Shown: positions 1-64,000 of the stretch, piece after piece
Position numbering within the stretch: the stretch's first letter is position 1
How the letters are laid out: the number at the start of each line of letters is the position of its first letter
NCBI GenBank assembly: GCA_963662465.1
Contig: OY759599.1
Location: forward strand, 6,688,001 to 6,752,000
DNA length: 64,000 nt
Direction of reading: 5' to 3'
DNA from: Desulfatiglandales bacterium
Lineage (GTDB): Bacteria > Desulfobacterota > DSM-4660 > Desulfatiglandales > Desulfatiglandaceae
Notes under the pieces: generated by a model
Databases searched by the model: none
What the model saw: the letters and a program-made list of their open reading frames with translations, nothing else
Told to the model about the DNA's origin: nothing
Position numbers and translations under genes: made by a program

Positions 1-2838
1 CACCATCGCGATACGCTCTCCGTGTTCTTGAAGAAGGTCCCATGCCTCTTGGCCATCCGCCGCTGCAAGGACCTTGTACCCCGCTGCTTCCATGAACCCC
101 TTGACCTGATCCCTGAAGAAATTAGAGTCTTCGGCCATCAGAATTTGAGTGGCGGACTCATCGGTGTTATCCGCATGGTTTTTGTCGGCAAACCAGTGAG
201 GGTTGAGGGTCTGAATGATATCAAAGATGTCCACCAGCAGAGTGGTCCGGCCGTTAATGATGATTGAACCCATGATGCCGGGTTGTTTCAGCGCCATTTC
301 ATCCGTTTTGCCGATGACCTCAACGGCGTCTACGGGTCCCGTGGCCAGAAGCCCGATTTCTCTGCCTGCCAGCAGGAAAACGAGGACCAGCAGATGTTTT
401 TTTTCGGCCAGGGGGTTAACCTTCGCCACCTGGTCGATGGTAAAGAGCAGAAGGTTGCCGCCCCGGTATTGTACGACTCTTTTGCCGCCCACCTCTTCCA
501 TATCCGTGGCGGCAATTTTTTCGATTCTGATACAATGGTTCAGTGGAACGGCAAACTGTTCATCGCAGGCGTTAAAGAAAACCAGGAGAGATTGTTTGTT
601 TTGTCCGGTTCTTAGCGTTGCTTCCGCCTTCCGTTCCAGCTCCGCGGCCCGCGTCATTTCATGTACGGAAGAAAGCTCCGCCAGTTGGGCCAGTTCCATG
701 ACATCCAGAATCAATGCCACCCTGCCGTCGCCCATGATGGTGGCCCCGGCATACCCTTTGGTCTGCTTGAGATGTCGGCCCAGGGGATGTACCACGATTT
801 CTTCCGAATCAAAGAGCGCGTCCACCACCAGGCCGTATTTCATGCTTCCGGAGGAGACGACGACGATGTTGATCCCGCTGGCCACCCGATAGCGGCGGTC
901 ATCGCAAGACCGTAGTGGGTGGGTTTCGAAGGAGCTGTCTTCGATTTGGGTTTCACGAGCGCCACGGGAACCGAAAAGGGGAATCTTTTTCGATCGTCGA
1001 TCCGCAATCCGCTTGCGACGGTCCTTTTGGTTTTGACGGGTGTGAGGGTCCGTATAGGTTCTCCGAATTCCCAGTAAATCGGCAAGTCTGACCAGCGGTA
1101 ACAGGCTGGAACGCAGCCGGACCACTTCCGCATCGCCGATCAGTTCGATCCGTTTTTTGGCCTGATCGGCCGGAATGCGGATCAGTTCTTCCAGATTGAC
1201 CTGGGGGACCGCATAACGGTTGCCCCCGGTCAGAATAATCTGGCTGGGGATAATGGCCAGGGTCAGGGGAACCTTGATCCTTACGGTGGTTCCTTTTCCC
1301 GGCGAGGCGTCAATCTCGATTTGTCCCCCCAACCGGTCCAGGTTGGTTTTGACCACATCCATGCCCACTCCCCGGCCGGATAGATCCGTTACGGCCCGGG
1401 CCATGGAAAATGCCGGCAAAAAGATCAGGTCTATTTTTTCATTGTCTTTCAACTCCCGGGCCTGATCTTCCGTGATGAACCCTTTTTCAATGGCTGCCGC
1501 GGCCACCAGGTCGCCGTCGAGACCCCGTCCATCGTCGGAAATTTCAATGTTTACCCGGCCTGCTTCATGAAATGCCTTAAGGCTGATCCTGCCTATGGGG
1601 TGTTTTCCCGCCTTTTCCCTTTCCAGGGGTGTTTCAATGCCGTGATCGATGGCATTTCTCACCAGATGCGTGAGTGGGTCGCCGATGGTTTCAATGAGGG
1701 TTTTATCCAGTTCTACATCCTTTCCGTCAATGTGCAATGCCACTTCTTTGTCCAGGCTTTGGGCTAGATCCCGCGCCAGCCGGGGAAATTTATTAAAAAC
1801 ACTTCCAATGGGCTGCATTCGGGTGCGCATGATCGCTTCCTGAAGTTCGGAGGTAATATGATCGATCCTTTTGGCCACCATTTCCGAGGTGTGATGATCT
1901 TTTCCGGCCAGGGCTTGAAGCAGTTGGTTGCGGCCGAGGACCAGTTCGCCCGCAAGGGCCATGAGCGAATCCAGGAGACTGACATGAACCCTCAGGCTGG
2001 TGTCGGAAGCCTCCTTATCCTTATGGTGTTCTTCAGGCACGGGTTCCACGGGGGAAGCCTTTTCCGGTTTGGGTGAGGTTGTCCGTCTCTCCTCATCCGT
2101 CTCATGCACATGGTCCGGGTTTATATCAAAGAGCGTTGCAATGTCTTCTGGATCCAGTACGCAGGCGAAAACAAGTGTCAGGGTTTGAAGGTCGTGGTTT
2201 TTATGAAGCTGGTGAGCCAGCACATTCCCGTAACCATCGGCTTCCTTCAGAATGTCTTCGGGAAAACGAGCGCCCTTTCCGGAATTTCGCGCCATTGGAA
2301 TTTCGATGCGGTAAACGGATTTCCCTTCTGCTTTCATTTCCGCCAATTGGCCAGGATCAATGGACAAATCAGTCGGGGTGGTGGTCAAGGCATCTGGAAG
2401 AGATGCGCCGGTCTGGGGTTTTGAAAGTTCAGGGGGCCTGGGCATGGATTCCGGTGGATGGGTCAGGGAAGAGAGTGCGCGAATGGGATCGGAAATGTCC
2501 ATTTGATCGCTGGTTTCCACATGGATTAAGAGATTTTTCAGGATATCGGATGCCAGCAGGAGAAAATTGATGTTTTCCGGGTTGGGCACGAGTTTTCCAT
2601 TTCGCATGAGTCCCAGAACGTTTTCCATGTGGTGCGAAAGGGTTTTGATGTTCTCGAGGCCCATAAATCCTGCCCCGCCCTTGATGGAATGGGCCGCACG
2701 AAATACCTTATTGACTTGTTCCACGTCAATATCTGAACCGGCCTTTTCCATTTCCAGAAAATCCGTTTCGATGCCCGTCAGATGTTCCAGTGATTCATCA
2801 ATATAGGCTTTCAGGGTTTCCTCATCGCCGGTATTCAT
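1..2838 (-). CDS. cheA: CheA chemotaxis histidine kinase, hybrid with CheW domains and C-terminal receiver; 3' end outside the window
   Basis: Absent from the ORF track because it runs off the window. Manual translation from ATG 2838 gives MNTGDEETLKAYIDESLEHL, Hpt FRAAHSIKGG, LRVHVSLLDSLMALAGELV, PLTHLVRNAIDHGIE, SGRGVGMDVV, IKVPLTLAI, CheW repeats and receiver ILMAEDSNFFR. Confidence 0.93.
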   Translation of the reverse strand, partial: MNTGDEETLKAYIDESLEHLTGIETDFLEMEKAGSDIDVEQVNKVFRAAHSIKGGAGFMGLENIKTLSHHMENVLGLMRNGKLVPNPENINFLLLASDILKNLLIHVETSDQMDISDPIRALSSLTHPPESMPRPPELSKPQTGASLPDALTTTPTDLSIDPGQLAEMKAEGKSVYRIEIPMARNSGKGARFPEDILKEADGYGNVLAHQLHKNHDLQTLTLVFACVLDPEDIATLFDINPDHVHETDEERRTTSPKPEKASPVEPVPEEHHKDKEASDTSLRVHVSLLDSLMALAGELVLGRNQLLQALAGKDHHTSEMVAKRIDHITSELQEAIMRTRMQPIGSVFNKFPRLARDLAQSLDKEVALHIDGKDVELDKTLIETIGDPLTHLVRNAIDHGIETPLEREKAGKHPIGRISLKAFHEAGRVNIEISDDGRGLDGDLVAAAAIEKGFITEDQARELKDNEKIDLIFLPAFSMARAVTDLSGRGVGMDVVKTNLDRLGGQIEIDASPGKGTTVRIKVPLTLAIIPSQIILTGGNRYAVPQVNLEELIRIPADQAKKRIELIGDAEVVRLRSSLLPLVRLADLLGIRRTYTDPHTRQNQKDRRKRIADRRSKKIPLFGSRGARETQIEDSSFETHPLRSCDDRRYRVASGINIVVVSSGSMKYGLVVDALFDSEEIVVHPLGRHLKQTKGYAGATIMGDGRVALILDVMELAQLAELSSVHEMTRAAELERKAEATLRTGQNKQSLLVFFNACDEQFAVPLNHCIRIEKIAATDMEEVGGKRVVQYRGGNLLLFTIDQVAKVNPLAEKKHLLVLVFLLAGREIGLLATGPVDAVEVIGKTDEMALKQPGIMGSIIINGRTTLLVDIFDIIQTLNPHWFADKNHADNTDESATQILMAEDSNFFRDQVKGFMEAAGYKVLAAADGQEAWDLLQEHGERIAMV

Positions 2839-3025
2839 TATTGTATTCCCCAAGAACGGACATTTTTTTAAAAGTAACATTAAAAATGTCACGTTTCAAG
2901 AATAGTTTTAACTGGTTTGCCGAAGAACCCTATCCAGTTGTAAAGATCTTGACAGAAATGGCATGGTTGGCTATTGAATTGGATAAAGAGGGTCATGTCA
3001 ACCATCAATCCCAAGGGAGCTTATC

Positions 3026-3430
3026 ATGAAAGAGATCAATGAGCTGGATCTGCCGGAAGACCTGCGCTACACGGACGATCATGAGTGGGCAAAACTGGAG
3101 GGCGATGCGGCAACCATCGGTGTCACCGACTTCGCACAGGAACAGCTCGGCGATATCGTGTTTGTGGAGCCCCCTCAACCGGGGGATAAATTTAAACAGG
3201 GGGATGAGTTCGGCACGGTGGAGTCGGTCAAGGCCGTAGCGGAGTTGTATATGCCGGTTGCGGGAGAGGTTATCGAGGTGAACCATGCCCTTGAAGATGC
3301 CCCCGAATTGCTGAATAAGCGCCCTTATACCGACGGATGGATCATTCGAATTAAACCCGATGATGTTTCCAGTCTGGACGGCCTTATGGACAAAGGGGCT
3401 TATCTGAAGATGCTGGAGGGATCTGAATAG
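3026..3430 (+). CDS. gcvH: Glycine cleavage system H protein
   Basis: YTDDHEW, GVTDFAQEQLGDIVFVE, lipoyl-Lys motif VESVKA. Confidence 0.97.
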   Translation: MKEINELDLPEDLRYTDDHEWAKLEGDAATIGVTDFAQEQLGDIVFVEPPQPGDKFKQGDEFGTVESVKAVAELYMPVAGEVIEVNHALEDAPELLNKRPYTDGWIIRIKPDDVSSLDGLMDKGAYLKMLEGSE

Positions 3431-4771
3431 ATGCGTTATTTGCCGCATACCCGCGAGGATATGGCCCAGATGCTTCAGGTTGTGGGTGTCGCCGGCCTGG
3501 ATGACCTTTTTTCCATGGTGCCTGAGGGGTGTCGTCGTCATGGGGTCCTTGATTTGCCCGAACCGATGACGGAATGGGAGTTGGATGCGCATATGGCCGC
3601 CTTTTCAGGAGAAAGTGATAAGGCCCTCGATGGCGGTTCATGCCCTCAAATTTTCCTGGGTGCGGGCTGCTATGACCATTTTATTCCTGAATCCATTCAT
3701 TACCTTCTGGGCCGTTCGGAGTTTTCGACGGCCTATACCCCCTATCAGCCGGAAATGAGCCAGGGGACCCTCCATGCCATCTACGAGTATCAGACCCTGA
3801 CTGCACGGTTGCTGGGGATGGAGGCGGCCAATGCCTCCCTTTATGACGGCGCTTCCGCCCTGGCTGAAGGATTGCTCATGGCCACACGCATTACCGCCGG
3901 GAAAAAGGTGGCGGTATCAAGGGTGATTCACCCCCATTATCGGCAGGTGGTTCAAACGTATCTGAGGCCTGCGGGCGTGGAAATTCTGGAACTGCCCTGG
4001 CTTGAAAACGGGAGGACGGATTTGTCCGGGTTAGGGAATGTGGATGTGGCTGCCGTGGCCGTGCAGTCGCCCAATTTCTTCGGGTGTATTGAAGATCTGG
4101 CGGGTATCGGCGACATCTGCCGGGAAAATGGCGCCCTTTTTGTCGCCGCCTTTACTGAACCCCTGGCCTACGGCATTCTCAAGAATCCGGGGAGCCAGGG
4201 CGCCCATATTGCCTGTGGAGAGGGTCAGAGCCTGGGCATTCCCCAGTGGTTCGGGGGCCCGGGAGTGGGGATGTTTGCCTGCAAGTCAAAGTATATGCGC
4301 AATATGCCCGGACGTCTGGTGGGACAAACCCGGGACAAACAGGGTCGGCGGGGATTTGTGCTGACCCTGGCTACCCGGGAACAGCATATTCGACGTGAAA
4401 AGGCAACGAGCAACATTTGCACCAACAGCAGCCTTTGCGCCCTGTCAGCCGCCATGTATATGGCATCCCTGGGGGGGACGGGCATGCGGGAACTGGCTGG
4501 GCTCAATTACGACAAGGCCGGTTATCTCAAGGGGGAACTCCGAAAAGCGGGGTTTGAGATTCCATTTGAGAGCCCCACTTTCAATGAATTCGTGGTTGAG
4601 TTTCCGTCCGGTTTCGACAAAATCCATCACCGGCTGGCCAAAAAAAATGTGGTGGCGGGATTACCCCTGTCCCCCTATTATCCCGAATTGGCAAACGGGC
4701 ATCTTCTCTGCGTCACGGAAACCAAGACCAAAGGGGATATGGATGCCTTTGTAAGGGAGGTTGCATCATGA
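3431..4771 (+). CDS. gcvPA: Glycine dehydrogenase subunit 1
   Basis: MRYLPHT, TAYTPYQPEMSQG, REQHIRREKATSNICTN. Confidence 0.97.
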   Translation: MRYLPHTREDMAQMLQVVGVAGLDDLFSMVPEGCRRHGVLDLPEPMTEWELDAHMAAFSGESDKALDGGSCPQIFLGAGCYDHFIPESIHYLLGRSEFSTAYTPYQPEMSQGTLHAIYEYQTLTARLLGMEAANASLYDGASALAEGLLMATRITAGKKVAVSRVIHPHYRQVVQTYLRPAGVEILELPWLENGRTDLSGLGNVDVAAVAVQSPNFFGCIEDLAGIGDICRENGALFVAAFTEPLAYGILKNPGSQGAHIACGEGQSLGIPQWFGGPGVGMFACKSKYMRNMPGRLVGQTRDKQGRRGFVLTLATREQHIRREKATSNICTNSSLCALSAAMYMASLGGTGMRELAGLNYDKAGYLKGELRKAGFEIPFESPTFNEFVVEFPSGFDKIHHRLAKKNVVAGLPLSPYYPELANGHLLCVTETKTKGDMDAFVREVAS

Positions 4772-6225
4772 ACAAACCCCTTGCGCCCACCGGCCTGAAC
4801 CTGGATGAACCCCTGCTCTGGGAGATGGGAAAAGCGGGGCGGACGGCATTTTCCATGCCCCGGCGTGACGTGGAAGCGTTGCCTCTGGACAAGGAAGTCG
4901 CGGGAGAGGGGCCTGATTTTCCGGATTTGAGCGAAATGGGTGTGGTGCGGCATTACACCCGGCTCAGCCAGTGGAATTTCGGCGTGGATACGGGCATGTA
5001 TCCTCTGGGCTCCTGCACCATGAAGTACAATCCCAAGATCAATGAAAAATTCGCCCGCTTAAAGGGCTTTGCGGGACTGCACCCGTTGTTGCCGGGGTCC
5101 ATGACCCAGGGGGCACTGCGGTTGATGGGGACGCTGGAACAATTTCTGGCGGAGATCACGGGGATGGATGCGGTGAGCCTTCAGCCCGCGGCCGGCGCAC
5201 AGGGGGAACTGACCGGCATGCTGTTGATCCGTGCGTATCTTCAAAGCCGCAACGGGGTGCGACGAAAGATCATTATTCCTGATACGGCCCACGGCACCAA
5301 TCCCGCCAGCGCGACCCTGTGCGGCTTTCGTCCGGTTCGGGTTGAGTCGGGTCCACGGGGAATCCTGACGCCGGATGCTGTCAGCGCCGTCATGGATGAG
5401 GATACGGCCGGCATCATGATCACCAACCCCAATACCCTGGGGCTGTTTGAGGAACACATTCAAGCCATCGCCGATATTGTTCATGCCGGGGGCGGGCAGG
5501 TTTACTGCGATGGGGCCAATATGAACGCGGTCATGGGGATGGTTCATATGGGCCGGAGCGGCGTGGATGTGTTGCACCTGAACCTTCATAAAACCTTTTC
5601 CACGCCTCACGGCGGGGGCGGTCCGGGGGCCGGCCCCGTGTGCGTGGCCTCGCACCTGATGCCCTTTCTGCCGATTCCCAGGATTCTGGAAAAGGCCGGC
5701 GTTTATCGCCTGAGCGAAGAATTCCCCGAATCCGTGGGAAGGCTCCACTCATTTGCGGGTAATTTCGGCGTCATGATCAAGGCCTACGCCTATATTCTTT
5801 CCATGGGGGCCGAGAATTTGAAAAACGCCAGCCGACTGGCTGTTTTGAACGCAAACTATATCAAGGAAAGATTGAAGGACGTTTTTCACCTTCCCTATGA
5901 CAGGCCCTGCATGCATGAGTGCGTTTTCTCCGATAAATTTCAACGGCGCCAAAAGATTACCACCCTGGACATGGCCAAACGCCTCATGGATTTCGGTTTT
6001 CATCCGCCCACCATTTATTTTCCCCTGGTGGTGGATGGCGCCATGATGATTGAGCCCACCGAGACCGAGACCCGGGAAGAGATCGATCGGTTTATCGAGG
6101 CGTGCCGTATGGTGGCAACGGAAGCCGTGGAATCCCCTGATCTTTTACGCGAGGCGCCAAAACGGTGCAGGGTAGAACGGCTGGATGAAACATCTGCCGC
6201 GCGCAGGCCCTGTTTAATGGGTTGA
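4768..6225 (+). CDS. gcvPB: Glycine dehydrogenase subunit 2
   Basis: PLGSCTMKYNP, PLP-Lys motif HLNLHKTFSTPHGGGGPG, MIEPTETE. Confidence 0.97.
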   Translation: MNKPLAPTGLNLDEPLLWEMGKAGRTAFSMPRRDVEALPLDKEVAGEGPDFPDLSEMGVVRHYTRLSQWNFGVDTGMYPLGSCTMKYNPKINEKFARLKGFAGLHPLLPGSMTQGALRLMGTLEQFLAEITGMDAVSLQPAAGAQGELTGMLLIRAYLQSRNGVRRKIIIPDTAHGTNPASATLCGFRPVRVESGPRGILTPDAVSAVMDEDTAGIMITNPNTLGLFEEHIQAIADIVHAGGGQVYCDGANMNAVMGMVHMGRSGVDVLHLNLHKTFSTPHGGGGPGAGPVCVASHLMPFLPIPRILEKAGVYRLSEEFPESVGRLHSFAGNFGVMIKAYAYILSMGAENLKNASRLAVLNANYIKERLKDVFHLPYDRPCMHECVFSDKFQRRQKITTLDMAKRLMDFGFHPPTIYFPLVVDGAMMIEPTETETREEIDRFIEACRMVATEAVESPDLLREAPKRCRVERLDETSAARRPCLMG

Positions 6226-6249
6226 GATTAAAACGGAGCGATATCCCAA

Positions 6250-6522
6250 ATGAAGTATTATGTTTTTTTTGACAGTTATGGAGATGTAAAAGCGGTATCG
6301 AATGAAAAGGAGCTGGTTGAAAAATATCAAGGTACTCCGGATGTTTTTTTTCAGACCACCTGTGGATCGCTGCCCGATTCCGACCGGCAGCGATCCACCG
6401 GTCATGTGGGGACCTTGACCTTTGATCGGGAATCCGAATTCAGGGATTACCTGGTTTCCCTCACAGATGAAGTCGAGGGTTTTTTTGAATGCGAGGCCGG
6501 GAGCCGGCCCTATAATTTCTGA
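6250..6522 (+). CDS. Hypothetical protein (90 aa)
   Basis: GGAG upstream; directly follows gcvPB; no recognised motif. Confidence 0.65.
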   Translation: MKYYVFFDSYGDVKAVSNEKELVEKYQGTPDVFFQTTCGSLPDSDRQRSTGHVGTLTFDRESEFRDYLVSLTDEVEGFFECEAGSRPYNF

Positions 6523-6965
6523 TTTTTCTTTTCTGCTACAATCGGGATAAGAAACTTTATCAGAATTTTTTGTTCATCCCACGAATGCCTCGGTTCTTTG
6601 AGCTTTTTCCGATAGTTTCTCCTCCGCGACTGAATTGATACCTTTCTGATCCAGCCCTGAAAGGGCGTTCATAAATTATTACTCCCTGTAGATTGTTTGA
6701 ATAATGTTAAGCTCTTACATGAGAGTGGACTCGTAAATTGATGTAAACGTTGCAACCTATATGGTGGAGTAGCGAAGAAAAAATCGGAAGCGCTTCTCGG
6801 TCTAATGAAAAGGTTTTTTTTTAAGGCATGGTCATGAGCTTGAATAATAAAAGGGTGTTAAAACAATCGGTGTATAAAACAATAAAAACAGTTGCTTAAA
6901 TAAGAAAAAGTCTCTATAAAGTATATGTCAGAATTGAAATAGTTTTACTTTAAGGAGACTTCCTC

Positions 6966-7894
6966 ATGCATCATAAGGACATCAAAGCGATAAGGGAATT
7001 CCCAAGAAATAATCTACGCACTTTGCCACCTGGTTCCCATGTTCCAGAGAGGGAACCTATACTGTATCCATTCCCACACTGGAGTGTGCAACGAGAGGGA
7101 AGCGTTCAAACACACTGCCCAAATGGATGTGTTTATTGAATCCGGAATTGCGTAGATTATTTCTTGGGAATTCCCTAATCAGAAAACAACTGAAAACCAA
7201 TTGTCGAGACTGGAAACGACTGAAAAAGCGTGAAAAAAAGGAGATCGCCCAAAAAATATTGGAAGAAGTGTTGACGGACTACGATTTCAAAAAGGAAGTT
7301 GAAACGGATAAGCTTGAATTGCTTGGCATTGAAGAGCAGAAGCTTACTTCAGGAATGATGGATTTGGATGAAATGGCTCGATTTATTGAAAGGTGAAGAC
7401 AAAACCTATCAAGGACACAAGGAGATCAACAGTTATATTGGGCTGGAAAATAAGCAAAATCGCATATTTATTGGCCTACCTCTCAACAAAAAGAAAATGA
7501 TAAGCCAGTCCAAATGAGCCAATTCAGAGCAAGCTTATCATTTGAGCAACTGGTCAATTTGACCGTATACATCCTTTACCATTTTCAGCAGTACGGCTTT
7601 CTGGATGGTCGGATGGTCCATTGCGTTGATTCAACGGAGCTGGCAGTTGATTGTCAAGCGTTGTTAGCGAAGTTCAAAGTTAATGGACGAAATATACGTA
7701 TTTATTGTGATATTGACTGCGATTGTGGCAAACGTCGAAATAAGCGAGATAAATCAGTTTATGTTGTAGGTTACCGAATGCATACGCTTACGGCCATTAA
7801 CGCAGAAACGGGCCAAAGTTTTCCTCTTATTTCTCTGCTGGCGCCAGCCAATCATCATGATAGTCATTTTCTTGGGCCGTTGGTTTTTCGGTAA
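6966..7894 (+). pseudogene. Degraded transposase-like gene, interrupted by a MITE, with a premature stop and 3' truncation
   Basis: AAGGAG then ATG 6966. Removing the MITE gives MHHKDIKAIIRKQLKTNCRDWKRL. Stop at 7394-7396. Later fragment VHCVDSTEL...VGYRMHTL...PANHHDS resembles the first half of a DDE domain. Confidence 0.75.
6994..7175. mobile_element. MITE, 182 bp, 27-bp perfect TIRs, TAA target duplication
   Basis: GGGAATTCCCAAGAAATAATCTACGCA (6994-7020) is the exact reverse complement of 7149-7175; TAA at 6991-6993 and 7176-7178; excision restores the reading frame. Confidence 0.92.
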
Positions 7895-7898
7895 AGAG

Positions 7899-7927
7899 TT
7901 GCATGGAAAAGCACGATTGTATAGAAT
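7899..7927 (+). promoter_or_regulatory. Putative sigma70 promoter of the Rpn-like gene
   Basis: TTGCAT-17nt-TAGAAT about 60 nt upstream of the start. Confidence 0.5.
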
Positions 7928-7986
7928 CGTAAACATAGCGTGAGGTTAAAACCTGCCAATTCTAAGCTGAGAGGAAGAATCGCCCC

Positions 7987-8781
7987 ATGATGAAAATCAA
8001 CTGGCACCGCCTGTTTGGTCTGATGCTCATGGATTATTTTTCAGACCGGGGCTTTCGAGTTGAGCTGGAAAAGGACCTTTCTCAGAAGCGACAGTATCTG
8101 GATGTGGTGATTCTGGAGCAGGAAGAGGCAAAACCCGATCTGTCAGGAATTTGCGACGGTTTTGACAATCTTGCGATCCACAACCTGCTCAGTTACAAGT
8201 CGAAGCGGGAGTCACTGAATATATGGGCTTTGGAGGAATTGATCGCGCATTATGTTAACTATCACAAAATTCTTGGAAGAGACCGAAAAAGAGAAACGGT
8301 TCACCTGTACGCAGTAAGCACGCGGTATCCTGTGGGTCTTTTTTCTGAAATACCGGCTGAAGAAGTTAACCCCGGCGTATGGGAAATTCGTGTGCTGAGC
8401 CGCGATATCCGCATACTGGTTTTGAGTAGACTGCCTCTGGCGCAAAGAAACGCAGTCTTGGCCTTTTTCACTTTTGATCCTGAAAAGGTCCGATTTGCGC
8501 TGTATCATTACCGGTGGCGGATTGACGATGGGTCTACAGTCGTTAACCAGTTGTTGCAAAAATATGCACTGGAGGGAATAAACATGCCTTATACCATGGA
8601 GCAATTCAGGAAGGAATATGTCGAGGCCTATCTGAACGAGTTGGATCCAGAGGAAGTGCTTTCGAAATTCGACCCGGCGGAACGAGTGAAAGGTTTGGAC
8701 CCGGTGGAGCGGCTAAAGGGACTCAAGGTGGAGGAAATAGAGGCTTATCTGAAAAAGCTGAAGAAACGGAAAAAGCATTGA
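7987..8781 (+). CDS. Rpn/YadD-like PD-(D/E)XK nuclease-family protein with C-terminal repeats
   Basis: VELEKDLS..YLDVVIL..LLSYKS motifs; C-terminal repeats LDPEEVLSK/FDPAERVKG/LDPVERLKG. Confidence 0.7.
   Translation: MMKINWHRLFGLMLMDYFSDRGFRVELEKDLSQKRQYLDVVILEQEEAKPDLSGICDGFDNLAIHNLLSYKSKRESLNIWALEELIAHYVNYHKILGRDRKRETVHLYAVSTRYPVGLFSEIPAEEVNPGVWEIRVLSRDIRILVLSRLPLAQRNAVLAFFTFDPEKVRFALYHYRWRIDDGSTVVNQLLQKYALEGINMPYTMEQFRKEYVEAYLNELDPEEVLSKFDPAERVKGLDPVERLKGLKVEEIEAYLKKLKKRKKH
8584..8781 (+). CDS. Putative intragenic small protein (RpnS-like antitoxin, 65 aa)
   Basis: In-frame internal ATG preceded by GGAGGG-7nt; covers only the repeat tail. Confidence 0.55.
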   Translation: MPYTMEQFRKEYVEAYLNELDPEEVLSKFDPAERVKGLDPVERLKGLKVEEIEAYLKKLKKRKKH

Positions 8782-8907
8782 GTCGTTCAATTAAACGCTA
8801 AGACCTCGCTCAAAAATAGCATTTTCCCATCTCAGCTTCAGGGTATCTTCGGCTGCTGCTCAATCGTGAAGTCCTCGAAATGATTCGCCAGCGGCCGGAG
8901 AATTTCA

Positions 8908-10644
8908 TTATTGCACCGGCAGCAACTCAACCCTTCGATTCAAAGCTTTGCCTTCTTCTGTCCGATTGGTAGTTTTGGGTCGTGAAAAACCAAATCCCAC
9001 TGCAATCAGGCGCTGATCATTAATCCCTTTTTTCGTCAAATAATTCTTTACGGCTTTTGCGCGGTTTTCCGACAACTTTTTATTGTATTGGCTGCTCCCC
9101 ACATTGTCGGTATGCCCCTGTATTTCGACCGCCATAGAGGGATTTTCTTGCAAAACAGTTATGATTTCGTCCAGATGAGGGTAGGATGCAGTTTTGATCT
9201 GATACTTATTAAAATCAAACAGCGCCTCACTGATGACCCAGCAACCCCGCTCATCTACTCTGGCGCCTTTCGGCGTTCCGGGGCACTCATCCCTGTAGTC
9301 GAGTACGCCGTCGCCATCGGTATCCAATGGGCATCCGCGTTCATCCACTTTCGCGCCTTTCGGTGTATTTGGGCATTCATCCATATAGTCAGGTACACCG
9401 TCCCCGTCTGTATCCAAAGGGCATCCTCGTACATCCACCACAACGCCTTTTGGTGTATTTGGGCATTCGTCGATATAGTCGGGCACGCCGTCGCCATCGG
9501 TATCCAATGGGCATCCGCGTTCGTCCACCTTAACGCCTTTTGGTGTATTTGGGCATTCATCTTTGTAATCGGGCACACCGTCTTCGTCAGAATCCTTGAT
9601 GACTGCTTGATCCACGAACATTTGGGCCACAGCCTTGGAGAGCGCCCAATCACAACTGACATAGAGTTCAGGGGAGATATTGGTGGCCTTAAAATTTCGG
9701 ACCTGTTCCTGTAATGTTTGAATCTGAAGGTTTAGGGTGCAACCCACGTCATGAAAATTCCAGAAAAGTTCAACATGGTTGATGGCAAGTTGAAGGATTT
9801 GAGGGGGACCGTCGACCATTAGCAGGTCCCTGTTCTCAAGTCCTTCCTGAAGTTTCCAGTGGGCCTCCTCCCATTTTGTAGCGGTTGTGGAAAAGGTGAA
9901 TACATTGGGCCTGATTTCGGAGAGGACAATGTTTTCTTTGTGAAGTTCCGATTTTATAAGCTGTATTACGGCATCCGGGGGGTCCTGACCGGCAATGGAA
10001 AAATTCGCTTTACAGTCGCTTTTTTCCACAACCGAATCTGTCTTTTCAGGGGTGCGTTTGAGGTCATCGGGTTGTTGTTTTCTTTCTTTGGGCTCACCTG
10101 CACATTGATCTTTATAATCAGGTACGCCGTCGTCATCTGTATCCAGTGGACATCCTCTTTGGTCCACATCAATCCCCTCGGGGGTTCCCGGACACTGATC
10201 GTTCCCATCGGGTATGCCATCCTGATCTGTGTCCAGTGGGCATCCAATCTTTTTAAGGTCCGTATGCAGGGTTCCCGTGGCGCTGCCATCGGCATTTGTG
10301 CAGATTCCGAGTGAAAAAACCGTGGAAGCATTGATGTTTACGACTTTCCCCCGGTTTTTGAGTTCAGTTTGAAGCATTTCTATGGCGGCATCCGTCCACC
10401 TTTGGTAATTTGCCCACCAATCGTGGGTGTAGGCGCCAATGAAGATATCTTCATCATTGGCTTGATTATTTACAAGATTCACGTATCTGTGGACTGTGAA
10501 ATCCGGGTTTAAGAATTTTTTTGCGGGTATGGGTTGTGCTTTTGGAATATAGAAGCGATCCGGTGTTCCGGCACAGCCTGAAACAGCAATTAGTATGAAG
10601 AGAGACAAAAGCTTACGCAGTGTCCGGAATGTGTATTTAGGCAT
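8908..10644 (-). CDS. OmpA-family lipoprotein with thrombospondin type-3-like repeats
   Basis: Lipobox VSGC; six D-x-D-x-DG(V/I)-x-D-xx-D-x-C repeats; OmpA C-domain IQGHTDNVG..N..LS..RA..NRRVE. Confidence 0.92.
   Translation of the reverse strand: MPKYTFRTLRKLLSLFILIAVSGCAGTPDRFYIPKAQPIPAKKFLNPDFTVHRYVNLVNNQANDEDIFIGAYTHDWWANYQRWTDAAIEMLQTELKNRGKVVNINASTVFSLGICTNADGSATGTLHTDLKKIGCPLDTDQDGIPDGNDQCPGTPEGIDVDQRGCPLDTDDDGVPDYKDQCAGEPKERKQQPDDLKRTPEKTDSVVEKSDCKANFSIAGQDPPDAVIQLIKSELHKENIVLSEIRPNVFTFSTTATKWEEAHWKLQEGLENRDLLMVDGPPQILQLAINHVELFWNFHDVGCTLNLQIQTLQEQVRNFKATNISPELYVSCDWALSKAVAQMFVDQAVIKDSDEDGVPDYKDECPNTPKGVKVDERGCPLDTDGDGVPDYIDECPNTPKGVVVDVRGCPLDTDGDGVPDYMDECPNTPKGAKVDERGCPLDTDGDGVLDYRDECPGTPKGARVDERGCWVISEALFDFNKYQIKTASYPHLDEIITVLQENPSMAVEIQGHTDNVGSSQYNKKLSENRAKAVKNYLTKKGINDQRLIAVGFGFSRPKTTNRTEEGKALNRRVELLPVQ
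9240..9596 (-). repeat. Four 90-bp intragenic tandem repeats (30-aa TSP3-like units)
   Basis: Recurring ggtgtatttgggcattc and gtatccaatgggcatcc at a 90-nt period. Confidence 0.85.
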
Positions 10645-10667
10645 GGTTTAAACCCTTTGTATGGTTT

Positions 10668-11393
10668 TTATTTATCCTCTAAATCGCGCGTAACATCCTC
10701 GTTGGGCGCCCATGTGCTTCCCTTTTCTTCGCAGGCTTTTTTGTCCATGGCTTTTGGCAACCAGATGCCGCCTCTGTCCTCACAAGCTTTTTTGTCAGCA
10801 GCCTCGGGCATCCATGTGTTACCCTGCTTTTCGCATGTGGGTTGATCTATGTCGGGAATCCATTTTCCCCCCCTTGCCTTACATTCGTTTCGATTATTGC
10901 CCATTGCACCCTTACAGGAAGCTTTTCCGACGGGATTGCCAAACTGGTCTTCACAAAACCCCACGTCCCGTCTGCCATCCGCTCCTACGCAGTACGCTTC
11001 GTCAGGCTTTCCTTCGGGCCCCACGCAAAAAGCACAAAAATAGGCTTCACCTATTAAAAAAGGCCCATCTCCCATGTTGACGAAAACGTGACTCGCTCCC
11101 AATTCGGCGGCATTGTCCATAAGCTCATTTAGTGCGCCGGCATAGAAAGTATCCCCCAGAAAACCCCAGGAAAAAACGCAGCAATAGGGAAAGAGGGCGG
11201 AGCCTCTGACATTTCCCAGGAAATCGCATTGATTGACAACTTTGCGAATCTGCTCGACATTGACCAGATGGACTTGTGAAGCCCGTGTGGATAGGGAGGG
11301 GCCGCAGGAAGCGAGAACGACGGAAAGAAGCATCAATGATAGAACCAACAGTGCTGCCTTGGTTTTAGACGCCGAATTTTTATTATTCACCAT
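10668..11393 (-). CDS. Cys-rich lipoprotein with C-terminal CxxxGxxW repeats
   Basis: Lipobox LASC; repeats CKARGGKW/CEKQGNTW/CEDRGGIW/CEEKGSTW; start taken at MVNNK. Confidence 0.75.
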   Translation of the reverse strand: MVNNKNSASKTKAALLVLSLMLLSVVLASCGPSLSTRASQVHLVNVEQIRKVVNQCDFLGNVRGSALFPYCCVFSWGFLGDTFYAGALNELMDNAAELGASHVFVNMGDGPFLIGEAYFCAFCVGPEGKPDEAYCVGADGRRDVGFCEDQFGNPVGKASCKGAMGNNRNECKARGGKWIPDIDQPTCEKQGNTWMPEAADKKACEDRGGIWLPKAMDKKACEEKGSTWAPNEDVTRDLEDK

Positions 11394-11570
11394 AAAGCCC
11401 TCTATTCGTTTGAGTTCAAGCCGATGACAAATGATCATGATAAATGTTTATTGCTTTTTTCACCCGTAAATCAACACCTGTAACCTATCGATGGTTGCCG
11501 ATTGCGTTGAAGATTATATGCCTGATGTATTTTCATGTCAACAAGTCCGTTATGCCGTTATGAGGCGCAT

Positions 11571-12665
11571 TCAAAGCCTTGGGATGCTGCCGTAAATGGG
11601 AAGACGAACCGCATCCGTGATATCATTTTCGTGTCGAATGGGTCCTTTTAGGAAGTCAAAAATCAGAATCATTCCCACTCCAACCGCAAGGGACATCATA
11701 ACCCCAACCAGCAGAACCTTTGTTTTGGCGCTTTTTGAGGGACGGAGGGGGATCATCGGTGCGCTCAACACACGGATGTTTACCAGAACACCGGCTTCCC
11801 TGACTTTGGCTTCAAGATAGATTCGGTCCAGTTGGTCATAGTGTTCCCGGGCCATTTCAAAGTTGGACAAAAGCGTGACCAGTTGGGCTTGGATTTCCGT
11901 ATCGGCGGTCGATTTCAAATCCGCGGGGATCTGGTAGTAATCTCGAAATTTGACCAGCGCTTCTTCGGCTTCCTTTAAGGTTTTACGAGCAGCGTCTTTT
12001 TGTTCCAGTGAAAATTTTATTTTTCCTTGAACCCCTTCCTTGTTTTCCTCCAGATTAAAGGCCAGTAAAATATCCAGATAGCTTTTCACCAGGATGGGGG
12101 CCAGGTTTTTTTCAAGGGTTGCGCCGGTGATCCAGATCATGGCGATATTGGAATTCACCCGGATACCCACTCGTTTTTCCAGTTCTTGCAGGTATTTACT
12201 GTCCTCATCCGCTGAGGAAACGGAGGTCCCCTTATTTTCGTCGGCTTTTTTGCTTCTGCCGAGGATTGTCTTGGCCAGGTTTCGAAGCCCTGCCAGGATC
12301 TGGCTTCGCAAATCCAATGGAAGTTCCAAGTCCTGTTTTACATCATCGGGCAGAATTTTTAAAACCTCCTTTGCAAAAGATTTGCTTTTGAGCTTTTCTT
12401 CCACCGCCAGAACGTAAGAATCCGAGGCTTTTCTGGGGGACATGGTCCCCTGGCGTATGGATGCCGCCTCGTTAAAAGGTTCTTCAATTTGAAGGGCAGC
12501 CTCGCTGATAAACTGGGGTTTGACAAAAGAAGCCAGCAGCAAGGTGATCAGGGCGCCAACCACAAAAAAAATAACGATGATCCATTTGTTTTCCAGCAGC
12601 GGCACACCGAATTTCGCGATGTAAAACGAAACATCAAGTTTTTTGGTGGTTGATTTCTCTTCCAT
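11571..12665 (-). CDS. Polysaccharide chain-length determinant (Wzz/GumC-like)
   Basis: N- and C-terminal TM helices, coiled-coil centre, IRVLSAPMIPLRPS, LPIYGSIP tail. Confidence 0.85.
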   Translation of the reverse strand: MEEKSTTKKLDVSFYIAKFGVPLLENKWIIVIFFVVGALITLLLASFVKPQFISEAALQIEEPFNEAASIRQGTMSPRKASDSYVLAVEEKLKSKSFAKEVLKILPDDVKQDLELPLDLRSQILAGLRNLAKTILGRSKKADENKGTSVSSADEDSKYLQELEKRVGIRVNSNIAMIWITGATLEKNLAPILVKSYLDILLAFNLEENKEGVQGKIKFSLEQKDAARKTLKEAEEALVKFRDYYQIPADLKSTADTEIQAQLVTLLSNFEMAREHYDQLDRIYLEAKVREAGVLVNIRVLSAPMIPLRPSKSAKTKVLLVGVMMSLAVGVGMILIFDFLKGPIRHENDITDAVRLPIYGSIPRL

Positions 12666-12677
12666 GCTTTAATCCAC

Positions 12678-13985
12678 CTAAAATTGGCGATTGTAGACAA
12701 TGCCGTTTATTTTTCCGCCATCGCGGGTGATGGCCTCAACGGATTTTGATATTTGCTCCGATGTGGTTTGTTTGTCCTGAACGACCATGACGACGATGTC
12801 ACACGTAAATGACAAAAAAACCGGGTCCACATTGTTTCTGTTTTTGTTAAGTACCGGCGATGAGTCGAAGAATATCAGATCGTATGCCCCTTTCATTTCC
12901 TGAAACATGTTTTCCATGAAATCCGGCGTCATTTTAAGGTACAGTTCATTGTCCCAGCCGCCTGCCGTGATCATCTTTAATTGAGAAAAACCCGTATCTT
13001 TTACGGCCTCTTGCCAGCTTAGAGAACCGGAAACAACGTCTGTAAACCCTTGTTTCTGCTCTAGTCCGAAAGGCAGATGAAGTTGAGGGCGACGCATATT
13101 TAAATCAACCAGCAGGGTTTTCATCTTTGTAAAATAGGCGATGTTGAAAGCCAGCAGGCTGATGAGAAAAGTATTGCCTGCGTCGTCATGGGGAGTGACA
13201 AAAACTACGGTCTTCTCATTCGCTTTTTCAAGCATATTAACGATATTTTCCCTGACCCGGTTTACTTCTGAATATACGCAGCCGACTTTCAATCTTTCAG
13301 CGGATAAACCTTTGGCGGCATCCTGGGGATCCATTTGTGACGGCGCTCCGGTTTTTTCCCCTAATGTCTTAAGTTTACCGACAATTTCTTTAAAAAAAGC
13401 GTTTGCTTTGTCATAGAGAATTGAAACTTTTTTCAAGTCCTTAAAAACGGGTAGTTTTAAAGTTGGTTTTTCGGAGGGAGGGGTTGGCGGCGTTTCAGGG
13501 GCAAGCGCCTGCTTTTTTTTGATCGGACGATCATCGGAAGATGTCGAATCAGCGGTTTCGCTGGATTGTGGGGGGGGGGCGTTAAAGCGGTGTGCATCAT
13601 CCGGGGAAGGATAGGCTTTTTTTACGCTGATGTAGTCTGTATCAATACCGCTCAATGAGACGACGTCTTCCTCCGTTGCCTTAACCGAGTCAATCGTACC
13701 CCCGGAGATGTCCGCAATGTCGAATCCTCCCAGGCGGTTGAATTCATCGAAGCGTACCCCCAATTCATCTTTGTCGGCAGACTTTCGAAGGATACTGAGA
13801 GCTGCCATGTCAATTCCTTCAAAAGGGTCCACATCAATGGGCTTCGGAATGGATCCAAACAAATCTTTGGTGGTCACTTTGCCGTTGCTATTGTTCTCTG
13901 TTGGCTTCTCTCCGGACAATTTCCATGACCTCCTCTGCCAGCGCAGTGTGATCTTTTGCCCCATATTTGCTCGGGTCGAACTCAA
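12678..13985 (-). CDS. CpsD/CapB-like BY-kinase domain protein with long N-terminal extension and degenerate Walker A; true start may be TTG 13919
   Basis: TLLVDLNMRRPQLH, YDLIFFDSSPVL; the P-loop reads TPHDDAGNT. Confidence 0.75.
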   Translation of the reverse strand: MSSTRANMGQKITLRWQRRSWKLSGEKPTENNSNGKVTTKDLFGSIPKPIDVDPFEGIDMAALSILRKSADKDELGVRFDEFNRLGGFDIADISGGTIDSVKATEEDVVSLSGIDTDYISVKKAYPSPDDAHRFNAPPPQSSETADSTSSDDRPIKKKQALAPETPPTPPSEKPTLKLPVFKDLKKVSILYDKANAFFKEIVGKLKTLGEKTGAPSQMDPQDAAKGLSAERLKVGCVYSEVNRVRENIVNMLEKANEKTVVFVTPHDDAGNTFLISLLAFNIAYFTKMKTLLVDLNMRRPQLHLPFGLEQKQGFTDVVSGSLSWQEAVKDTGFSQLKMITAGGWDNELYLKMTPDFMENMFQEMKGAYDLIFFDSSPVLNKNRNNVDPVFLSFTCDIVVMVVQDKQTTSEQISKSVEAITRDGGKINGIVYNRQF

Positions 13986-14700
13986 ATATGGTTTTCCGTT
14001 TCATATGGGCCCGGTCGATATCAATGTTAATTCGTATGGTTGTGTGGAAAACATTGATGCCTTTGGCGTCAAAAAAATGGATAATCCTGTCGCGGTTTTT
14101 CACATAGATACTGGCCCTTGAGTCGTATTTGGTGAGAAGTACACCCATTAATTTTAATTTGCCGTTCTGGCTGCGCATGTTTTGCAATATTCGAAGGAAG
14201 GTGGCAAGTCCATCCAGCGCGAATTGATCGGAAGTGGGGATGGGGATAATGGCATAATCAGAGATCATGAGTGCGTTGTTGACCATGCAGCCGATATTGG
14301 GCGGCGTGTCGATCAGCACAAAATCATATTTTTGAAATCCCTTGTCGTTTCTGGTGAGCCTCAAAAAGCCCAGGATTGAATCAGGTGTGCTGGCGGCAGT
14401 CCTCTCCCAGAGCATGCAACGAATGGTATTGGGGACAATGTCCACGTTTTCATTGGAGGTGCTGCATGCCATTGAAGACATATCCGTTTCCCCGATGGGC
14501 GCTTCCAATGCCTTTACCAGTGAAAATTGTTCCCTTAGGGCAATCTCTTTTAGAAGTATGGAGGTGCAATTGCCCTGAGGATCTGCATCTATGACCAGGA
14601 CCTGCATGCCTTTCCTGCCCAGCGCATCCGCTAGGTTGAGGGTGGTGGTTGTCTTTCCGACACCCCCTTTCTGGTTTCCAATGGTAATAATGTCAGGCAC
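13888..14700 (-). CDS. ParA/Soj-family ATPase
   Basis: NQKGGVGKTT, IDADPQGN, IDTPP; GTG start after GGAGG. Confidence 0.92.
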   Translation of the reverse strand: MPDIITIGNQKGGVGKTTTTLNLADALGRKGMQVLVIDADPQGNCTSILLKEIALREQFSLVKALEAPIGETDMSSMACSTSNENVDIVPNTIRCMLWERTAASTPDSILGFLRLTRNDKGFQKYDFVLIDTPPNIGCMVNNALMISDYAIIPIPTSDQFALDGLATFLRILQNMRSQNGKLKLMGVLLTKYDSRASIYVKNRDRIIHFFDAKGINVFHTTIRINIDIDRAHMKRKTIFEFDPSKYGAKDHTALAEEVMEIVRREANREQ

Positions 14701-15212
14701 CTGCAACCTCCAGTGAGCCCTGAATTGTTTCCGGCCCTTTTCAGTATAAAATTGCAATCGGCGATGTGTTTTGGGAGTATGCTTTTTTTAAACTTACAAT
14801 TAAGAACACAGTTTACACATGTTCAATCATTTTTAACACGCGAAAAAATATGGGTCAAGTGAAATTGGTTAAAAAATTTGAATAAATTTCAAACGAGCAA
14901 AGGCAATAACAGCCTGGTAGTATTATGTATTCAGTGCAAACCTTAGTAATCGTGGTCGCTAATTATACCTCGCGAGATTTAATTTTAGGGTGAAACGTGG
15001 CTTTAATGCGGTATCTTGACGAATATGCATAAGGGGATATTGTTTTTGGGCCGATAAGTGGAAAATTAACATCAGAAATGAATGACCCCTCTGATGATTG
15101 GCTCCATAGTCTTGCATTTCTTGTTAAAATCATGATATCCCTAAATACGAGATTGTCACGGATCGCAAGTCTGTCTTTTGAGTAAAGATGAATATCGAAA
15201 AAGGAATGTCGA

Positions 15213-16097
15213 ATGTCGAAGGGAAATTCATATGATCATCATGAGTCGCCGATATTTTCAGCATATTTTGCTCTCCCATTGGCGCCCATAATTATTTTGA
15301 TCGGGTTTCTTTACGCCGATGTGGTTGGCATTTTGGTGCAGATTTGGATTACTGACAGCGATCAGGCCCATGGACTGCTTTTGGTTGCTGTGGCGGGTTA
15401 TTTGCTTTTTCATCGCAGAAAGAGGATTAACCGGATAATGCCTGAGACCTGGGCGCCGGGGCTGTTTATTATGGTTGCGGCGCTGGCGCTTCTGCTGGTG
15501 GGGCAGATGGTCGTCGAATATTTTGTGATGCGGTCTTCTTTAATCATGCTGCTGGTTGGTATCATCGGGTTTTTGTTTGGGAAAAATGCGTTAAAAGTCT
15601 TTCTCTTTCCCCTTTTTCTTCTTCTTTTGGCCATACCCCTGCCGGCTATCGTGGTTAACGGCTTGACGTTGCCCCTTAAGGCGCTGGTCAGTTCATTGGC
15701 CTCCGAAATGCTGCGCGCCATGGGCGTTTCCATCCTTCAAGAGGGAAACATACTGCAAACGCCCCAAATCACACTCGAAGTGGTGAACGCCTGCAGCGGC
15801 ATCCGTTCCGTTTTTTCCCTGTTTGTTCTGGCGTTGCTTTTTTCTTCAGACATGGATGGCTATATTCAAAAAGCTTTTCTGTTGATTTTAACCATCCCTC
15901 TGGCAATTTTCACCAATGCTTTGAGGATTACCGCAACGGGAATGCTGGCGACCCATTGGGACCCAAAAATGGCCCTTGGGTTTTATCACGGCTTCAGCGG
16001 TTGGGTGATTTTTGTTATATCGCTGATGATGCTGTTGCTTTTGAAACGGGTGATTACGTCCGTGGCTTCCCGCGGGAATCGAAAGAATGTTTTATGA
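15213..16097 (+). CDS. Exosortase
   Basis: About 8 TM helices; catalytic-triad motifs VVNACSGIRS, NALRI, FYHGFSG. Confidence 0.93.
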   Translation: MSKGNSYDHHESPIFSAYFALPLAPIIILIGFLYADVVGILVQIWITDSDQAHGLLLVAVAGYLLFHRRKRINRIMPETWAPGLFIMVAALALLLVGQMVVEYFVMRSSLIMLLVGIIGFLFGKNALKVFLFPLFLLLLAIPLPAIVVNGLTLPLKALVSSLASEMLRAMGVSILQEGNILQTPQITLEVVNACSGIRSVFSLFVLALLFSSDMDGYIQKAFLLILTIPLAIFTNALRITATGMLATHWDPKMALGFYHGFSGWVIFVISLMMLLLLKRVITSVASRGNRKNVL

Positions 16098-16738
16098 AAA
16101 AAAAACTACCCTTTATGATCACCGTAATGCTGCTGGGACTGGCCCTGTTTGCCAGGGTGTGGATGGACAATCGGCAGAGTTCGGCGCCAAAAATGGAATT
16201 GATGCCCTTTGATCGCAATCTGGGTAATTGGAAAGGGGTTGACTTAAACCTGGATGCTGATGTGGTGGCGATGCTCAATCCGGACCAACTAGTGTTCAGG
16301 CGCTATCAAAACCCTTCTGGAAGGTCGGTTGATTTGTACGGCGTTTTTTATGGGTCCCAGGGGACCCACCGAACCATGCACTCGCCACTGAACTGTTATC
16401 CGGGAAGCGGTTGGGAAATCGTGGGGAAAAGCAAGATTCGTCTTCATGGCCCGGGAGATACTGGAGAGGGGATTGAGGTCCGGAAAGTGATCATGAGAAA
16501 AGGCCTCGCCATGCGACTGCTCTATTATTGGTATTATGCCGGGGGAAATACGGCGTCCAACCAATATATGAATAAAGCGCTGACCCTCTATGGCGCTCTG
16601 ATGCATGGAAGAACCGATGGCGGTTTGGTCACAGTGTCTACTCTCCGGGACGACTCAGGGATGAACCAGAAATATCTTGAAAAGGATTTTGTGCCGAATT
16701 TACTTAAATACTTATCGGACCAACCCATAAGCCGTTAG
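16094..16738 (+). CDS. epsI: Exosortase-associated EpsI-family protein
   Basis: HSPLNCYPGSGW, YYWY, RTDGGLV; overlaps the exosortase stop. Confidence 0.9.
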   Translation: MKKKLPFMITVMLLGLALFARVWMDNRQSSAPKMELMPFDRNLGNWKGVDLNLDADVVAMLNPDQLVFRRYQNPSGRSVDLYGVFYGSQGTHRTMHSPLNCYPGSGWEIVGKSKIRLHGPGDTGEGIEVRKVIMRKGLAMRLLYYWYYAGGNTASNQYMNKALTLYGALMHGRTDGGLVTVSTLRDDSGMNQKYLEKDFVPNLLKYLSDQPISR

Positions 16739-17054
16739 GGGATGATTCCTTGATGCTTATGAAAAAATGTGGTAACCGTTCACAGGGGGCAGGGGACAGT
16801 TGTCAGGGGGCAGGATAAAATTCGAAGACTTAGATATTTCGAAAAGAAGAGCATGCTTAAGCGTCAACATCGAAAAAGGAATTGGCTCAATTATGCTGTT
16901 TGGCTTCATTAGATAAAAGCAAATTGTTTGAATAAGAATCGAAGCTGGTTTTTCTGCACCCTGACAACTGCACCCTGTCAGGCTATGGATATCGTATTCC
17001 ATATTTGTTAAAATGACGTGATTTCGTAGTCATCGTTTTTAAGGAGAGAAAAAA

Positions 17055-19829
17055 ATGAAAGTAAAGAGCGCCTTCAGAACAATTATGACAGTATTGTCCC
17101 TCCTGTTTTTTTTCTCGGGTTGTTCTTTGTTTGAAAGCGATAAGGAAAAGGCGGATCGATTTGTTCAACTGGGTATGGCGGCCCAAAAAGAGAAAAAAAC
17201 AGATGATGCCATTCTTCAATTCAAGAACGCGCTTCAAAAGGATCCCCTTCATCCGATTGCCCATTATGCTTTGGGTGAAATTTATTTCAACGCCGACAAG
17301 CCGCAATTGTCGGCCATGGAACTCAGTCTTGCCATTTCCCAGGATTCGGAATTGATGAAGGCCAAACAATTGCTCGCGAAACTCTACTTCCGCTATGGGG
17401 CCTATGACAAAGCGATTCCGTTGCTGAAAGAACTGGCGGCCAAAGAGACGCCAAAGCTTGAAACAGTTCTTATGCTGGGAAATGCGCTGGTTAACACAGG
17501 GCAGGGCGCCGAGGCCAAGGCTGTTCTGGAAAAGGCGGAAAAATCGAATCTCGATAATGTGGAGGTGAGAATAAGTCTTGCCAGAGCGCTTCTTCTGATG
17601 AACCAGGCTGAAGGAGCCCGAAAGATGATGGAAAAAGCCGCCTCTTTAAAGCCAAAAGATCTTTCCATTCAGGTTTTGTTGGCCCGGTTCTATGAAAATA
17701 CGGAACTTTATGATTTGGCCCAGAACAAATTTCTGGCCATAAAGAAGGCCTTCCCCAAAAATCCCGCGGCATACCTTGCCCTTGCGAGATTTTATCTAAG
17801 AAGGAACCGGTTAAGTGATTCTGAAAAAGCACTGGATGAAGCCATTGCCATGGGGCTTAAAGATAAAAACCTGTATCATGCTCTGGGTCTTATTCAACAT
17901 AAGAAGAAGGAATACCAGGCCGCCCTTAACAGCTTTAACGCAGCTGTTGCGACGTCCCCCGATGACCAGAAAAGTCTCATTCTGTTGGCTGACTACTATG
18001 TGTTTTTGAAAGATTATCCCAAGGCCAAGGCAACCTATGAAAAGATTGCTGAAAAATGGCCGCGGCTTCTTCCCGTGAAGTCCAAAATTGCGGAACTCTT
18101 TATTGCGGAAAGGGACTACGAGCAGGCGCTGAAACAGGTTGAAAAAATGTTGGACGAAGATCCCGACTATGCCCGCGGGTATGTCCTGAGAGGCCTGTTG
18201 TGGCTTAAAAAAGGCGAGACCAACAAGGCAAGAGATGAGTTTCTTAGAGCTCGTGATTTGGATCCGTCATCCGGAGAAGGCGACTATTTTTACGGCCTGA
18301 CGTTTCTCAACAATCGGGATTACAGAATGAGTTTGTCGGAAATTTTAAAAGCGCTTGAAAAGGATCCCAATTCTCTCAAGATCCGCCTGGCATTGGCGTA
18401 TATCTATTTTAGGACTGAAAAACCGTCATTGGCGTTGTCGGAACTCAATCGGGTCTTGGACGTTCAACCGGACAACCTTCGCGCCCGCATACTGCGGGGC
18501 AGGGTATATGCCGCAACCAAACAATATGAAAAAGCCGAACTTGATTATCAATACCTCATTGAGAAGAGCCCGGATGCTCCGGTTTTTCGACTCAGGCTGG
18601 CGCAAGTCTATCGCGCTCAAGGGAAGCTGGATCAAGCGCTCGAGGGGTTTAACGCGCTGCTTGACACTGATGTCGCGGCGTTTGCGGCCCTGAAAGACAT
18701 CACCGGCATCTACGTCAGCAGAAAAGAATTTGATGCGGCCATTGGTTTACTCGACCGTGAACAAAAAAAGCAACCGCAAAACTTGCAGATCGGTTTGCTG
18801 AAAGTAGCGGTCTTGCTGGCACAGAGAGATTACGGTTTAGCGGAAGCAACATTGTCCGATCTCATCAAAAAACACCCTGAAGCCGTTGAGCCATTGGCTC
18901 TGTTGGCAAACCTCCATATGAACCGTCAGGATGCCAGGCAGGACTATGGCGTTGCTTTGAAGGTGTTTAATCGGATTATCGGCATTGATCCCAAAAATAT
19001 ACCGGCCCGCATGAGAATGGCCTATCTTTACAAAAAGCTGGGGGATATGGACAATGCCATTTTGTCCTACGAAGCTGTTTTGAAGATCGATGAAAATTAT
19101 GCTCCCGCTGCCAATGATCTGGCATATTTATACGCTGACCTGGGCCGGAATCTGGATGAGGCCCTGACGCTTGCTAAAAAGGCACAACAACTCATCCCTG
19201 ATAATCCGGACGTGGAAGATACGCTGGGCTGGGTTTATCTAAAAAGGGGGTCCCTGCTTCTGGCAAACCGGCACCTCGTACATGCCATGGGTCAAAAGCC
19301 CGAGGAGCCGTTGTTCCATTTTCATTTGGGATTAGTATTGTATGCGCAAAATGATACCAAAGAAGCGGCCAAACAACTGAAAGATGCCATAAAACTGGGG
19401 CTGGGAAAGAATGAGTTGCCTCAGGCCAAGAAACTGCTTCAGGCCATGAAGGATCCAGCCCATCGTTATGTCGATATCCTCGATGAACTGGAACGTGCGT
19501 TTCAGGATCAAAATCTTGACCAGGCACTGTCCCTGGCGAAAAAGGCGCAGGAACTCATGCCGGATAGTCCTGAGATCGCGGATAAGATGGGGACTATTTA
19601 CTCAAAAAAAGGCTCTTTTCTGCTGGCAAAGAAGAAGTTTCGAGAGGCCATTGAAGGTATGCCGAATAATTCCCTTTTCCGCTTTCACATGGGACTTCTG
19701 TTATATGAGGAGCAGGATTTTGCTCAAGCCGGGGAAGCATTTGAAAAAGCGATAAAACTGGGTTTGAAGCCGGAAGAAGCGGAAATTGCCGAAAACCTTA
19801 TCAAAAAAGCCAAAAGCCGAATGGAGTGA
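17055..19829 (+). CDS. TPR-repeat lipoprotein, PrsT-like
   Basis: Lipobox FSGC; many TPRs; AANDLAYLYA...DTLGWVY; exosortase context. Confidence 0.85.
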   Translation: MKVKSAFRTIMTVLSLLFFFSGCSLFESDKEKADRFVQLGMAAQKEKKTDDAILQFKNALQKDPLHPIAHYALGEIYFNADKPQLSAMELSLAISQDSELMKAKQLLAKLYFRYGAYDKAIPLLKELAAKETPKLETVLMLGNALVNTGQGAEAKAVLEKAEKSNLDNVEVRISLARALLLMNQAEGARKMMEKAASLKPKDLSIQVLLARFYENTELYDLAQNKFLAIKKAFPKNPAAYLALARFYLRRNRLSDSEKALDEAIAMGLKDKNLYHALGLIQHKKKEYQAALNSFNAAVATSPDDQKSLILLADYYVFLKDYPKAKATYEKIAEKWPRLLPVKSKIAELFIAERDYEQALKQVEKMLDEDPDYARGYVLRGLLWLKKGETNKARDEFLRARDLDPSSGEGDYFYGLTFLNNRDYRMSLSEILKALEKDPNSLKIRLALAYIYFRTEKPSLALSELNRVLDVQPDNLRARILRGRVYAATKQYEKAELDYQYLIEKSPDAPVFRLRLAQVYRAQGKLDQALEGFNALLDTDVAAFAALKDITGIYVSRKEFDAAIGLLDREQKKQPQNLQIGLLKVAVLLAQRDYGLAEATLSDLIKKHPEAVEPLALLANLHMNRQDARQDYGVALKVFNRIIGIDPKNIPARMRMAYLYKKLGDMDNAILSYEAVLKIDENYAPAANDLAYLYADLGRNLDEALTLAKKAQQLIPDNPDVEDTLGWVYLKRGSLLLANRHLVHAMGQKPEEPLFHFHLGLVLYAQNDTKEAAKQLKDAIKLGLGKNELPQAKKLLQAMKDPAHRYVDILDELERAFQDQNLDQALSLAKKAQELMPDSPEIADKMGTIYSKKGSFLLAKKKFREAIEGMPNNSLFRFHMGLLLYEEQDFAQAGEAFEKAIKLGLKPEEAEIAENLIKKAKSRME

Positions 19830-19876
19830 TGCAGGGTGCAATTCGGCATTCAGGGAATCTCTCACCCGGAGCAATC

Positions 19877-20833
19877 ATGAGAAAGCTGATGACAGCCATC
19901 ATTTTGATACCGGCTTTTTTGTGGATATTGGATGCCGGTGCTTCGCCCATTGGCGACCGTCCCAGGATATGGCCTGATTTTCAATACAAAGATGATGTGG
20001 CCTATTCGCATTTTTTGGGTGCTTTGGATGGGGCAACAGATGAAATTTCGGATATGGATCTACTGTTCGGAGACTTTGATTTCGGAAGAAAAAAAGCGGG
20101 CGCTTTCGAGTTGTCGTCCGACGCGGATCGTGTAAAAATACCCGTCACTACCTTCATATTTTCCTATGGCGCCTATTTGCATCAATGGGAGGTGCCTCGA
20201 TTGGAAGTACCGATAGAGGCCCCTTTTTTTCAGGAAAGACCTTTTGATTACAAGGGGCCTCCGTCCGATCCGAAACCGCCCCCCGTTATTCAGCCGGAAG
20301 AAATGGATCGGTACCGATATCCCGAAGAGCTTATGACGCCTGTCCATGTGCCTCCCACGGGGTTGATGGATGCCTTTGAGCTTGAATACGCCATGCAGCT
20401 GGAAGAGGATGCGGCGCGTTTCAGATACCCCTTTGCCCCAAAAGACTTGCCTGAGCCCGAAAAACGGTTTTATATGTACGGAGAGGTATCCCCGGGAACG
20501 GGGGCAGGGGGTGTTGGGTATGGTCCCGCCCAACAACAATATGGATATCAGTACCCTGCCGGCGGCTCCGGCCGCGGATATGGGCCGGGAATTGACGCTA
20601 CGGGTGAACTTGAAAAGCGCCCAAAGAAAGGAAAGGGCGGTGTTGGTGATTTTTCTCCAAAAGGGTCGTTGGGCGCTGGAAAGGACCGCCCCTATGCCAT
20701 GATTCTTGTGGGCGCCGGTTTGGCGGCGGTGGCGTCCTTGTTCAGAATGTTTCGATTGAGTCTTCTTATCATGGTGGGCTGGACCGTGTTTTTCTGGAAA
20801 GATCTGTGGCTCATCATTTTAGAGTTGCAGTAG
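19877..20833 (+). CDS. Exported Pro/Gly-rich protein with C-terminal hydrophobic anchor
   Basis: Signal-like N-terminus, Gly/Tyr low-complexity linker, C-terminal TM segments. Confidence 0.65.
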   Translation: MRKLMTAIILIPAFLWILDAGASPIGDRPRIWPDFQYKDDVAYSHFLGALDGATDEISDMDLLFGDFDFGRKKAGAFELSSDADRVKIPVTTFIFSYGAYLHQWEVPRLEVPIEAPFFQERPFDYKGPPSDPKPPPVIQPEEMDRYRYPEELMTPVHVPPTGLMDAFELEYAMQLEEDAARFRYPFAPKDLPEPEKRFYMYGEVSPGTGAGGVGYGPAQQQYGYQYPAGGSGRGYGPGIDATGELEKRPKKGKGGVGDFSPKGSLGAGKDRPYAMILVGAGLAAVASLFRMFRLSLLIMVGWTVFFWKDLWLIILELQ

Positions 20834-20856
20834 CTTTTATTCTCTCCCATGCCTGC

Positions 20857-21705
20857 TCAAATTCCGCTTCGCGAGGGCTTGATCCCGGTTTTTTCTTTCA
20901 GGTTTTTTAAATGGCTATCGCGTTGTCCGGTTGTTTCGTACGTAAAATAAACATCGTAGGTCTGGTGTTTGCTCGCCTGAATTTCAAGGGGAATTTCCTT
21001 AACCGCCCTTTCAAGGTAGGATGCAAAACCCGCGGCCTCATCAAAGGAATCAAACCGCATGATGAGTTCTTTGTGTGCTTTGTCGTAGGGTTTTGCGAGA
21101 ACGACTTTTAAATGCCTGAAGATATAGGCCGCATACCACTTGGCGCCTGAGGGAACCCGCCTTTTAGGACTGATGGCATTGGGGCCGTAATTGTAAGCCG
21201 CAACGGCCAGGAACAAGTCGCCTTCAAATTCATCCAGAAGCCATGACAGGTATCGGGCGCCGGCATCAATATTGACGGCGGGGTTGAAAAGGTCCTCTCT
21301 GCGCATGACGCCCAGATCATTTGCCGTTCCGGGCCATTTGATTTGCATGAGGCCGAGACATTCCTTGTGGCTGCGGGCATCGGGATCAAAACCGGACTCG
21401 CCGCGCGCCATTGCCACCAGCAAGGGAATCGGCAGATCGTACTTTCGAGCCGCATCCGCAAAGCAGTCCATGTAGGGATAATCGCCTTGAACCCTGGCCG
21501 ATTTTTTTTTGTCAAAAAATGCTTTCCAACGCAGCCGGATTTCAGCCTCGGTACTGTCTACTGTCTTGTTCAGGTTTGCCCAAGAGGTTCCTTCACCCAG
21601 AGAAAACACAAAGCCCATGCCCATAAACAGCGACAGTATGAAAAAAAGTTTTGCTTTTGATTTCAGCATTATTTCAGGTTTTACGTCATTTCTGAGCCGC
21701 GGCAT
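20857..21705 (-). CDS. Lytic transglycosylase (SLT domain)
   Basis: RGESGF, GLMQI, AAYNYGP. Confidence 0.9.
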   Translation of the reverse strand: MPRLRNDVKPEIMLKSKAKLFFILSLFMGMGFVFSLGEGTSWANLNKTVDSTEAEIRLRWKAFFDKKKSARVQGDYPYMDCFADAARKYDLPIPLLVAMARGESGFDPDARSHKECLGLMQIKWPGTANDLGVMRREDLFNPAVNIDAGARYLSWLLDEFEGDLFLAVAAYNYGPNAISPKRRVPSGAKWYAAYIFRHLKVVLAKPYDKAHKELIMRFDSFDEAAGFASYLERAVKEIPLEIQASKHQTYDVYFTYETTGQRDSHLKNLKEKTGIKPSRSGI

Positions 21706-22105
21706 AAATTTTTTTAACCAGATCTCCCAGTTCGCAGGGTTTGGTTAGATAGTCGAAAGCCCCATGGGCCAGACCCTCCTTGGCCGCTTTTTCCGAACCA
21801 TGGCCGGTCAGCATAATGACCGCCATTTCAGGGTAGGCCTTCTTGAAAATTTTAAGGACTTCAATGCCATCCATATCTTCCATTTTCAGATCGAGGATGG
21901 CAACATCAAAATCATTTTTCCGAATGGTTTTGATGGCGCCGGCGCCGGTAAACACCGGTGTAACCAACATTCCTCTCTTCCTGAGCCTCTTGGAAATGAC
22001 CTCGGCAAACCCCACCTCATCATCAACAAGAAGCACTTTGATGGAATCTGAATGAATTTTTTCCATTCTTAAAAAATCCTTTTTCCCTGAAACGAGATCG
22101 GTCAT
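21686..22105 (-). CDS. Single-domain response regulator
   Basis: LLVDDE, ILDLKM, MLTGHG, YLTKP. Confidence 0.92.
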   Translation of the reverse strand: MTDLVSGKKDFLRMEKIHSDSIKVLLVDDEVGFAEVISKRLRKRGMLVTPVFTGAGAIKTIRKNDFDVAILDLKMEDMDGIEVLKIFKKAYPEMAVIMLTGHGSEKAAKEGLAHGAFDYLTKPCELGDLVKKIYAAAQK

Positions 22106-22113
22106 CGGTCTTT

Positions 22114-22545
22114 TCAGGCGCGGTGGGAGGTAATCTCTTTTATTCGCGCCTCAATGATCTTTTCCTCATGCCTTCTTTTTTTGGCGGCGGCCTGTGTTAC
22201 TTTTTCCAGGAGTACATCCATATCACAGGGCTTCATCAAGTAATCAAAGGCGCCCAGTTTCATCCCTTCTATGCCGGTTTCCACCGTGGCGTGACCGGTT
22301 AGCATAATCACTTCCTGCAAGGGAAATTTATTCCGGATTTGCCCAAGGGTCTCGATACCATCCATGCCGGGCATCTTCACGTCGAGAATAACAACCTCAA
22401 TGCTTCTGTCTTTTTCAATAACCTCCAAGGCTTCGGAACCGCTGAATGCCGTAGTGATATTGATATTTCTTTTGTTTAAACGCCTGGCCATCGCTTCCAC
22501 GAAAGGAACTTCATCATCAACCAAAAGCACATTTGCTATTGCCAT
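22114..22545 (-). CDS. Single-domain response regulator
   Basis: LLVDDE, ILDVKMPG, MLTGHA, YLMKP. Confidence 0.93.
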   Translation of the reverse strand: MAIANVLLVDDEVPFVEAMARRLNKRNINITTAFSGSEALEVIEKDRSIEVVILDVKMPGMDGIETLGQIRNKFPLQEVIMLTGHATVETGIEGMKLGAFDYLMKPCDMDVLLEKVTQAAAKKRRHEEKIIEARIKEITSHRA

Positions 22546-22557
22546 AACCTTTTCTCC

Positions 22558-24285
22558 TTATAAGCCATTCTCTTCATTCTTATTCTTGGGAAAGGGAATT
22601 TTTATTGTAAACGTCGTCCCCTCATCGATGACGCTCTTGACTTCAATGCTCCCTCCCATTTTTTTGATGATGCCGTAACATATGGACAGGCCTAAACCCG
22701 TGCCTTTTCCCACCGGCTTGGTGGTAAAAAATGGATCAAATATTCGGGTCAGATTGGCCGACGGGATGCCGGGACCGTTATCTGCAATTTCAATAATGAT
22801 GTGATCGCCCACGATGATGCCGCTTTCTTCCAAACGGCTGGATAGTTTTAAGACGCCCCCTGTTTTCTCCATGGCATCAAGGGCATTATTGATCAAGTTA
22901 AGTAAAACCTGCTGAAGTTCGGTCAGGGAAAGCCGGATGGTGGGCAGGTCTTTCTGAAGGTGGGCATCAATGGTTACGTTGCTGTATCTGGCCCGTTGCT
23001 CGGATAAAACCACCATTTCCTCGATCATTTCATTTAACTGCACTTCTTGAATGCGGGAGTCTGTTTTCCGAGCGAAACTGAGTAGTTTATGCGTGATTTC
23101 TTTGCATCGACGTCCCTGTGTTCGAATTTGCAGCAATGCGCGCTTAAATTCCTGCAGGTTTTCTCCGTCTTTGAGATCCTCTTCCTCCAGAAGGTCTTCG
23201 ATCCAACCGGCCTCTTCCACCATAATCGCCACAGGATTGTTGATTTCGTGGGCAATGCCGGCGGCCAATTCCCCAACGGAAGCCAGTTTGCCCGTTTCGA
23301 CAACCTGCTCATTCATCATTTCCGTTTCTTTATCAGCCTGTTTAATCCGATGAACCATTTTTCTGGACAAAAGCAACGCAATAGACAACACCAAAACGCT
23401 TGCTGCGAGCATTATGGCCAGTGCTATTTTGATGGCCCTTCTCAAATCGGAAAAGGCATCCGATGCTTTTTGCTGATAGACCAGAAGCCAGTCGCCATGT
23501 TTCAAAAGCGCTGCGACATAAATGGTTTTTTCCCCGAAATCATCGTCCTGTTCGATGATCCGTACGCCATCCTTGAAAGAATCGCTCTCCCCGATAAAAC
23601 TGGTATAGGGTTCCTTATCGGGGATCAGGTCGAAGAGTGGTTTTGTTTGGAATTCGCCTTTTCTGTTTAAGATAAACGCAAATCCTGTCTCGCCGATGCG
23701 GATTTTTTCCACAAGGTTGTTAAAGGCTACAAAATCGACGGTGGCTCTCAAGATCCATTGTTGCCCCTCATGGTTTTCTCTCATGGCAATAATAAAATGC
23801 GGGAGTCCACGAAGTCCCAGGAAAACATCACTCTTGAAGTACTCGCTTTTCATGGCTTTTTGAAACCACTCCGCCGAAGAATAGAGGGCTTTTCCCAGGT
23901 TAAAGGGGCCTGCATAGGCAATTTGAAGTCCCCGTGAATTGATAACCCCCAGATCAACAAAAACCGGTCCGTAAATCTGCTGTAAAAGCGCAAGCCTGTC
24001 CTGTAGAAAATCGGAATCCGCCAATTCTTCATACGAAAAGGTTTTGGCCATTAATTGGATATCGCCCAGCTTTTCTTTGAGAAAACTGTCGATATTCTGA
24101 GTATGCTTGAGAACCAGTTCTTTGAGGTGGGCCTGAACTTTTTCGTGGTCGGAAATCTCAAATTGATAAAGGATGATGCTGCTGACCAGAATCATCGGCA
24201 TGATCGACACGATAAGGATAGTCAACAGCATATTCCGGGTTAGCAGATGGTAATAAGAATCGGTTTTTTGCTTTTCTGACGCCAT
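22558..24285 (-). CDS. Membrane sensor histidine kinase (Cache-like sensor, NtrB-like kinase)
   Basis: Two TM helices; AHEINNP, NLINNA, DNGPGI, FFTTK..GTGLGL. Confidence 0.93.
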
Positions 24286-24287
24286 TT

Positions 24288-25733
24288 TTAAGGTAGAATC
24301 TCTATTGTGGGATAAATCCCTTTCAATCGGCCTTCGGGGTAGGGCTGAATCGTATTGAAGGCAATGTCGCTGTCCTTTTGTGCGTGACCACGATTCTTGT
24401 TGCCCTCAAAATACGCCCCGTTGGCCTCAAGGATGTGTTCGATCCGATGTTTGAAATCGGCTACGAAGGTGCGACCGTTCCCGTTAAATTGCATTGCGCC
24501 CAGTTTGAATTCACCGTCTATCTTTGAAAAATCGTCAAGGGAAACGCTGTGTTTCGCCAGGTCGTCATGGTTTCTGATATGTCCCCAAACCAGATAACCT
24601 TCAGGAATGTCCAAAGGGCTTTCCAGATCAATGATGGTATGAGGCATAATAATGCACCCTTCGCCGACGGTCAGGGGGTTTTCTTTTGTTCCGTGCAAAA
24701 AGGAATTAAACCCCACAAAGACTTTTTTTCCCATCAGGGCATGAACGATTTTCCCGCCATGAGCGGTCACATTGTCGCCTTCCAACCGAGAATCGATAAT
24801 GTAGCAGTTTTCCTGAGCATTTGCGCCATTGCCAAGCCATGCGTCCTCCAGGTAGGCCCTTTGCGCTACCAGAACATTTTCGCCGATACGCGTTTTCCCT
24901 TTTACCGCTGCATAGGGGCTGAGGGAAGACCCCAAGGGGGCATGGGTGGGAGGCTTATAATAGGCGGCGTCAAATACGGGTTGAAAACTATCCTTACGGC
25001 TTTCCACAAAATCCATAAACAACCCTGCGGGGGGATTGCCCGGGTTAAGGCGGATATATTTTTTCAGGATTGTTTCCTCAAATTGATAATTGAACTGATA
25101 ACCATTTTCGCTGCGAATCCAGATGCGTCCGGGAGCGATTAATTCGTGGGACAGTTCGCCTGTTTGAAGGTAGGCAAAAGAACCGATGACGCAGTCGTGA
25201 AGCGTGGTTAAATCCACGGTGCAGAAAGGTCCCAGGAAACATCCTTCAACCGGGGCGCCGTGGATATTCGCATAATTCAGCGCCGCTGTATTTTGAATAA
25301 TGAATTCCTCAAGATTTTCGGGGTCGTGGGAAAAATTGTGAACCAGTGTTTTTAAAAGGAAGCTGTCTTTAATGTGAATGGCTTCGTCGTCGTGAACTGG
25401 AATGTTGAACTTGTCATATTGATAGATGTCTCCCCTGCTCTTCAATTCGTCGCCGCGGATATCGCTCTTATACAAAACGGAATGATCAACCAGGCACTTG
25501 CCCAGGAAAAAGCTGCCGGCCAGACTGGAATGGTTAAACTTGAAATGGAGAGGATGATCCGTTGTGATGCCGTAAAAAGCATAGAATTTTGCCATTTGAT
25601 CGATCTCAACAGCCGCTCGGATATAGGGCCCCACATCAAACAGCGGTTCTCTGAGGTTGATATTGATTCGCTCTATGATCCGATGTATCAGTAACTGTAA
25701 ATCTTGCATTGTTCCGTACTCCTTGGGTTTCAA
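24288..25733 (-). CDS. Left-handed beta-helix (hexapeptide repeat) protein, carbonic anhydrase/transferase-like
   Basis: RIGENVLVAQRAYL, KVFVGFNSFL, TVGEGCIIMPH. Confidence 0.7.
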   Translation of the reverse strand: MKPKEYGTMQDLQLLIHRIIERININLREPLFDVGPYIRAAVEIDQMAKFYAFYGITTDHPLHFKFNHSSLAGSFFLGKCLVDHSVLYKSDIRGDELKSRGDIYQYDKFNIPVHDDEAIHIKDSFLLKTLVHNFSHDPENLEEFIIQNTAALNYANIHGAPVEGCFLGPFCTVDLTTLHDCVIGSFAYLQTGELSHELIAPGRIWIRSENGYQFNYQFEETILKKYIRLNPGNPPAGLFMDFVESRKDSFQPVFDAAYYKPPTHAPLGSSLSPYAAVKGKTRIGENVLVAQRAYLEDAWLGNGANAQENCYIIDSRLEGDNVTAHGGKIVHALMGKKVFVGFNSFLHGTKENPLTVGEGCIIMPHTIIDLESPLDIPEGYLVWGHIRNHDDLAKHSVSLDDFSKIDGEFKLGAMQFNGNGRTFVADFKHRIEHILEANGAYFEGNKNRGHAQKDSDIAFNTIQPYPEGRLKGIYPTIEILP

Positions 25734-25749
25734 CGCTTTCTTGAACGAA

Positions 25750-27225
25750 TTAAGGTGTTGTTACGGGCATTCCCATCATCGGCCACAGTATATATATGGC
25801 AAATGCTACTACCCCCATCAACATAATGCTGGCTGGAATTCCATAAAGAAAAAATTCACCGGTGGAGAACTGTTTGGAATCGTAGGCAATGGCATTGGGC
25901 GCCGCCCCGACCAGCAACAGGAAAGGCATACCCGCCGTAACGAGGGATGCGAATAGAATAACCTCGGGCGCCACATGCAGGTAGGGTGCGATGACCAGCG
26001 CTACGGGCAGTGAAATGGCAATCGCTGCCACATTCATAATAAAGTTGGTCATCATCATCACGAAAAAAGCGATGCTCATAACGAACACGAACCAGGAGGC
26101 TTCCTTGAACATGGTAAGCCAGTTTACGGCAAGCCATTTGGCCGCACCCGTGTCCCACAGGCAAAAGCCGATGCTCATGGCCCCACCAAACAGAAGGATA
26201 ATATTCCATGGAATCGCTTCAAGATCTTCCACATCCAGGATTCCGGTAATAAAGAAAAGGATGGTGGATACCAGGATGATGGCGGTTTTGTTGATCGGCT
26301 GAAGGGCCGGTATAAAAGACTGAAGGGACATGACCAGAATGGCGCTGAAAACGATGACCGTAGCCAGAATTTCTTTCCTGGTGATGCCGCCGAGTTCAGC
26401 ATTCAGTTGTTTCGCTTTTTCTCTCAACCCCGGAATGACTTTTTTCTCGGGTTTCAGAAATATCATAAAGAAACCCCACAGGAGAAATATCATCAGCCAC
26501 CCGACGGGGAACATATAGTAGCTTAATTCAAAAAAACTGATATTTTTGCCCACCACGTCGTTATAAAAACCGATGGCCACCGCGCCCCTGGCAGCGCCCA
26601 GGAGGGTAATAATACTTCCAGCGCCCGCCACATAGGCCATTCCCATAAACAGACCCTTTCCAAATTTCGTTTGTTTGTTTCCCTCACCATAAAGCGCGTA
26701 GATAGAAAGAAGCAACGGGTAAATGGTTGCGGCAACCGCGGTATGGGCCATGATAAGGGTCAGTGCCCCTGTTACCACGAAACAGCCCAGATAAATCATA
26801 CTGGTTCTTTCCCCCACAACCATCAACATCTTATAGGCAAGCCGTTTTGTTAATCCCACTTTGGTAAAGACCAGGCCGATGACAATCGATGCAAAAATAA
26901 ACATGACGGACGGCACCATAAAATCCGTAAAGGCCACCTTTGCCGGTCGGATCAGAAACATGGCTTGAAGAACGCCGATGGCCAGACTGGTGACCCCGAT
27001 GGGAACCACTTCAAATACCCACCAGGTGCCCGCCAGGAGGAAAACCGCCAATGCCCCCTTGGCTTCTTTGCTGAGGGCAAAATGCTTTCCCAGGGGATCG
27101 ATGGCGTCGGGCCAGGATGAGGAAGCATAGACAATAATAAAAAGAAAAATCCCTACGAAAAGAAAAATAATTTTCGTCCAGTTAATTTTTGGTTTTCCAT
27201 CGGCTGAAGCAATGTCGTTCGACAT
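25750..27225 (-). CDS. SLC13/DASS family anion transporter
   Basis: Multi-TM; EVVPIGVT, IPWNIILLFGG, GAAPNAIAY. Confidence 0.9.
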   Translation of the reverse strand: MSNDIASADGKPKINWTKIIFLFVGIFLFIIVYASSSWPDAIDPLGKHFALSKEAKGALAVFLLAGTWWVFEVVPIGVTSLAIGVLQAMFLIRPAKVAFTDFMVPSVMFIFASIVIGLVFTKVGLTKRLAYKMLMVVGERTSMIYLGCFVVTGALTLIMAHTAVAATIYPLLLSIYALYGEGNKQTKFGKGLFMGMAYVAGAGSIITLLGAARGAVAIGFYNDVVGKNISFFELSYYMFPVGWLMIFLLWGFFMIFLKPEKKVIPGLREKAKQLNAELGGITRKEILATVIVFSAILVMSLQSFIPALQPINKTAIILVSTILFFITGILDVEDLEAIPWNIILLFGGAMSIGFCLWDTGAAKWLAVNWLTMFKEASWFVFVMSIAFFVMMMTNFIMNVAAIAISLPVALVIAPYLHVAPEVILFASLVTAGMPFLLLVGAAPNAIAYDSKQFSTGEFFLYGIPASIMLMGVVAFAIYILWPMMGMPVTTP

Positions 27226-27293
27226 GTATTAAGCCCTCCGTTTAATTTGCATCATCATCATCGTCAAGGGGAATTAAATGCCCAGTTGTTAGG

Positions 27294-27851
27294 TTAAAGG
27301 GCGCAGGTCGTCTTTATGGCTAAAAAGATGGCGTTAAACACGTCCGTTAACCTCAAAATCCCAATAATATCGTCTCCCCTGGTTACCAGCAGAGATTGAT
27401 GGTGCCCCATTACCAATTGATGGCAGGCCATTTCCAGGGAAGCCGTCTCGCTGACATACTCCCCTTCGCTGGGCGTATGCATGAAATCCTTGACTTTTAC
27501 GGCGGTGGCCTTTTTGCAGATATCCGTGAGGGGCTTTTGCCAGAGATAGTTCTGTTCCAGTATGGATGAAATAAATTTACGGCTCAGGCCGAACCGCGAC
27601 AAAGACTTGATATCACCCATTTCACCATATTTGGGCTCCAATGCTTTTATGATGTCTAACTGGCTCAACTTGCCTACAATCTTATTCTTTTTGTTGTATG
27701 CCAGAACGGCCCGGTGTTTATAGGGTAGATGTTCAAATTTACTTTGTGCTTCTTCCAAGGCCAGAACGGCCTCGTAAAGGGTTGCGCTATCTGAGACCGT
27801 GGCGTACTCTTCAAGCGGTACCATGAGTTCTTTTATTGATATGGTTTTCAT
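27294..27851 (-). CDS. CBS-domain protein
   Basis: Two CBS motifs (IKELMVP..IVGKLSQLD; VKDFMHT..IIGILRLTD). Confidence 0.85.
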   Translation of the reverse strand: MKTISIKELMVPLEEYATVSDSATLYEAVLALEEAQSKFEHLPYKHRAVLAYNKKNKIVGKLSQLDIIKALEPKYGEMGDIKSLSRFGLSRKFISSILEQNYLWQKPLTDICKKATAVKVKDFMHTPSEGEYVSETASLEMACHQLVMGHHQSLLVTRGDDIIGILRLTDVFNAIFLAIKTTCAL

Positions 27852-28096
27852 AATATATTTTCCTTAATTTGTATTCTGAACATTTTAACGGCGGATAATA
27901 AAAATTCGACTTGTCAAAGTCAAGAGATTTGCTGTTGGGCCGTTATTCTTTTTGCCGACGCCCATTTAAATATTCCCGGATACAATCTTAAAAGCATTGA
28001 AAATTGATCCCACAATAATTTATAGTGGGCGCGAACGGTTTCAATTTATAAAAGGTTTTAATTGAAAATAAACTATCCTGATCAGGAGCTGTAATT

Positions 28097-29803
28097 ATGT
28101 CGCAGTGTATCGTTGTTATTGGGGCGGTTGCTTTAGGACCCAAGGCCGCCTGCCGTTTTAAAAGACTTGAACCCGATTCGAAGGTTATAATGGTTGATCA
28201 GTCGGATCTCATTTCCTACGGGGGCTGTGGAATTCCCTATTTTGTATCTGGAGACGTCAGTGATGCGAATCAGCTTCAGTCAACCAGCTTTCATATGGTT
28301 CGCAATGTGGAATTTTTCCATAATGTGAAAGATATTGATGTTTTGATTAACACCAGGGCTTTATCCATCGATCGAAAAGCCAAGACCGTGAGACTGCAAA
28401 ATGTGCTGGATCAACGAGAGGACAATCTGCATTATGACCAACTGGTGCTGGCTACCGGCAGTCGGCCCAAACGATTGCCCATTCCCGGCGCCGATCTGAA
28501 AGGTGTTTTTACGGTATCGAGTCTCAATGAGGCCGTGGCTATCAAGCAGGAGCTTGCCGATGGTGGGGTTGAAAAAGCCGTCGTTATCGGGGCCGGGGCC
28601 ATCGGACTTGAAATGGCGGAAGCCCTGGCGGATCTATGGGGGATCGACACCACGGTTATCGCAAGGGCCGATCAAATTTTATCCCGCATTGTCAGTCCTA
28701 ATATGGCCCGCATGGCTCAATGTCATCTGGAAGAAAATGGTGTTTCAGTCCATCTGGGTGAAATGGTTCTGAAGCTTGAAGGGACGGATCGGGTGGAAAA
28801 GGTGATTACCGACAAGGGGACCATTGATGCGAATATGGTGATCATGGCCGTCGGCGTTGTTCCAAACAGCGATCTTGCCGGGGAAGCCGGTCTTGAGGTT
28901 TCATCCGGCGGGGCCATTGTGGTCAATGAGCGGATGGAAACGTCGGACCCGCATATTTTTGCCGGAGGAGACTGTGTGGAGATTCGTAATTTGCTCACCG
29001 GAAAACCCGGGTTCTTCCCCTCCGGTTCTCTGGCAAACCGGCAAGGGCGGGTCATCGGTACAAATCTTGCGGGTGGAAACGCCAGGTTTGAGGGGGCTGT
29101 CGGAACCTTCGTTATAAAAATTTTCGAAATATCCCTTGCCAGCGCGGGAATGAGCCTGAAAATTGCGAAAGCTGAGGAATGGGACGCCTTGAGCGTCTTT
29201 GTTTCACAGTTTGATTGTGCTCATTTTTTTCCGGAGAAAGATCTCATGTACCTGGAGCTCATCGTGGACCGAAAAACAGCGAGAGTTCTCGGGATTCAGG
29301 GGTTTGGCGCCATGACGGACGCGGTTTTCGCCAGAGTCAACGCTGTTGCCGCCATCCTCAAGGATGGTCCCACCACCAATGATATCAGCAACCTTGAACT
29401 CCTCTATGCGCCGCCTTTCTCAGCGGCCATGGATATCCTAAATGCTTTGGGTAATACGGCCGAAAACGTTTTAAGAGAAAAAAATGAATTGATTGATGTG
29501 GACCAATTTGCAAAATGGTGGCAGGATAGAGCAGATAATGACGCCGTTTTTCTGGATTGTCGGGGCTGGGGGAATGCGAAACCCTTTGTGGAAAAATATT
29601 CTGATGACTGGAAAAGCATTCCTCAGGATGAACTTAGAATGCGCATGGATGAGGTTCCCAGGGATAAGCCCCTGGTTCTTATTTGCAATACGGGTGTTCG
29701 TTCCTACGAAGCACAGTTGAATTTGCGGCAGGTGGGGATTACCAATACTTACAATCTTCAAGGTGGCATGGCCACTGTTAAACAGTGGGGTCTGGATCTT
29801 TAA
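28097..29803 (+). CDS. CoA-disulfide reductase-rhodanese fusion (NADH:persulfide reductase-like)
   Basis: SYGGCGIPY redox Cys, GAGAIG, YAPPF, C-terminal rhodanese ICNTGVRS. Confidence 0.88.
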   Translation: MSQCIVVIGAVALGPKAACRFKRLEPDSKVIMVDQSDLISYGGCGIPYFVSGDVSDANQLQSTSFHMVRNVEFFHNVKDIDVLINTRALSIDRKAKTVRLQNVLDQREDNLHYDQLVLATGSRPKRLPIPGADLKGVFTVSSLNEAVAIKQELADGGVEKAVVIGAGAIGLEMAEALADLWGIDTTVIARADQILSRIVSPNMARMAQCHLEENGVSVHLGEMVLKLEGTDRVEKVITDKGTIDANMVIMAVGVVPNSDLAGEAGLEVSSGGAIVVNERMETSDPHIFAGGDCVEIRNLLTGKPGFFPSGSLANRQGRVIGTNLAGGNARFEGAVGTFVIKIFEISLASAGMSLKIAKAEEWDALSVFVSQFDCAHFFPEKDLMYLELIVDRKTARVLGIQGFGAMTDAVFARVNAVAAILKDGPTTNDISNLELLYAPPFSAAMDILNALGNTAENVLREKNELIDVDQFAKWWQDRADNDAVFLDCRGWGNAKPFVEKYSDDWKSIPQDELRMRMDEVPRDKPLVLICNTGVRSYEAQLNLRQVGITNTYNLQGGMATVKQWGLDL

Positions 29804-29863
29804 GCACCGTTTACGGTTGACAATAGAATAATAAAATCAATAAGATGATGGAGGCACAGGCGA

Positions 29864-30274
29864 ATGGATTTTGGCATTATGCAAAAAGCACTGAAGGACT
29901 GTTCTCTGTTTCGAGATCTGGATCAGGGCCAATTGGGCCTTTTGGCCATGAACGCTGAGGCAAAACAGTTTTTTGTGGAGGATACCGTCTATCGGCAGGG
30001 AGATGATGCTGACGGTTCCTTTGCCCTCATTGTTTCAGGGAAACTGGAGGTGATAACCCAAAAGGGGTATGTTTTGAAAACATTGTGTACTGGTGAAATC
30101 ATTGGCGAAGTCGGTACCATCAGTCAACAGGGAAAACGTACGGTAACGCTGAAAGCCGTTGAGCCCGCAACCCTGCTGCAATGGAATATTCAGGATATCG
30201 GAAATACTTCTCCGTCATTATTAAAAAAACTCAAGAATTTGGCGTGGCGGAGAATAAAAGATTGGAATGAATAG
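29864..30274 (+). CDS. Cyclic-nucleotide-binding domain protein
   Basis: YRQGD, IVSGKLEV, GEIIGE, RTVTLKA. Confidence 0.85.
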   Translation: MDFGIMQKALKDCSLFRDLDQGQLGLLAMNAEAKQFFVEDTVYRQGDDADGSFALIVSGKLEVITQKGYVLKTLCTGEIIGEVGTISQQGKRTVTLKAVEPATLLQWNIQDIGNTSPSLLKKLKNLAWRRIKDWNE

Positions 30275-30435
30275 GTAAAAACCGATTGTGAAAATGGTGT
30301 CTTGCAATGAATGAAATCCTTTGGTATTCTGTGCTTCAATAGGTATTACGGATCGGCTTTTCAGAGGAGAGGGGGTGAATCTTGAGAACACCCGGGTTGT
30401 TGGCCAAAACATTCTAATGGAAAAGGAGGGTTGCA

Positions 30436-30645
30436 ATGGCTGGAAGCACATACAAAATTATTGAATTGGTGGGAACGAGCGACCAATCATGGGAAGAAGC
30501 TGCGAAAACAGCAATTGAGACGGCGGGGGAAAGCCTTAAGGATCTGAGAGTAGCGGAAGTTACCAAACTGGATTTAACCATCGAAAATGGAAAGGTGACC
30601 TCATTTCGAACCCGACTGAGTGTTTCATTTAAGTACGCCAAATAG
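30436..30645 (+). CDS. Dodecin (flavin-binding), copy 1
   Basis: YKIIELVGTS..SWEEAA..LRVAEV..LSVSFKY. Confidence 0.92.
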   Translation: MAGSTYKIIELVGTSDQSWEEAAKTAIETAGESLKDLRVAEVTKLDLTIENGKVTSFRTRLSVSFKYAK

Positions 30646-30739
30646 GGTAAACATCGAGGCAAAACCTTCCGCGTTTAACCCCCATTTTGGGTTTACCGGG
30701 TTGTTGGCCAAAACATTCTAATGGAAGAGGAGGGTTACG

Positions 30740-30949
30740 ATGGCTGGAAGCACATATAAAATTATTGAATTGGTAGGTACGAGCGACCAATCGTGGGAAG
30801 ACGCAACAAGAACAGCAATTGAGACGGCGGGCGAAAGCCTCAAGGATTTGAGGGTAGCGGAAATTACCAAACTGGATGTCACCATCGAAAATGGAAAGGT
30901 GACCTCATTTCGAACCCGACTGAGTGTTTCATTTAAGTACGCCAAATAG
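30740..30949 (+). CDS. Dodecin, copy 2
   Basis: Near-identical paralog of copy 1. Confidence 0.92.
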   Translation: MAGSTYKIIELVGTSDQSWEDATRTAIETAGESLKDLRVAEITKLDVTIENGKVTSFRTRLSVSFKYAK

Positions 30950-31029
30950 GGTAAACATTAAGGCAAGACCTTCTGCGTTTAACCCTCATTTTAGGTTTAC
31001 CGCAAATTATCCGAGGAGCATCGCTGAAT

Positions 31030-31647
31030 ATGCCCAGAAACAGACTAACGGTACTTGATCAAATTGCGGCCTCAGATAAGGTTCGGAAAAAGATCATAGA
31101 CGTCGCGAGTGCGCTATACGCCAAGAAAGGCTTTGGGGCCACTTCGATTCAGGAAATCTCCGAAGCCGCGAATGTTGCGCTTCCTGTTACCTACCATTAT
31201 GCCAAGAAGAAATCTGAGATTATGCGACTCATTATGGAAGATGTGTTGAACATTTTCCAGGAGAGCCTGATCAATGAAGTCAAGGACATTGTGGACCCTG
31301 TAGAGAAGCTGGCCATTGCGGTTATCCTTTACCTCAGGGTGCTGGATCAGCAACGGGAAAAGGTGCTGCTTATCTATCAGAAATCCAGTTCAATGGACAG
31401 GAATTCAAAAACGCGGATCATGGCGCTTGAAGTTGAGGTCAGTGAAATTTTTTCGAATATCATTAATGAGGGGATTGCGCAGGGGGTCTTCAAGACGGTT
31501 GATGTTGACCTTATGGCCTACAACATTTTGATGTTATCTCACATGTGGATATTGAAGCACTGGCATTTTAAGAACCGGCTGACATTGGATAAGTACATTG
31601 ACAGTCAGTTGGTGACGATTCTGGATGCCCTCCGGGTAAAATATTAA
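31030..31647 (+). CDS. TetR/AcrR-family regulator
   Basis: KKGFGATSIQEISEAANVA..YHY..KK HTH. Confidence 0.9.
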   Translation: MPRNRLTVLDQIAASDKVRKKIIDVASALYAKKGFGATSIQEISEAANVALPVTYHYAKKKSEIMRLIMEDVLNIFQESLINEVKDIVDPVEKLAIAVILYLRVLDQQREKVLLIYQKSSSMDRNSKTRIMALEVEVSEIFSNIINEGIAQGVFKTVDVDLMAYNILMLSHMWILKHWHFKNRLTLDKYIDSQLVTILDALRVKY

Positions 31648-31700
31648 TGATGCTGTTTACGGTTGCCGGTGTACGGTTAAAAACCGGTAGCCGATAACTG

Positions 31701-32345
31701 CTACTGTCCCTTTTTTAAAATCAACAGGTTTCTCTTAAATTCCTTGCCTTTCAGGAGATATGGCTTTGAGTCGTAAATGCAAAGACCTTTCTCCTTTAAA
31801 AGAGGTTCACATTCCTCAAGAATATCCTTGAATTGATTCCCAAGAAAAGCAACCATCAGGCCCTCCGGCGCCAGATAGGGGGTACACCACTCGATGAGCC
31901 GCGGCAAAGGCGCCATGGCCCTTGACGTAATGATGTCGCATTTTGCAAATGGAAGATAGCGGGAGGGCTTTTCAATACGCTCTCTAATAACCTCTATCTC
32001 TTTAAGCTTGCAGAGGCGGATGACCTGTTTTAAAAAACTGCCTTTTTTTGAATTGGGTTCCAGGAGAAAAAATTTCATTTCCGGTTTGCAAATCTTCAGT
32101 GGAATGGCCGGAAAACCTGCTCCTGAGCCCACATCAAGAAGTAATCCTTTATCAGGAAGATATGTTGCCGGCATGAGAGAATCCGCTACCAGCTCATCGA
32201 TAATGCGTTGGGTGGATGACAGGCCCGTCAGGTTCATGTGTTGATTCCAGGCTGTCAACTCCTCTATATAAACAACGAGAAGTTCCTTTTGTTTTGACGA
32301 AAGGGTGATGTCGAGTCCGTCGAAACGCAATTCAGAGTCCTTCAT
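31701..32345 (-). CDS. rsmG: 16S rRNA m7G527 methyltransferase
   Basis: WNQHMNLT, DVGSGAGFPAIPL, ITSRA. Confidence 0.93.
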   Translation of the reverse strand: MKDSELRFDGLDITLSSKQKELLVVYIEELTAWNQHMNLTGLSSTQRIIDELVADSLMPATYLPDKGLLLDVGSGAGFPAIPLKICKPEMKFFLLEPNSKKGSFLKQVIRLCKLKEIEVIRERIEKPSRYLPFAKCDIITSRAMAPLPRLIEWCTPYLAPEGLMVAFLGNQFKDILEECEPLLKEKGLCIYDSKPYLLKGKEFKRNLLILKKGQ

Positions 32346-32470
32346 TTCCTTATCGGCACTTCGTGCCTTATTTCCTAAAAGCCTGTCACAAAAAACAAGA
32401 AATTCATTGACGGAACAACTTAAAACTTAAAACCTAAAACTTAAAACTTTTAGAACTGCGGCTTGCCGCG

Positions 32471-33124
32471 TTAGATGACAACGCGTCTCTTGATGATGGC
32501 GACGGCTTCTTCGGGCGAATCCACCAGGCGAAAAATATCAAGATCCGATTCCGAAATGGTTTTTTCCCTGACCAATACCTCTTTAATCCAGTTCAACAGT
32601 CCCCCCCAGTAGTCCGACCCCACCAGGATCACGGGAAAATGGCGAATTCTTTTGGTTTGGATGAGGGTCAAGGATTCAAAGAGCTCGTCAAGGGTGCCAA
32701 ATCCGCCCGGCATGATAATATAAGCAACGGCATATTTTACAAACATGACCTTTCGAATGAAAAAGTACTTGAAGCTCAACCGAACATTGGCGTATTTGTT
32801 GGGCTGTTGTTCATTGGGAAGCTCAATGTGAAGACCCACCGACTTTCCGTTTGCCTTGGCCGCTCCTAGGTTGGCGGCTTCCATAACGCCGGGCCCCCCG
32901 CCTGAAATCACGTTAAAACCGCTTTCCACCAGGAGGCGAGCCGCTGTGACAGTGTCTTTGTACACGTCGCTGTCAGGTGGTGTTTTTGAAGAGCCGAAAA
33001 TACTGACGGCGGGATAGGCTTCCGGCATTTCTTCAAATCCCCGTACAAACTCTGCCATGATCTGGAATATCCGCCAGGAATCTTTCAAGTTCAGATCATC
33101 AACGATATATTGATTATTCTTCAT
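32471..33124 (-). CDS. LOG-family (TIGR00730-like) protein
   Basis: SGGGPGVMEAAN, PGGFGTLDELFE; start taken at MKNNQ. Confidence 0.92.
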   Translation of the reverse strand: MKNNQYIVDDLNLKDSWRIFQIMAEFVRGFEEMPEAYPAVSIFGSSKTPPDSDVYKDTVTAARLLVESGFNVISGGGPGVMEAANLGAAKANGKSVGLHIELPNEQQPNKYANVRLSFKYFFIRKVMFVKYAVAYIIMPGGFGTLDELFESLTLIQTKRIRHFPVILVGSDYWGGLLNWIKEVLVREKTISESDLDIFRLVDSPEEAVAIIKRRVVI

Positions 33125-33337
33125 GGTAAATATCCTTTCACCTTGGTTAAATCTACAAAAAAACCATTGCTTTTTATCATCGCATACTTTAGCTTTTAGC
33201 TTTAACCGACATGGAATAATAGGGCGATGGCGGATGGGTGTCAAGGGATAGATGGAATTATAGGCCTGTAGCGTCAATGATGGCGTTAAAGGAATGGGTA
33301 TCTTTAACCAGAAAACAAACAGTAAGGAGGTCGGCTA

Positions 33338-33544
33338 TTGGATCGAGTTGCGCGTGTCACTGAAATTATCGGCGCCTCTCCCGTGAGTTTTGATGAGGCA
33401 ATCAAAACCGGTTTTGAAAGGGCCAGAAAAACATTGAGGGGGATCACCGGTCTAAGGGTTCTCGAGCAAAGAGTCGCAGTCGAGGATGATACGATACGCG
33501 AATATCGGGTCAGAATGGAAGTTATATTTATTCTCGAAACGTAA
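33338..33544 (+). CDS. Dodecin-family protein (third, divergent copy; TTG start)
   Basis: AAGGAGG RBS; VTEIIGASPVSFDEAI..YRVRMEVIF. Confidence 0.85.
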   Translation: MDRVARVTEIIGASPVSFDEAIKTGFERARKTLRGITGLRVLEQRVAVEDDTIREYRVRMEVIFILET

Positions 33545-33563
33545 ATTGAACGACCTAGAGGAA

Positions 33564-34268
33564 ATGATTATGGAAGAAGAGAATCGTCGGGGAAATACCC
33601 ATGATGCGGACCAGGATTTCTTGACGGACATCAGCAGTCAGTTTAGTGGAAAAGACCAAGAGGAAGATTTTTTGAATAGTATTGGTTCCTCTCCACGGGA
33701 AGATGTTCAGGTCAATGTGGGGGAACGAGTCAGACAGGTGAGGGAAGAACGGGAACTGACGCTGACGGATATTTCTCAGAGAACAGACCTGGATGTTGCA
33801 TTCCTGGAGCAGATCGAAAATGGTAGTGTGGCGCCGCCTCTTGGCACCGTTATTAAGCTGGCCAAGGCCCTGGATCTCAAAATGGGTTATTTTATATCGG
33901 GTGAGGAAAATATGCCCTATACCGTTGTGCGGAAAAACGACCGAAAAGTTATCTCACGTTACAGCGGCAAAAAGGGCAAATATTATGGATACGGCTATGA
34001 GTCATTGGCCCCCCATAAAAAAGATCGGCATATGGAACCCTTTCTCATTTCCCTTGAACCTTCCAAGACCGATGAAGAACGATCCGCACATGATGGGCAG
34101 GAATTTATTTATGTTTTGGAGGGCGCTATGGAAGTTAGACTCGGTGAAGCGGTTTACATTCTTGAAGCGGGTGATTCCATATACTATGACTCCACGGTTC
34201 CCCATCTTGTCAAGAATCATGGCGGTGATGTCGCCAGGATTTTGGCGGTTCTCTATTCGGAGGGATGA
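33564..34268 (+). CDS. XRE-family regulator with cupin domain
   Basis: HTH LTDISQRT..IENG..PPLG; cupin HDGQEFIYVLEG..GDSIYYDSTVPH. Confidence 0.9.
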   Translation: MIMEEENRRGNTHDADQDFLTDISSQFSGKDQEEDFLNSIGSSPREDVQVNVGERVRQVREERELTLTDISQRTDLDVAFLEQIENGSVAPPLGTVIKLAKALDLKMGYFISGEENMPYTVVRKNDRKVISRYSGKKGKYYGYGYESLAPHKKDRHMEPFLISLEPSKTDEERSAHDGQEFIYVLEGAMEVRLGEAVYILEAGDSIYYDSTVPHLVKNHGGDVARILAVLYSEG

Positions 34269-34275
34269 ATCTTAA

Positions 34276-34698
34276 ATGATTGTGTTTGACTTGGAGTGTT
34301 CTCAGGGACACCTTTTCGAAGGCTGGTTCGACAGTCTGGAGTCCTTTGAGGAACAGAATTCTGAAGATCTTGTGCGGTGTCCTTATTGTGATGAGGCCAA
34401 TGTCAGGAAGGTCCTTTCGCCTGTGGCGCTAAGAATGTCATCACCGCAAGAGACCGACCATTCGACGGCCATCAATTATCAGCGTCTGGCAAGAGAGGTC
34501 GTTGAGTATATTAATAAAAATTCTGAAGATGTCGGCGCCCGATTCGCTGCCGAGGCTTTAAAAATCCATTACGGCGTTACTGAAAAAAGAAGCATTCGCG
34601 GATCGGCAACCGAGGAAGAGGAAAAGACGTTGAAAGAAGAGGGGGTGGCGTTTTTAAAGGTCCCTTTGCCCGTATCCGTCTCCGACAAAAAGAATTGA
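34276..34698 (+). CDS. DUF1178-family protein
   Basis: MIVFDLEC..GHLFEGWF, CPYC, VGARFAAEALKIHYG, IRGSAT. Confidence 0.88.
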   Translation: MIVFDLECSQGHLFEGWFDSLESFEEQNSEDLVRCPYCDEANVRKVLSPVALRMSSPQETDHSTAINYQRLAREVVEYINKNSEDVGARFAAEALKIHYGVTEKRSIRGSATEEEEKTLKEEGVAFLKVPLPVSVSDKKN

Positions 34699-34756
34699 AT
34701 GGATAAAGGCACGGACGCAGCGTAGAATTTCCGCCTATTAATGAGGAGTGGTATGT

Positions 34757-35353
34757 ATGAGTAAGATAAAAAGAGCGATCATCAGCGTTACCGACAAAAC
34801 GGGGATTGTGGATTTTGCATTATCCCTGAGCAAATTCCATGTGGAGATACTGTCAACGGGGGGGACGGCCAAAGCCTTGCGTGAGGGCGGTGTTTCCGTG
34901 ACGGATATTTCAGCGTATACCGGTTTTCCGGAAATGATGGACGGTCGCGTCAAAACGCTTCATCCGAAGGTGCATGGCGGGCTTCTGGGCTTGCGCGATA
35001 ACCCCGATCATGTCAAAGTGATGGCGGAGCATGGGATCAAAGGGATCGACCTGCTGGTGGTGAATCTGTACCAGTTTGAAAAGACCGTATCCAAAAAAGG
35101 CGTGACGTTGGCGGAGGCCATCGAGAATATCGATATTGGAGGGCCCTCCATGCTTCGATCCGCCGCGAAGAATTTTAAGGATGTTACGGTCGTTGTTGAT
35201 CCTGACGATTATCCTGGGGTTTTGGCGGAGATGAACGCTACGGCCGGGGAGACACAGCTCTCCACAAGGTTTCGATTGGCCAAAAAGGTGTTCCGTTTGA
35301 CCCATGAATACGATGGCGCCATAAGCCGGTATCTGGAAATAACGGAATTATAA
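34757..35353 (+). CDS. purH: Stand-alone IMP cyclohydrolase (PurH N-terminal/MGS domain)
   Basis: [30 protein letters not shown]; ends before the AICAR transformylase domain. Confidence 0.88.
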
Positions 35354-35387
35354 AGGGGTTTGTCCGGCAAAAAAACTTCTGTTCTGC

Positions 35388-36269
35388 TCAGGGGTAAACC
35401 GCCCTGATATTTCGCTGGATTCTTCGAAGACCGGGGCGGGCAAGGGCCGTTTTGCCAAATTGATTGTCAAATTCTTCATTGTCCATTTGCAGAAACGCCT
35501 CGATAGAGGGAAGCGAGGCCGTTTTGGCTTTTTTAACTTGATTGAACGGGCATACTTCCTGGCAAATATCACACCCCAGGAAACATTGACCCATCTTTTT
35601 CCCTGTTTCACGACCAAATTCGCCATCATATTCAATGGTGAGGTACGAAAGGCATTTGGACGCATCCAGGTGGTAAGGACCTTCAAGAGCGCCGGTGGGG
35701 CAGGCATCCAGGCAGCGTGTGCAGGGACCGCAACGGTTTTTCATGGGTTGGACTTCATGACAAGGCAGGGAAGCCGTGGTTAGAATTTCAGCCAGAAAAA
35801 CATAGGAACCCTCACCGGGAACAATCAGCATGTTATTTTTCCCCAAAAAACCCATTCCGGATTTATAGGCAAAACTCCGTTCAAGGATTGGCGCCGAATC
35901 GACGCAAACCCTGGTTTTGGCATTCGGGTATGATTCCCTGAGCTGCAAAGCGAGGTCCTTGGCTTTTTTTCGAAGCCGACGGTGATAGTCCTCCTTTTGG
36001 GGCTCGCTGTATCTGGCCATGGCAAACCCTTCAGGCGTACAGGGTTTTGTGGGAGAATAGGGGTAGGCCAGGCTGATGATGGTTCGGCATTCCGGAAGGA
36101 GCATCTCCGGGTTTTCTCTCAAATCCCGATGCCTTTTGAGCCATGCCATCCGCCCCAATTTTCCGGCCTCAACCCATGTGCAAAATTCGTCGAAAAACAG
36201 AGGCTTCAGGGGTCGAGAGAACCCTATCGCAACAAAACCCAATGCTTTGGCCTGGTCAACAATATCCAT
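35388..36269 (-). CDS. queG: Epoxyqueuosine reductase
   Basis: DYH, VDSAPILER, CGPCTRCLDACPT, CLSYLTIE, GCDICQEVCP. Confidence 0.93.
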   Translation of the reverse strand: MDIVDQAKALGFVAIGFSRPLKPLFFDEFCTWVEAGKLGRMAWLKRHRDLRENPEMLLPECRTIISLAYPYSPTKPCTPEGFAMARYSEPQKEDYHRRLRKKAKDLALQLRESYPNAKTRVCVDSAPILERSFAYKSGMGFLGKNNMLIVPGEGSYVFLAEILTTASLPCHEVQPMKNRCGPCTRCLDACPTGALEGPYHLDASKCLSYLTIEYDGEFGRETGKKMGQCFLGCDICQEVCPFNQVKKAKTASLPSIEAFLQMDNEEFDNQFGKTALARPGLRRIQRNIRAVYP

Positions 36270-36283
36270 GATTTTCCGTAGGG

Positions 36284-37177
36284 TTATTCGACGGAAAAGG
36301 GGGTGAGGCTTTCAACGCCATCCTCCGTAACAAGCAAGCTTTGTTCAAACTGCGCGGAAAGCGCCCCATCCAGCGTGACCGCTGTCCAGTTGTCGTCCAG
36401 CACGCGGAGATCCTTTTTGCCCAGGTTGATCATGGGTTCAATGGTGAAAACCATTCCCGGAATCAGCGCGATGCCTTCCCCGCAACGCCCATGGTGAGGC
36501 ACCTGGGGCGGTTCGTGAAAATCAAGGCCAACGCCATGACCTACAAATTCCCTTACGACCGAGCAGCCTTGACTTTCCGCATAGGACTGAATCGCAAAGC
36601 CGATGTCGCCGATACGATTTCCGGGGCGGACCATCATCATGCCCCGTTTGAGACATTCACGCGCCACGGCCACAATTTTTTGGGCGTTTGAATCCGGGGC
36701 GCCCACAAAAAACGTTTTATTGACATCGGCGTAATATCCATCCAGGATGGGTGTAACATCCACATTGACGATATCGCCATCCGCCAGGATTCTGTCGCCG
36801 GGGATGCCGTGGCAAATGACCTCGTTTACGGAAACGCAAACGCTTTTTGGAAAGCCCCGGTAACCCAGCGGCGCCGGTATGGCGCCATGTTTAAGGGTGT
36901 ACTCGTGAACGATGGTGTTGACGTCGTCCGTGGTCATCCCGGATTGAATGGATGATTCCACCAGATCAAGGGTGGCGAGAGCAAGACGTCCTGCTTTTTT
37001 TATCCCCTGGATGTCCCTTGAGTCCTTGATCCGAATGCCATGTTTTTGAAGGTATAGATTTTTGTTGCTGTTTTTGGGCTGTAAACTTTCTTTGTGAAGA
37101 CAGCATTTCTTGTATTTCAGACCGCTTCCACAGGGGCAGGGGTCGTTGCGATGTATCTTCACCCTTTTGTTTTTCAT
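36284..37177 (-). CDS. map: Methionine aminopeptidase with N-terminal SEC-C motif
   Basis: [39 protein letters not shown]. Confidence 0.95.
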   Translation of the reverse strand: MKNKRVKIHRNDPCPCGSGLKYKKCCLHKESLQPKNSNKNLYLQKHGIRIKDSRDIQGIKKAGRLALATLDLVESSIQSGMTTDDVNTIVHEYTLKHGAIPAPLGYRGFPKSVCVSVNEVICHGIPGDRILADGDIVNVDVTPILDGYYADVNKTFFVGAPDSNAQKIVAVARECLKRGMMMVRPGNRIGDIGFAIQSYAESQGCSVVREFVGHGVGLDFHEPPQVPHHGRCGEGIALIPGMVFTIEPMINLGKKDLRVLDDNWTAVTLDGALSAQFEQSLLVTEDGVESLTPFSVE

Positions 37178-37356
37178 TAAAAATTTTTCAACCTCTGGTT
37201 TAGAATTTACAATTCCATAAAATTCAGAGGCCCTTAAACCTTGAATCGGGCATCCCTGGATGTTATAAGAAGCGCCACTATAACAGGGCGTGGTTTTCAG
37301 GTCAATGGCTTGAAAGTATGTTCATCAAGCGCCAATGATATCAAAGGTCTAAAAAC

Positions 37357-38325
37357 ATGAAAAAAACAGCTTTAATTCTGGGCGTTTCCGGTCAGGACGG
37401 GTCGTATCTGGCAAAATTTCTTCTGGCAAAGGGCTACCGGGTTGTGGGTTCTTCACGGGATGCTCAAATGTCTTCTTTTTCCAATTTGAAGCGTTTGCGC
37501 GTTTATGACGCGATAGAACTTGAATCCGTATCCTTGAACGATTTTCGAAGCGTGCTGCAGGTTCTCAAAAAAGTGCGACCGAATGAAGTCTATAATCTTG
37601 CCGGACAGACTTCCGTGGGGTTATCTTTTGAGCAACCGGTTGAGTCGTTTGAAAGCATTAGCATCGGCACTTTGAACCTGTTGGAATCCATTCGGTTTTT
37701 AAATATTCCGACCCGCCTCTATAATGCGGGTTCCAGTGAATGCTTTGGCAATACGGAAGGCGTTTCGGCCAATGAGGATACACCCTTTCGACCCAGGAGT
37801 CCATATGCCGTGGCAAAGGCGGCCGCTTTCTGGCATATGGCCAATTACCGGGAAGCCTATGGGCTTTTTGCTTGTTCAGGTCTGCTGTTTAATCATGAGT
37901 CCCCACTGAGGCCGGAACGGTTCGTGACCCGCAAAATTGTGAATGCGGTTTGCCGTATCGCGAGGGGAAGCGCCGAGGTTTTGGAGCTTGGAAATATTGC
38001 AGTCGAGCGAGATTGGGGATGGGCCCCTGAATACATCGAGGCCATGTGGCTCATGCTTCAGCAGGAAAACCCGGAGGACTACGTCATCGCCACCGGCGAA
38101 ACCCACAAACTGGAAGATTTTGTTTGTGACGCCTTTAATGCGGTGGGTTTGAATTGGAACGATCATGTGAAGACAAATCGGTCTCTATTTCGGCCGACGG
38201 ATATTTTAACCGTCAAGGCAAATCCGGACAAAGCCTTTAGAAAATTGGGATGGAAGGCCCGATATAAAATGAAGGATGTGGCCGGGAAGATGGTGGCTGA
38301 AGAGCTTAAGCTTTTGGAAAAATAG
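37357..38325 (+). CDS. GDP-mannose 4,6-dehydratase-like SDR (short paralog)
   Basis: GVSGQDGSYL, SPYAVAK, LFNHESPLR, RDWG. Confidence 0.88.
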   Translation: MKKTALILGVSGQDGSYLAKFLLAKGYRVVGSSRDAQMSSFSNLKRLRVYDAIELESVSLNDFRSVLQVLKKVRPNEVYNLAGQTSVGLSFEQPVESFESISIGTLNLLESIRFLNIPTRLYNAGSSECFGNTEGVSANEDTPFRPRSPYAVAKAAAFWHMANYREAYGLFACSGLLFNHESPLRPERFVTRKIVNAVCRIARGSAEVLELGNIAVERDWGWAPEYIEAMWLMLQQENPEDYVIATGETHKLEDFVCDAFNAVGLNWNDHVKTNRSLFRPTDILTVKANPDKAFRKLGWKARYKMKDVAGKMVAEELKLLEK

Positions 38326-38446
38326 AGGTCGGACATCAGAAGTCAGGAGACGGAGTTCTTAGCAAAACCAAATGTTTTGCCACAGAGAGCCTTATTCTTT
38401 TGACGGAGTTTATGGCATAAGGACCTAAAATATTCGGAGAAAATCT

Positions 38447-39532
38447 ATGAAAAGAGCACTGATAACCGGAATTACCGGGCAGGATGGGGCCTATTTGGCT
38501 GAGCTGATGTTAAAGAAGGATTATGAGGTTCACGGTATTAAGCGCAGGGCTTCCCAGTTTAATACGGACCGAATCGATCACCTTTACCAGGATCCCCATG
38601 AATCCGACAGACGGTTTGTGCTTCACTACGGAGATATGACCGATTCCACTAATCTTATCCGTATTGTTCAGCAGGTGCAACCTGATGAAATTTACAACCT
38701 TGCTGCCCAGAGTCACGTTCAAGTGTCTTTTGAAACCCCTGAGTATACCGCGAATGCGGATGCCCTGGGTACACTTCGGATTCTCGAGGCCGTTCGTATC
38801 CTGGGGCTTGAAAAGAAAACAAAATTCTATCAGGCGTCTACCTCCGAACTTTACGGACTGGTTCAGGAGACGCCGCAAACCGAAAAAACCCCTTTCTATC
38901 CGCGTTCTCCCTATGCGGCGGCAAAGCTCTATGCCTATTGGATTACCGTCAATTACAGAGAGGCTTACGGTATTTTCGGGTGCAACGGCATCCTGTTTAA
39001 TCACGAATCACCCATACGGGGTGAAACCTTTGTGACCCGGAAAATTACAAGAGGTTTGGCGCGGATCAAGTTGGGATTTCAGGATTGTATTTATTTGGGG
39101 AACCTTGATGGAAAACGAGACTGGGGGCATGCTCGGGACTATGTGGAATTGATGTGGCTGATGCTCCAGCAAAAAGAACCAAAGGATTATGTGATTGCCA
39201 CGGGGATACAGCACTCGGTTAGGGATTTCGTCAACATCGCGGGTAGGGAGGTCGGTTTTGACATGCGCTGGGAAGGTGAAGGCGTTCTGGAAAAGGGATA
39301 TGACCGAAATACCGGAAAATGCATTGTGGCCGTCGACCCCAGATACTATCGTCCTACGGAGGTTGATGCCCTTCTGGGGGATGCAAGTCTTGCACGGGAA
39401 GCGCTGGGCTGGACGCCCAAGACCTCATTTGAGGAGATGGTGACGGAAATGGTTGCTCAGGATCTTAAGGAAACCAGCCGTGATCTGCTTTGCAGCAACG
39501 AAGGGTTCTCCGTCAAAAATTATTTCGAGTGA
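38447..39532 (+). CDS. gmd: GDP-mannose 4,6-dehydratase
   Basis: [42 protein letters not shown]. Confidence 0.95.
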
Positions 39533-39614
39533 TACCTCTTATGTGAATGGGCAGAAGAAACTTATTGACAGGGAACCACTTCGCTGATATTAATTTATGT
39601 TTTCAATTTTAGAA

Positions 39615-39709
39615 CGGCTCCTTGTCCCTCAATGCTTATGGATTTGCCATGCAAGAGCAGGGACCGAAGAAATCCTGGAAAAGGAAATGCCCGAAGGGAG
39701 AAAAAGAGT
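39615..39709 (+). promoter_or_regulatory. Putative S6:S18 autoregulatory leader of rpsF
   Basis: CTCCTT-GTCCCT...AGGGAC hairpin; CTCCTT can pair with the SD AAGGGAG; TTGACA-17-TATTAA at 39565-39593. Confidence 0.55.
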
Positions 39710-40144
39710 ATGCGATATTATGAAACCCTGTATATCATCAACCCTAGTTTGGCGGAAGAAGATTACCGTGCTGTTGTCGCCAAATTTACAGATGCCGTGG
39801 GTAAAAACAAAGGCGTTGTAACCAAAGTAGATGAATGGGGCAAGAAAACATTAGCTTATGACATCAAAAAATTTGATAAGGGCTATTATGTGCTTCTGCA
39901 GTATTGTGGGGAAGCGGGTTTGACTGCGGAACTGAAAAGAGAAATGAGTCTGGATGACAGAATCCTTAAATATCAGATCATCAAATTGAGTGATAATGCT
40001 GATCTTGAAGAACTGATGCCAAAGCCTGTTGCAAGCGAAGTCGAAGCTGAAGCTAAGGTCGCTGAAGCCGAAGTACCCGAAGGCGAAGCAGTCAAAAAAG
40101 AGGAAACAATTACGGAAGGCGAGGGTGAAAAAGATGGCTTTTAA
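39710..40144 (+). CDS. rpsF: 30S ribosomal protein S6
   Basis: [22 protein letters not shown]. Confidence 0.96.
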
Positions 40145-40421
40145 TAGATCTTTTAACAAAAGTAGTGGCGATAATCGAAACAAGGGCAAGTTCAGGAAAA
40201 CATTCCACAGACGAAAAGTGTGCAAATTCTGTGCGGACAGCAGCCTTCCCATTGATTATAAAGACGTTAAGGTTCTCAGGTATTTCACGACCGAACGAGG
40301 TAAAATTACGCCGCGTAGGATTTCCGGGAACTGTGCCAAGCACCAGCGCATTCTAACCGTGGCCATCAAGCGGGCACGGAACATTGCCCTTTTGCCATAT
40401 ACAACGTCTATCATCCGATAA
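40134..40421 (+). CDS. rpsR: 30S ribosomal protein S18 (Zn-binding form)
   Basis: [28 protein letters not shown]. Confidence 0.96.
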
Positions 40422-40493
40422 TCCCAAATTCTTTAAAAACACTCTGGAGCCTCTTCAGAGTGTTTGGGGCTTTTTTGCCATTCCTGAAATTCG

Positions 40494-41432
40494 ATGAAAA
40501 CGACAGATGTGCTAGGGTGTGTGGGTGGGGCCGCGTTTCTTCTTCTGGCTTCCGCTTGGATTCCTTTTATAGGCCCTTTTTTCAGTCTCCTGACACCATT
40601 GCCGTTTCTCTGTTACGCAACCCGCCTGGGTCTCCGCCAGGGGATAAAGCTTGGAGCGGTAGCCGTCTTTATCATCGGACTCCTTGCCAACTTTATGGGA
40701 CAGCCGCAGATTGTACTTTTTGTTCTTGAGTTCAGCATTATTGGCGTGGGTTTATCTGAGCTTTTCAGACGGGAGCTGGCCCTGGGTAAAATGTTGTTTC
40801 TGGCAACGGTTTTTATGCTTTTGCTGGGTTTTGTGTTGCTTTTTTTCATCGCTCTTTCAGAAAATATGGGTCCCATTGAGATGATTCTTGCCTATATGGC
40901 GGAACACCTGAATGCTACCGTTGCGGCCTATAAGGATGTGAATGTGGAAGGCGCCAATTCTCTGGATTTAGAGACTTACGCAAAGGCATTCATGTTGGTC
41001 ATTTCGAAAATATACCCTTCCCTTATGATTATCGGTACGGGGTTTGCGCTCTGGCTGAATATTGTAATTGCCAAACCGCTCTTCAGTTTGTGGGGCCTGA
41101 AATATCCCCATTTTGAACCGATGGACTGCTGGCAGTCCTCTGAATCGCTGGTGTGGGGGGTCATCATTTCCGGTTTTGCATTATTTTTGTCATCAGGGAG
41201 TGTTGAATTTCTGGCCATAAACGCCCTGATTGTTATTGTGGCCATCTATCTTTTTCACGGGCTATCGATCGTGCTGTTCTTCTTGAATAAATATAAGGTT
41301 CCCACTTGGATCAGAGTTGGCGTGTATTTTTTGATCATGATTCAGCAGCTCTTTTTTGTTGTGCTGATACTTGCCGGTTTGTTTGATCAGTGGGCTGATT
41401 TCAGGAGAATACATCGAAGATCCGATAGCTGA
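40494..41432 (+). CDS. YybS/DUF2232 membrane protein
   Basis: Multi-TM, GLFDQWADFR tail, located between rpsR and rplI. Confidence 0.85.
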   Translation: MKTTDVLGCVGGAAFLLLASAWIPFIGPFFSLLTPLPFLCYATRLGLRQGIKLGAVAVFIIGLLANFMGQPQIVLFVLEFSIIGVGLSELFRRELALGKMLFLATVFMLLLGFVLLFFIALSENMGPIEMILAYMAEHLNATVAAYKDVNVEGANSLDLETYAKAFMLVISKIYPSLMIIGTGFALWLNIVIAKPLFSLWGLKYPHFEPMDCWQSSESLVWGVIISGFALFLSSGSVEFLAINALIVIVAIYLFHGLSIVLFFLNKYKVPTWIRVGVYFLIMIQQLFFVVLILAGLFDQWADFRRIHRRSDS

Positions 41433-41453
41433 TGCAGTATGGAGGACAACCGA

Positions 41454-41915
41454 ATGGAAGTAATTTTGAGACAGGATGTAGATGAGTTAGGCCTCGAAGG
41501 AGACGTTGTCAAAGTGGCCAAGGGGTATGCCCGAAACTATCTGATACCGCAGTCTATGGCCCTGGAAGCCTCGGAGCATAATAGAAAGGCCCTTGAACTT
41601 CAGCGAAAGAAAATTCAGTTGAAACGCTTGAGGGTTAAAGAAGAGGCGGAAAAAGTTAAAACCGAAATGGAAGCGGTTGTGATTACTTTTTCACAAAAGG
41701 CGGGTGAAGAGGGAAAACTTTATGGTTCTGTGACGTCCATGGACATTGCTTTACAGCTGAAAAACCAGGGTATCGACATTGACAGAAGAAAAATTGTGAT
41801 GGAAAAGCCCATTAAGACCGTAGGCGAATTTGAGGTAGAGCTTAAGCTTTATCCCGGGGTCAGCGCGACCATGAAAGTTGTGGTAAAAGCGGATGCGGAA
41901 GCGGCTCAAGAATAA
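41454..41915 (+). CDS. rplI: 50S ribosomal protein L9
   Basis: MEVIL..VAKGYARNYLIP, GKLYGSVT. Confidence 0.96.
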   Translation: MEVILRQDVDELGLEGDVVKVAKGYARNYLIPQSMALEASEHNRKALELQRKKIQLKRLRVKEEAEKVKTEMEAVVITFSQKAGEEGKLYGSVTSMDIALQLKNQGIDIDRRKIVMEKPIKTVGEFEVELKLYPGVSATMKVVVKADAEAAQE

Positions 41916-41981
41916 TATGTATGATTTTTTGGGTTTGACCCTGCCTCGTTTATAATGCGTAGATCATACGGTGATTCATTC

Positions 41982-43346
41982 ATGCCTGGAAACAAAGATC
42001 GAGCTGCCCGTATTTCTCCGAAAGTTCCGCCTCGCAATATGGAGGCGGAACAGGCTGTGTTGGGAGGGATACTGATTAACAATGATGCCATGAATCAACT
42101 CATGGATATCCTTTCTCCTGATGATTTTTATCGGGAGGCCCACGCTGCTATTTTTGAAGGAATGGCTTCTCTGTATAATGATGGAGAACCCATTGACATT
42201 ATAACGCTTTCAGAAGCTCTTCTTAAAAAAAACCGGCTGGAAAAGGTGGGCGGCGCCGACTATCTGGGCGTTCTGGTTCAGGCGGTTTCCACTTCCGCGG
42301 GGATCGTTTATCATGCGGAAATTATCAGGCATGCCTCGGTACGGAGGCGGTTGATTGCTGAGTGTTCCGCTATTTCAGAATTATGCTTTCAGGAACAGGA
42401 GGATACCGATGATCTTCTTGAGAAAGCTGAACAGTCGATCTTCAATATCGCTGAATCGCAGGTCAAGGACGGATTCGAGAGCCTGAAACAGGTTATCAGG
42501 GGCAGTTTCAAAAAGGTGGAGAAAGCGGGGGAGACCCAGGGGTCCGTGACGGGCGTCACCACCGGGTTTGAACATTTTGACCGCCTTACCGCCGGCCTTC
42601 AGCCATCGGACCTGATTATCGTGGCCGGCAGACCCAGCATGGGGAAAACAGCATTGGCCCTTAACATGGGATATAACGCGGCCAAAGCGAGCGGAACGGC
42701 CGTGGCTGTGTTTTCCCTTGAAATGTCCAAGCAACAGTTGGGTATCCGGTTGCTTGGCTTTGAATCCAGAATTGATGCGACCCGATTGAGAACCGGAAGG
42801 CTTAAAAAACATGAATGGCAGGACCTTATTGATTCGGCCGATCGCCTTTCCGAAATCCCCATCTTCATAGATGACAGTTCTGCCATCAGCGTGTTGGAAA
42901 TGAAGGCGAAATGCCGAAGATTAAAAAAAAGAGGCGGATTGGGCCTTGTGATTGTGGATTACATGCAGTTAATCTACGGTCGAAAATCCGCGGAATCCCG
43001 GCAGTTGGAGATGTCGGAAATATCCAGATCCCTGAAGGGGTTGGCCAAAGATCTCGACATACCTGTGGTGGCGCTATCCCAGCTTAACCGAAAAGTTGAG
43101 GATCGGCCGAATAAAAGGCCGCAGCTGGCTGACTTGAGAGAAAGCGGCGCCATAGAACAGGATGCTGATGTGATTGTTTTTATTTACAGAGACGAGGTTT
43201 ACAATCCTCAGTCGGAAGAGAGCCGGAATATTGCGGAAATTATCATCGGAAAGCAGCGAAACGGTCCAACGGGTTCCGTCAAGCTGACCTTCCTGAAGGA
43301 ATTGACGCGGTTTGAGAATTTTATTCAGGAAGATGTACCCATGTAA
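41982..43346 (+). CDS. dnaB: Replicative DNA helicase
   Basis: AEQAVLG, AGRPSMGKT, VDYMQL, DLRESGAIEQDAD, KQRNGPTG. Confidence 0.97.
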   Translation: MPGNKDRAARISPKVPPRNMEAEQAVLGGILINNDAMNQLMDILSPDDFYREAHAAIFEGMASLYNDGEPIDIITLSEALLKKNRLEKVGGADYLGVLVQAVSTSAGIVYHAEIIRHASVRRRLIAECSAISELCFQEQEDTDDLLEKAEQSIFNIAESQVKDGFESLKQVIRGSFKKVEKAGETQGSVTGVTTGFEHFDRLTAGLQPSDLIIVAGRPSMGKTALALNMGYNAAKASGTAVAVFSLEMSKQQLGIRLLGFESRIDATRLRTGRLKKHEWQDLIDSADRLSEIPIFIDDSSAISVLEMKAKCRRLKKRGGLGLVIVDYMQLIYGRKSAESRQLEMSEISRSLKGLAKDLDIPVVALSQLNRKVEDRPNKRPQLADLRESGAIEQDADVIVFIYRDEVYNPQSEESRNIAEIIIGKQRNGPTGSVKLTFLKELTRFENFIQEDVPM

Positions 43347-43562
43347 GGATGTTTTTTGAGAGAGTCAGTGTTCAGCGCCTTTGGTTGTCGGAAGGGCTTA
43401 AAAGGGGCCTTAAAAAAGCGAATAACGAATATCGAACGCTGAATGTCGAAGGAAAATATTCTACTGAGCGGTACTAATCCTAAAAAAAGCTATAACGCAG
43501 CGATTCCATCCTTCGTAATTCTGCGGTTCAATATTCGTAATTCTGCGGTTCTCTTTTCAACC

Positions 43563-44651
43563 TTAAGATCTTTCTGTGGCAACGCTTCCGACGCTTTTCC
43601 ATCCTGCCGAATGCAGTTTTCTGTTCCCCTTTTCCACCACCAGGCACTCACATTTCGGTAAGGCATTCACAAATCGAATGCCGCGTTCCGGCTGCATCAC
43701 AAACACACTGGTGGACAGGGCGTCTGCATCCATGGCTGTTTTCGCTAAAACAGATACACTGGTGCTGGCATTGGGAGAAAATCCGGAGCGTGGATTCACA
43801 ATGTGGTGGAACATCTTTTCCCGGTCGAAATAGACTTCATAATTTCCGGATGTCGCAATGGCGCCGTCCATCATATGGATTTTATCCGGATACTGTTGAT
43901 TTTTAAAGGGATCCTGTACCGCAACGGTCCAAGGCTTGCCATTCTGTTTGCGCCCCATGGTCCGGATGTCCCCCCCCGCATTGATCAGGTAGTTTTCGAT
44001 GTGATGTTTGGAAAGGACATTGGATGCCATATCCACAATATATCCCTTTGCAATGCCGTCCAGTGTAATGCCCATGCCCGGTTTCTTAAAGACAATGGCG
44101 TTTCCCGTCAATTGAATATTGGATGCATCCACCAAAAGAAGGGCTTCTCGCATTTCTCTTTGCGTGGGAGGCGTGGGGTTTTTCTCAGAAAATTTATCCT
44201 TAAACAGGTCTACCACCGGTTTGACCGAAATGTCAAAGGCGCCGTTGCTGATGTTGTAATACGACAGAGACTGCCTTACAACCCTTAGGGTGTCGGGGGG
44301 GACGTCTTTTAATCGTCCTTCTCGGTTGAGTTGGGCAACGGCTGTGGTCCGATTGAAGCGGTTCATGTCCTGGCTTAATCGGTCGATTTCTTCAAAGGCC
44401 GCGCCAATGGCTTTCTCTGCTTGATCCCGTGATGTATGCAAAAGCGTCATGGACACAAAAGTCCCCATGGCCATCCTGGTTTCGGAAACCTTATATAATT
44501 TGCGATCAAATTTAACGGCTTCAGCCGAAGCGGGAATTGCCGCGGCTGTGGCGAGGCCGACGCCGAGGATTCCGGATAGCTTCAAAAAGTCCCTTCGATC
44601 AATGCCGTATGATGTTGGTTGTGCGCCTTTTTCCATTATTGTTTCCTCCAT
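43563..44651 (-). CDS. apbE: FAD:protein FMN transferase with Tat signal
   Basis: DRRDFLK; AMGT, LDGIAKGY, NAGGDI, ATSGNYE, ADALST. Confidence 0.93.
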   Translation of the reverse strand: MEETIMEKGAQPTSYGIDRRDFLKLSGILGVGLATAAAIPASAEAVKFDRKLYKVSETRMAMGTFVSMTLLHTSRDQAEKAIGAAFEEIDRLSQDMNRFNRTTAVAQLNREGRLKDVPPDTLRVVRQSLSYYNISNGAFDISVKPVVDLFKDKFSEKNPTPPTQREMREALLLVDASNIQLTGNAIVFKKPGMGITLDGIAKGYIVDMASNVLSKHHIENYLINAGGDIRTMGRKQNGKPWTVAVQDPFKNQQYPDKIHMMDGAIATSGNYEVYFDREKMFHHIVNPRSGFSPNASTSVSVLAKTAMDADALSTSVFVMQPERGIRFVNALPKCECLVVEKGNRKLHSAGWKSVGSVATERS

Positions 44652-44677
44652 TTTCTTGCCGCCAATGGTATTGTCGA

Positions 44678-45619
44678 TCAAGTGTGATCCCTTTGTAGAT
44701 TCAGCATTTCTGTAGTCCGGGAAATATCCCGCTTTATTTGCTCAACCAAATCTTCAAGGGATTCAAAGGTTTTTTCATCTCTCAGCCGCTCGATAAACTT
44801 AACTCGGATCTGTCTTCCCAACAGGTCTTCCTGGAAATTAAGGATGTGGGTCTCAACTGAAAAAACCCCATCCCCAAAAGTCGGATTGTAACCGATGTTG
44901 GTCAGGCCGTCATATGTCCGATCCTCAACAAGGGCCTTTACCATATAAACGCCCCTTTTGGGAACCAATTCGTCAATTAATGCAAGATTTGCCGTGGGAA
45001 ATCCTAGAAGCCTGCCACCCCTGTTCTTACCTTTCACTACCGTTCCCCCAACCTGATAATCGCGTCCCAGGAGTTGTTTGGCCTCGTGGAGTTTTCCTTC
45101 CTGGATCAGGTTGCGGATGGATGTGCTTGAAACAAGGATGTTTTCAACATAGACCGGTGGCACCACATGAACCCGGAAATCGAACTCTTTTCCCATGCTC
45201 TGAAGAAGCTCAATGCCCCCTTCACGTCCTGAACCGAAGGTGTAATCGTAGCCGACCACAATTTCTTTAATTCCGATTTTGTTGACCAGTACGTTTTGCA
45301 CAAAATCACGGGCCGAGATTGAAGCAAACTGCCGGGTGAAGGGAATGCAGAAAATGATATCAATATTGGCGTCCGCGATCAATTCCAGCTTTTGTTGGGT
45401 CAGTGTAATGAGAGGAGGACCATTGCCTGGTTTCATGACCTTAATGGGATGGGGGTCAAAGGTTATTAACGCGGACTGGCCGTTAATGGCTGCGGCCCTT
45501 TGTTTTACCAGGTCGAAGAGGCTCAAATGCCCTTTGTGGACACCGTCAAAATTCCCAATGGTCAGTACTGGATTGCGAAGCGTTTGGTTAAACTGTTCCA
45601 AATTTGAGATAACAGACAT
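44678..45619 (-). CDS. ribF: Bifunctional riboflavin kinase/FAD synthetase
   Basis: IGNFDGVHKGH, VSSTSIR, LGFPTAN, NIGYNPTF. Confidence 0.96.
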   Translation of the reverse strand: MSVISNLEQFNQTLRNPVLTIGNFDGVHKGHLSLFDLVKQRAAAINGQSALITFDPHPIKVMKPGNGPPLITLTQQKLELIADANIDIIFCIPFTRQFASISARDFVQNVLVNKIGIKEIVVGYDYTFGSGREGGIELLQSMGKEFDFRVHVVPPVYVENILVSSTSIRNLIQEGKLHEAKQLLGRDYQVGGTVVKGKNRGGRLLGFPTANLALIDELVPKRGVYMVKALVEDRTYDGLTNIGYNPTFGDGVFSVETHILNFQEDLLGRQIRVKFIERLRDEKTFESLEDLVEQIKRDISRTTEMLNLQRDHT

Positions 45620-45711
45620 TGCTGATTTAATACTCTCCAGAAAATGGCGGGCGCTCATGAAAAAAAGCGCACGCCCCCTGTACTCAGGGAATGATTTTCC
45701 AATAAAATAGG

Positions 45712-45740
45712 TTGACAAATATAACCCAAAAGTATACTTT
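45712..45740 (+). promoter_or_regulatory. Putative sigma70 promoter of tRNA-Leu
   Basis: TTGACA-17nt-TACTTT. Confidence 0.6.
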
Positions 45741-45770
45741 CTTCATCACGAAATATCAACTTCTTTTCGA

Positions 45771-45857
45771 GCCGAAGTGGCGGAACTGGTAGACGCGCTA
45801 GGTTCAGGGTCTAGTGAGCGAATGCTTGTGCGAGTTCGAGTCTCGCCTTCGGCACCA
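45771..45857 (+). tRNA. tRNA-Leu(CAG)
   Basis: Acceptor GCCGAAG/CTTCGGC-ACCA, D-loop TGGTAGACGC, anticodon loop TTCAGGG, long variable arm, GTTCGAG. Confidence 0.96.
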
Positions 45858-45866
45858 AACAAAAAC

Positions 45867-45902
45867 AGGGACTTAGGCCAACTGGTTTGAGTCCCTTTTT
45901 TT
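45867..45902 (+). terminator. Intrinsic terminator after the tRNA
   Basis: AGGGACTTAGGCCA/TGGTTTGAGTCCCT hairpin followed by a T-run. Confidence 0.7.
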
Positions 45903-45996
45903 ATTAGTTCGTGTTCAGGGTAACATTTCGGAAAAACACCTCAAGGTTTTTAACAGTCTGGTGAGTATCGTCCATATCAACTGTGTTGGTGCCCCT

Positions 45997-46269
45997 ATGA
46001 AAATTGTTAGCGTAAACCAGTTTCGCTCAAAGATGAAGAACTTTGTTGAACAGGCGGCCAGTGCGCACGTGCCACTTAAAGTAACTCGCCGTAGTGGGGG
46101 CGATTTTATTGTAATGAGTGCGGAAGATTGGGAGCGTGATCAGGAAACCCTTTATATTCTCCAAAATTCCAGCCTGATGAAGCAAATTTCCGAATCTGCT
46201 TGCACGCATGTAGAGCGTTCCGGTTACACACCAACGGATGGAGAAATAAATGAGATCCTTGGTGTTTGA
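45997..46269 (+). CDS. Phd/YefM-family antitoxin
   Basis: VSVNQFR..VTRR..VMSAEDWERDQETLYIL. Confidence 0.88.
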   Translation: MKIVSVNQFRSKMKNFVEQAASAHVPLKVTRRSGGDFIVMSAEDWERDQETLYILQNSSLMKQISESACTHVERSGYTPTDGEINEILGV

Positions 46270-46271
46270 AG
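46250..46271 (+). pseudogene. 5' stub of a probable Txe/YoeB toxin (MRSLVFE)
   Basis: ATG overlaps the end of the antitoxin gene; sequence switches to intron DNA at 46272. Confidence 0.6.
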
Positions 46272-46663
46272 AGTTGATCCAATGGATGACTTAGGTGCGC
46301 CCTCTACGCCGGTGGTACAACAGTTCCGTGCAGGCAGTTGACAGACCTGCAACCTGACCATATCCGCTGACACTGGGCAGCGGCATAAGACCTATTAATC
46401 TTCGTAGGTCCTTCGCTTGTGATCGACGCTTAAAGACATTCAGATACCTTCACCATATCATCCGACCCTGGCCCTTAACCGGGGAGGATTCCCGGAGGGG
46501 TTTTCCTGTCACCATTCAAACCCAATTCGGTACGTTGTCCGCAGGGCTTCACACCCCGTCATCAGCGCAACGGCAGCATGCCTGCGTAGGGTCCGGTAGG
46601 AACATACCGGGTACTACATGTAACTACATGAATACACTCAAACTATGCGACTTCGTGTCGCAA
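46272..46663 (-). mobile_element. 5' fragment of a group II intron (same element as the one at the window end)
   Basis: Begins TTGCGACACG right after attC GTTATA; 46272-46333 is identical to 63939-64000. Confidence 0.8.
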
Positions 46664-46748
46664 TATAACGACAAGCTCACCAGCGCCTCCTCCGGCCCCC
46701 GCTGGGACCGCCGAAGTATCAGGCGTCTGGTGGAGCGTTTGGTTCGCA
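46663..46748 (-). repeat. attC site 1
   Basis: Minus strand TGCGAAC-CAAAC-GCTCCACCAGACGCC...GGCGCTGGTGAGC-TTGTC-GTTATAT, with extrahelical bases. Confidence 0.88.
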
Positions 46749-47102
46749 GCAATAATTCTATCTGCTGCTAAATTCCTTACGAAGCGACCGCACAACCTTG
46801 TAGTTGGCTGACGCATGGCTATATTGACTCGCTTTGTGTCAGTGGCCTTAAATTTGAACAATTCCTATTTTGAAATTAAAAACGGCGTTATAGGGTCGAA
46901 AATGAGCCCTTTTCAAACACAAAAGTTTTTAGTTCTAGCCAGTTAGCGTAGGTGAACCAGATTCAGCCGATTCAAATTGGGAATCTGAAACGAATCTCTA
47001 TTTTATTTTTCTTTGGTCAAGGTGGTGTCCCACCTTATATTATCGGTAGGCAATTCGGTGCTTATGTTCATTTCCTTCCCACTGTTAAGGTTTTCTCCAT
47101 CA

Positions 47103-49108
47103 CGCATAAGTCTAAATGTTGTGGGGTTTACTCTAACATATTGAAATTATTTCATCTGTTAAACGGTTCCGAATCAATATCCTAATCAAAGCGCATTTCG
47201 TGAGGCCAAACATTTTTTCCTGAATTCGCCTTAGCGGAAAAAAGTTAGGGACTTTTTTTGATAAGTGTGCATAATCATAGTGCAACAGTCTATGTTAAAT
47301 TAGAGAGGTTGCACATGATTAATAATATTAAGAGAGCTTTGACAATGTTGGACAAAGCTCAAAACAGACTTGCAAGACAATGTTATTACGATCCAAAACA
47401 GTATCCTGAGATTTTCTTTGAAATTGAGAAATGCATTAATGCCATCAGATCATGGATCAATGAAAGGGAGATGTTTCAATCATTGCAATATTTTTATGTA
47501 ACATTGTCTGCTCTTATTGATGAACTTGGTAGGTTAATAAGTCAATTATGGGATATTTGTAAGCCAATAAAAGGGAAAAAAAGCATTCCAAAAACACAAC
47601 GGGATCGACAGAAAATTAGAATCTTTTATTCAATTCGTTCAATGATAAGTAATATTACTAAAAAATTGAATAATGTAAAAAGTCGTGATAGTACAATCAG
47701 TATTGCATTTGAGATAGGGATGTTAAAATCTTTTGATAAATCCATAATCGAAAATGTAAAAAAGAAAATGGAAGACCTTGTTTCTAAACGAGGAAATCAA
47801 ACATATATCTTTCCTTATAATAACACCGAAAGCTATCATGCTCTCGTAAAAGATAGTAAGAAGTTTCGCATTGAAGTATTAGATAAACTCGATAAATATG
47901 ATCACCACACAGGCCATAATTCAACATGTTCTGGACCTAAAGAATATGTTTTATCTGGTTTCCACGGGAATCCTCGAAAAACAATAATGAATGGAGGAGA
48001 ACAACAGACATTCCCAATCCGCATGATACAATGCCGGAAGTGCAAACAAAAGTTCTCTCTTGTTCCCAGCTTTCTCCCAAGGGAAAAGAATTTTGGTATA
48101 GAGATTATTGGGCACGTATTTCGGAATATGTACCGTTTTAATGCGAGCATTCAAGGAGCCATCGAAAGCCTTAAAATTATTGGCAAAAAAAGTGTCAAAA
48201 GCAAACAAACCATCTTGAACTGGAATCGATGGGCAGGAACACTTCATCCTGCAACAATACTAACAAGAGCAGGAGTGAAAGGCTCAGGATATCTACAGGA
48301 AGATGAGGGCTTTGAAAAAGAACCAAATTTAAGAACTTATTCTGTAGTTATGGTCGATCCTGAAAATTTATTAGTATGGCACTCCGATTATGTTGATCAT
48401 GTTGATGAAGAAAACCTGTGCGGTTCATTTGAGGATTTTTTGCAAAAAATCGACTTCAAAATCCTTGGTGTAACAAAAGATAAGTGGAAAGCCTCAACCA
48501 ATGCTATCAAGACCGTATTCCATAACATTTGGGTCGGATATTGCCATCGTCATTGTTTGAAAAACTTCTACGATGCACTATCAAAATATCAAAAAGAATC
48601 AAAATGTACCGACCAAGAAGTGGACAAGTTTTATAAAAAATTTAAGAAAGTTTTGAAAACATCCACATCTAAAGTTAACTTGGAAGTAAAGATTAAGGCA
48701 TTAGATGACGATGCATTTTCTCATCCATTACTAAAAAAGAGGGTAGTAGAATTAAAAGAAAATGCCACTCATTATACCTCTCATAAAAATAGAAATGGGA
48801 TAAAACAAACAACCTCCATTGTTGACAATTATTTAAAAGGAATCAAACGTAAACTAAAACAAATTGAGAGTTTTCGAGATAAGAAATGGGCAAGTCTTTT
48901 CTTTCGAGCACATGCGACTATCAGGAATTTTGTCCCATTTTTACCTGGCGCAAAAAATGCTCATAAAAGTCCCTTTGAATTAGCCAACGGCCAAACATTT
49001 GACTTACCTTGGATTCAAGTTATGAATGTTCATAATGCATTCTTGTTTACCGAAAACGCCTTTTAATTTTGATGGGTTATACAACCCCACAACATTTAGA
49101 CTTATGCG
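47103..49108 (+). mobile_element. Insertion sequence, 2006 bp, 26-bp TIRs, 8-bp TSD
   Basis: CGCATAAGTCTAAATGTTGTGGGGTT inverted at both ends; CTCCATCA at 47095-47102 and 49109-49116. Confidence 0.93.
47258..49066 (+). CDS. DDE transposase, family uncertain; true start may be downstream (MINNI)
   Basis: Zn-finger CRKC, QEDEG, VTKDKW, YCHRHC, TTSIVDN; lies between the TIRs. Confidence 0.85.
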   Translation: MISVHNHSATVYVKLERLHMINNIKRALTMLDKAQNRLARQCYYDPKQYPEIFFEIEKCINAIRSWINEREMFQSLQYFYVTLSALIDELGRLISQLWDICKPIKGKKSIPKTQRDRQKIRIFYSIRSMISNITKKLNNVKSRDSTISIAFEIGMLKSFDKSIIENVKKKMEDLVSKRGNQTYIFPYNNTESYHALVKDSKKFRIEVLDKLDKYDHHTGHNSTCSGPKEYVLSGFHGNPRKTIMNGGEQQTFPIRMIQCRKCKQKFSLVPSFLPREKNFGIEIIGHVFRNMYRFNASIQGAIESLKIIGKKSVKSKQTILNWNRWAGTLHPATILTRAGVKGSGYLQEDEGFEKEPNLRTYSVVMVDPENLLVWHSDYVDHVDEENLCGSFEDFLQKIDFKILGVTKDKWKASTNAIKTVFHNIWVGYCHRHCLKNFYDALSKYQKESKCTDQEVDKFYKKFKKVLKTSTSKVNLEVKIKALDDDAFSHPLLKKRVVELKENATHYTSHKNRNGIKQTTSIVDNYLKGIKRKLKQIESFRDKKWASLFFRAHATIRNFVPFLPGAKNAHKSPFELANGQTFDLPWIQVMNVHNAFLFTENAF

Positions 49109-49654
49109 CTCCATCACTTCGAATAAAACCAGCACGTGTATTGAACTTAATTTCAGCTATCTCGGCCCCTTTTAAGGTCCCTCGAATCATTTCATAGGTC
49201 TCGACCGGGTAATTCCCGTTTTGTAAACTGCCCATAACGAGGTCCCCTTCCTGAGTTATAGCTATGGTTCCATTAAAAGTCTTTCCGCAAGAACTCTTTG
49301 TAACAGCGTGCCACATACCGGATAGGTTATAGACTAATGCTCCATTTGGAAGTTTAACCGTATTCGGCATATCAGCATTTAGTCTTACTCCATCCCGCAT
49401 GGCGGAATTGCAGGCAACACCACATAATAAGATGAAGAAACCCATGACAAACCATTTTTTCATTTTAGACATGCTCCTTTCAGCTAAGACTGGGATCGAA
49501 AAACAATTCTACCATTCAAAATATCTCATTAGAATTTTATTGACAAAAATATTGTAAGAGAGAGCGGGGAAAGGTAGATCACCCCCCGCCGCCGCCTCTC
49601 TTTTTAAAACCGGAAAACTCTTCAACAAGGTCACTTCAGAACCGCAAATTAAAA

Positions 49655-50206
49655 TCACTTTCCAGGCAGGCTATAGGTTGCCGTAACCTCCACAAGAGCA
49701 TCACCTTTGCTTTCTCCGGCGAAGGGTTTGAGCATCCTGACCTTAAAGGTATTCTTTCCCTGAATGCCTTTGAACCGGCCCGTTCCGCAAATATATTTCC
49801 CCGTCCCATGTCCGGCTGGAAGTTTGCCTTCTTTGAGCTTTGTCATAACCCCTTCTACTTTTACCAGAGCCGTAGATCCATCTTTAAAGATAAGCTGGGA
49901 ATATCCCTGAAAGGTTCCCAGTCCCCGAACTATATCAAAGGTACATCTCAGAAGTTGCTTGGCTTTCTCGCCGTCTTCATATTCCACATCGCCTTGGCGC
50001 TCATAAAAACCGATGACCCGGCCCGGTGAATCCGGTATGGGTATGGCCTGCATCTTGGTAATCCAGTTATTGACCTTGAAATTACGGGTTACTTCGCCAG
50101 CCTGCACGACGGATGTCAACACACACAGTGAAATGACGAGGGTCATGAAGCACAGTGCCCATGGATTCAGAATTCCCCTGCCGCTGTTTCTACCTGTAAT
50201 GTTCAT
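49655..50206 (-). CDS. Exported hypothetical cassette protein (beta-rich, GTGRFKG motif)
   Basis: AGGAG RBS; signal peptide ending VQA. Confidence 0.75.
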   Translation of the reverse strand: MNITGRNSGRGILNPWALCFMTLVISLCVLTSVVQAGEVTRNFKVNNWITKMQAIPIPDSPGRVIGFYERQGDVEYEDGEKAKQLLRCTFDIVRGLGTFQGYSQLIFKDGSTALVKVEGVMTKLKEGKLPAGHGTGKYICGTGRFKGIQGKNTFKVRMLKPFAGESKGDALVEVTATYSLPGK

Positions 50207-50404
50207 GCTAGTTTCTCCTTTTCCCATTTTTCAATTGTGGTTTAACATTTTCTGAGCCGCATGATCGAATTTCCTTTTTCATCACCTCCCTTTTCCTATG
50301 AATTCTCAAAAATCTGCGAAAATATTACCCATGGCGCAGTCTTGTTGACGGGTCTGACCGTCAACATTTTTTGGTTTCGCGAAAATGCTACTATCACCGC
50401 GAAC

Positions 50405-50491
50405 GTTTAACGACAAGCTCACCAGCGCCTCCCACCGGCCCCCGCCAGGACCGCCCAAGTATCAGGCGTCTGGTGCAGCGTTTGGTTGTGC
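50405..50491 (-). repeat. attC site 2
   Basis: GCACAAC-CAAAC-GCTGCACCAGACGCC...GGCGCTGGTGAGC-TTGTC-GTTAAAC. Confidence 0.9.
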
Positions 50492-50707
50492 TGCGGCCAG
50501 TTTCCCTAGATGCACTGTAGATAGTGAGTTCGAAAAAGCTATAAACATTGTATTTTCTTTGGCTTGGCGTATTAAAACAGTTTTCCACGCTACCAATTGG
50601 GACAACCCACAAAAATCATTTTTTGGATGGACTTGGCATTTCACCAAGCCCATCCTTGTCAAATTGACGTCTATCTGCCTATTAAAGCGGGAGAAACTGC
50701 GTTGCAG

Positions 50708-52036
50708 CTACTCAACAATTGCCGCATTTACAGCGTTATTTACCTTATAACCCCATGGTAAACCTGCTCGTGGAATCTGCGACATGAACATTACCACTGT
50801 CTCATCGACGGGATCATTGAACCAAAGCGTACTCCAAAAACCTCGCCAGCCATAAGCACCTTTACCGCCGTAGCAATCGTTAAGGGCATTCATCTTTTCG
50901 TTTTTCTGTATATCCACACAATATCCCCATCGATTGTTTGTAAAATAATTTCGGAATTCATGACCCTCTGGCACTTGAATAGTAGTCATAAGTTTGACTG
51001 CTTGTCGGCTCAAAATGCGCACCCCGTCCAGTTCCCCCATATTCAACAACATTTGGGAGAATCTGTAGAAACCATAGGTGGTGCCATGCAAACCGCCTCC
51101 TGCTGCAAAGTAGGCCTTGTTTTTACCAAATGTGTAAAGCGATCCCAAAGCTACCGGTCCCATGGACCATTCTTTTGTTGCTTTCACAAGCGTACCAGGT
51201 TTGAGAAAAATAGCTGGAATTCTCGGAAAAACATTTTCTGGAGGATAAAACCAGAAATCTTTTATCTTCAATGGGGTAAAAATGTTCATTTCCATGTATT
51301 GATCAAGGGGTTTCCCGGAAAGTATTTCAACCAGATAGCCCATAACATCTGCGGCACCCTGGCTATATCCCCATCCTTCTCCCGGCTGAAAGACAAGGGG
51401 GCATTTGGCGAGAGCTTTAACATTCTTCTCCAGATTCTTAGTATAGGTCTCGCTTAACATATCCTGAACGCCTTCTTTGACAAAGCATTTTCCTACGTAG
51501 GCATGAAGGGGGCTCATGCGCATCAGCATGGTCGCTGAAATACCGCTTGTAAAGCTCAATAAATCCTGAATCCGAATTTCACGCTTTGCGGGCACCAGTT
51601 TGATCTCGCCTTCCGCATCCATCTCTGCCACTTTCATACTTTTGAATTCGGGAACATATTTTGAGACCGGATCTTTGAGCTGAAACATTCCCTGATCCCA
51701 CAATTGCATCAAGGCGACTGCTGTAATGGTTTTGGTCATAGAAGCCAATCGGAATATGGCATCCGTTTCCATGGATTTTCCTTCTTCTGCTTCACCAAAG
51801 GGTTTGAAGTAACAAATTTTGCCATGTCGGGCTACCAAAACCACTGCTCCTTTAAAAAACTTCTGCTCAAGTCCTTTTTTGACCACCTTGTCTACATTTT
51901 CGAGCATTGCACTTGATATGCCCACAGTTTCAGGGGTTACAACCTTTATCTCCTGAGCGAATGCTATTGTGGTTGAAATCAGCAGACTAAGTAAAAATAC
52001 AACTATTATTCGGGTCATTTCTTTGAGTCGTTTCAT
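50708..52036 (-). CDS. Serine hydrolase, beta-lactamase-related family (cassette gene)
   Basis: Signal peptide; FRLASMTK (SxxK), LLSFTSG, QPGEGWGYS, YGWRG. Confidence 0.9.
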   Translation of the reverse strand: MKRLKEMTRIIVVFLLSLLISTTIAFAQEIKVVTPETVGISSAMLENVDKVVKKGLEQKFFKGAVVLVARHGKICYFKPFGEAEEGKSMETDAIFRLASMTKTITAVALMQLWDQGMFQLKDPVSKYVPEFKSMKVAEMDAEGEIKLVPAKREIRIQDLLSFTSGISATMLMRMSPLHAYVGKCFVKEGVQDMLSETYTKNLEKNVKALAKCPLVFQPGEGWGYSQGAADVMGYLVEILSGKPLDQYMEMNIFTPLKIKDFWFYPPENVFPRIPAIFLKPGTLVKATKEWSMGPVALGSLYTFGKNKAYFAAGGGLHGTTYGFYRFSQMLLNMGELDGVRILSRQAVKLMTTIQVPEGHEFRNYFTNNRWGYCVDIQKNEKMNALNDCYGGKGAYGWRGFWSTLWFNDPVDETVVMFMSQIPRAGLPWGYKVNNAVNAAIVE

Positions 52037-52373
52037 ACAAATTCTCCTTAATGATTTCTTTTAGGTTTTCTTAAGGTTGGACCTGTCCCGTTTCATGTAT
52101 ATGGGCACAGTTACCATGATAGTGGAGATGTTTAGAAAATATTTTATTCCATTGTCACCTCCTTTCCATTTCAAATTCGTACAGAAATAGAACAAAGATG
52201 CAACCTCATTTTTGTTTACGAAAAAAGCTGTAGAAATTAACAAAAGTAGAGGTGATCCCTATGCCCCCCTAATGAAACAACCCACAATCTTGGGGTTGAC
52301 ATATGCTGAACTGTCGTTCATTACATCTGTTCTCCATACGCCGTTTTGCTGCCTTACTTCTTTTTCGGAGGGG

Positions 52374-52459
52374 GCACAACGACAAGCTCAGCGGCCCCTC
52401 CACCGGCCCCCGCCGGAACCGCCAGACTTCCAGGGGTCCGCTGAAGCGCCTGGTTCGCC
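52374..52459 (-). repeat. attC site 3
   Basis: GGCGAAC-CAGGC-GCTTCAGCGGACCCC...GGGGCCGCTGAGC-TTGTC-GTTGTGC; its R' is complementary to R'' of attC2. Confidence 0.9.
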
Positions 52460-52480
52460 AACCCCGGTTTTCTTAAAAGT

Positions 52481-52693
52481 TCAGCCAGTTGCAGCAATTT
52501 TTTCAGACTGTTCATCTAAAGCTCTGAGCGTTTCTTGGATAGCTATTACTTCCGTCTCATCAAAATAGGTCTCACCGCATTGGCTGCATACCCAAGCAGG
52601 AATTCTATCCATAGTGAGATGGTATCCCTTCCGATCAACATGAAAAGGAGCAATGCCTTTTTCCATCTTTCCTTGACAGTAAATGCAGTTCAT
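52481..52693 (-). CDS. YgiT-type zinc-finger protein (MqsA-like antitoxin)
   Basis: MNCIYC..IPAWVCSQCGETYF. Confidence 0.88.
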   Translation of the reverse strand: MNCIYCQGKMEKGIAPFHVDRKGYHLTMDRIPAWVCSQCGETYFDETEVIAIQETLRALDEQSEKIAATG

Positions 52694-53019
52694 GATCGTT
52701 TCCTCTTTTTGAAATCTGATTCCCATTCGCGGGGATTGGGAATATACGCTGTAATGATGGCCAGGTAATCAGTTTTAGGCGAGCAAACGATGTGTATTGA
52801 GCGACCGTCTACACCCTGCCCCAAAATCAGGCAGCTATGCCCTCGCGAATCCCCCGGATAATCCTCAACCAATTCACCTTGCTCCACTGCCTTTCTAACA
52901 TCAAGGGGACTTATCATTCTGTCCGGTCTGGACATCTGCCGCACAGCATGCGGGAGGTAAATGATCCTCTTCCCCGCACTCTCTCGGGCTGACTTTATGG
53001 TATCAGAAACTTCATTCAT
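52690..53019 (-). CDS. DUF4258-family protein (putative toxin)
   Basis: HAVRQM, EDYPGD..SCLILG, IHIV, ITAYIP..W; 4-nt overlap with the zinc-finger gene. Confidence 0.85.
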   Translation of the reverse strand: MNEVSDTIKSARESAGKRIIYLPHAVRQMSRPDRMISPLDVRKAVEQGELVEDYPGDSRGHSCLILGQGVDGRSIHIVCSPKTDYLAIITAYIPNPREWESDFKKRKRS

Positions 53020-53186
53020 AACAGACTCTCAAGAAATTAGTGGCGCGAGATAAAATCTGGATCCAGTTTTCCAATTTTGATATTAAATTGGGCATCCCAA
53101 TCCTTCTGAGTATAGACTTAAACGTATGCCATTGGGCGATAATGAAGGATGAAAGGATGCAATAATGTCAGCACGCACCATGCTTC

Positions 53187-55100
53187 TCATTTCAATCCTG
53201 CTTTGTGAAGACCCACTGTTAACTGTTTCCGGATAGCCTCATCTTTATAAGATGCAACAAGATGGCTGATACACGCGAAAGAAAAATCTGGATTTATTTC
53301 TATCACTTTCGACACTTCAAAACGAGTGCCGTCTTCGTCTCCCAAAATCGCATAAACAAAAGCAAGAAATATGTGACCATATAAAAATTTTGGTGCAATT
53401 TGAATTGCACTTTCAAACGCAGAAATCGCTTCATCATACCTGCCGAGTCTCGTATAAGCCCTTCCAAGAACGGTAAAATACCAGGGAGGAGGTAAAGGAT
53501 TTAATCGAAGTGCTTTTTTCAGTGATGTTAGTGCTTCATTAAATTGGCCAATTTTGAATAGATAATAGCACCGAATTACGTAAATGTCCGGCCAATTGGG
53601 ATCCATTTTGATGGCCTTATCGAACTGTTCTAAAGCTTTCTCATCCTTTCCCACAAAAGTATAAACAGCGCCCATTGTTTCGTGAGCAAAAGGACAGGAG
53701 TTATTTACGGTTAGAGCTTTTTGGGCGAGTTCAAATGCTTTTCCGATTGATTCCTTCGGAGTTTTACTCACGCACATTCCCACTTCGGCCAAATAGCCCC
53801 AAGCGAGATAGGCATATGCTGCCCCATAGTTTGGATCTAGTTCGATGGCTTCCTGGCATTTTTGCATGGATAATTTGTTTCCCTCCACATCCCCCTGCCA
53901 ACCGTAATACATAGCCTCAATGAACTTTAAATAAGCACCAACATTATTTGTTCCTCTCGCGCAAGGACCTACACCGATGCCACCAATTATCTTGATATGA
54001 AGAGATTGCGATATTTTTAATGCAATTTCATCTTGTAGGTCGAATATATCGTTAATATTGCGGTCATAAGTCTCCGCCCAAAGATGATTGCCATTCTTAG
54101 TATCAATGAACTGGGCCGTCACACGTATCCGATCCCCAGATTTCTGAATGCTTCCTTCAAGTACATAATGAACATTTAGTTGCTGTCCCAATTCTTTAAT
54201 ATTTACGGGCTTGCCCTTAAAGGTAAAGGTCGTGTTACGGGCGGTAACGGAAAGGTCTGGAATTTTGGCAAGTACAGTAATGATATGCTCTGTGAAACCA
54301 TCGCAAAGATATTGTTGTTTTGGATCGCCAACCATATTGGTGAAAGGCAGAACAGCGATAGAATTCTTCTCAGACATTGGGTTCAGCGGTTTTTTCGCCG
54401 AATCAGACGAAATGCTTTTGAGGGGTGATTTAGCGTCTGTTGGAAGTGAGTTTTGGTTTGGATAAAGACGCCAAAATGCAAGAGCAGCTCCGAGGATTAC
54501 AAGAACAACCATCACCACGACTTTTTTTCTCCCCAATTTCAATTTTCTTTCCGGTTCTGCAGCATCCTCGTGATCTAAGGATATCTTGTAAACCTTTATC
54601 GGTTTAGCGATATTCTTTACTGTGTGCTTACCAATAAAATGAAATCCTAATTCCAACTTGTTTTCGATTTGCTCATAACCGCTTCCAGAAATACAGATTC
54701 CACCACCATCAGCCAATGATTCGATCCTAGCAGCAATGTTTACTCCGTCACCGTAAATGCGATCAGCATCTTGAATAACATCGCCAAGGTTTATGCCCAT
54801 TCTGAAAATCATCCTGCGATTTTCAGGCAGTTCCTCATTCTTGTCCTTCAGAGCTTTCTGGATTTCAACCGCACACTGGACAGCATCCACTACACTGGCG
54901 AATTCAGAAAGAATATTGTCACCGGGAGAATCCACCACACGCCCGCTGTGCCTTTGGACGATTGCAGAGAAAATTTCGCGGTATTCAGTAATGGTTTTGA
55001 CCGTGGCAATCTCATCGTCGCCCATGAGGCGACTATAGCCTTGAACATCTGCGCTAAGTATGGCTCTGAGTTTTCTTACAACTCTATTTGGTTCCATCAC
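53187..55100 (-). CDS. Class III adenylate/guanylate cyclase with TolB-like and TPR domains
   Basis: ILSADVQGYS, SPGDN, YGDGVNIAARIE, SIAVLPF, YVLEGS, TPRs. Confidence 0.9.
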   Translation of the reverse strand: MMEPNRVVRKLRAILSADVQGYSRLMGDDEIATVKTITEYREIFSAIVQRHSGRVVDSPGDNILSEFASVVDAVQCAVEIQKALKDKNEELPENRRMIFRMGINLGDVIQDADRIYGDGVNIAARIESLADGGGICISGSGYEQIENKLELGFHFIGKHTVKNIAKPIKVYKISLDHEDAAEPERKLKLGRKKVVVMVVLVILGAALAFWRLYPNQNSLPTDAKSPLKSISSDSAKKPLNPMSEKNSIAVLPFTNMVGDPKQQYLCDGFTEHIITVLAKIPDLSVTARNTTFTFKGKPVNIKELGQQLNVHYVLEGSIQKSGDRIRVTAQFIDTKNGNHLWAETYDRNINDIFDLQDEIALKISQSLHIKIIGGIGVGPCARGTNNVGAYLKFIEAMYYGWQGDVEGNKLSMQKCQEAIELDPNYGAAYAYLAWGYLAEVGMCVSKTPKESIGKAFELAQKALTVNNSCPFAHETMGAVYTFVGKDEKALEQFDKAIKMDPNWPDIYVIRCYYLFKIGQFNEALTSLKKALRLNPLPPPWYFTVLGRAYTRLGRYDEAISAFESAIQIAPKFLYGHIFLAFVYAILGDEDGTRFEVSKVIEINPDFSFACISHLVASYKDEAIRKQLTVGLHKAGLK

Positions 55101-55230
55101 CGGCCTCCAAGATAATTGAGACTGAAAAAAAGACTATGAGCAGGGCTGTACATATGGATTGTATCTATAATACGAAACGAATCTATAAATGCCAAATACC
55201 AAATTTGGGGGTTCTACGTCTTTGAAGGCT

Positions 55231-57353
55231 CTCACGGTAGGAACGCCGGTCACCCAGCGCCCCCCGCACAGTCCCGGACGTGCGGTTTTCCCGCATCCGG
55301 TTCCTCGGTTGTACTCGCTTTCGCGCAAAGCATCAGCATTAGCAAAACACCTTTCGTGGCCGGGGTGCCGTCGGTAGCTTCGGTTTGGCGATCCCCAGGC
55401 GATTTATGGCCCGGTTGAAAGCCTTCCAGGTGAAACTTCTCCGCTTACCCCCTCTTCGGTTCAGCCACTTAAACGCACAATCACTCGCCCATCGGTAAAA
55501 ACGCCATAACGAATTGGCGTTCCCCACCACGCTGTAATAGTTGTAATGTCCGCGCAGTTTGCGGTTGAGCGTCTTTATGAACGCAATCCCCTTCAAATGT
55601 CGGTTTTCCTTCACCCATTCCTTGATGCGCCTGCAGGCACCCTGCAGCTTTTTACGGCCGGTGCGCTGCATGACTCTCACCTTTCCCTGTTTGTCATAGG
55701 TCCAGTAGGTCTCAAAACCCAAAAAGACAATCCGCCTGCGCATGCTCGGATCAAAACGACTGAATCGCATCATGGCGGTTTTATCAGGCGCTACACTGAG
55801 GCCAAACTTCAAAAGCCTTTCGGGCAGCACGTGGAAAAACCCTTTTGCCTCTTTTTTGTACTGAAAAGCACAGACAAAATCATCTGCGTACCGAATGATC
55901 ATGGCGGCCCCTTTACAGTGGGGCTTCACCACCTTTTCAAACCATAAGTCAAGGGCAAAATGCAGGTAGACATTGGCCAAAACCGGCGATACAATCCCCC
56001 CTTGGGGAGTACCGCTGTCCGGATGGATAATTTTGCCATCCGTATCCAGAATGCCGGCTTTAAGCCATTTTTGGATCAGATTTAAAAACGGCGCATCATC
56101 AACTCTTTCCATGAGCATTCGCATCAGCCAATCATGGTCCATATGGTCGAAAAAGCCTTTGATATCGGCCTCGACGACATATCCATATGATCCAAACTGA
56201 AGTTCAAAACGCAAATCATTGACAGCGTCTTTTGCGCTTCGGTTGGGCCTGTAACCATAGCTGACATTCAGAAAGTCAGCTTCGAATATGGCTGTCAGGA
56301 GTTTGGCACATGCCAATTGCACCAACCGGTCTTCAAGGGCCGGAATGCCCAAGGGGCGTTGTTTGCCGTTTTCTTTGGGGATGTAACTTCTGCGTACCAG
56401 TTTGGCACGGTAACGTCTGGTTTTCAATCGCTCCGCCAATGACGCGATATTGGCCTCAAGATTTCCTTCGTAGGCCTCGGCCGTCACTTTGTCCACACCA
56501 CTGGCTGCATCCTTATTCAGGTCTTTCCAGCAGGCACGGAGAAACGGCGCGTTCAGACACCGGTAAAGGTCTTGAAAGCGGTGTTTTCCATCAACTTTTG
56601 CCTTAATGGCTATTCCCTGCAGTGAGGTTGGCTCGTATTGTTCCAGCCCTACATTGTCCGGTGCGAGTTTCCTTTGCAGACTGCGTACTTCCGTCAGGTC
56701 CTTCCCCATGTGGTGGGCTTTCCCCACCGCTGAGTAGTATGCCTGATAAGACACCCCATTGGCGTATAGAGGGCCATCGGAGGTCCGATTTTCCTCCCAC
56801 CCGGTTGTTCCTTTCAGCATTTCGGCTGTGTAGTGAACCACTGTTACTTTACCTCACCGTCAGTGTGAAATAAACTCCCTGGAGCCTTTGGGGCTTCCCG
56901 AGTTCTACGGCGCATCTCTTCCTGCATGCCACGGCCTGAGGACTCCGGCGGACCTCCACATCCTCGCCATAAACGGATGCTTCCGTGTTGCCTTCGGTGA
57001 ACGTTCAAACCCTCGGCGTCCGCAATTGCTATTTCGAAGCTGTACCAGCACTTCAGGGTGCGCGATCACCCCTGCGGCCTACAGGATACTCTGCCTACGC
57101 TTAACCCATCTTGTTCGCTGCTTCCACCGTTAGGTGGGGTGAGTCCATCCGCCTATTTGCTCATCCCTGAGCGCGGCTCGTTTCCAACCAGCATATGAAT
57201 GCCGATGTCCTACACCTGACAGACTGAACAACTCCGCCATGGGTCCAAGGCTCGATACGGGTGGGTGGCTAACCCTTACAGAAAGCCATTACTGATTTTC
57301 CTCCCGACAGGGACTTTCACCCTGCAAGATACGCCGAGCTTTCCTCGGCGCGA
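55231..57353 (-). mobile_element. Complete group II intron with RT/maturase, inserted after GTTC of attC4
   Basis: 5' TCGCGCCGAGGAAAGCTCGGCG..GGTGAAAGTCCC; DV GAACCGGATGCGGGAAAACCGCACGTCCGG; DVI ending CCTACCGTGAG; boundaries good to about 1-2 nt. Confidence 0.88.
55339..56841 (-). CDS. ltrA: Group II intron reverse transcriptase/maturase without endonuclease domain; true start uncertain, probably near 56630
   Basis: RPLGIP, ADIKGFFD, PQGGIVSPVLAN, RYADDF, LRGHYNYY. Confidence 0.93.
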   Translation of the reverse strand: MVHYTAEMLKGTTGWEENRTSDGPLYANGVSYQAYYSAVGKAHHMGKDLTEVRSLQRKLAPDNVGLEQYEPTSLQGIAIKAKVDGKHRFQDLYRCLNAPFLRACWKDLNKDAASGVDKVTAEAYEGNLEANIASLAERLKTRRYRAKLVRRSYIPKENGKQRPLGIPALEDRLVQLACAKLLTAIFEADFLNVSYGYRPNRSAKDAVNDLRFELQFGSYGYVVEADIKGFFDHMDHDWLMRMLMERVDDAPFLNLIQKWLKAGILDTDGKIIHPDSGTPQGGIVSPVLANVYLHFALDLWFEKVVKPHCKGAAMIIRYADDFVCAFQYKKEAKGFFHVLPERLLKFGLSVAPDKTAMMRFSRFDPSMRRRIVFLGFETYWTYDKQGKVRVMQRTGRKKLQGACRRIKEWVKENRHLKGIAFIKTLNRKLRGHYNYYSVVGNANSLWRFYRWASDCAFKWLNRRGGKRRSFTWKAFNRAINRLGIAKPKLPTAPRPRKVFC

Positions 57354-57482
57354 GAACGTTTTAGTTAACAGGCGAACGGGCAAGAAAGAAATATGCGACC
57401 AATCCACCCGGAAGCGTGATACGGAAAAATCAATTTCAATTTGCTCCAATGACCAGTTTGCCTGTTCAACGGCTGGTTGGAC
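57351..57482 (-). repeat. attC site 4 (longer, unrelated central region)
   Basis: GTCCAAC-CAGCC-GTTGAACAGGCAAAC...GTTCGCCTGTTAAC-TAAAAC-GTTC, canonical 5/6-nt spacers. Confidence 0.85.
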
Positions 57483-57742
57483 AGACCCGCGGGTCACACG
57501 CACATAGGTTAATGGGAGCAGGATCGCCGCTATGGAGATTAAACGATCTTTGCAGCTACCGCATGACTTCTTTTTGACCCATCATTCCGGCCTAAGCCAG
57601 TTAAAAATGATAAAATTTCTTTTTTTGATCGCATGGTCCCGCTAAAAATGCCAAAATATCGTGTTATTAGGCAGTTTACCAAACACCTCGACATCAAAAA
57701 CCTTTCACTCGACTAAAGACCTTTCGACTGCGCATGCTTAAT

Positions 57743-58918
57743 CTATGCTGCTTGGGCGTGTATCATGTCCTGGACTTTATTGAACCTCGGAAGCTCTCTT
57801 AACTTTTTGACCGGCGTCAATATTTCCAGAGTTATGAGGCGTTTCCCGCAAACAGGGCAACAATCCGGTCGCTCGTCGCTTCGCTGTTGCCAGAGACTCT
57901 GCCAATCCAGGAATCCCAGACTTTCAAGAGGCGGTTGACCCAGTATTTCCCGGCAGAGTGCCAGTTCTTCTTTTGAGCTGTGATGATAGAGTTCGTATGA
58001 ACGCACCATCACGGTATTTGCTAGGGGGACGTGTTGCAGATAGCGGCTGATAAAGGTTTGAATCGGCAGGGAGATGAGTTTTACCTTCTCACGACCGTAA
58101 TTGAAGGTCACGTTCCCGTTTTCAATGCTGTAGATGCGTTTGTTTGAAATTGCTCCGCCTCTCAAGTAACGCGCCAGGTAAATCAACACGCCTTCACCGT
58201 ATGAATAGGTCTCTTTGAGCTTGACGTTCCATTTTTTGCGGCGGCCCAGTTTATTGAAGAGGTTCCGGGCCTGCTGAGGCCCCATACCCTCGGGCAGAAC
58301 CAGTTCGTTCCGATCCAGGGCTTTTCTCAAATAGTAGAGGTACTTGCCTCGAAATACCGCCCGGACGATGCCAAAGGGCAAAAGGAATTTTTTTGATGAA
58401 GCGATCCACTCGCCGGCGATCAGCCCACCGGCCGTTACCAGACAATGCAGATGCGGATGAAAGTCCAGTTTTCGGCTCCAGGTATGCAGTGAGGCGATGA
58501 TGCCGACTTTGCCCCCCAAATGCTTCGGATCTCCAAGGAGTTCGGAAAGGGTTTCAGTGGCGCTTTTGAACAGCAGATTGCCCATAAGCTTGCGGTTCAA
58601 CCGCCATAAGTCGTGCAATTCATCGGAGATGGTGAAAATAACATGGAAATGTTCGGTGTTTAAGATGCGAGCCTTTTGTTTTGCCAGCCAACGTTCCACC
58701 TGGGTAAAAGCGCAGAGGGGGCACATGCGATGTTTACACGAGTTGTACCAGTGCCTTTTGAAGTGACCGTCCGGGCACGCCTGCACGTGACCCCCCAGAG
58801 CAGATGTGCGGCAACTCATCAGACGGTGTGCCGCTTCACGAATATGTTCCGGAAGAAGATGGGTCTGATCATAGAGGGCATAGCCTATAAGAAAGATGCT
58901 CTGAATCGTCGCTTCCAC
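57743..58918 (-). CDS. IS91-family (HUH, Y2) transposase carried as a cassette
   Basis: CRTSALGGH..YNSCKHRMCPLC, HFHVIFT, HTW..HPHLHC, YLARY; AAGGAGG RBS before GTG. Confidence 0.92.
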   Translation of the reverse strand: MEATIQSIFLIGYALYDQTHLLPEHIREAAHRLMSCRTSALGGHVQACPDGHFKRHWYNSCKHRMCPLCAFTQVERWLAKQKARILNTEHFHVIFTISDELHDLWRLNRKLMGNLLFKSATETLSELLGDPKHLGGKVGIIASLHTWSRKLDFHPHLHCLVTAGGLIAGEWIASSKKFLLPFGIVRAVFRGKYLYYLRKALDRNELVLPEGMGPQQARNLFNKLGRRKKWNVKLKETYSYGEGVLIYLARYLRGGAISNKRIYSIENGNVTFNYGREKVKLISLPIQTFISRYLQHVPLANTVMVRSYELYHHSSKEELALCREILGQPPLESLGFLDWQSLWQQRSDERPDCCPVCGKRLITLEILTPVKKLRELPRFNKVQDMIHAQAA

Positions 58919-58978
58919 TGAAACCTCCTTTATTTACTGGGAGTTACGACGTTAGTTCCCCCGCTGTCCAGCGGGTCT

Positions 58979-59064
58979 GTCCAACGACAAGCTCAGCGGT
59001 CCCTCCACCGGCCCCCGCCAGAACCGCAAGACTTCCAGGGGTCCGCTGAAGCGTTTGGTTGGCG
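58979..59064 (-). repeat. attC site 5
   Basis: CGCCAAC-CAAAC-GCTTCAGCGGACCCC...GGGACCGCTGAGC-TTGTC-GTTGGAC. Confidence 0.9.
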
Positions 59065-59239
59065 CTCATAAACCTATCTAAACGCACGATATTGATAAAT
59101 AAACAGCCAGCACCTGATTGCATAAATGCCTTCTTACTTTGATGTCACGCAAGTAAAAGGTTGTTGGGTTCCCCAAAGTGTCATTGGGCAACTGGAACTT
59201 CGAAACCCCTGCCTAAAAATAATTCATATTCCTTATTCA

Positions 59240-59761
59240 TCAGAATTGCAGTGAATTTATATATTCATGTGCCTCTTTTAAACTCATTCCTGTTGCTATG
59301 TGCATAAACTTAATTGCAGCAACCTTTCTATCAGCAGCGAGAAGTTCACGACTTTTTGCATCTAAATCTTCTTTCGAAAGTCTTTCAGAGGAGTCTTCAC
59401 CTAATATATTATTTATCGAATTTTCTTTATCCTGTTTGTCAATATAATCCTTTGCTTCTTGCAAACTCATTGTCGTGTTTTGATGCATAAACGCAATTGC
59501 ATCAATTTTTTTTTCTTGTACGCCAAATTGGCGGGCTTTGTTTGAGATGTTTTTTTGTAGCATTCCATGATTTGGTTGGCTTGTAATATCTGCATTCTTT
59601 CTGTCTGGTATACTTTCATTCGCAGGTAAGGTAGATTGATGTAATTGTTCTGCGTATTCTTTGGCGCGTTTTAATCCCCAGCCGGTTTCTGATATTATTA
59701 ACTTGATGGCTTGAATTTTTTTGTCTTCAGACAATAAAGATCTTATTTTCTTATCATCCAT
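59240..59761 (-). CDS. Protein with three ribosomal L7/L12 C-terminal-like repeats
   Basis: KIQAIK..TGWGLKRAKEY / KIDAIA..TTMSLQEAKDY / KVAAIK..TGMSLKEAHEY. Confidence 0.75.
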   Translation of the reverse strand: MDDKKIRSLLSEDKKIQAIKLIISETGWGLKRAKEYAEQLHQSTLPANESIPDRKNADITSQPNHGMLQKNISNKARQFGVQEKKIDAIAFMHQNTTMSLQEAKDYIDKQDKENSINNILGEDSSERLSKEDLDAKSRELLAADRKVAAIKFMHIATGMSLKEAHEYINSLQF

Positions 59762-59958
59762 TTTAATGTTCCTTCCAAGGGAAAGGGAATATGTAAATGG
59801 CCTTTTGGCTCTGAATTTGCCAACCATTTAATATAGAGGTCTTCCTTAGCAAGGTTTCCGGATACTTCCCATTGTCCTAAAATTTCCTTCATTGCCTTTC
59901 GTTGGTGATGTGACTGAGGGTCCATGGTTATGCCATTTTGATGGTCCTTAGAACGACA

Positions 59959-60246
59959 TTATCGAATTTCAGCTTTAAAATCCTTCAACAATCTTTCCGC
60001 CTTCTCCTTACCGTAATTCCTTACCATTTCATCCCATACAGGTGAATTCCGAATTCGCTTTTGATATTCTTTTGTCATTTGTTTTAATTGTTCTGAAGAA
60101 GGAGCAGAGCTCGGTGAAACAAAATGGATTCCATCATCGTCGGCCCAGGAAATCGACTGATTCAAGGACTGTTTGTGAAGACAACATTTTTTGTATTTTT
60201 GCCCGCTTCCGCATGGACAGGGGTCATTCCTTCTAATTTTTTTCAT
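59959..60246 (-). CDS. SEC-C motif small protein
   Basis: [17 protein letters not shown]. Confidence 0.85.
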
Positions 60247-60338
60247 TTATCATCACCCTATTCTCCTATGGGTATGGTAGTTGATGTTACCCATCAACTT
60301 GGAGCTCTCTTTTTCGTAGATACCACAGATGTCCTCCT

Positions 60339-60386
60339 GCCGGGTAGCCGGGGGATGTTGCCATCCCCGAGCCCCCTCAGAACCAC
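60339..60386 (-). mobile_element. 3' end (end of DV plus DVI) of the group II intron split by the recombinase element
   Basis: Minus strand GTGGTTCTGAGGGGGCTCGGGGATGGCAACATCCCCCGGCTACCCGGC. Confidence 0.85.
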
Positions 60387-60775
60387 TATATAATGCCCAT
60401 CAAAACCAGTTTATAACTTGGGTATATTACCCATTTCACCCAAGAACCGGTGAAGAAATTTATGTGGTAGGTACCAGAAACCATCGTGGAGAAACTTGTT
60501 TTGTAACAAAGAAACCTGATGGTCGCCATGAATTGATACCTGCGTGGATGACCAATCCAAAGTATGAAAAGATATCCCTCGGCTCAAAACCCGCTATCGA
60601 AATCAGGGCGCTTAAGAATTTATATTGCTTAATAGTGAATAGAAAAATACCGTTTCCTCCTGATGAAGTCAATTCGAAAACAAGGAGGAAAGATGACGAA
60701 ACAAAAATATCATCAACTTCGGCTTTGGGATTATTTACCATCACCGATCGAAATTCCAATAGAAACACGAAATAG
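60387..60775 (+). CDS. Headless accessory ORF of the LSR element (resembles Y4bD/DUF5372-type proteins)
   Basis: YNAH..YPFHP.TG....IPAWMT motif; the natural RBS+ATG appear to lie at 63516-63531; family assignment is from memory of the motif. Confidence 0.7.
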
Positions 60776-60854
60776 ATTGATTGATTTCCTTGCAGAGCTT
60801 CTGTCAGGTTTCTGGCAAAATTCTGAGGGTAACAGAAATAGAAAAGAGAAGTAG
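60693..60854 (+). CDS. Small accessory ORF (MTKQKYHQLRLW...LAELL)
   Basis: AAGGAGG RBS; lies upstream of the LSR. Confidence 0.6.
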   Translation: MTKQKYHQLRLWDYLPSPIEIPIETRNRLIDFLAELLSGFWQNSEGNRNRKEK

Positions 60855-61053
60855 TTTCACTAACGTAAAATCGCGGTCTGATATTGGAAGCAGTCAAGAG
60901 ACTGGAGTTGTTGAAGCAAGCAGCTTAATCCGACTCAGAAAAATCGTAACTATAAATCATAAATAGCTTATTTTCCGATAGAAATAGGTGTTTAATTGAA
61001 AAACGTACGCGGTATTCAAAAATATTGGACGAATTTGAAGGTGAAAAGGAGCG

Positions 61054-61260
61054 ATGAAAATGAGAGGTGGGAGTCGAAAAGGCGCTGGTCGAAAAAGGAG
61101 TCCTGAACATCTGAGGCGTATCCCCGTCACGATTCGGTTACGGAAGTGGATGGTTTCACAGATCAAAATGAAAGGCGAGATAGGGTATTTGATTGAACTC
61201 GAATTAGCGACGAAAAAGGGTTTTCTCGACTTACCAGATGATTATCTGGTCGGAAGCTGA
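61054..61260 (+). CDS. Small basic putative DNA-binding protein
   Basis: AAGGAG RBS; GGSRKGAGRK motif then VTIRL. Confidence 0.6.
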   Translation: MKMRGGSRKGAGRKRSPEHLRRIPVTIRLRKWMVSQIKMKGEIGYLIELELATKKGFLDLPDDYLVGS

Positions 61261-61428
61261 CTAAGGTGCGGTTATGGTCGCTCTTTTAATGGATATTTCG
61301 GCAGGAGCCACCGGAGCCTTCTATGACCTCGTCGCAGCTTACAATTACTCATATGGGGGTCAAAATTCGGTTGTCGCAAGAGGTCAATTTTCGGTTGACA
61401 TTTCGAGAAAAGAAAGGTGGAAATGAGC

Positions 61429-63510
61429 ATGAGCAATAAAATCAATGCTGAACATATTAGTCGGGAAGCATGTATATATATCCGTCAGTCAACACCGGGC
61501 CAAGTTCTACAGCATCGTGAAAGCCAACTTTTACAATATGGCTTGGTAGAAAGGGCAAAAGAATTAGGATGGAACGAGAAAAACATATGGATGATAGATA
61601 GTGATTTGGGAATAACTGCATCGGGATGCGTTGACAGAAAAGGATTCCAGAATCTTCTTTCATCTGTGTGTGAAGGAAGAATAGGGGGTATTTTCTCGAT
61701 TGAATCATCGAGGTTGGCCCGCAACGGTCGAGAGTGGCATACGTTGCTTGAGATCTGTGCACTTAAAAAAACGGTTCTTGTAGATCAAGGAGCTGTTTAT
61801 GACCTAAACGTGTCAAATGATCGTTTGCTCCTGGGCTTAAAGGGAGAAATGAGTGCAATGGAATTGAGCCTATTAAAGGAGCGTTCTCAGGCGGCAATAC
61901 AACAAAAAGCGAAGCGGGGAGAATTATATCTTACTGTACCGGCAGCCTATATAAAGACTAGGGATAATAAGCTGAAAAAGAATCCTGACAAACGAATTCA
62001 AGAAGTCATTGATTTGGTATTCACGAAATTCAAGGAATATGGTACTCTTCGTCGGGTGTATCATTGGTTTTTAGATGAACAGATTGAGATTGCTGTTGTT
62101 TCCAGCGGTAAAGGGGAACGTAGGATAGAGTGGAAACTACCGTCTGCTCATACCTTGTCGCATATAGTGAACAACCCAATTTACGCCGGCGCCTACGTCT
62201 ATGGCCGGACTAAAACAGAGGTAACTTTTGAAAATGGGCGCAAGCGACTGAGGAAGGGTATTCGTAAGGAACAAAAGGATTGGGACGTTTTAATATTGGA
62301 TCACCATGAAGGTTACATCACATGGGAAGAGTACCAGTATAACATGGAGATACTAACTCAAAATACAAATAAGAAAAGGCCGGTGGTGAGAGGAGCTGTT
62401 CGCGGAGGAAAGGCATTGCTTGGAGGTTTGTTAAGATGCGGTCATTGCGGTAGAAAGTTAATTGTACGATACCAAGGCCGTAATGGAACTCATAAACGTT
62501 ATGAGTGTAGCCGCAAACGAGGTAACGAGACAGGAAAGGCGTGTATATCATTTGGTGGATTCCGTGTTGACCGGGCTGTTACGGATTTTCTTTTGAAAGT
62601 ATTATCACCGATAGGATTAGAAGCTTCTTTAGAGGCGATAAAGAAAATCAACCATGAATCGGATTCAGTGAAACGGCAACGGGAACTGGAGTTGGAACAA
62701 GCGCGTTATGAAGCTTTACGGGCAAAACGTCAATACAATGCAGTAGACCCTGATAATCGTTTGGTAGCATCTACATTGGAGAAGGATTGGAATGACGCTC
62801 TTGTTAAGGTAGCAAGATTGGAGAATGAGGTTGACGCCATGGGATCGAACACCCCTTCGCTTTCCCCTGAGGAGGAGACTGAGATCAGAGATCTATCAAA
62901 AGATTTACCTCGTGTATGGAATGATCCGTTTTGCTCTTTGGATTTAAAGAAGCGTATAATCCGGACGGTTATCAAAGAGATCGTTGTTTATTTGGAAGAT
63001 CAAAAGATCAAATTAATCATTCACTGGGAAGGGGGTGAGCATACGGAATTGGAGGTATTGAAGAATAAGTCTTCCAGTTACCCATTGAAAACCGATGTTG
63101 ATACAAAAAAGATAATATCCGATTTGGCTAGAATTATGCCTGATAAACACATCGTGGCCTTTCTCAACCGTGTGGGTACAAAGACTACAAAGGGATATAC
63201 CTGGAATCCGGTAAGGTTGCGTTCATTTCGAAATAGGCATAATATCCCTGTATATCATGAAGGAGAGAGGCAGCGACGAGAAGAATATACGGTAGCTGAA
63301 GCAAGCGAAAGGCTGGGTATTGGCAGCACCAAAGTTTGGAGACTTATACAACATGAGATTCTACCCGCCAAGCGAGTATGTTCCGGTGCTCCATGGATCA
63401 TTTCAAAAAAGGACCTTGAATCTGAAGTGATAAAAAAGGCAGCTCATTCCGGGCTTCCAAAGAGCCCGCTTTCAAGAAACTCAAAACAACAAGTCTTTAA
63501 TTTTCAATAA
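61429..63510 (+). CDS. Large serine recombinase with Zn-ribbon, coiled coil and C-terminal HTH
   Basis: YIRQST catalytic Ser, ESSRLARN, NPIYAG, LRCGHCG..YEC, YTVAEASERLGI. Confidence 0.95.
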   Translation: MSNKINAEHISREACIYIRQSTPGQVLQHRESQLLQYGLVERAKELGWNEKNIWMIDSDLGITASGCVDRKGFQNLLSSVCEGRIGGIFSIESSRLARNGREWHTLLEICALKKTVLVDQGAVYDLNVSNDRLLLGLKGEMSAMELSLLKERSQAAIQQKAKRGELYLTVPAAYIKTRDNKLKKNPDKRIQEVIDLVFTKFKEYGTLRRVYHWFLDEQIEIAVVSSGKGERRIEWKLPSAHTLSHIVNNPIYAGAYVYGRTKTEVTFENGRKRLRKGIRKEQKDWDVLILDHHEGYITWEEYQYNMEILTQNTNKKRPVVRGAVRGGKALLGGLLRCGHCGRKLIVRYQGRNGTHKRYECSRKRGNETGKACISFGGFRVDRAVTDFLLKVLSPIGLEASLEAIKKINHESDSVKRQRELELEQARYEALRAKRQYNAVDPDNRLVASTLEKDWNDALVKVARLENEVDAMGSNTPSLSPEEETEIRDLSKDLPRVWNDPFCSLDLKKRIIRTVIKEIVVYLEDQKIKLIIHWEGGEHTELEVLKNKSSSYPLKTDVDTKKIISDLARIMPDKHIVAFLNRVGTKTTKGYTWNPVRLRSFRNRHNIPVYHEGERQRREEYTVAEASERLGIGSTKVWRLIQHEILPAKRVCSGAPWIISKKDLESEVIKKAAHSGLPKSPLSRNSKQQVFNFQ

Positions 63511-63540
63511 CGTACGGAGGTGTGTATTATGCCGCTATTA

Positions 63541-64000
63541 CCCTCAGAACCACGCATGAGACTTTCACCTCACGTGGCTCAAGCCCCCGAAAAGGTTTCC
63601 CTGGTGGGGATTCCCGCAGATTTGCATCCACTTCACGTTACAGGCCGGCTGTCAGAATAGCCAAAGGCGCACGGGGCGCACCAGCCTCAAGGGCCGTCAT
63701 TCGCCCGTTTCACTGGCTGCTTTCCCCGCTTTCATCTGATTCCTCCGGTGTTCACGTGATCGGGCACCGCGCTGAACGTCTGCCTCCTTACGGAGCCGGG
63801 AATGTTTCACCCGGTATCCGGGCCATTACAGCCCGGCATTCGCTTCTTTCAGCCTCCTATTCCGGCCCGCCAACAGCATGCCTTGCGGTTAGCCTGCCCC
63901 CAAAAGGGGCGACGGGACCGGGTTTCCACGTTCCGCATAGTTGATCCAATGGATGACTTAGGTGCGCCCTCTACGCCGGTGGTACAACAGTTCCGTGCAG
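63541..64000 (-). mobile_element. ORF-less group II intron (DV and upstream domains; 5' end beyond the window)
   Basis: DV GAGCCACGTGAGGTGAAAGTCTCATGCGTGGTTC; only a 12-aa mini-ORF with RBS (63735-63697) about 115 nt before DV. Confidence 0.82.

Follow-up and report, generated by a model that had tools for sequence, protein, structure and literature searches.

Two unrelated lineages of group II introns were found inside attC sites of one integron cassette array of a Desulfatiglandales bacterium. The window, that is, the whole stretch of 64,000 nucleotides that was analysed, carries a 5' fragment of a CL1/IIB1 intron (intron A) and an intact class E-like intron (intron B). Both lie on the cassette (top) strand, within the 7-bp R' core and downstream of the G/TT crossover (slashes in sequences mark crossover or insertion points). 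Our analysis suggests that both lineages probably target the attC top strand independently, by EBS base pairing with the R' core, with A entering behind core base 6 and B behind core base 4. Comparison of sequences establishes the intron boundaries, registers and strand, the covariation of EBS1 with IBS1 and the independence of the lineages, and it supports EBS1 base pairing as the mode of recognition.

Introns and attC sites of the cassette array

The array belongs to a complete integron that has intI at C1:6792755-6793702 (score above the curated cut-off) and an attI-like site near C1:6792517. Both attC1 and attC4 have intI upstream and show the layout R''(AAC)-L''-L'-R'(GTT), with L boxes matching at 7/7 positions once base 4 of L'' is removed. 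Group II domains were identified with Rfam at 46471-46611 (RF02012, 79.7 bits), 56933-57146 (RF02005, 57.7 bits) and 63512-63582 (RF00029, 45.8 bits). A class C-type intron occurs on the bottom strand of the same array at C1:6765424. The features are as follows.

45961..46271, plus strand: remnant of an antisense toxin-antitoxin cassette, YefM antitoxin (PF02604) and first codons of the next gene
46272..46663, minus strand: 5' fragment of intron A, 392 nt of domain I; CL1/IIB1; RF02012
46664..46748, minus strand: attC1, R'' TGCGAAC, L'' GCT(C)CACC, L' GGTGAGC, R' GTTATA/intron (sequence; bottom-strand hairpin)
52374..52459, minus strand: attC3, R'' GGCGAAC complementing GTTCGCC, the core without intron; the duplicated B cassette has its left border here
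52460..55229, minus strand: body of the B-bearing cassette, adenylate cyclase-TPR gene and DUF4258 + MqsA-like pair (Pfam)
55230..57353, minus strand: intron B, intact, 2124 nt, class E-like, ends UCGCG...CCUACCGUGAGA, after core base 4 of attC4
55230..55303, minus strand: DV and DVI of B, AAC triad, 5-nt GAAAA loop, bulged A in DVI
55339..56841, minus strand: RT/maturase of B, encoded in domain IV, 500 aa, YADD; PF00078 and PF08388 only, without endonuclease domain
57354..57482, minus strand: attC4, R'' GTCCAAC, L'' GTT(G)AACA, L' TGTTAAC, R' GTTC/intron (sequence)
57483..58983, minus strand: IS91-like transposase cassette upstream of B (PF04986, PF14319), multi-copy
60339..60385, minus strand: DVI, the 3' end of a second A copy, which lacks the ORF
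60386..63520, plus strand: large serine recombinase element (Pfam) inserted between DV and DVI of the second A copy; its approximate borders fall in a 13-nt core that both ends share
63521..64000, minus strand: 5' portion of the second A copy, continuing to 64326 behind attC6

The junctions described in the earlier note, GTT-ATA/TTGCG at attC1 and GTT-C/TCGCG at attC4, are present as written, with intron starts at 46663 and 57353 (both minus strand), and both introns are in cassette sense. The same note placed the introns immediately 3' of attC. The insertion points lie instead inside the R' heptamer, at base 6 or base 4, but its view that the introns land on the next cassette stands: because both points are 3' of the crossover and leave GTT intact, the intron is the first part of the next cassette. 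The attC predicted near 64330 was found as well, its R'' starting near window position 64410, with the junction GTTGGC/TTGCG at 64326.

The start of intron A in the window is real, but the element is merely a 392-nt fragment, fused to the truncated antisense toxin-antitoxin cassette; translation indicates that the gene downstream of the YefM antitoxin was cut off by the same deletion that truncated the intron. The fragment is 92% identical to a full-length copy at C1:450963, which alone holds an A-type RT ORF, the window copies being the fragment and the ORF-less form. The RT of the full-length copy matches PDB 6me0, which we take to be of the CL1 class, at 517 bits, with other structures at 143 or below. 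Judged from its sequence, intron A is CL1/IIB1; its DV triad is AGC. Across the genome, 15 of 16 A 5' ends lie behind a GTT core (12 attC and three attI-like), 11 of those 15 exactly at GTT+3. The 16th end follows another intron, and four of the 15 junctions are irregular. A second CL1 family (C) has nine of ten 5' ends at GTT+3. Some CL1 5' and 3' flanks fail to rebuild a single site, which suggests recombination between CL1 copies. Family D shows a third register, in the L'' box, and 400 genomes of the phylum yielded no close relative of it apart from one partial match of 61%.

Intron B has the non-canonical ends UCGCG..GA, and its 3' end, ...CCTACCGTGAGA, is at 55230. With this end, the site without the intron is GTTC+GCC and complements R'' (GGCGAAC) of the downstream attC3 exactly. 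In each of three runs, from two samples of one study, contigs diverge at position 55230 (6, 6 and 3 contigs); no intron-less allele of the B1 site occurred among the contigs, whose depth is not taken as copy number, nor did any spliced RNA, and the RNA runs contained at most 0.09 of the words. A 3' end ...CCGTGA at 55232 was ruled out in favour of 55230 by the relatives, the R''/R' complement and the loose ends of contigs. A start at GCGCC, taken from copy B4, was also ruled out, B4 being a B copy interrupted 2 nt in by an A copy. This nesting of A in B (C1:6379417/6375431; IBS1 of the nested copy pairs at 4/6) fixes the registers of both introns.

The two introns had been described as unrelated, and this is borne out: their RTs are 29% identical, their RNAs have no similarity by blastn, and one is CL1 and the other class E-like. 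By these comparisons A and B are independent intron lineages. In the RT tree (quick method, long branches) neither groups with the class C-type RT of the genome, and B is set apart from the g1, g2, g3/F, class C-type and CL1 rows. The assignment of B as class E-like is based on by-eye identity to H.ha.F2, the tree containing no named class E rows. The DV/DVI of B scores 30.2 bits in Rfam, under the gathering score of 40, and the MFE fold of its 5' RNA is uninformative (z -1.52). No class-level match for B was found in PDB, none of the 30 plasmid matches listed exceeds 46% identity, and the DNA search of 400 phylum genomes gave just three weak matches. A diverged B-like 5' fragment at C1:5641059 sits outside any attC.

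The B-bearing cassette is duplicated (B1 and B2, 0 mismatches over 5144 bp), with one border exactly at the attC3 GTT crossover and the attC4 border masked by near-identical flanks. The duplication is consistent with the hitch-hiking of introns on cassettes proposed in the earlier note, as are four CL1 copies at attI-like junctions. Chimeric flanks and tandem intron copies occur in the genome.

The junctions also bear on another explanation, in which IntI integrates a DNA circle of the intron and the intron itself is the cassette. Insertions 3-5 bases from the crossover would suit it, as would the RNA circles made by a class F intron (PMC3753933). The junctions are, however, not at G/TT but lineage-specific (+4, +6, and the L''-box register of family D), they rebuild the core exactly and follow EBS1, and B lacks a 3'-terminal attC of its own. 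We regard this explanation as extremely unlikely.

Probable recognition of the attC core

The pairing elements of the two introns, all on the minus strand, are as follows.

46337..46342, minus strand: EBS1 of A (GUCAAC), complementing GTTRRY, in a hairpin loop; compared across copies
46415..46420, minus strand: candidate EBS2 of A (ACAAGC), complementing GCTTGT, positions -13..-8 in attC sites of the host family; read by eye
57001..57006, minus strand: EBS1 of B (GAACGU), complementing ACGTTC
57025..57035, minus strand: candidate EBS2 loop of B, 3-bp pairing here; weak covariation across relatives

According to the proposed mechanism, two lineages lacking an endonuclease (CL1/IIB1 and class E-like) would have adopted the attC top strand as retrohoming site. 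EBS1 of the RNA-RT particle would pair with the R' core (GYYAAC with GTTRRY in A, UAACG with CGTTA in B) and EBS2 with L'/spacer, clearly for A and weakly for B, and reverse splicing would follow after core base 6 or 4. An intron co-oriented with cassette transcription could be spliced out of the transcript, and IntI, on moving the cassette, could carry the intron too. ORF-less copies probably borrow RT from full-length relatives. The earlier note suggested recognition of the attC hairpin or R' end; the evidence points to pairing of EBS1, and for A also EBS2, with the top-strand R' core and L'/spacer. Base pairing is supported because EBS1 pairs with the core and co-varies with the target, and because a clade nested within the lineage of B switched to IS4-type inverted repeats.

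Among nine A copies having EBS1 and a GTT flank, six pair at 5-6 of 6 positions (hand count), whereas IBS1 of the intron A fragment in the window matches EBS1 at just 3/6 bases. The candidate EBS2 ACAAGC, a 6-bp match, was found in the A, A2 and C copies compared. Host-family attC matches number 55 across the genome and 19 of these carry a CL1 or B 5' end; insertion at attC is therefore not due to chance.

A total of 119 loci related to B were collected, and 89 5' ends were kept after those without a recognisable 5' end or with less than 8 nt of flank were dropped. GTT(N) directly precedes 52 of the 89 ends. Before testing for attC, we removed duplicates and any flank shorter than 75 nt (42, 19 and 10 kept). 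A strict Watson-Crick test of the 42 unique GTT flanks identified 21 attC sites in top-strand form and none (0/42) in bottom-strand form, against a top-strand null of 14/2000 (0.7%) and 0/19 in the CATT clade. The other 21 failed the test, and L010, L020, L063, L064 and L067 look non-attC by eye. Three stricter scanners, this test included, passed 19, 15 and 21 of the 42 in top form (nulls 73/1884, 46/1500 and 14/2000); the two of them that allow wobble pairs gave six bottom-form passes each (6/40 before duplicate removal; 6/42, one bottom-only). A loose hairpin test passed 31/42 but had a null of 125/400 and was set aside as uninformative. Intron-less cores rebuilt for 30 loci read GTTA/GGC in ten, and the next base is G in 26.

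The best three covarying intron/exon column pairs link EBS1 columns to exon positions -1, -3 and -4. EBS1 runs of at least 5 bp occur in 38/40 GTT loci and 23/23 CATT loci, and the change from GAACG with CGTTC in B1 to CAACG with CGTTG in B3 is compensatory. In the nested clade (CATT, IS4 end) the target switched to IS4-type inverted repeats and EBS1 changed alongside. EBS2 of B has a mean run of 3.58 against 3.18 +/- 0.13 when permuted, phylogeny uncontrolled, and pairs over 3 bp in B1 and B3.

The target of B's EBS1 is short and common. The genome contains 2171 matches to the motif [AT]CGTT[CG]G, so EBS1 alone does not account for the attC preference of B, and yet all three independent B sites in the genome are attC or attC-derived. 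This favours structure-assisted targeting as in IIC-attC introns, in which the top-strand hairpin, or the intron protein binding the hairpin, selects the site and EBS1 sets the register. The weak EBS2 of B, the lack of a role for EBS2 in class E/F splicing in vitro (PMC3753933), the position of L010 at the foot of an unrelated palindrome and the same speculation in PMC7923331 point the same way. Against it, bottom-strand insertions number 0/42 though the bottom strand forms the recombinogenic hairpin, and the IS4-end clade, without attC hairpin (0/19), still pairs EBS1 fully. Furthermore, 29 of 31 A/B/C copies, which are not independent, lie by GC skew on the leading-strand template, where single-stranded hairpins are less available. 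We consider structure-assisted targeting possible but rather doubtful; it may act alongside base pairing, mostly for B.

Insertion at any IBS1 match, followed by survival of the attC insertions, with counts inflated by IntI duplication and recombination, is improbable. B1 and B2 are indeed one duplicated cassette, flanks can be chimeric and copies tandem, and some relatives are at non-attC GTT sites. However, the flanks of the relatives are differing attC sequences from several phyla, harmless intergenic CGTTN sites far outnumber attC sites, and throughout the tree EBS1 keeps to the attC core, and in the IS4 clade it shifts with the target. Base pairing of EBS1 with the core is the reading retained here.

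Relation to known introns and significance

In the cited parts of the literature, attC targeting is tied to one class C lineage, a DNA hairpin and the bottom strand. IIC-attC introns (S.ma.I2 and relatives) are likewise attC specialists inserting in an R box beside the crossover, but they are class C, enter the bottom strand at R'' in antisense, use a short IBS1 plus a DNA hairpin and block Pc transcription (PMC3001079, PMC4424553, PMC7923331); PMC7923331 also mentions an atypical IIC intron on the top strand in Enterobacter cloacae. Introns A and B, in contrast, are non-C, enter the top strand at R' in sense, have 5-6 bp of EBS1 and DV triads AGC (A) and AAC (B), not CGC. In IIC-attC introns a DNA stem-loop replaces IBS2. 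At the sites of A and B there is a hairpin upstream, and EBS2 shows a 6-bp match in A and a weak one in B.

Sense-oriented cases had rightly been called little documented: PMC7923331, in the part cited, describes one, of the CL1 class, and besides it two class E fragments that are truncated at the 5' end. The former, UHB.I2, is a CL1/IIB1 intron in a cassette array from a soda-lake metagenome (Sonbol and Siam 2021, PMC7923331). It resembles A in its UUGCG start, lack of an endonuclease domain, cassette-sense orientation and position directly behind attC, and by eye in its RT N-terminus. UHB.I2 is a single case with poor exon conservation and a speculative role for the hairpin, whereas this one genome holds 26 CL1 5' ends with a defined register and EBS1/EBS2 matches. 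The fragments, H.ha.F1 and H.ha.F2, are from a Halorhodospira halochloris CALIN (PMC7923331). By eye they are of the same lineage as B, with 57/89 identical residues over RT4-7 (hand count) and a stretch of domain I/II RNA that matches, and they too have an integron context. Because both fragments are 5'-truncated, their insertion site, register and EBS1 are undefined in that source; for the intact B the ends are mapped, and a GTTA/GGC target runs through the lineage of its relatives.

Class E/F introns share with B the lack of an endonuclease domain, the 5-nt DV loop and a IIB-like structure, but the cited parts of PMC3753933 and PMC3552965 describe no attC target for them, and the UCGCG..GA ends and AAC triad of B differ. 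RmInt2 is reported to home into ISRm17 inverted repeats (PMC4615759), a recombination end of a mobile element like the target of the IS4-end clade, and not attC.

Overall, our results point to two or more further intron classes that reach attC from the other strand, by base pairing and at different bases. In sense orientation the intron could be spliced out of cassette transcripts, and lying 3' of the crossover it would be potential cassette cargo, which bears on the spread of group II introns between species and on the tolerance of cassette arrays for large insertions. The attC core, the L'' box and the IS4 end form a natural series of retargeting by EBS change, and the idea raised in PMC7923331, that structure upstream of IIB introns plays a role, can now be tested with an intact element. 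It is quite possible, though we propose it tentatively, that specialisation on the attC top strand is ancestral in a widespread class E lineage and that, together with CL1 lineages and the L''-box register, this lineage represents a repeatedly evolved sense-strand guild, whose members would keep the site recombinogenic, be removed from cassette transcripts by splicing and be carried by the integrase, with arrays as a main reservoir for retargeting. If so, cassette arrays would supply introns that retarget to other mobile-element ends, such as IS4 repeats, through a few EBS bases.

Introns A and B in the cassette array

The genome consists of one contig (C1) of 8.16 Mb. The window covers C1:6688001-6752000; its portion beyond about 46.6 kb is occupied by the distal end of a cassette array, which lies on the minus strand. 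Features of the array and its borders are listed below; coordinates without prefix are those of the window.

45771-45854: tRNA gene with a CAG anticodon (read directly from the sequence), adjoining the distal end of the array
46272-46663, minus strand: intron A (CL1/IIB1 group II intron), a 392-nt fragment ending in a truncated antisense toxin-antitoxin cassette
47103-49109: insertion sequence of 2 kb flanked by inverted repeats of ~26 bp, whose 602-aa ORF matches only DUF6431; about 20 near-identical full-length copies
50708-52036: cassette with a predicted beta-lactamase-family serine hydrolase (PF00144)
55230-57353, minus strand: intron B
57483-58983 (also C1:4412489-4425219): integron cassette consisting of an IS91-like transposase, with inverted ends and an attC family of its own; about eight such copies stand in tandem beside another intI
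60386-63520: large serine recombinase element, present genome-wide in six or more near-identical copies
C1:6765424-6766252: class C-type intron lacking an ORF, inserted in the attC bottom strand
C1:6792755-6793702: intI (TIGR02249, 453.6 bits against a cut-off of 265)
near C1:6792517: attI-like junction

The earlier note had described two different group II introns directly 3' of attC in cassette sense, and this finding is real. Intron A begins with TTGCG at 46663 after GTTATA, intron B with TCGCG at 57353 after GTTC, and Rfam group II domains are present in both. Their reverse transcriptases (RTs) are only 29% identical (A represented by the full-length copy C1:450963) and blastn found no similarity between their RNAs; the two introns are thus unrelated. 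An attC expected beyond the window is indeed there, followed by a second, ORF-less A copy whose TTGCG start (64326) comes after GTTGGC; the serine recombinase element splits this copy at its DV/DVI junction.

Comparison of the A-family RT with PDB 6me0, a CL1 intron RT, gave 517 bits (other RTs at most 143), and by eye it resembles UHB.I2. Intron B has no endonuclease domain and has a 5-nt DV loop, which PMC3753933 gives as a class E/F trait. A quick tree of 111 RTs placed B apart from the g1, g2, g3/F, class C-type and CL1 rows. By hand count, 57 of 89 residues of its RT are identical to H.ha.F2, placed in class E in PMC7923331. Because named class E references are absent from the tree, we call B class E-like.

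A profile built from five attC sites within or just outside the window identified 55 family members in the genome, with a CL1 5' end behind 18 and B behind one. Six further DV/DVI ends of the class C type were found in the genome. By whole-genome GC skew, the attC bottom strand lies on the lagging-strand template, the more recombinogenic orientation, for most arrays.

Insertion registers and probable exon pairing

Intron B ends in ...CCTACCGTGAGA at 55230, and its removal leaves GTTC+GCC, the exact complement of the R'' box of the next attC (GGCGAAC). Contigs from three runs (two samples, one study) diverge from the window sequence at 55230. Among 30 rebuilt cores of B relatives, GTTA before and GGC after the junction occurs in 10 and G after the junction in 26; L018, an early-branching relative, has canonical GTGCG..AC ends and an unchanged register. 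The domain II/III junction is TTA in 93 of the 108 loci with a motif match, and, judging from other intron classes, the U of this junction may pair with the terminal A. The A copy at C1:6379417 is preceded by GTTC-TC and followed by GCGCCGAGG; it is therefore nested 2 nt inside a B copy. This single site confirms core base 4 as the register of B and base 6 as that of A.

Upstream of 16 A-type 5' ends we found attC (12), an attI-like junction (3) or another intron (1), with exactly GTT plus three bases in 11 and an irregular start in four. The second CL1 family (C) gave attC at eight of 10 ends, an attI-like junction at one and another intron at one, while the four 5' ends of B represent three independent sites. 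CL1 relatives of A elsewhere (L138-L148) insert after core base 4, 5 or 6 according to subfamily, with GTT before eight of nine starts. Family D, whose RT is 39% identical to that of B, constitutes a third top-strand register: all five ends lie inside the attC L'' box, on the top strand, with a TCGCG start. Its EBS1, seen in two copies, matches the L'' box, and removal of the sole full-length copy rebuilds the attC exactly.

C1:4987997, plus strand: family D intron
C1:7892174, plus strand: family D intron
C1:4406706, minus strand: family D intron
C1:4386239, minus strand: family D intron
C1:3674890, minus strand: family D intron
L128: family D locus

At L060, one attC holds both an intron end similar to D, in L'', and an intron of B type, at R'. 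An element of ~320 bp bounded by terminal inverted repeats (C1:3215916-3216235, 4989423-4989742, 3338457-3338800 and others) splits the RT genes of introns from three different families, at or near a conserved PQGG-encoding motif.

Pairing of EBS1 with the attC R' exon, proposed earlier as a check, is supported for both introns. GAACG faces CGTTC in B1 (the window copy) and CAACG faces CGTTG in B3. By hand reading, the A EBS1 (GCUAAC or GUCAAC) forms 5-6 of 6 pairs in six of nine copies, 4/6 in the nested copy and 3/6 in the window fragment, with poor pairing at one irregular attI junction. A stretch reading ACAAGC, also identified by hand, fits GCTTGT at positions -13..-8.

Relatives of intron B and a change of target

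Of 119 loci of B relatives, 89 have a recognisable 5' end, preceded by GTTN (48), GTT (4), CATT (27) or other bases (10). In an alignment of 68 introns the top intron-exon covariation is between EBS1 and exon positions -1, -3 and -4, and EBS1 runs of at least 5 bp occur at 38 of 40 GTT and 23 of 23 CATT loci. Single EBS1 changes follow the target in L010, L006 and L111 and do not in L119 and L105; at L010:2038 the altered EBS1 fits AGTTA, and the intron lies where a short perfect palindrome, not an attC, has its foot. For the EBS2 loop the covariation signal is weak (3.58 against 3.18 +/- 0.13, reached by 0 of 200 permutations, in a statistic that ignores kinship).

A strict Watson-Crick test was applied to 42 unique GTT flanks, each 75 nt or longer: 21 have the top-strand attC form, compared with 14 of 2000 random GTT sites, and none has the bottom-strand form. 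Of the CATT flanks, 0 of 19 passed. Many failing GTT flanks resemble attC variants by eye and about five do not. Going by record title, GTT-type members occur in Pseudomonadota, Thermodesulfobacteriota, Acidobacteriota, Cloacimonadota and Verrucomicrobiota, and at L056 an intI fragment and first cassette lie upstream.

The CATT group (L011, L023, L097, L076, L096, L104, L089 and 20 more) forms a single clade (SH-aLRT 99) embedded in the GTT groups; the attC-type loci L018, L024 and L026 fall outside it. Its EBS1 is changed, and its members target the outer edges of terminal inverted repeats that bound DDE-transposase elements and their miniatures. Both repeats were located at seven of ten checked loci, where they enclose a DDE transposase (three loci) or a miniature element (four). 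The transposase is PF01609, and the elements are presumably IS4-type. Targeting of attC looks ancestral in the B lineage, in a sample that favours the query's own relatives.

Strand specificity, covariation and the retargeted CATT clade favour base pairing as the probable basis of targeting. The genome contains 2171 instances of the motif [AT]CGTT[CG]G and B matches weakly at EBS2, which makes an additional determinant likely for this intron, either a protein contact or DNA structure. By GC skew the leading-strand template carries 29 of 31 A, B and C copies, which are clustered in few arrays and non-independent; the bias fits homing without a pre-formed single-stranded hairpin.

Possible cassette carriage and relation to known introns

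Hitch-hiking on the next cassette, as suggested earlier, gained partial support. Copies B1 and B2 are identical over 5144 bp (0 mismatches), from inside the upstream IS91-like cassette exactly to the GTT of attC3, the downstream border of the B cassette, beyond which the arrays diverge; between the IS91-like copies upstream there are 12 differences, and between the attC sites of these copies there are seven. Integrase-mediated duplication of an intron-bearing cassette would give this pattern. Homing into both copies of a previously duplicated cassette may fit it too, as may homogenisation during assembly. Four CL1 copies lie at attI-like junctions, where the bases upstream are unmatched to EBS2, which is consistent with their arrival as cargo.

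IIC-attC introns, of class C, are described as inserting in the bottom strand, antisense (PMC3001079 and PMC4424553), whereas A and B are non-C, top-strand and sense. PMC7923331 reports one sense-oriented CL1 intron directly behind an attC and, in a CALIN, two class E fragments truncated at the 5' end, cites an atypical IIC case on the top strand, and treats mechanism as speculation only. No further precedent was found in the freely accessible literature searched. The present analysis adds the mapping of a class E-like target, the junction at which A is nested in B, and the change of target to insertion sequence ends. The introns described here are a new form of attC-targeting group II intron, from several non-C lineages, on the top strand and at distinct registers, in which targeting would be led by base pairing.

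Follow-up and report, generated by a model that had tools for sequence, protein, structure and literature searches.

Integron gene cassettes are considered to be cargo that does not replicate. Among integron parasites, group IIC-attC introns and IS1111-attC elements insert into attC with an enzyme of their own. The element described here resembles both (as they are mentioned in part of PMC9229058) in being apparently selfish and concentrated at integron sites, and differs from them in being itself a forward-oriented cassette with its own attC. In the IS91 family, according to the relevant part of PMC13181058, terIS is a palindrome beside the cut tetranucleotide (5'-GTTC, or 5'-CTCG in IS91), fixed tetranucleotides (5'-GTCC among them, for IS1294b) serve as targets, and only the bottom-strand single-stranded circle inserts. 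The integron integrase IntI acts on attC as a folded bottom strand, and single-stranded DNA, which favours attC folding, has rolling-circle replication among its sources (passages of PMC8946536). The upstream tyrosine recombinases of IS91-like elements are described as the closest homologues of IntI, without its insertion (bioRxiv 10.1101/542381, in part).

One relative of the cassette studied here is already present in a clinical class 1 integron under the bare name gcISKpn22. It is the fourth cassette of In722 and is named, with no mechanism given, in the pertinent portions of PMC6262049 and PMC12772345. Like the cassette described below, gcISKpn22 consists of one IS91-family gene between G|TTGAAC and GTTCAAC plus attC; its protein has 37.7% amino acid identity to the enzyme described below and groups with the one-gene lineage. 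It differs in being single-copy in 11/11 plasmids, in an end match of 10 of 15 and in a weak left hairpin (3 bp). An excerpt of PMC9229058 places ISShvi3 beside attC in a Shewanella integron and gives one sentence to ISShvi3 forming a cassette. The literature, searched apart from IS and integron databases, yielded no mechanistic description of such HUH cassettes, and the sections of PMC11322121 and PMC9345347 that came into question hold nothing on this cassette design.

The cassette and its copies

Judged from its boundaries, the IS91-family gene found in the window (the whole stretch of 64,000 nucleotides that was analysed) almost certainly belongs to an integron cassette, with the following features.

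58979..59064, minus strand: upstream attC, of a 75-nt family common in the genome; the cassette is integrated into its G|TT
57357..58984, minus strand: the complete 1,628-bp cassette; its first base is the T that follows the crossover G in the upstream site, its last the G of its own R'
58979..58985, minus strand: R' core GTTGGAC; its last four bases correspond to bottom-strand 5'-GTCC, a tetranucleotide of the IS91-family cut-site type
58955..58975, minus strand: terIS-like hairpin, 7-bp stem, 3 nt behind the tetranucleotide and followed by GGAA
58924..58930, minus strand: ribosome-binding site AAGGAGG
57743..58918, minus strand: IS91-family Y2 HUH endonuclease gene, 391 aa, with zinc-binding domain, H156-x-H158 and Y247/Y251
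57530..57540, minus strand: oriIS-like motif AATCTCCATAG, internal to the cassette, with the CCATA core ∼54 nt ahead of R''
57476..57490, minus strand: 15-bp complement of the left end, made up of R'' and an 8-nt extension and overlapping a 12-bp palindrome
57351..57482, minus strand: the cassette's own attC, with R'' at 57482-57476, L'' at 57470-57461 (one extrahelical base), L' at 57372-57364 and the R' GTT at 57357-57355
55231..57354, minus strand: group II intron, a neighbour outside the element, with an RT gene at 56841-55339, apparently inserted directly behind the downstream GTT, its limits deduced from the sequence

The first-pass annotation had described an IS91 transposase packaged as a cassette, and the GTT-core junctions, the cassette's own attC and the IS91-family HUH gene with intact catalytic motifs bear this out. 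It had placed the end of the unit at the second of two complementary 15-mers; the copied unit runs on through attC to the G at 57357. The limits 58984 and 57357 are the points where similarity among the genome copies begins and stops, and the tandem unit is in the same register. G|TT crossovers lie on both sides, R' is complementary to the cassette's own R'', and in 13 of 15 distinct end pairs the 7-bp box pairs without a mismatch. The cassette and its relatives are positioned at attI or within attC arrays, in the orientation of the array (L167 is first beside intI, and L138 lies in In722). Integration of the IntI type is well supported by this junction anatomy. A simple scan of 57300-59300, which covers the cassette, returned 0 sigma-70-type promoter-like sites, so that expression of the HUH gene probably depends on position.

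Two other readings of these boundaries were rejected. A classical insertion sequence with terminal inverted repeats is out because the copied unit includes attC, about 120 nt past the second 15-mer; only GTT is common to both sides at the junctions, and no element end was found at both repeats with target duplication. A 57353>58982 joint in runs X1 and X2, considered as an excision scar, is explained by another chromosomal locus at single-copy depth: at C1:3214478-3214611 the same attC family is directly followed by the same intron.

The protein carries Zn_Tnp_IS91 and Y2_Tnp domains and matches NF033538 with 347 bits against an NCBIfam cut-off of 125, in agreement with the earlier assignment as an IS91-family HUH transposase. 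H156, H158, Y247 and Y251 are invariant in 17/17 aligned proteins, and dN/dS is 0.04-0.12 in 43 of 45 pairs (2 are saturated), indicating purifying selection. The predicted fold is of the HUH type (parvoviral NS1 nickase, Z 8.8, rmsd 3.5 over 154 residues; TrwC, Z 7.2), as judged from the confident core of a model with a mean pLDDT of 55.7. A search of the PDB by sequence returned zinc-finger noise only. Residue 309 (codon 57994-57992), which lies in a part of the model (290-350) too poor to place it, is Glu in the window copy and Gly in 16/17 aligned proteins. Glu309 is present in 3/4 full copies of the window's variant, two of the four sharing a duplicated block. The Glu309 enzyme is possibly impaired; the spread of the allele was not stopped.

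There are a total of 17 copies of the cassette in the genome, with 79-100% protein identity. Fifteen of these start exactly at G|TTGGAC (G|TTGGACAGACCCGC), and in the other 2 the 3' end of a group II intron lies a few bases inside the cassette start. At the right, 15/17 carry their own attC up to AAC-GTT (GAT in one), beyond which the bases are unrelated and varied; of the remaining two, one has a small cassette attached at its L'' GTT and the other is truncated. Eight copies form a head-to-tail array with a period of 1,609 bp; they are 100% identical to one another and to a further copy that lies 1.1 Mb away in a different integron. The window copy and the one at C1:6789483 belong to one duplicated block and are not independent insertions. 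The cassette occupies the first slot at 4 of the 5 recognisable attI sites, namely those of all 3 full-length intI genes that head arrays and one orphan attI, while the fifth, beside a truncated intI, begins with a different cassette. Its tail is the most repeated attC-adjacent sequence in the genome, with 11-15 matches; the next family, which looks like a reverse-inserted intron, has 10, and all others have 1-3. Summed read depth was ∼120-175 as compared to 44, a value compatible with the chromosomal copies alone, and no circle junction of the window's variant was present in the contigs of four runs, in which rare forms are dropped.

Other small elements were observed around these copies. Like the intron of the window, which is on the sense strand and at an R' core behind the downstream GTT, sense-strand group II introns at C1:3354083 and C1:3339700 lie at R' cores, apparently six bases into the left end of an HUH cassette. 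A 105-bp element (C1:3355342-3355446) occurs in 14 near-identical copies, one of them just after the stop codon of an HUH cassette copy. A 160-bp gene-less cassette has two copies (C1:3208415 and C1:3355706), one of which is joined at the L'' GTT of the attC of an HUH cassette and replaces the rest of that site.

End signals and end complementarity

The left end of the cassette reads GTT, GGAC, 3 nt, a 7-bp hairpin and GGAA. This is the layout of the left ends of two IS91-family elements, L159 (GAAC, 4 nt, 6-bp hairpin) and L160 (CGAG, 3 nt, 6-bp hairpin), and makes the hairpin a candidate terIS. Among one-gene loci with a visible left end (25 rows, 23 distinct ends), 18 of the distinct ends carry a perfect stem of at least 4 bp at the hairpin position, the stem sequences differing. 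In 2,000 shuffles the mean was 1.1 and the highest value 6, and among 76 other cassette starts 6 had a stem of at least 4 bp and none one of 5. The stems covary: their sequences have changed across lineages 37-100% identical and the pairing is kept. A cut-type tetranucleotide was found in 22/23 left ends vs 3/76 control starts, a count that is partly built into the search pattern, unlike that of the hairpins, which is independent of it.

L159 and L160 terminate 4-5 nt after AATT(T)CCTAT, and the ori-like motif of the cassette resembles these ends. In one-gene relatives AATCTCCATAG or a variant lies 18-57 nt before R''. A loose ori-like pattern precedes 19 of the 88 attC sites of the genome, all of them on this cassette or on gene-less minis. 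The motif is internal, and the right junction is GTT followed by variable bases; by this layout the cassette is not a canonical IS91 element, because its end is not an oriIS terminus next to a target of the GTTC/CTTG/GTCC type. With IS91, IS801 and IS1294, as partly described in the literature, it shares a zinc finger and Y2 HUH protein, an ori-like motif after the gene, a left-end tetranucleotide followed by 3-4 nt and a hairpin, and an expected bottom-strand circle. Unlike them, it has attC beyond ori, the GTT cores of attI and attC as junctions, no fixed target tetranucleotide and, by the simple scan, a gene without its own promoter. The junction of a circle would thus be an IS91 ter-ori junction in which attC separates the cut site from ori. 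A copy integrated singly has no conserved cut tetranucleotide at its right junction and offers no obvious start site for copying.

Two 84-bp gene-less cassettes (C1:4723456 and C1:2362639) are 94% alike, and each heads an array. They contain only GTTG(G/A)AC, the ter hairpin, the ori-like motif and attC, and are likely to be non-autonomous minis.

The ends had previously been interpreted as those of a hybrid element on the strength of a 15-bp complementarity and an atypical attC. The hybrid character is retained in the R' fused to a terIS-like hairpin and in the internal oriIS-like motif, not in the complementarity. The two 15-mers are indeed present at 58985-58971 and 57490-57476 as an inverted pair, and within this genome the match does extend past the usual 7 bp. 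In a census of 88 attC sites and 52 attC-to-attC intervals, the 10 intervals that are this cassette have ends matching at 14-15 of 15 positions, vs an unbroken run of at most 9 and a total match of at most 12 of 15 in the other 42, many of which have introns inserted in them or cover more than one cassette. Among distinct one-gene end pairs the 8-nt extension matches 7-8 of 8 in 4/15 and only 1-5 of 8 in 11/15, and on this count the 15-bp match was rejected as a family-wide signal. The 27 two-gene end pairs, which were chosen by a pattern including part of the extension, match 11-14 of 15. Most of the 15-bp match is kept only by the sub-lineage of the window and by sister two-gene elements, and the extension is probably ancestral and dispensable.

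The attC itself is ordinary in geometry (R'', 5 nt and L'' with one extrahelical base; L', 6 nt and GTT), and the bottom strand of the natural head-to-tail junction folds as a textbook attC with an extended outer stem (z −3.6). Both observations rule out an atypical site. Folded alone, the isolated attC gives no signal (z about 0), and the score appears only in the joined form. Forcing the ter hairpin in place of the attC fold in the tandem junction costs 6.6 kcal/mol, and beside a foreign attC the ter hairpin does form in the folding computation. In this sub-lineage the 15-bp match could act as a switch between the ter hairpin and the IntI substrate.

One-gene and two-gene relatives

Relatives were sought in 301, 209 and 401 genomes, in genome and metagenome contig collections and in plasmids. 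One-gene relatives down to 37% identity are also cassettes. Homologues are bounded by GTTG(G/A)AC ... GT(C/T)CAAC and attC both in this genome and elsewhere, which passes the check proposed in the first-pass annotation. Outside this genome we identified 29 distinct one-gene loci, gcISKpn22 among them. The left end GTT(G/T)(G/A)AC is visible in 22 of these, a count partly conditioned by the search, as the end finders sought GTT(G/T)(A/G)AC and CCATA-like words. Eleven of the 22 left ends directly follow an attC, 2 follow a copy of the element's own tail, 1 lies at a contig start, and 8 are at attI or attI-like AT-rich sites, 2 of them with intI sequence beside. Five of the other loci are cut short or lack the 5' part, and in two (L055, L193) the end is missing or degenerate. 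A complete IntI-type attC was found in 18/29 loci and a broken one in 2, and no right end observed among them stops at the ori motif like canonical IS91. With the one-gene profile, at least 120 protein clusters exceed 580 bits (no gene context). The search across the phylum contributed one new one-gene locus (L197), and viral contigs gave 18 pattern matches and 0 relatives. Head-to-tail junctions in L063, L067 and L169 could reflect either a tandem or a circle.

In the two-gene forms (106 of 157 loci classified) a tyrosine recombinase lies between the left end and tnp; 6/6 aligned recombinases lack the IntI insertion. These elements resemble the cassette in the left end GTTG(A/G)AC-NNN-hairpin, the CCATAG motif, an R''-like box followed by a hairpin ending in GTT and, in L171, a head-to-tail junction. 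They differ in their own recombinase, in mostly 2/6-type spacers without an extrahelical base and in forming a separate clade. All 24 scored right sites (the distinct two-gene sites that passed the scoring filter, out of 127 loci) have a perfect stem, spacers of 2/6, 2/7 or 4/8 nt and no extrahelical base. The window cassette is not of this type, with only 68 nt between its left end and start codon and no recombinase gene, and a recombinase and Y2 pair was not found in this genome.

Two quick trees place the two-gene forms on one side of a branch (SH-aLRT 97 and 99) and the one-gene forms outside the two-gene clade (92 and 83); rooting depends on three long-branch sequences, and the second tree leaves out 21 rows. 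Two nested arrangements fit worse (p-AU 0.03, with groups picked after seeing the tree). These trees give no support to the idea that the one-gene forms arose from two-gene elements that lost their recombinase.

Some variants depart from both forms. L039, L147, L151 and L153 form a two-gene sub-lineage with an extrahelical base at the right site, as in true attC, and an apparently gene-less element of ∼400 bp at C1:139292 (minus strand) has an L039-type left end and right site. In L167, L168, L169, L184 and L193, members of a deeper one-gene lineage, an ORF of ∼70 aa lies between the left end and tnp and appears to overlap the tnp start, like orf121 in IS91. The C-terminal half of a SEC-C ORF in the window (60246-59959) resembles this ORF (pairwise E 1e-6 to 1e-12).

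Proposed copying of the cassette and alternative explanations

We favour, with some reserve, a selfish cassette of which the HUH enzyme copies out the bottom strand as a circle and the host IntI integrates that circle. In the first slot, the promoterless HUH gene would be expressed from the integron promoter. The enzyme would nick the bottom strand at GTCC/AAC, most simply where ter, attC and ori would be contiguous, as on a circle excised by IntI or in a tandem array. Rolling-circle displacement would release unit-length single-stranded circles, which may fold into a long-stemmed attC and be inserted by IntI at attI, an insertion that would restore first-slot expression and build tandem arrays. 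As the weakest step, the 15-bp match may switch the circle from the ter hairpin to the IntI substrate in this sub-lineage. The two enzymes use the same strand of this element, an agreement that follows from the parts of PMC13181058 and PMC8946536 cited above.

Copy-out and paste-in is favoured by the 17 copies with exact G|TTGGAC starts, own-attC ends and varied bases after GTT, by the first-slot positions, the identical tandem and distant copies and the most repeated attC-adjacent tail. The one-gene loci elsewhere, with a GTT-bounded left end and IntI-type attC and none ending at ori, agree with it, as do the low dN/dS, the invariant HUH motif and both tyrosines, the HUH-type predicted fold, the pairing left stems, the 84-bp minis, the lack of a recombinase and Y2 pair and the strand agreement. 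Against it stand the lack of a circle junction or excess depth for the window's variant, the single-copy gcISKpn22, the spread of the Glu309 allele, the right junction without a cut tetranucleotide and the weak 15-bp extension in 11/15 end pairs. IntI alone can duplicate cassettes, which also counts against it, and a role of the HUH enzyme in copying is what we infer.

An IS91 derivative captured as passive cargo, moved and multiplied by IntI alone and with ter- and ori-like signals that are relics, would explain why every junction is of the IntI type, why neither circles nor excess depth were observed, why gcISKpn22 is single-copy and how Glu309 copies could spread. We consider it unlikely in view of the purifying selection on the HUH protein, the hairpin retained with altered stems across lineages 37-100% identical, the gene-less minis that retain both signals and a copy number far above that of ordinary cassettes. 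A domesticated helper or defence function, in which HUH nicking exposes single-stranded DNA for attC folding or intI induction, or attacks invading DNA, to the benefit of the host, would fit the strong purifying selection, the first-slot, high-expression position and the folding of attC favoured by single-stranded DNA (PMC8946536, in part). It is very unlikely, since PADLOC gave no match and the identical copies in tandem and in several integrons, like the non-coding minis, look selfish.

The first-pass annotation had left movement to IntI, to the HUH enzyme or to both, of which IntI-type integration stands. The HUH enzyme could in principle perform both steps, cutting at GTT|GGAC and inserting at GTT cores, with attC as mere mimicry: the ter tetranucleotide sits right behind GTT, and with GTT at both junctions a cut after G (IntI) and one after GTT (ter) look the same in sequence. 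Insertion of the IS91 type needs a fixed ori-side target tetranucleotide (PMC13181058, in part), whereas the bases after the right-hand GTT vary widely, and one-gene forms keep an attC geometry with extrahelical bases and sit at attI; integration by HUH alone is accordingly improbable. Least probable is a deletion derivative of the two-gene elements (tyrosine recombinase and HUH), moved in trans by their recombinase. Both forms have a common left-end design, two-gene elements also show end complementarity of 11-14 of 15, and the two-gene element L179 lies at a similar attI. However, the one-gene forms fall outside the two-gene clade (SH-aLRT 97 and 99; nested arrangements, p-AU 0.03), this genome has no recombinase and Y2 pair, and 24/24 scored two-gene sites lack extrahelical bases.

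If host integration of HUH-made circles is true, a cassette able to amplify itself and to keep retaking the first, best-expressed slot would represent a novel type of integron parasite and alter the reading of array content. More tentatively, and with less confidence than we would give an even chance, these cassettes may be an old and widespread two-enzyme class: self-replicating cassettes for which HUH makes single-stranded circles, without their own integrase because they use IntI, sister to elements with HUH and an IntI-like recombinase, and a living link that would account for the recombination of bottom-strand single-stranded hairpins by IntI. The bottom-strand single-stranded circle common to IS91 and IntI, together with sister lineages with and without a recombinase, makes the origin of attC-type recombination testable, for which short defined substrates such as the 84-bp mini-cassette are suited.

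The array of the window (46750-59400) has attC sites at 59064, 57482, 52455, 50485 and 46742 and terminates close to a tRNA with a broken intron. A portion of the array has a duplicate ∼42 kb away (C1:6783020-6789626). In the upstream cassette, pieces of a group II intron flank a gene for a large serine recombinase (61417-63510, 697 aa), and a seemingly similar element truncates an HUH copy at C1:6827301. A cassette ORF at 59827-59240 contains three repeats resembling the C-terminal domain of ribosomal L7/L12.

Follow-up and report, generated by a model that had tools for sequence, protein, structure and literature searches.

A minimal serine-recombinase element that very probably uses the domain V/VI junction of group II introns as its attachment site

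Near the right end of the analysed stretch of 64,000 nucleotides from a Desulfatiglandales bacterium (assembly GCA_963662465.1, contig OY759599.1; hereafter the window), the gene of a large serine recombinase (LSR) lies on DNA that separates the last two hairpins of a group II intron. This arrangement raises the question of whether the recombinase selects the gene of a catalytic RNA as its attachment site, or came to lie there by another route. Very probably, the insert is a minimal integrative element of 3154 bp, whose LSR takes the double-stranded DNA at the junction of intron domains V and VI (DV and DVI) as attB. A sequence-only reading of the locus had already proposed a conserved part of a ribozyme as attB, and six of the seven copies in this genome as well as most flanks of homologous elements indeed lie at DV/DVI. 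No report of a serine recombinase or integrase using a group II intron as integration site was found in the literature.

The interrupted intron lies on the minus strand. Its 3' end, which is the DVI hairpin and also the B arm of the attachment site, is located at 60339..60377 (-); the last intron base is 60339, and the bulged branch-point A is the complement of t60345 (position 33 in the fold of the left flank). All seven copies in this genome share their sequence up to g60339 and continue into different 3' exons. DV is found intact at 63547..63580 (-), where 34 of 34 positions align to RF04357 with a posterior of 1.0. The more inclusive Rfam model Intron_gpII (RF00029) matches 63512-63582(-) with 45.8 bits at a gathering score of 40, and in this alignment element sequence occupies the DVI half of the model. 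The intron body, comprising domains I-IV, occupies 63581..64000 (-) and reaches the 5' end of the intron approximately 326 nt outside the window, with a D1-D4-7 match (RF02012, 79.3 bits) just beyond the window end (locus L011 2098-2238(-)). The whole intron is approximately 821 nt long, 786 nt of which separate its 5' end from the core described below. When the intron strand from D1-D4 to DV was searched for an encoded reverse transcriptase, no ORF reached 80 aa. Thus, the target intron is an ORF-less ribozyme that needs a protein provided in trans.

In-silico removal of 3167 bp restores a 77-nt DV+DVI sequence that folds into two hairpins with the bulged A (-40.6 kcal/mol). This bears out the sequence-only reading, whose reconstructed minus-strand string matches by eye. 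An uninterrupted copy of the same intron exists elsewhere in the genome (3334730-3334806), with DV and DVI contiguous and a score of 57.2 bits. The same reading had placed the integration within domain V; the insertion instead affects the DV/DVI linker and the first DVI pairs and leaves DV whole. It was right, however, that DV is contiguous on the right side and severed from DVI and the 3' splice site. The further proposal of an element within an intron within a cassette array agrees with the surroundings, as the 5' end of the intron lies 3 nt past the GTT of attC-like repeats and an integron integrase scoring above its curated cut-off is encoded approximately 41 kb to the right. With 3.1 kb placed between DV and DVI with the 3' splice site, this intron copy would be disabled. 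The host would pay no cost for this, because these introns occupy integron attC sites.

The element proper (60387..63540, +) carries four genes, coding for the LSR (695-697 aa) and three small ORFs. It is bordered by two exact copies of the core CCCTCAGAACCAC, which are spaced by 3167 bp as had been noticed from the sequence: the left copy (attL, 60374..60386) contains the candidate crossover dinucleotide CT at 60376-60377, and the right copy (attR, 63541..63553) contains it at 63543-63544. By our estimate, approximately 0.1 pairs of 13-mers are expected by chance in 4.2 kb. Such a pair is only mildly unlikely, and the weight of the argument therefore rests on the other copies. Target duplication was rejected as the origin of the 13-nt repeat, which consists of the left arm of the element being identical to the 3' strand of DV. 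The left arm would thereby mimic the DV half-site and give the appearance of a repeat.

The LSR gene (61417..63510, +) likely starts at ATG 61423, judging from homologues that begin with MSM(I/S)NKI. Its product contains a resolvase domain (PF00239, 68.7 bits, cut-off 23.3, residues 19-169), a recombinase domain (PF07508, 49.7 bits), a zinc ribbon (PF13408, 34.4 bits) and, at the C-terminus, an HTH_17/excisionase-like domain (PF12728, 30.9 bits, residues 624-668), and it matches the PHROG 95 integrase family with 188.7 bits. Residues Y21, R23, Q24, S25 and T26 of the catalytic-serine motif and C341, C344, C364 and C376 of the zinc ribbon are invariant in 18 aligned homologues. All of these have an open LSR reading frame, as do six of the seven copies in this genome, and the protein has the full set of Pfam domains of the LSR family. 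A gap of approximately 100 residues after the zinc ribbon suggests a coiled coil within the zinc domain. No PDB sequence matched the LSR at an E-value of 1e-5 or better (phmmer). Among the small ORFs, ORF2 (63 aa, 60663..60854, +) overlaps the disordered tail of ORF1 and has no family match; a homologue is present at the start of locus L028. ORF3 (68 aa, 61054..61260, +) has a basic N-terminus and, as its sole match, a weak PHROG hit (E=7e-4) below the threshold for family assignment. Both are intact in 7/7 copies. Neither mobilisation (Mob) nor cargo genes were matched by any of the three small ORFs in Pfam, NCBIfam and PHROG.

The seven copies in this genome, six full and one interrupted, are 99-100% alike, with 6-36 pairwise differences per 3154 positions. 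Six of them share the DV/DVI junction, and these represent two intron families with different 3' exons. The second family is occupied by copy c4984, in which 264 of 720 aligned positions of the intron body but only 9 of 3154 element positions differ, and whose flank switches to the other family 2 nt past the shared core. The seventh copy, c6823, is rearranged: it has DVI on the left side, adjoins a truncated gene of an IS91 transposase on the right side, and shares no dinucleotide. Another copy is broken by an IS in the recombinase gene.

Homologous elements from metagenomes and MAGs, with LSRs 69-84% identical, mostly occur in the same setting. Whether the flanks of close LSR homologues would rebuild DV-DVI had been raised as a check by the sequence-only reading. 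Of 24 right flanks with a length of 50 nt or more, 17 have a DV-type Rfam match adjoining the element (eight of the 17 above the gathering score), and a DVI-like hairpin is present in 18 of 21 distinct left flanks (11 flagged automatically and seven judged by eye), with the caveat that several metagenome contigs may join flanks of different copies. The seven right flanks lacking an Rfam DV match comprise two that are DV-like by eye, one with half a DV, and four that are not DV; among these four, three represent a single sequence that has an intron D1-D4 match at a distance of 220 nt. The target introns of the homologues belong to D1-D4 types 2, 6 and 7 and are interrupted at the same position. 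In a search across the order, 16 of 209 genomes matched the LSR at an E-value of 1e-50 or better. These 209 genomes contained no clean extra junctions, and beyond the genome studied here only two short fragments reached 79-83% identity. In a phage collection, LSR identity reached only 23-25%, and no record had one place covering at least 80% of the query. Among more distant LSRs of 36-41% identity, intron D1-D4 matches were observed nearby at loci L035, L036 and L038; at L036 the sequence directly after the LSR stop is not DV.

How the site is recognised can be approached from these junctions. The right half-site would be the 3' strand of DV and the left half-site the G-rich 5' strand of DVI, with a 2-bp exchange in the linker between them. 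The exchange most likely takes place at CT (60376-77 / 63543-44), as suggested by comparison of the junctions. Copy c4984 confines the crossover to the first 11 nt of the core. Of 20 distinct junction pairs, 15 have the same dinucleotide at the proposed centre on either side, where approximately 9.5 are expected from base frequencies according to our own arithmetic, and this dinucleotide covaries as CT, CA or CG; the five discordant pairs always show T versus A. Positions 11-12 and 14-15 are also concordant in 15 of 20 pairs, without covariation, so that junction comparison yields a three-way tie for the crossover. On the predicted circle, the attP would contain two 10-nt arms 24 nt apart, centred on C63543/T63544. 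The location, spacing and CT centring of these arms agree with the inverted arms described from the sequence alone. However, they match at only 7/10 positions, and the symmetry of attP (12/24 at CT) does not exceed that of shuffled sequences (mean best 10.9, sd 1.2). The same applies to the symmetry of attB.

A recombinase of loose specificity, comparable to those of Tn4451-type elements, might need only a short core and be found in introns simply because the genome is full of them. For the clostridial elements Tn4451/Tn4453 (TnpX) and Tn5397 (TndX), exchange by the LSR at 2-bp identical att sequences has been described, with both integration and excision proceeding in the absence of an RDF, and these elements are listed with numerous target sites with a GA dinucleotide (PMC5704250). 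The present element resembles this group in its small size and in having an LSR as its only recombination enzyme; Tn4451-type elements, however, carry mobilisation and resistance genes, whereas no cargo is found here. Loose specificity would account for the four to seven of 24 right flanks and three of 21 left flanks that are not DV/DVI, for copy c6823 next to IS91, and for LSR relatives of 47-50% identity that occupy other targets on rhizobial plasmids. Yet in contrast to the many GA sites of the Tn4451 type, six of the seven copies and most homologues lie at one kind of site with CT, CA or CG at its centre. The 20-nt perfect site has six matches in the genome, all of which are attL junctions, leaving no perfect site free. 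The nearest free sites differ by the dinucleotide AA or by two bases in the DVI arm, and introns of the latter kind stay empty. Moreover, two intron families of 13 and 10 copies have the same AG centre with one to three changes beside it and are never occupied. Specificity therefore spans both arms, and loose specificity is an improbable explanation. On the sequence evidence, the element appears specific for a site of approximately 20-40 bp in the ribozyme gene.

Could the element have reached these sites without its recombinase? Homologous recombination or gene conversion through intron homology would find approximately 790 nt of such homology on one side and 52 DV/DVI matches in the genome. 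On the DVI side, however, homology extends over only 35-47 nt, and the change of family 2 nt beyond the core in c4984, the identical junction position in unrelated introns of other organisms, and the LSR frame kept open in nearly all copies and in the homologues speak against this route, which we regard as very unlikely. Slightly less credible still is a passenger role, in which an LSR without DV/DVI preference entered one intron once and intron retrohoming did the rest. Five copies do reside in the same intron family, and in two of ten pairs of copies the divergence of introns and elements shows no significant contrast. In most pairs, however, divergence between the introns exceeds that between the elements by a factor of 2-17; the excess is significant in eight of ten pairs (for example 3.44% versus 0.22%), although gene conversion among element copies could inflate this contrast. 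The pattern of divergence among the introns does not follow that among the elements, and the intron and element trees are incongruent. The greater divergence of the introns indicates that the element moved separately from them. Empty copies of the same and of related introns exist in the genome, a nearly identical element occupies the unrelated intron body of c4984, homologues use the same position in three intron types, and a retrohoming intron would have to tolerate 3.1 kb between its catalytic hairpin and its branch site. We give hardly any credence to a domesticated switch that turns on a host gene or cassette by excision and restored splicing: XisF, the excision recombinase of the fdxN element, is the best NCBIfam model (aligned over residues 73-419) and excision would rebuild a working DV-DVI, but the score of 113.5 bits is far below the cut-off of 375, so that the LSR is not a member, and a single developmental target is lacking. 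The seven copies (one IS-broken, one rearranged) lie in ORF-less introns whose locations are unrelated and share no host gene.

The best-supported reading thus remains site-specific integration by the LSR, which presupposes a circular form. Contigs of four public sequencing runs (Logan) contain joints that skip 3167 bp, but these were rejected as evidence of excision, as they extend only 21-38 nt on the shorter side and could derive from other empty introns. The circle joint is absent from the contig listing of the four runs, and such contigs drop rare forms.

The circle would be of particular relevance to ORF1. The body of this gene (60389..60775, +) codes for an SH3-like barrel followed by a helix. 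At the left end, where its frame crosses the core, it lacks a start codon of its own; the first in-frame start inside the element occurs only at codon 29-52. A GGAGG motif and ATG (63516..63531, +) are located at the opposite end, 5 nt after the LSR stop, and are conserved at all right ends found. All 26 usable loci keep the ORF1 frame open across the circle junction for 100 aa or more. Integration would thus split ORF1 into a ribosome-binding site with ATG at the right end and a body at the left end, and since start and body lie at opposite ends, only the excised circle would yield the full protein, translated from the LSR transcript. When Tn4451-type elements excise as a circle, new expression signals arise at the joint; there a promoter is split, whereas in the present element it is a coding sequence. 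ORF1 is well conserved (68% mean column identity in an alignment of 19 sequences) and its model has a pLDDT above 90 at residues 11-60. Its Pfam match to DUF5372 (E=5e-4) is below the cut-off, and no literature on DUF5372 was found. Foldseek comparison of the model with the PDB revealed no match at an E-value of 0.001 or better, the best being a generic SH3/Tudor fold at 0.07.

Structure prediction suggests an interaction partner for this protein. ORF1 residues 1-85 with the LSR reached a complex score of 0.64, compared with 0.00 for the best of three controls. In the benchmark of the method, 116 of 157 solved complexes but only two of 215 mismatched pairs reached this value; as the present prediction used our own alignments, these counts apply only roughly. 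The runs have at least 79% of their contacts in common, with a partner pLDDT of at least 74. The predicted complex places ORF1 at the zinc ribbon and the base of the putative coiled coil, with contacts at LSR residues 337-347, 395-411, 482-500 and 510-544. This is reminiscent of phage serine integrases and their RDFs, such as phiC31 Int/gp3 and the SPbeta pair, with which the LSR shares the catalytic, recombinase and zinc-ribbon/coiled-coil architecture (the coiled coil being inferred here). The phiC31 RDF gp3 is reported to bind at the integrase zinc domain and coiled-coil base (PMC5814800), and repositioning of an integrase subdomain by the RDF has been described (PMC11722253). Unlike these systems, the present element is only 3.15 kb long and no phage, and its LSR has an extra C-terminus of 150 residues with the excisionase-like HTH. 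Furthermore, integration interrupts the gene of the candidate cofactor, whose full form would therefore not be a classical excision-only factor; a cofactor present only on the circle fits poorly with the classical role of an RDF in excision. ORF1 might instead bias the circle toward integration, or otherwise set the direction of the reaction. It is thus conceivable, although we consider it rather doubtful, that recombination toggles its own directionality factor, which would be present only on the circle and would promote or lock integration, the reverse of a classical RDF. If true, no regulator would be needed. Relatives of 36-50% identity, whose targets are other mobile elements such as IS66, have likewise retained a ribosome-binding site and ATG immediately behind the LSR stop. 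If the same logic applies to them, this whole LSR lineage would be specialised as parasites of other mobile DNA.

The available sequences support the view that one selfish element uses another as a landing pad, here and in many related bacteria. A precedent exists in integrative mobilizable elements with serine recombinases, which are described as integrating at internal traG sites of Tn5252-related ICEs (PMC5704250). There too, a conserved part of another mobile element serves as attachment site. Those targets, however, are protein-coding genes of ICEs, whereas the target described here is DNA that encodes the catalytic RNA core of a retroelement and exists in multiple copies within one genome. 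The finding adds a level of nesting: the integron array holds an intron in attC, the core of the intron holds the recombinase element, and in one copy the recombinase gene itself holds an IS. The related integrases form a natural series with readable attP/attB pairs that differ in their half-sites and centre; together with a candidate cofactor gene that would be switched by the reaction itself, this series is testable and could be useful for integrase engineering. In a wider context, the best-conserved DNA of a retroelement can apparently be a portable, multicopy and harmless landing site. As the element should disable the introns that it enters, it may limit their spread.

The 3154-bp element encoding a large serine recombinase (LSR; 60387-63540) separates domain V (DV) from domain VI (DVI) of a group II intron on the minus strand. 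Its two ends share a 13-nt core, identical without mismatch at 60374-60386 and 63541-63553. A whole DV lies on the right (63547-63580, minus strand; Rfam), and folding of 60339-60377 (minus strand), left of the insert, yields a DVI hairpin in which the A at 60345 is bulged. The match to Intron_gpII reaches 45.8 bits (gathering score 40), and element sequence occupies the DVI half of that model. Scripted deletion of 3167 bp rebuilds a 77-nt DV+DVI with a fold energy of -40.6 kcal/mol. These results uphold the sequence-only reading in its repeat at 60374 and 63541, its rebuilt DV+DVI and its intact right-hand DV parted from DVI. The repeat is the element's left arm copying the DV half-site; it did not arise by duplication. 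Nothing coding was found between DV and the D1-D4-7 intron match positioned just beyond the window end, and the ORF-less target intron, freed of the insert, would measure about 821 nt. Also within the window are a second group II intron, which carries an ORF for a reverse transcriptase/maturase, an intact transposase of the IS91 family and a further piece of D1-D4-7 intron (jointly, 55231-57146, 57743-58918 and 46471-46611, all minus strand). In five of seven aligned copies the intron 5' end lies 3 nt past the GTT of attC-like repeats, and the window contains three occurrences of an attC-like 20-mer (0 expected). Five integron integrases score above the curated cut-off, of which one lies about 41 kb right of the window and another 2 kb from c4984, a further element copy. 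Given these repeats and integrases, the earlier view of an element nested in a cassette array is reasonable.

Seven element copies, with 6-36 differences per 3154 bp, reside on the 8.16-Mb contig that includes the window. In six of them the left flank is DVI and the right flank DV, joined to the element at identical bases, and each has a different 3' exon. Five of these six share one intron family. The sixth, c4984, differs from the window element at only 9/3154 positions, whereas its intron family body differs at 264/720 aligned positions; its flank departs from the others past the 11th core base, which confines the exchange to the first 11 bases of the core. When the five same-family copies are compared pairwise, intron divergence significantly exceeds element divergence in 8 of 10 pairs, and the two divergence patterns mismatch; between copies c5887 and c3315 divergence is 2.54% for the intron and 0.19% for the element. 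Together, these comparisons argue that the introns pre-existed and that the element entered them one by one.

The seventh copy, c6823 (6823249-6826402 of the genome; loci L095 and L096), abuts, on its left, a DVI that belongs to a third intron family and, on its right, a truncated IS91-family (Y2) transposase gene missing its C-terminal part. Comparison with intact IS91 copies revealed no shared dinucleotide at the break, and this copy looks like a secondary rearrangement. In c3315 the LSR gene is interrupted by 2850 bp that resemble an insertion sequence and are bordered by an 8-bp target duplication. This insert (3315896-3318745; locus L094) has imperfect terminal inverted repeats and two ORFs of 620 and 230 aa, both without a Pfam match; one further full copy and some pieces exist elsewhere.

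The genome contains 52 DV/DVI matches from several families, and the target family is also present as uninterrupted copies. The 20-nt perfect site has six matches, and since all six are left junctions (attL), no perfect site is free. Unoccupied look-alikes deviate by an AA central dinucleotide or by two DVI-arm bases, and none of the copies (13 + 10) of intron families that carry one to three changes next to the centre is occupied. As judged from these free and unused sites, both arms matter for site choice. At locus L013 (1094-1170 and 1223-1995) two introns stand in tandem, an empty copy of the target intron beginning immediately past the other's 3' end.

LSRs 69-84% identical to that of the window occur on four MAG contigs and at 35 of 39 metagenome loci, with conserved element ends. 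Most of their flanks are DV or DVI-like, and the sequence-only reading thereby passes the homologue check it had named. A right flank of 50 nt or more is available at 24 loci. In 17 of these a DV-type Rfam match starts at the element end (eight above the gathering score despite the severed DVI); the other seven comprise two DV-like by eye, one half DV and four that are not DV, three of which are one sequence with an intron D1-D4 match 220 nt beyond. A DVI-like hairpin starting 1-2 nt from the centre is present in 18 of 21 distinct left flanks (11 called automatically by a single bulged A, seven by eye), the remaining three being of another kind. The target introns represent three Rfam D1-D4 types. 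Of the 528 plasmid records that matched, 402 carry more distant full-length relatives (47-50% identical), and many of these plasmids have several. In those inspected (L097 and L098, rhizobial plasmids; L036; L087) a ribosome-binding site and ATG directly follow the LSR stop and the flanks are not DV; one such relative sits between IS66 tnpB and an IS66 transposase gene.

All four genes of the element lie on the plus strand: the ORF1 body (60389-60775; weak DUF5372 match), ORF2 (60663-60854) and ORF3 (61054-61260), both without a family match, and the LSR (61417-63510; 695-697 aa, likely start ATG 61423), which comprises resolvase, recombinase and zinc-ribbon domains followed by a C-terminal HTH_17/excisionase-like domain. 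In a whole-genome search, a 139-nt stretch of ORF3 (about 61058-61196) was 71% identical to about 28 further places; blastn at E 1e-5 matched the seven element copies only. Two 16-nt direct repeats, 24 nt apart (61358-61397), immediately precede the LSR start and may be an operator.

ORF1 is split by integration. The LSR stop is followed by GGAGG at 5 nt and ATG at 18 nt (63516-63531), and on the circle form this ATG would read via the core into ORF1. The circle-spanning frame stays open over 100 aa or more in all 26 usable loci, a 27th (L026) being excluded for its missing right end. ORF1 is well conserved in alignment, including its initial residues, and the left end offers no in-frame start ahead of codon 29-52. 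The modelled protein is a small barrel plus helix with a disordered tail (pLDDT >90 over residues 11-60), without a significant match among structures. When ORF1 residues 1-85 were modelled together with the LSR, the predicted complex passed with a score of 0.64 versus 0.00 for the best of three controls, with at least 79% contact agreement between runs and partner pLDDT of at least 74. Among solved complexes this mark is reached by 116 of 157, and among mismatched pairs by 2 of 215; these counts are only rough because own alignments were supplied. On the LSR, the predicted contacts map to the zinc ribbon and to either end of what is presumed to be the coiled coil. Binding of the phiC31 recombination directionality factor (RDF) is reported in the zinc-ribbon/coiled-coil region (PMC5814800; PMC11722253). 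The modelling supports binding of ORF1 to the LSR, from which we infer that ORF1 may affect recombination direction. When the element is integrated, a 140-aa frame begins at the ORF1 start and runs antisense through the intron (63522-63944, plus strand); it has no family match and is probably meaningless.

The nearest known systems are the LSR transposons Tn4451 and Tn5397, phage integrase/RDF pairs, and serine-recombinase IMEs landing in ICE genes (PMC5704250). The element differs in its ribozyme-core DNA target, minimal gene set and split candidate cofactor gene; literature on serine recombinase or integrase sites in group II introns yielded no report of such a target.

Alignment of attL and the right junction (attR) by fixed distance to the conserved ends gave 20 distinct junction pairs. 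The dinucleotide at the CT position (63543-44) is identical on both sides in 15 and switches jointly across lineages between CT, CA and, once, CG. The positions one base left and two right are equally concordant (15/20), yet never covary. All five discordant pairs are T versus A, and may reflect contigs merging flanks of separate copies, inter-copy recombination or tolerated mismatches. On these alignments we lean towards CT as the crossover point. Symmetry of the att sites, including the imperfect inverted attP arms described earlier, is no higher than chance. At the metagenome locus L067, DV 3' halves face the element on both flanks (417-455, plus strand; 3024-3093, minus strand) and the central dinucleotide is CG; a palindromic centre of this kind would strip a serine recombinase of its orientation cue.

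What the first reader, a model, noticed from the sequence alone, without database searches (positions are those of the whole stretch)
60387..63553. Accessory gene completed only on excision: start codon at the right end, body at the left end
Seen: after the LSR stop come GGAGG (63516-63520), 8 nt, and ATG (63529). Joining the ends through the 13-bp core gives ATG CCG CTA TTA CCC TCA GAA CCA CTA TAT AAT GCC CAT, a 137-aa ORF in frame with 60387-60775. In the integrated state that ATG reads a short peptide into intron antisense. The left ORF then has only a flank-derived ATG (60329) with no nearby SD. Inference: a recombination-state switch that expresses a directionality or targeting factor only from the circle.
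Basis: partly seen in the sequence, partly recalled or inferred. Interest (0 to 1): 0.88.

Follow-up and report, generated by a model that had tools for sequence, protein, structure and literature searches.

The report
Mobile element gene completed by excision
A small jumping DNA element keeps the start signal of one of its own genes at its right end and the rest of that gene at its left end, so the gene can be read only after the element has cut itself out and closed into a circle; the arrangement recurs in distant bacteria, but the circle and the protein have not been observed.

Summary
Window 60374-63553 is a 3.2-kb IS-like large-serine-recombinase (LSR) element. It has 7 copies in this genome, 99% identical, inserted at the DV/DVI boundary of group II introns, and empty introns are present. 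Its left end carries the body of a DUF5372 gene with no ATG/GTG/TTG before the conserved motif. SD and ATG lie at the right end, behind the LSR stop. Joining the ends gives a 137-aa frame in 7 of 7 copies. The same in-frame split holds in four plasmid element types whose ends I fixed from second copies or empty sites (LSR 35-47% identical). It also holds in 33 of 37 loci with both ends; the other 4 were ambiguous. Against pure DNA symmetry, the SD is not mirrored, the linker length changes only by whole codons, and one subfamily has its ATG outside the repeat. Not shown: the circle, the transcript, the protein or its function. Intron targeting is clade-specific. My searches found no description of this arrangement.

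The parts
60374..63553 (+). IS-like LSR element, core to core (3180 bp; excised unit 3167 bp)
   Evidence: 7 copies at 99.2-100% with different flanks, one of them interrupted by another element
60374..60386 (+). attL shared core; crossover inferred at 60376-60377
   Evidence: repeat D19; empty sites; copies c3 and c6; centre of attP symmetry
63541..63553 (+). attR shared core; crossover inferred at 63543-63544
63516..63520 (+). Shine-Dalgarno GGAGG of the split gene, 5 nt after the LSR stop
   Evidence: sequence; anti-SD pairing stronger than at the mirrored left-arm position in 23 of 26 loci
63522..63531 (+). right arm of the attP inverted repeat, ending in the start ATG (63529-63531)
   Evidence: 7 of 10 complementary to 60389-60398 here, 9 of 10 in L027/L100; 24 nt apart on the circle
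63529..63544 (+). head of the split DUF5372 gene (start codon and about 4 codons); integrated, it runs on as a 43-aa frame to 63660
60389..60398 (+). left arm of the attP inverted repeat, which is also codons 10-12 of the split gene
   Evidence: no synonymous change in these codons
60378..60775 (+). body of the split gene: DUF5372-like protein, SH3-like barrel plus helix; conserved motif at 60428-60442
   Evidence: PF17342 E 5e-4, below cut-off; 62 of 113 homologues hit PF17342; Atlas 0.92; model pLDDT 86; third-position excess
60693..60854 (+). small conserved ORF (53 aa from the SD-led ATG; 63 aa as listed from 60663), overlapping the DUF5372 tail; adjoins the LSR start in relatives
   Evidence: no family
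60870..61400 (.). lineage-specific insert (limits approximate) with a 68-aa ORF (61054-61260) and tandem 16-nt repeats at 61358-61397; present in all 7 copies, absent from 5 of 5 relatives compared
61429..63510 (+). large serine recombinase, 693 aa (listed from GTG 61417 as 697 aa): resolvase, recombinase, Zn-ribbon, C-terminal HTH_17
60339..60375 (-). 3' piece (domain VI) of the interrupted group II intron
   Evidence: shared left flank of copies starts at 60339; contiguous with DV at empty sites
63545..64000 (-). domain V and upstream part of the interrupted group II intron (continues past the window)
   Evidence: Rfam RF00029 63512-63582; D1-D4-7 model further on
60329..60331 (+). flank-derived in-frame ATG, outside the intron, particular to this copy, no SD

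Best explanation
The element is a minimal LSR transposon of three genes arranged as a circular operon and opened at attP inside the DUF5372 gene, about 4 codons after its start. SHOWN from sequence: the ends, the target, the split, and its conservation in frame. INFERRED from LSR biology: the LSR excises the element as a circle and re-inserts it. On the circle, ribosomes finishing the LSR meet an SD-ATG (in distant members an ATGA/TGATG overlap with the LSR stop) and read through attP into the body. Integration cuts head from body, so the protein is off in the resting state, irrespective of read-through transcription from the host. INFERRED, least secure: the small SH3-like protein is a circle-stage cofactor of the LSR that drives the circle towards insertion at a new site, or damps further excision. 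It is unlikely to be a classical excision RDF, because it appears only after excision. I put the circle-only translation at about 0.8 and this particular function at about 0.45 given that.
For: Ends: 7 copies and 3 empty introns. The join is in frame in 7 of 7 copies; 4 of 7 have no ATG/GTG/TTG upstream before a stop, and none lies between the core and the conserved motif in the window copy. Ends fixed independently and join in frame: Rhizobium T1473, 3 copies, and S. meliloti RRI128, 2 copies plus empty site; S. medicae, 2 full copies, and R. leguminosarum Vaf10, 5 empty sites; read-outs. Survey: of 68 loci, 19 were dropped for an incomplete LSR, 11 lacked the motif by pattern, 1 was cut, and 37 had both ends. 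Of those 37, 33 had a unique mirror arm and all 33 were in frame, against 34% for shuffled arms. The 33 fall in 7 groups at 60% LSR identity. Arm-to-motif distances are 36, 39, 45 or 57 nt, and 0 of 26 distinct segments have a stop in frame, against 12 and 20 in the other frames (the arm itself contains TAA, which inflates one control frame). The SD is on the right arm only in 23 of 26 loci. In L069/L015 the best-scoring geometry puts SD-ATG 17 codons upstream of the repeat and still in frame. The body is under coding selection and folds with confidence. Database N-termini are erratic, 1-201 aa before the motif, and often translate intron DVI.
Against: No attP junction in 4 runs of contigs or in 132 held sequences, so circle, transcript and protein are unobserved. 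The ATG is part of the inverted repeat, and the mirror codons show no synonymous change, so ATG and spacing are partly explained by DNA constraint. Loci are related: 22 of the 33 belong to one clade, and there are only a handful of independent length changes. Three loci of the T1473 group have no SD. Flank-derived starts occur: copy c5 has an in-frame GTG with SD 312 nt upstream, c1 an ATG, c3 a TTG, and L153 an ATG 87 nt before the motif. Four loci were ambiguous, plus L110, and the longest shared string in L069 and L068 gives an out-of-frame join. Called proteins are not enriched for the predicted start: motif at residue 10 in 5 of 90, at residue 11 in 11 of 90. No consensus promoter excess in the element. 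Nothing ties the protein to the LSR but gene order.
Confidence: 0.6

Rival explanations
1. Symmetry artefact: the ATG is only the mirror of CAT in the recombinase-binding repeat. DUF5372 is translated in the integrated state from a non-canonical start near the left arm or from host read-through, and there is no switch.
For: ATG and CAT/TAT mirror each other at a fixed 24 nt. Mirror codons vary only at first position. An ATA lies in frame at 60413. Occasional flank starts. No SD in 3 of 26 loci.
Against: The SD is unmirrored in 23 of 26. The linker changes by whole codons without stops. ATGA/TGATG coupling to the LSR stop occurs in distant members. L069/L015 keep an in-frame SD-ATG outside the repeat. 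No conserved internal start exists.
Confidence: 0.1
2. The split is real, but the protein is an excision-promoting RDF acting in trans: a rare spontaneous circle makes it and triggers excision of the other copies (positive feedback, bursts of transposition).
For: RDFs are small and bind the LSR's DBD2/coiled coil (PMC12286644, passages), and share no common fold (PMC11795197, start of abstract). Elements are multi-copy.
Against: The first excision must occur without it. The LSR carries its own excisionase-like HTH (TIGR01764/PF12728), and the neighbouring small ORF, which keeps its own SD, is a better-placed RDF candidate.
Confidence: 0.15
3. The protein is a targeting factor that binds intron RNA/DNA or other mobile-element sequence and brings the circle to it.
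For: 19 of 24 readable right flanks in the close clade are group II DV (many near-duplicates). The fold resembles KOW/SH3 barrels, some of which bind nucleic acid (Z at most 5.0).
Against: Distant members with the same split gene insert elsewhere, e.g. within IS66 tnpB. attP resembles attB around the core, which suffices for LSR-directed targeting. The fold match is weak and shows no function.
Confidence: 0.1
4. What matters is the act of translation: ribosomes crossing attP couple to the overlapping small ORF and so to the LSR, raising recombinase output from the circle, and the protein itself is secondary.
For: The three genes overlap or adjoin in relatives.
Against: The body shows purifying selection and invariant residues. 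This lineage has about 540 bp inserted between the small ORF and the LSR, yet has 7 near-identical copies.
Confidence: 0.05

Closest known systems
Archaeal SSV-type ('suicidal') tyrosine integrases (PMC8371274, passages)
   Same: attP lies inside one of the element's own genes, so integration splits it into N and C parts.
   Different: There the split gene is the recombinase itself, a tyrosine enzyme. Here the serine recombinase stays whole and an accessory gene loses only its SD, start and about 4 codons.
Integration-dependent immunity of mycobacteriophages (PMC9934374, passages)
   Same: attP lies within a non-integrase gene, and recombination state sets that gene's activity.
   Different: There integration removes a C-terminal degradation tag and turns the repressor on in the prophage. 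Here integration removes the N-terminus and turns the gene off; there is no phage and no repressor.
Tn916 circle-dependent transcription (PMC11658703, passages); junction promoters of Tn4451/TnpX and IS circles (recalled)
   Same: Genes at the left end are expressed only after circularisation.
   Different: Those switches act on transcription across intact genes. Here the reading frame and translation start are what is cut.
TndX/TnpX-like and multi-targeting LSRs (PMC4430133 and PMC10083194, passages)
   Same: An LSR-moved element with many insertion sites; TndX prefers a conserved sequence. The TnpX domain is among the PDB sequence hits (E 2e-6).
   Different: No DUF4368 was found in this LSR, which has a C-terminal HTH_17 instead. 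The element is about 2.6-3.2 kb with no conjugation or resistance genes, and the passages read mention no split accessory gene.
skin/gin-type gene-intervening LSR elements (PMC5025042, PMC5595907; search listing and start of abstract only)
   Same: LSR excision restores a reading frame.
   Different: There the restored gene is the host's, at attB. Here it is the element's own, at attP.

Membership tests
Large serine recombinase | Resolvase catalytic domain plus recombinase and Zn-ribbon DNA-binding domains | tested here: met
   PF00239, PF07508, PF13408 above cut-off; SPbeta integrase chains are the top PDB sequence hits
LSR-moved integrative element | Defined ends with shared core; filled and empty target sites | tested here: met
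   empty-site joints also in public contigs
LSR-moved integrative element | Excised circle with attP junction | tested here: inconclusive
   no back-joint in 4 runs of contigs, which drop rare forms; none in 132 held sequences
DUF5372 (PF17342) | Score over Pfam's cut-off of 25 bits | tested here: inconclusive
   20.4-21.2 bits, E 3e-4 to 5e-4; 62 of 113 aligned sequences hit at E<=0.01; Atlas neighbours are DUF5372 clusters: a diverged member
Recombination directionality factor | Binds the cognate LSR (DBD2/coiled coil) | not tested
   no complex prediction was obtained
Recombination directionality factor | Activates attL x attR and inhibits attP x attB | not testable with these tools
   definition from PMC12286644 passages; needs a recombination assay
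SSV-type suicidal integrase | attP within the integrase gene; tyrosine recombinase | tested here: not met
   serine enzyme; LSR frame intact in 6 of 7 copies, the seventh interrupted by another element; att core lies 30 nt past its stop
Integration-dependent immunity system | attP within a repressor gene near its 3' end; tag removed on integration | tested here: not met
   the split is at codon 5 of a gene with no HTH or repressor family hit
DUF4368-type multi-targeting LSR clade | DUF4368 domain (in 63% of that clade) | tested here: not met
   no DUF4368 hit at E<=0.1; placement on that tree not tested
Group II intron (target) | DV-DVI at the 3' end and D1-D4 elements | tested here: met
   RF00029 57-68 bits at two empty sites, 45.8 at filled ones; D1-D4-7 79 bits

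The most novel reading that the evidence does not exclude
A widespread, undescribed family of minimal serine-recombinase transposons runs as a circular three-gene operon. In it the recombinase-binding repeat of attP is also the translation start of a new class of recombination cofactor (DUF5372), which is made only by the excised circle and pushes it to integrate: a pro-integration counterpart of the RDF. One clade uses this to parasitise the catalytic end of group II introns.
Probability: 0.3. Interest if true: 0.88.

Novelty: new variant of a known kind. Interest (0 to 1): 0.72.

Why it matters
It gives DUF5372 a gene structure and a testable role, and explains why databases give it erratic, flank-derived N-termini or miss it. 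It adds a translation-level state switch to the known ways in which mobile DNA senses whether it is excised. For LSR engineering, it names a large family (4880 proteins at E<=1e-40 among 8000 scored) with compact, readable att sites. Cofactors of such a family would be missed by RDF screens that use annotated genes of the integrated element. The close clade inserts at the DV/DVI boundary of group II introns, a parasite-of-parasite strategy that probably disables splicing (inference).

Tried and rejected
Reads: contigs of 4 public runs (2 RNA, 1 probable DNA, 1 of unknown kind) showed only empty-site joints and no attP joint; contigs show presence, not absence. No relative of the split protein in viral contigs. 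Stop codons in the four head codons: 0 of 11 distinct arms in every frame, uninformative. Called proteins starting at the predicted position (P0025, P0030, P0074, P0130, P0148): suggestive, two on contigs of about 2.7 kb, but not enriched and their DNA was not seen. Junction or internal sigma-70 promoter: 6 sites against 6.5 expected. Fold searches: no Foldseek match at E<=0.001 in PDB or BFVD; best Z 5.0 to SH3/KOW barrels; PDB sequence search gave only an implausible weak hit. PHROGs, NCBIfam and Atlas gave nothing for the small ORF. No LSR-DUF5372 complex prediction was obtained, so binding is open. A 15-nt inverted copy of the core at 60821-60835 is not seen in five relatives: rejected as a guide. 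A pseudo-domain VI formed at attR depends on the SD's complement and is not kept in all relatives: not pursued. First automated pass mis-picked several ATGs and was redone with one fixed consensus; L053 and L011 right ends remained faulty or cut, though their left-arm frame does not depend on that. L108 and L109 (distant LSRs) showed no DUF5372 by profile, so the split gene is not universal among related LSRs.
Full report
OBSERVATION. Every coordinate in the finding is correct. The LSR stop is at 63508-63510, GGAGG at 63516-63520 and ATG at 63529, and a 13-bp direct repeat lies at 60374-60386 and 63541-63553. Joining the ends in a script gives a 137-aa frame ending at 60775. In the integrated state the ATG reads 43 codons into the flank.

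THE ELEMENT. The own genome holds 7 copies of the 3180-bp unit at 99.2-100% identity, with different flanks; one is interrupted by a 2.9-kb repeat. Three empty sites show the flanks contiguous. The flanks are the two sides of a group II intron's 3' end on the minus strand. Domain V is on the right (Rfam RF00029) and domain VI on the left; two empty sites score 57 and 68 bits, filled ones 45.8. Gene order is a DUF5372-like body, a 53-aa ORF, then a 693-aa LSR with an extra C-terminal HTH. This lineage also carries about 540 bp between the small ORF and the LSR that 5 of 5 relatives compared lack.

WITHIN THE GENOME. The join is 137 aa in 7 of 7 copies. What the right ATG reads when integrated varies with the flank (43, 8 or 11 aa). 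Upstream of the body, 4 of 7 copies have no ATG/GTG/TTG before a stop. c1 has an ATG without SD and c3 a TTG. c5 has three starts, one of them a GTG with an SD 312 nt away, which is a real exception. In the window copy no canonical start lies between the core and the conserved motif at 60428-60442, and the first internal ATG is at 60548, well inside the domain.

HOMOLOGUES WITH INDEPENDENT ENDS. I fixed ends from second copies or empty sites in four plasmid element types whose LSRs are 35-47% identical to this one: Rhizobium T1473 (3 copies) and S. meliloti RRI128 (2 copies and an empty site), S. medicae (2 full copies) and R. leguminosarum Vaf10 (5 empty sites). In all four, a start codon just behind or overlapping the LSR stop joins the DUF5372 body in frame. 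T1473 and Vaf10 are the same subfamily. Copies in two other plasmids had identical flanks and were uninformative.

attP ANATOMY AND THE MAIN CAVEAT. attP is a roughly 10-bp inverted repeat whose right arm ends in ATG and whose left arm begins with the mirror CAT/TAT, 24 nt apart, with the crossover at the centre. So the ATG and the eight-codon spacing are partly fixed by recombinase binding, and the mirror codons show no synonymous change. Conservation of the ATG alone therefore proves little.

Four results go beyond symmetry. (a) Of 68 loci, 37 had both ends (19 dropped for an incomplete LSR, 11 without the motif by pattern, 1 cut). In 33 the mirror arm was unique, and it was in frame with the body in 33 of 33, against 34% for shuffled arms; 4 were ambiguous. 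The distance from arm to motif is 36, 39, 45 or 57 nt, and 0 of 26 distinct segments carry a stop in frame. The 33 are not independent: 7 groups at 60% LSR identity, 22 loci in one. (b) The SD is not mirrored: anti-SD pairing has a median of -10.9 on the right against -2.9 kcal/mol at the mirrored place, stronger in 23 of 26; the three exceptions are the T1473 group. (c) Distant members overlap the start with the LSR stop as ATGA or TGATG. (d) In L069, with L015 sharing the right end, the best-scoring geometry has the repeat ending in CTG and an SD-ATG 17 codons further upstream, in frame (score 18 against 15). That boundary is inferred, and a different join by the longest shared string is out of frame.

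THE PROTEIN IS REAL AS A GENE. Among 19 close sequences the body differs 3067/2489/5063 times at codon positions 1/2/3, with more synonymous than non-synonymous single changes (pairwise counts, not independent). There are 298 representatives at E<=0.001. In 145 of the 161 proteins held, the motif lies 1-201 residues from the called start, and several N-termini are translations of intron domain VI, as expected if callers borrow starts from flanks. In 401 genomes of the phylum PF17342 was found in 6; 4 lie on the same contigs as LSR matches and 2 are at contig ends. The model has pLDDT 86, a small beta-barrel plus helix, with only weak likeness to SH3/KOW folds (Z at most 5.0).

WHAT IS NOT SHOWN. 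No attP joint appeared in contigs of 4 runs or in 132 held sequences. No transcript, protein or binding partner was seen, and no promoter stands out. Five called proteins begin exactly at the predicted start, but the neighbouring position has eleven.

MECHANISM. Most likely the element is a circular operon opened inside its accessory gene. Integration decapitates the gene, which keeps it silent even under host read-through; excision restores it and couples it to LSR termination. Since it appears only after excision, a role in driving re-insertion or limiting further excision fits better than a classical RDF (inference). The LSR's own excisionase-like HTH or the small ORF could serve excision. 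Targeting need not involve the protein. In the close clade 19 of 24 readable right flanks are intron DV, whereas distant members sit in other mobile genes such as IS66 tnpB.

LITERATURE. Ten searches of the held library: DUF5372, 0 papers; y4bD, a name I recall for this family, 0; group II intron with serine recombinase and domain V, 0. Searches listed nothing whose title or abstract start describes this element or switch. I read passages of PMC10083194, PMC12286644, PMC4430133, PMC9934374, PMC8371274, PMC3925955, PMC11658703 and PMC5001619, and no whole text. I opened no supplement; the att-site tables of PMC10083194 may list members. Subscription papers and ISfinder were not searchable. The principle of attP inside an element's own gene is known (archaeal suicidal integrases; mycobacteriophage repressors), as is circle-dependent transcription (Tn916). 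Loss of only the translation start of an accessory gene, built into the recombinase-binding repeat of an LSR transposon family, I did not find described.

VERDICT. The feature is real, conserved and well beyond this window. It is a new variant of a known kind of switch, and its function is open. Interest 0.72.

Noticed in passing
window 63545-64000 and G000 6751554-6752410: The host intron appears ORF-less (about 0.8-0.9 kb; no RT match within 1.5 kb on the DV side of any of the 7 copies) and abuts an 80-bp repeat that recurs dozens of times in the genome and looks like an integron cassette site (resemblance recalled).
   Followed up: partly
L006 (copy c6, G000 6826406): The right end of c6 is fused just after the crossover to the middle of an IS91 transposase gene (window equivalent 58024), suggesting a rearrangement at a secondary site.
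   Followed up: partly
window 60870-61400: Lineage-specific insert with tandem 16-nt repeats resembling an IS21 end (recalled) and a 68-aa ORF whose relatives occur over 30 times in the genome, one of them just upstream of an istB-like gene; both ends recur together in G407.
   Followed up: partly
window 63512-63582 (-): At attR the complement of the SD region can stand in for domain VI well enough to pass Rfam's threshold (45.8 bits); pairing is not kept in all relatives.
   Followed up: partly
L031:1270-1719: A subfamily (L031; by spacing also L107, L020, L022) carries an extra helix-turn-helix gene between DUF5372 and the small ORF.
   Followed up: no
L044, left end: Both flanks look like intron domain V in opposite orientations, which may be an inversion or a mis-assembly.
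   Followed up: no
window 55339-57146 (-): A separate RT-encoding group II intron and an IS91 transposase (57743-58918) lie nearby.
   Followed up: no
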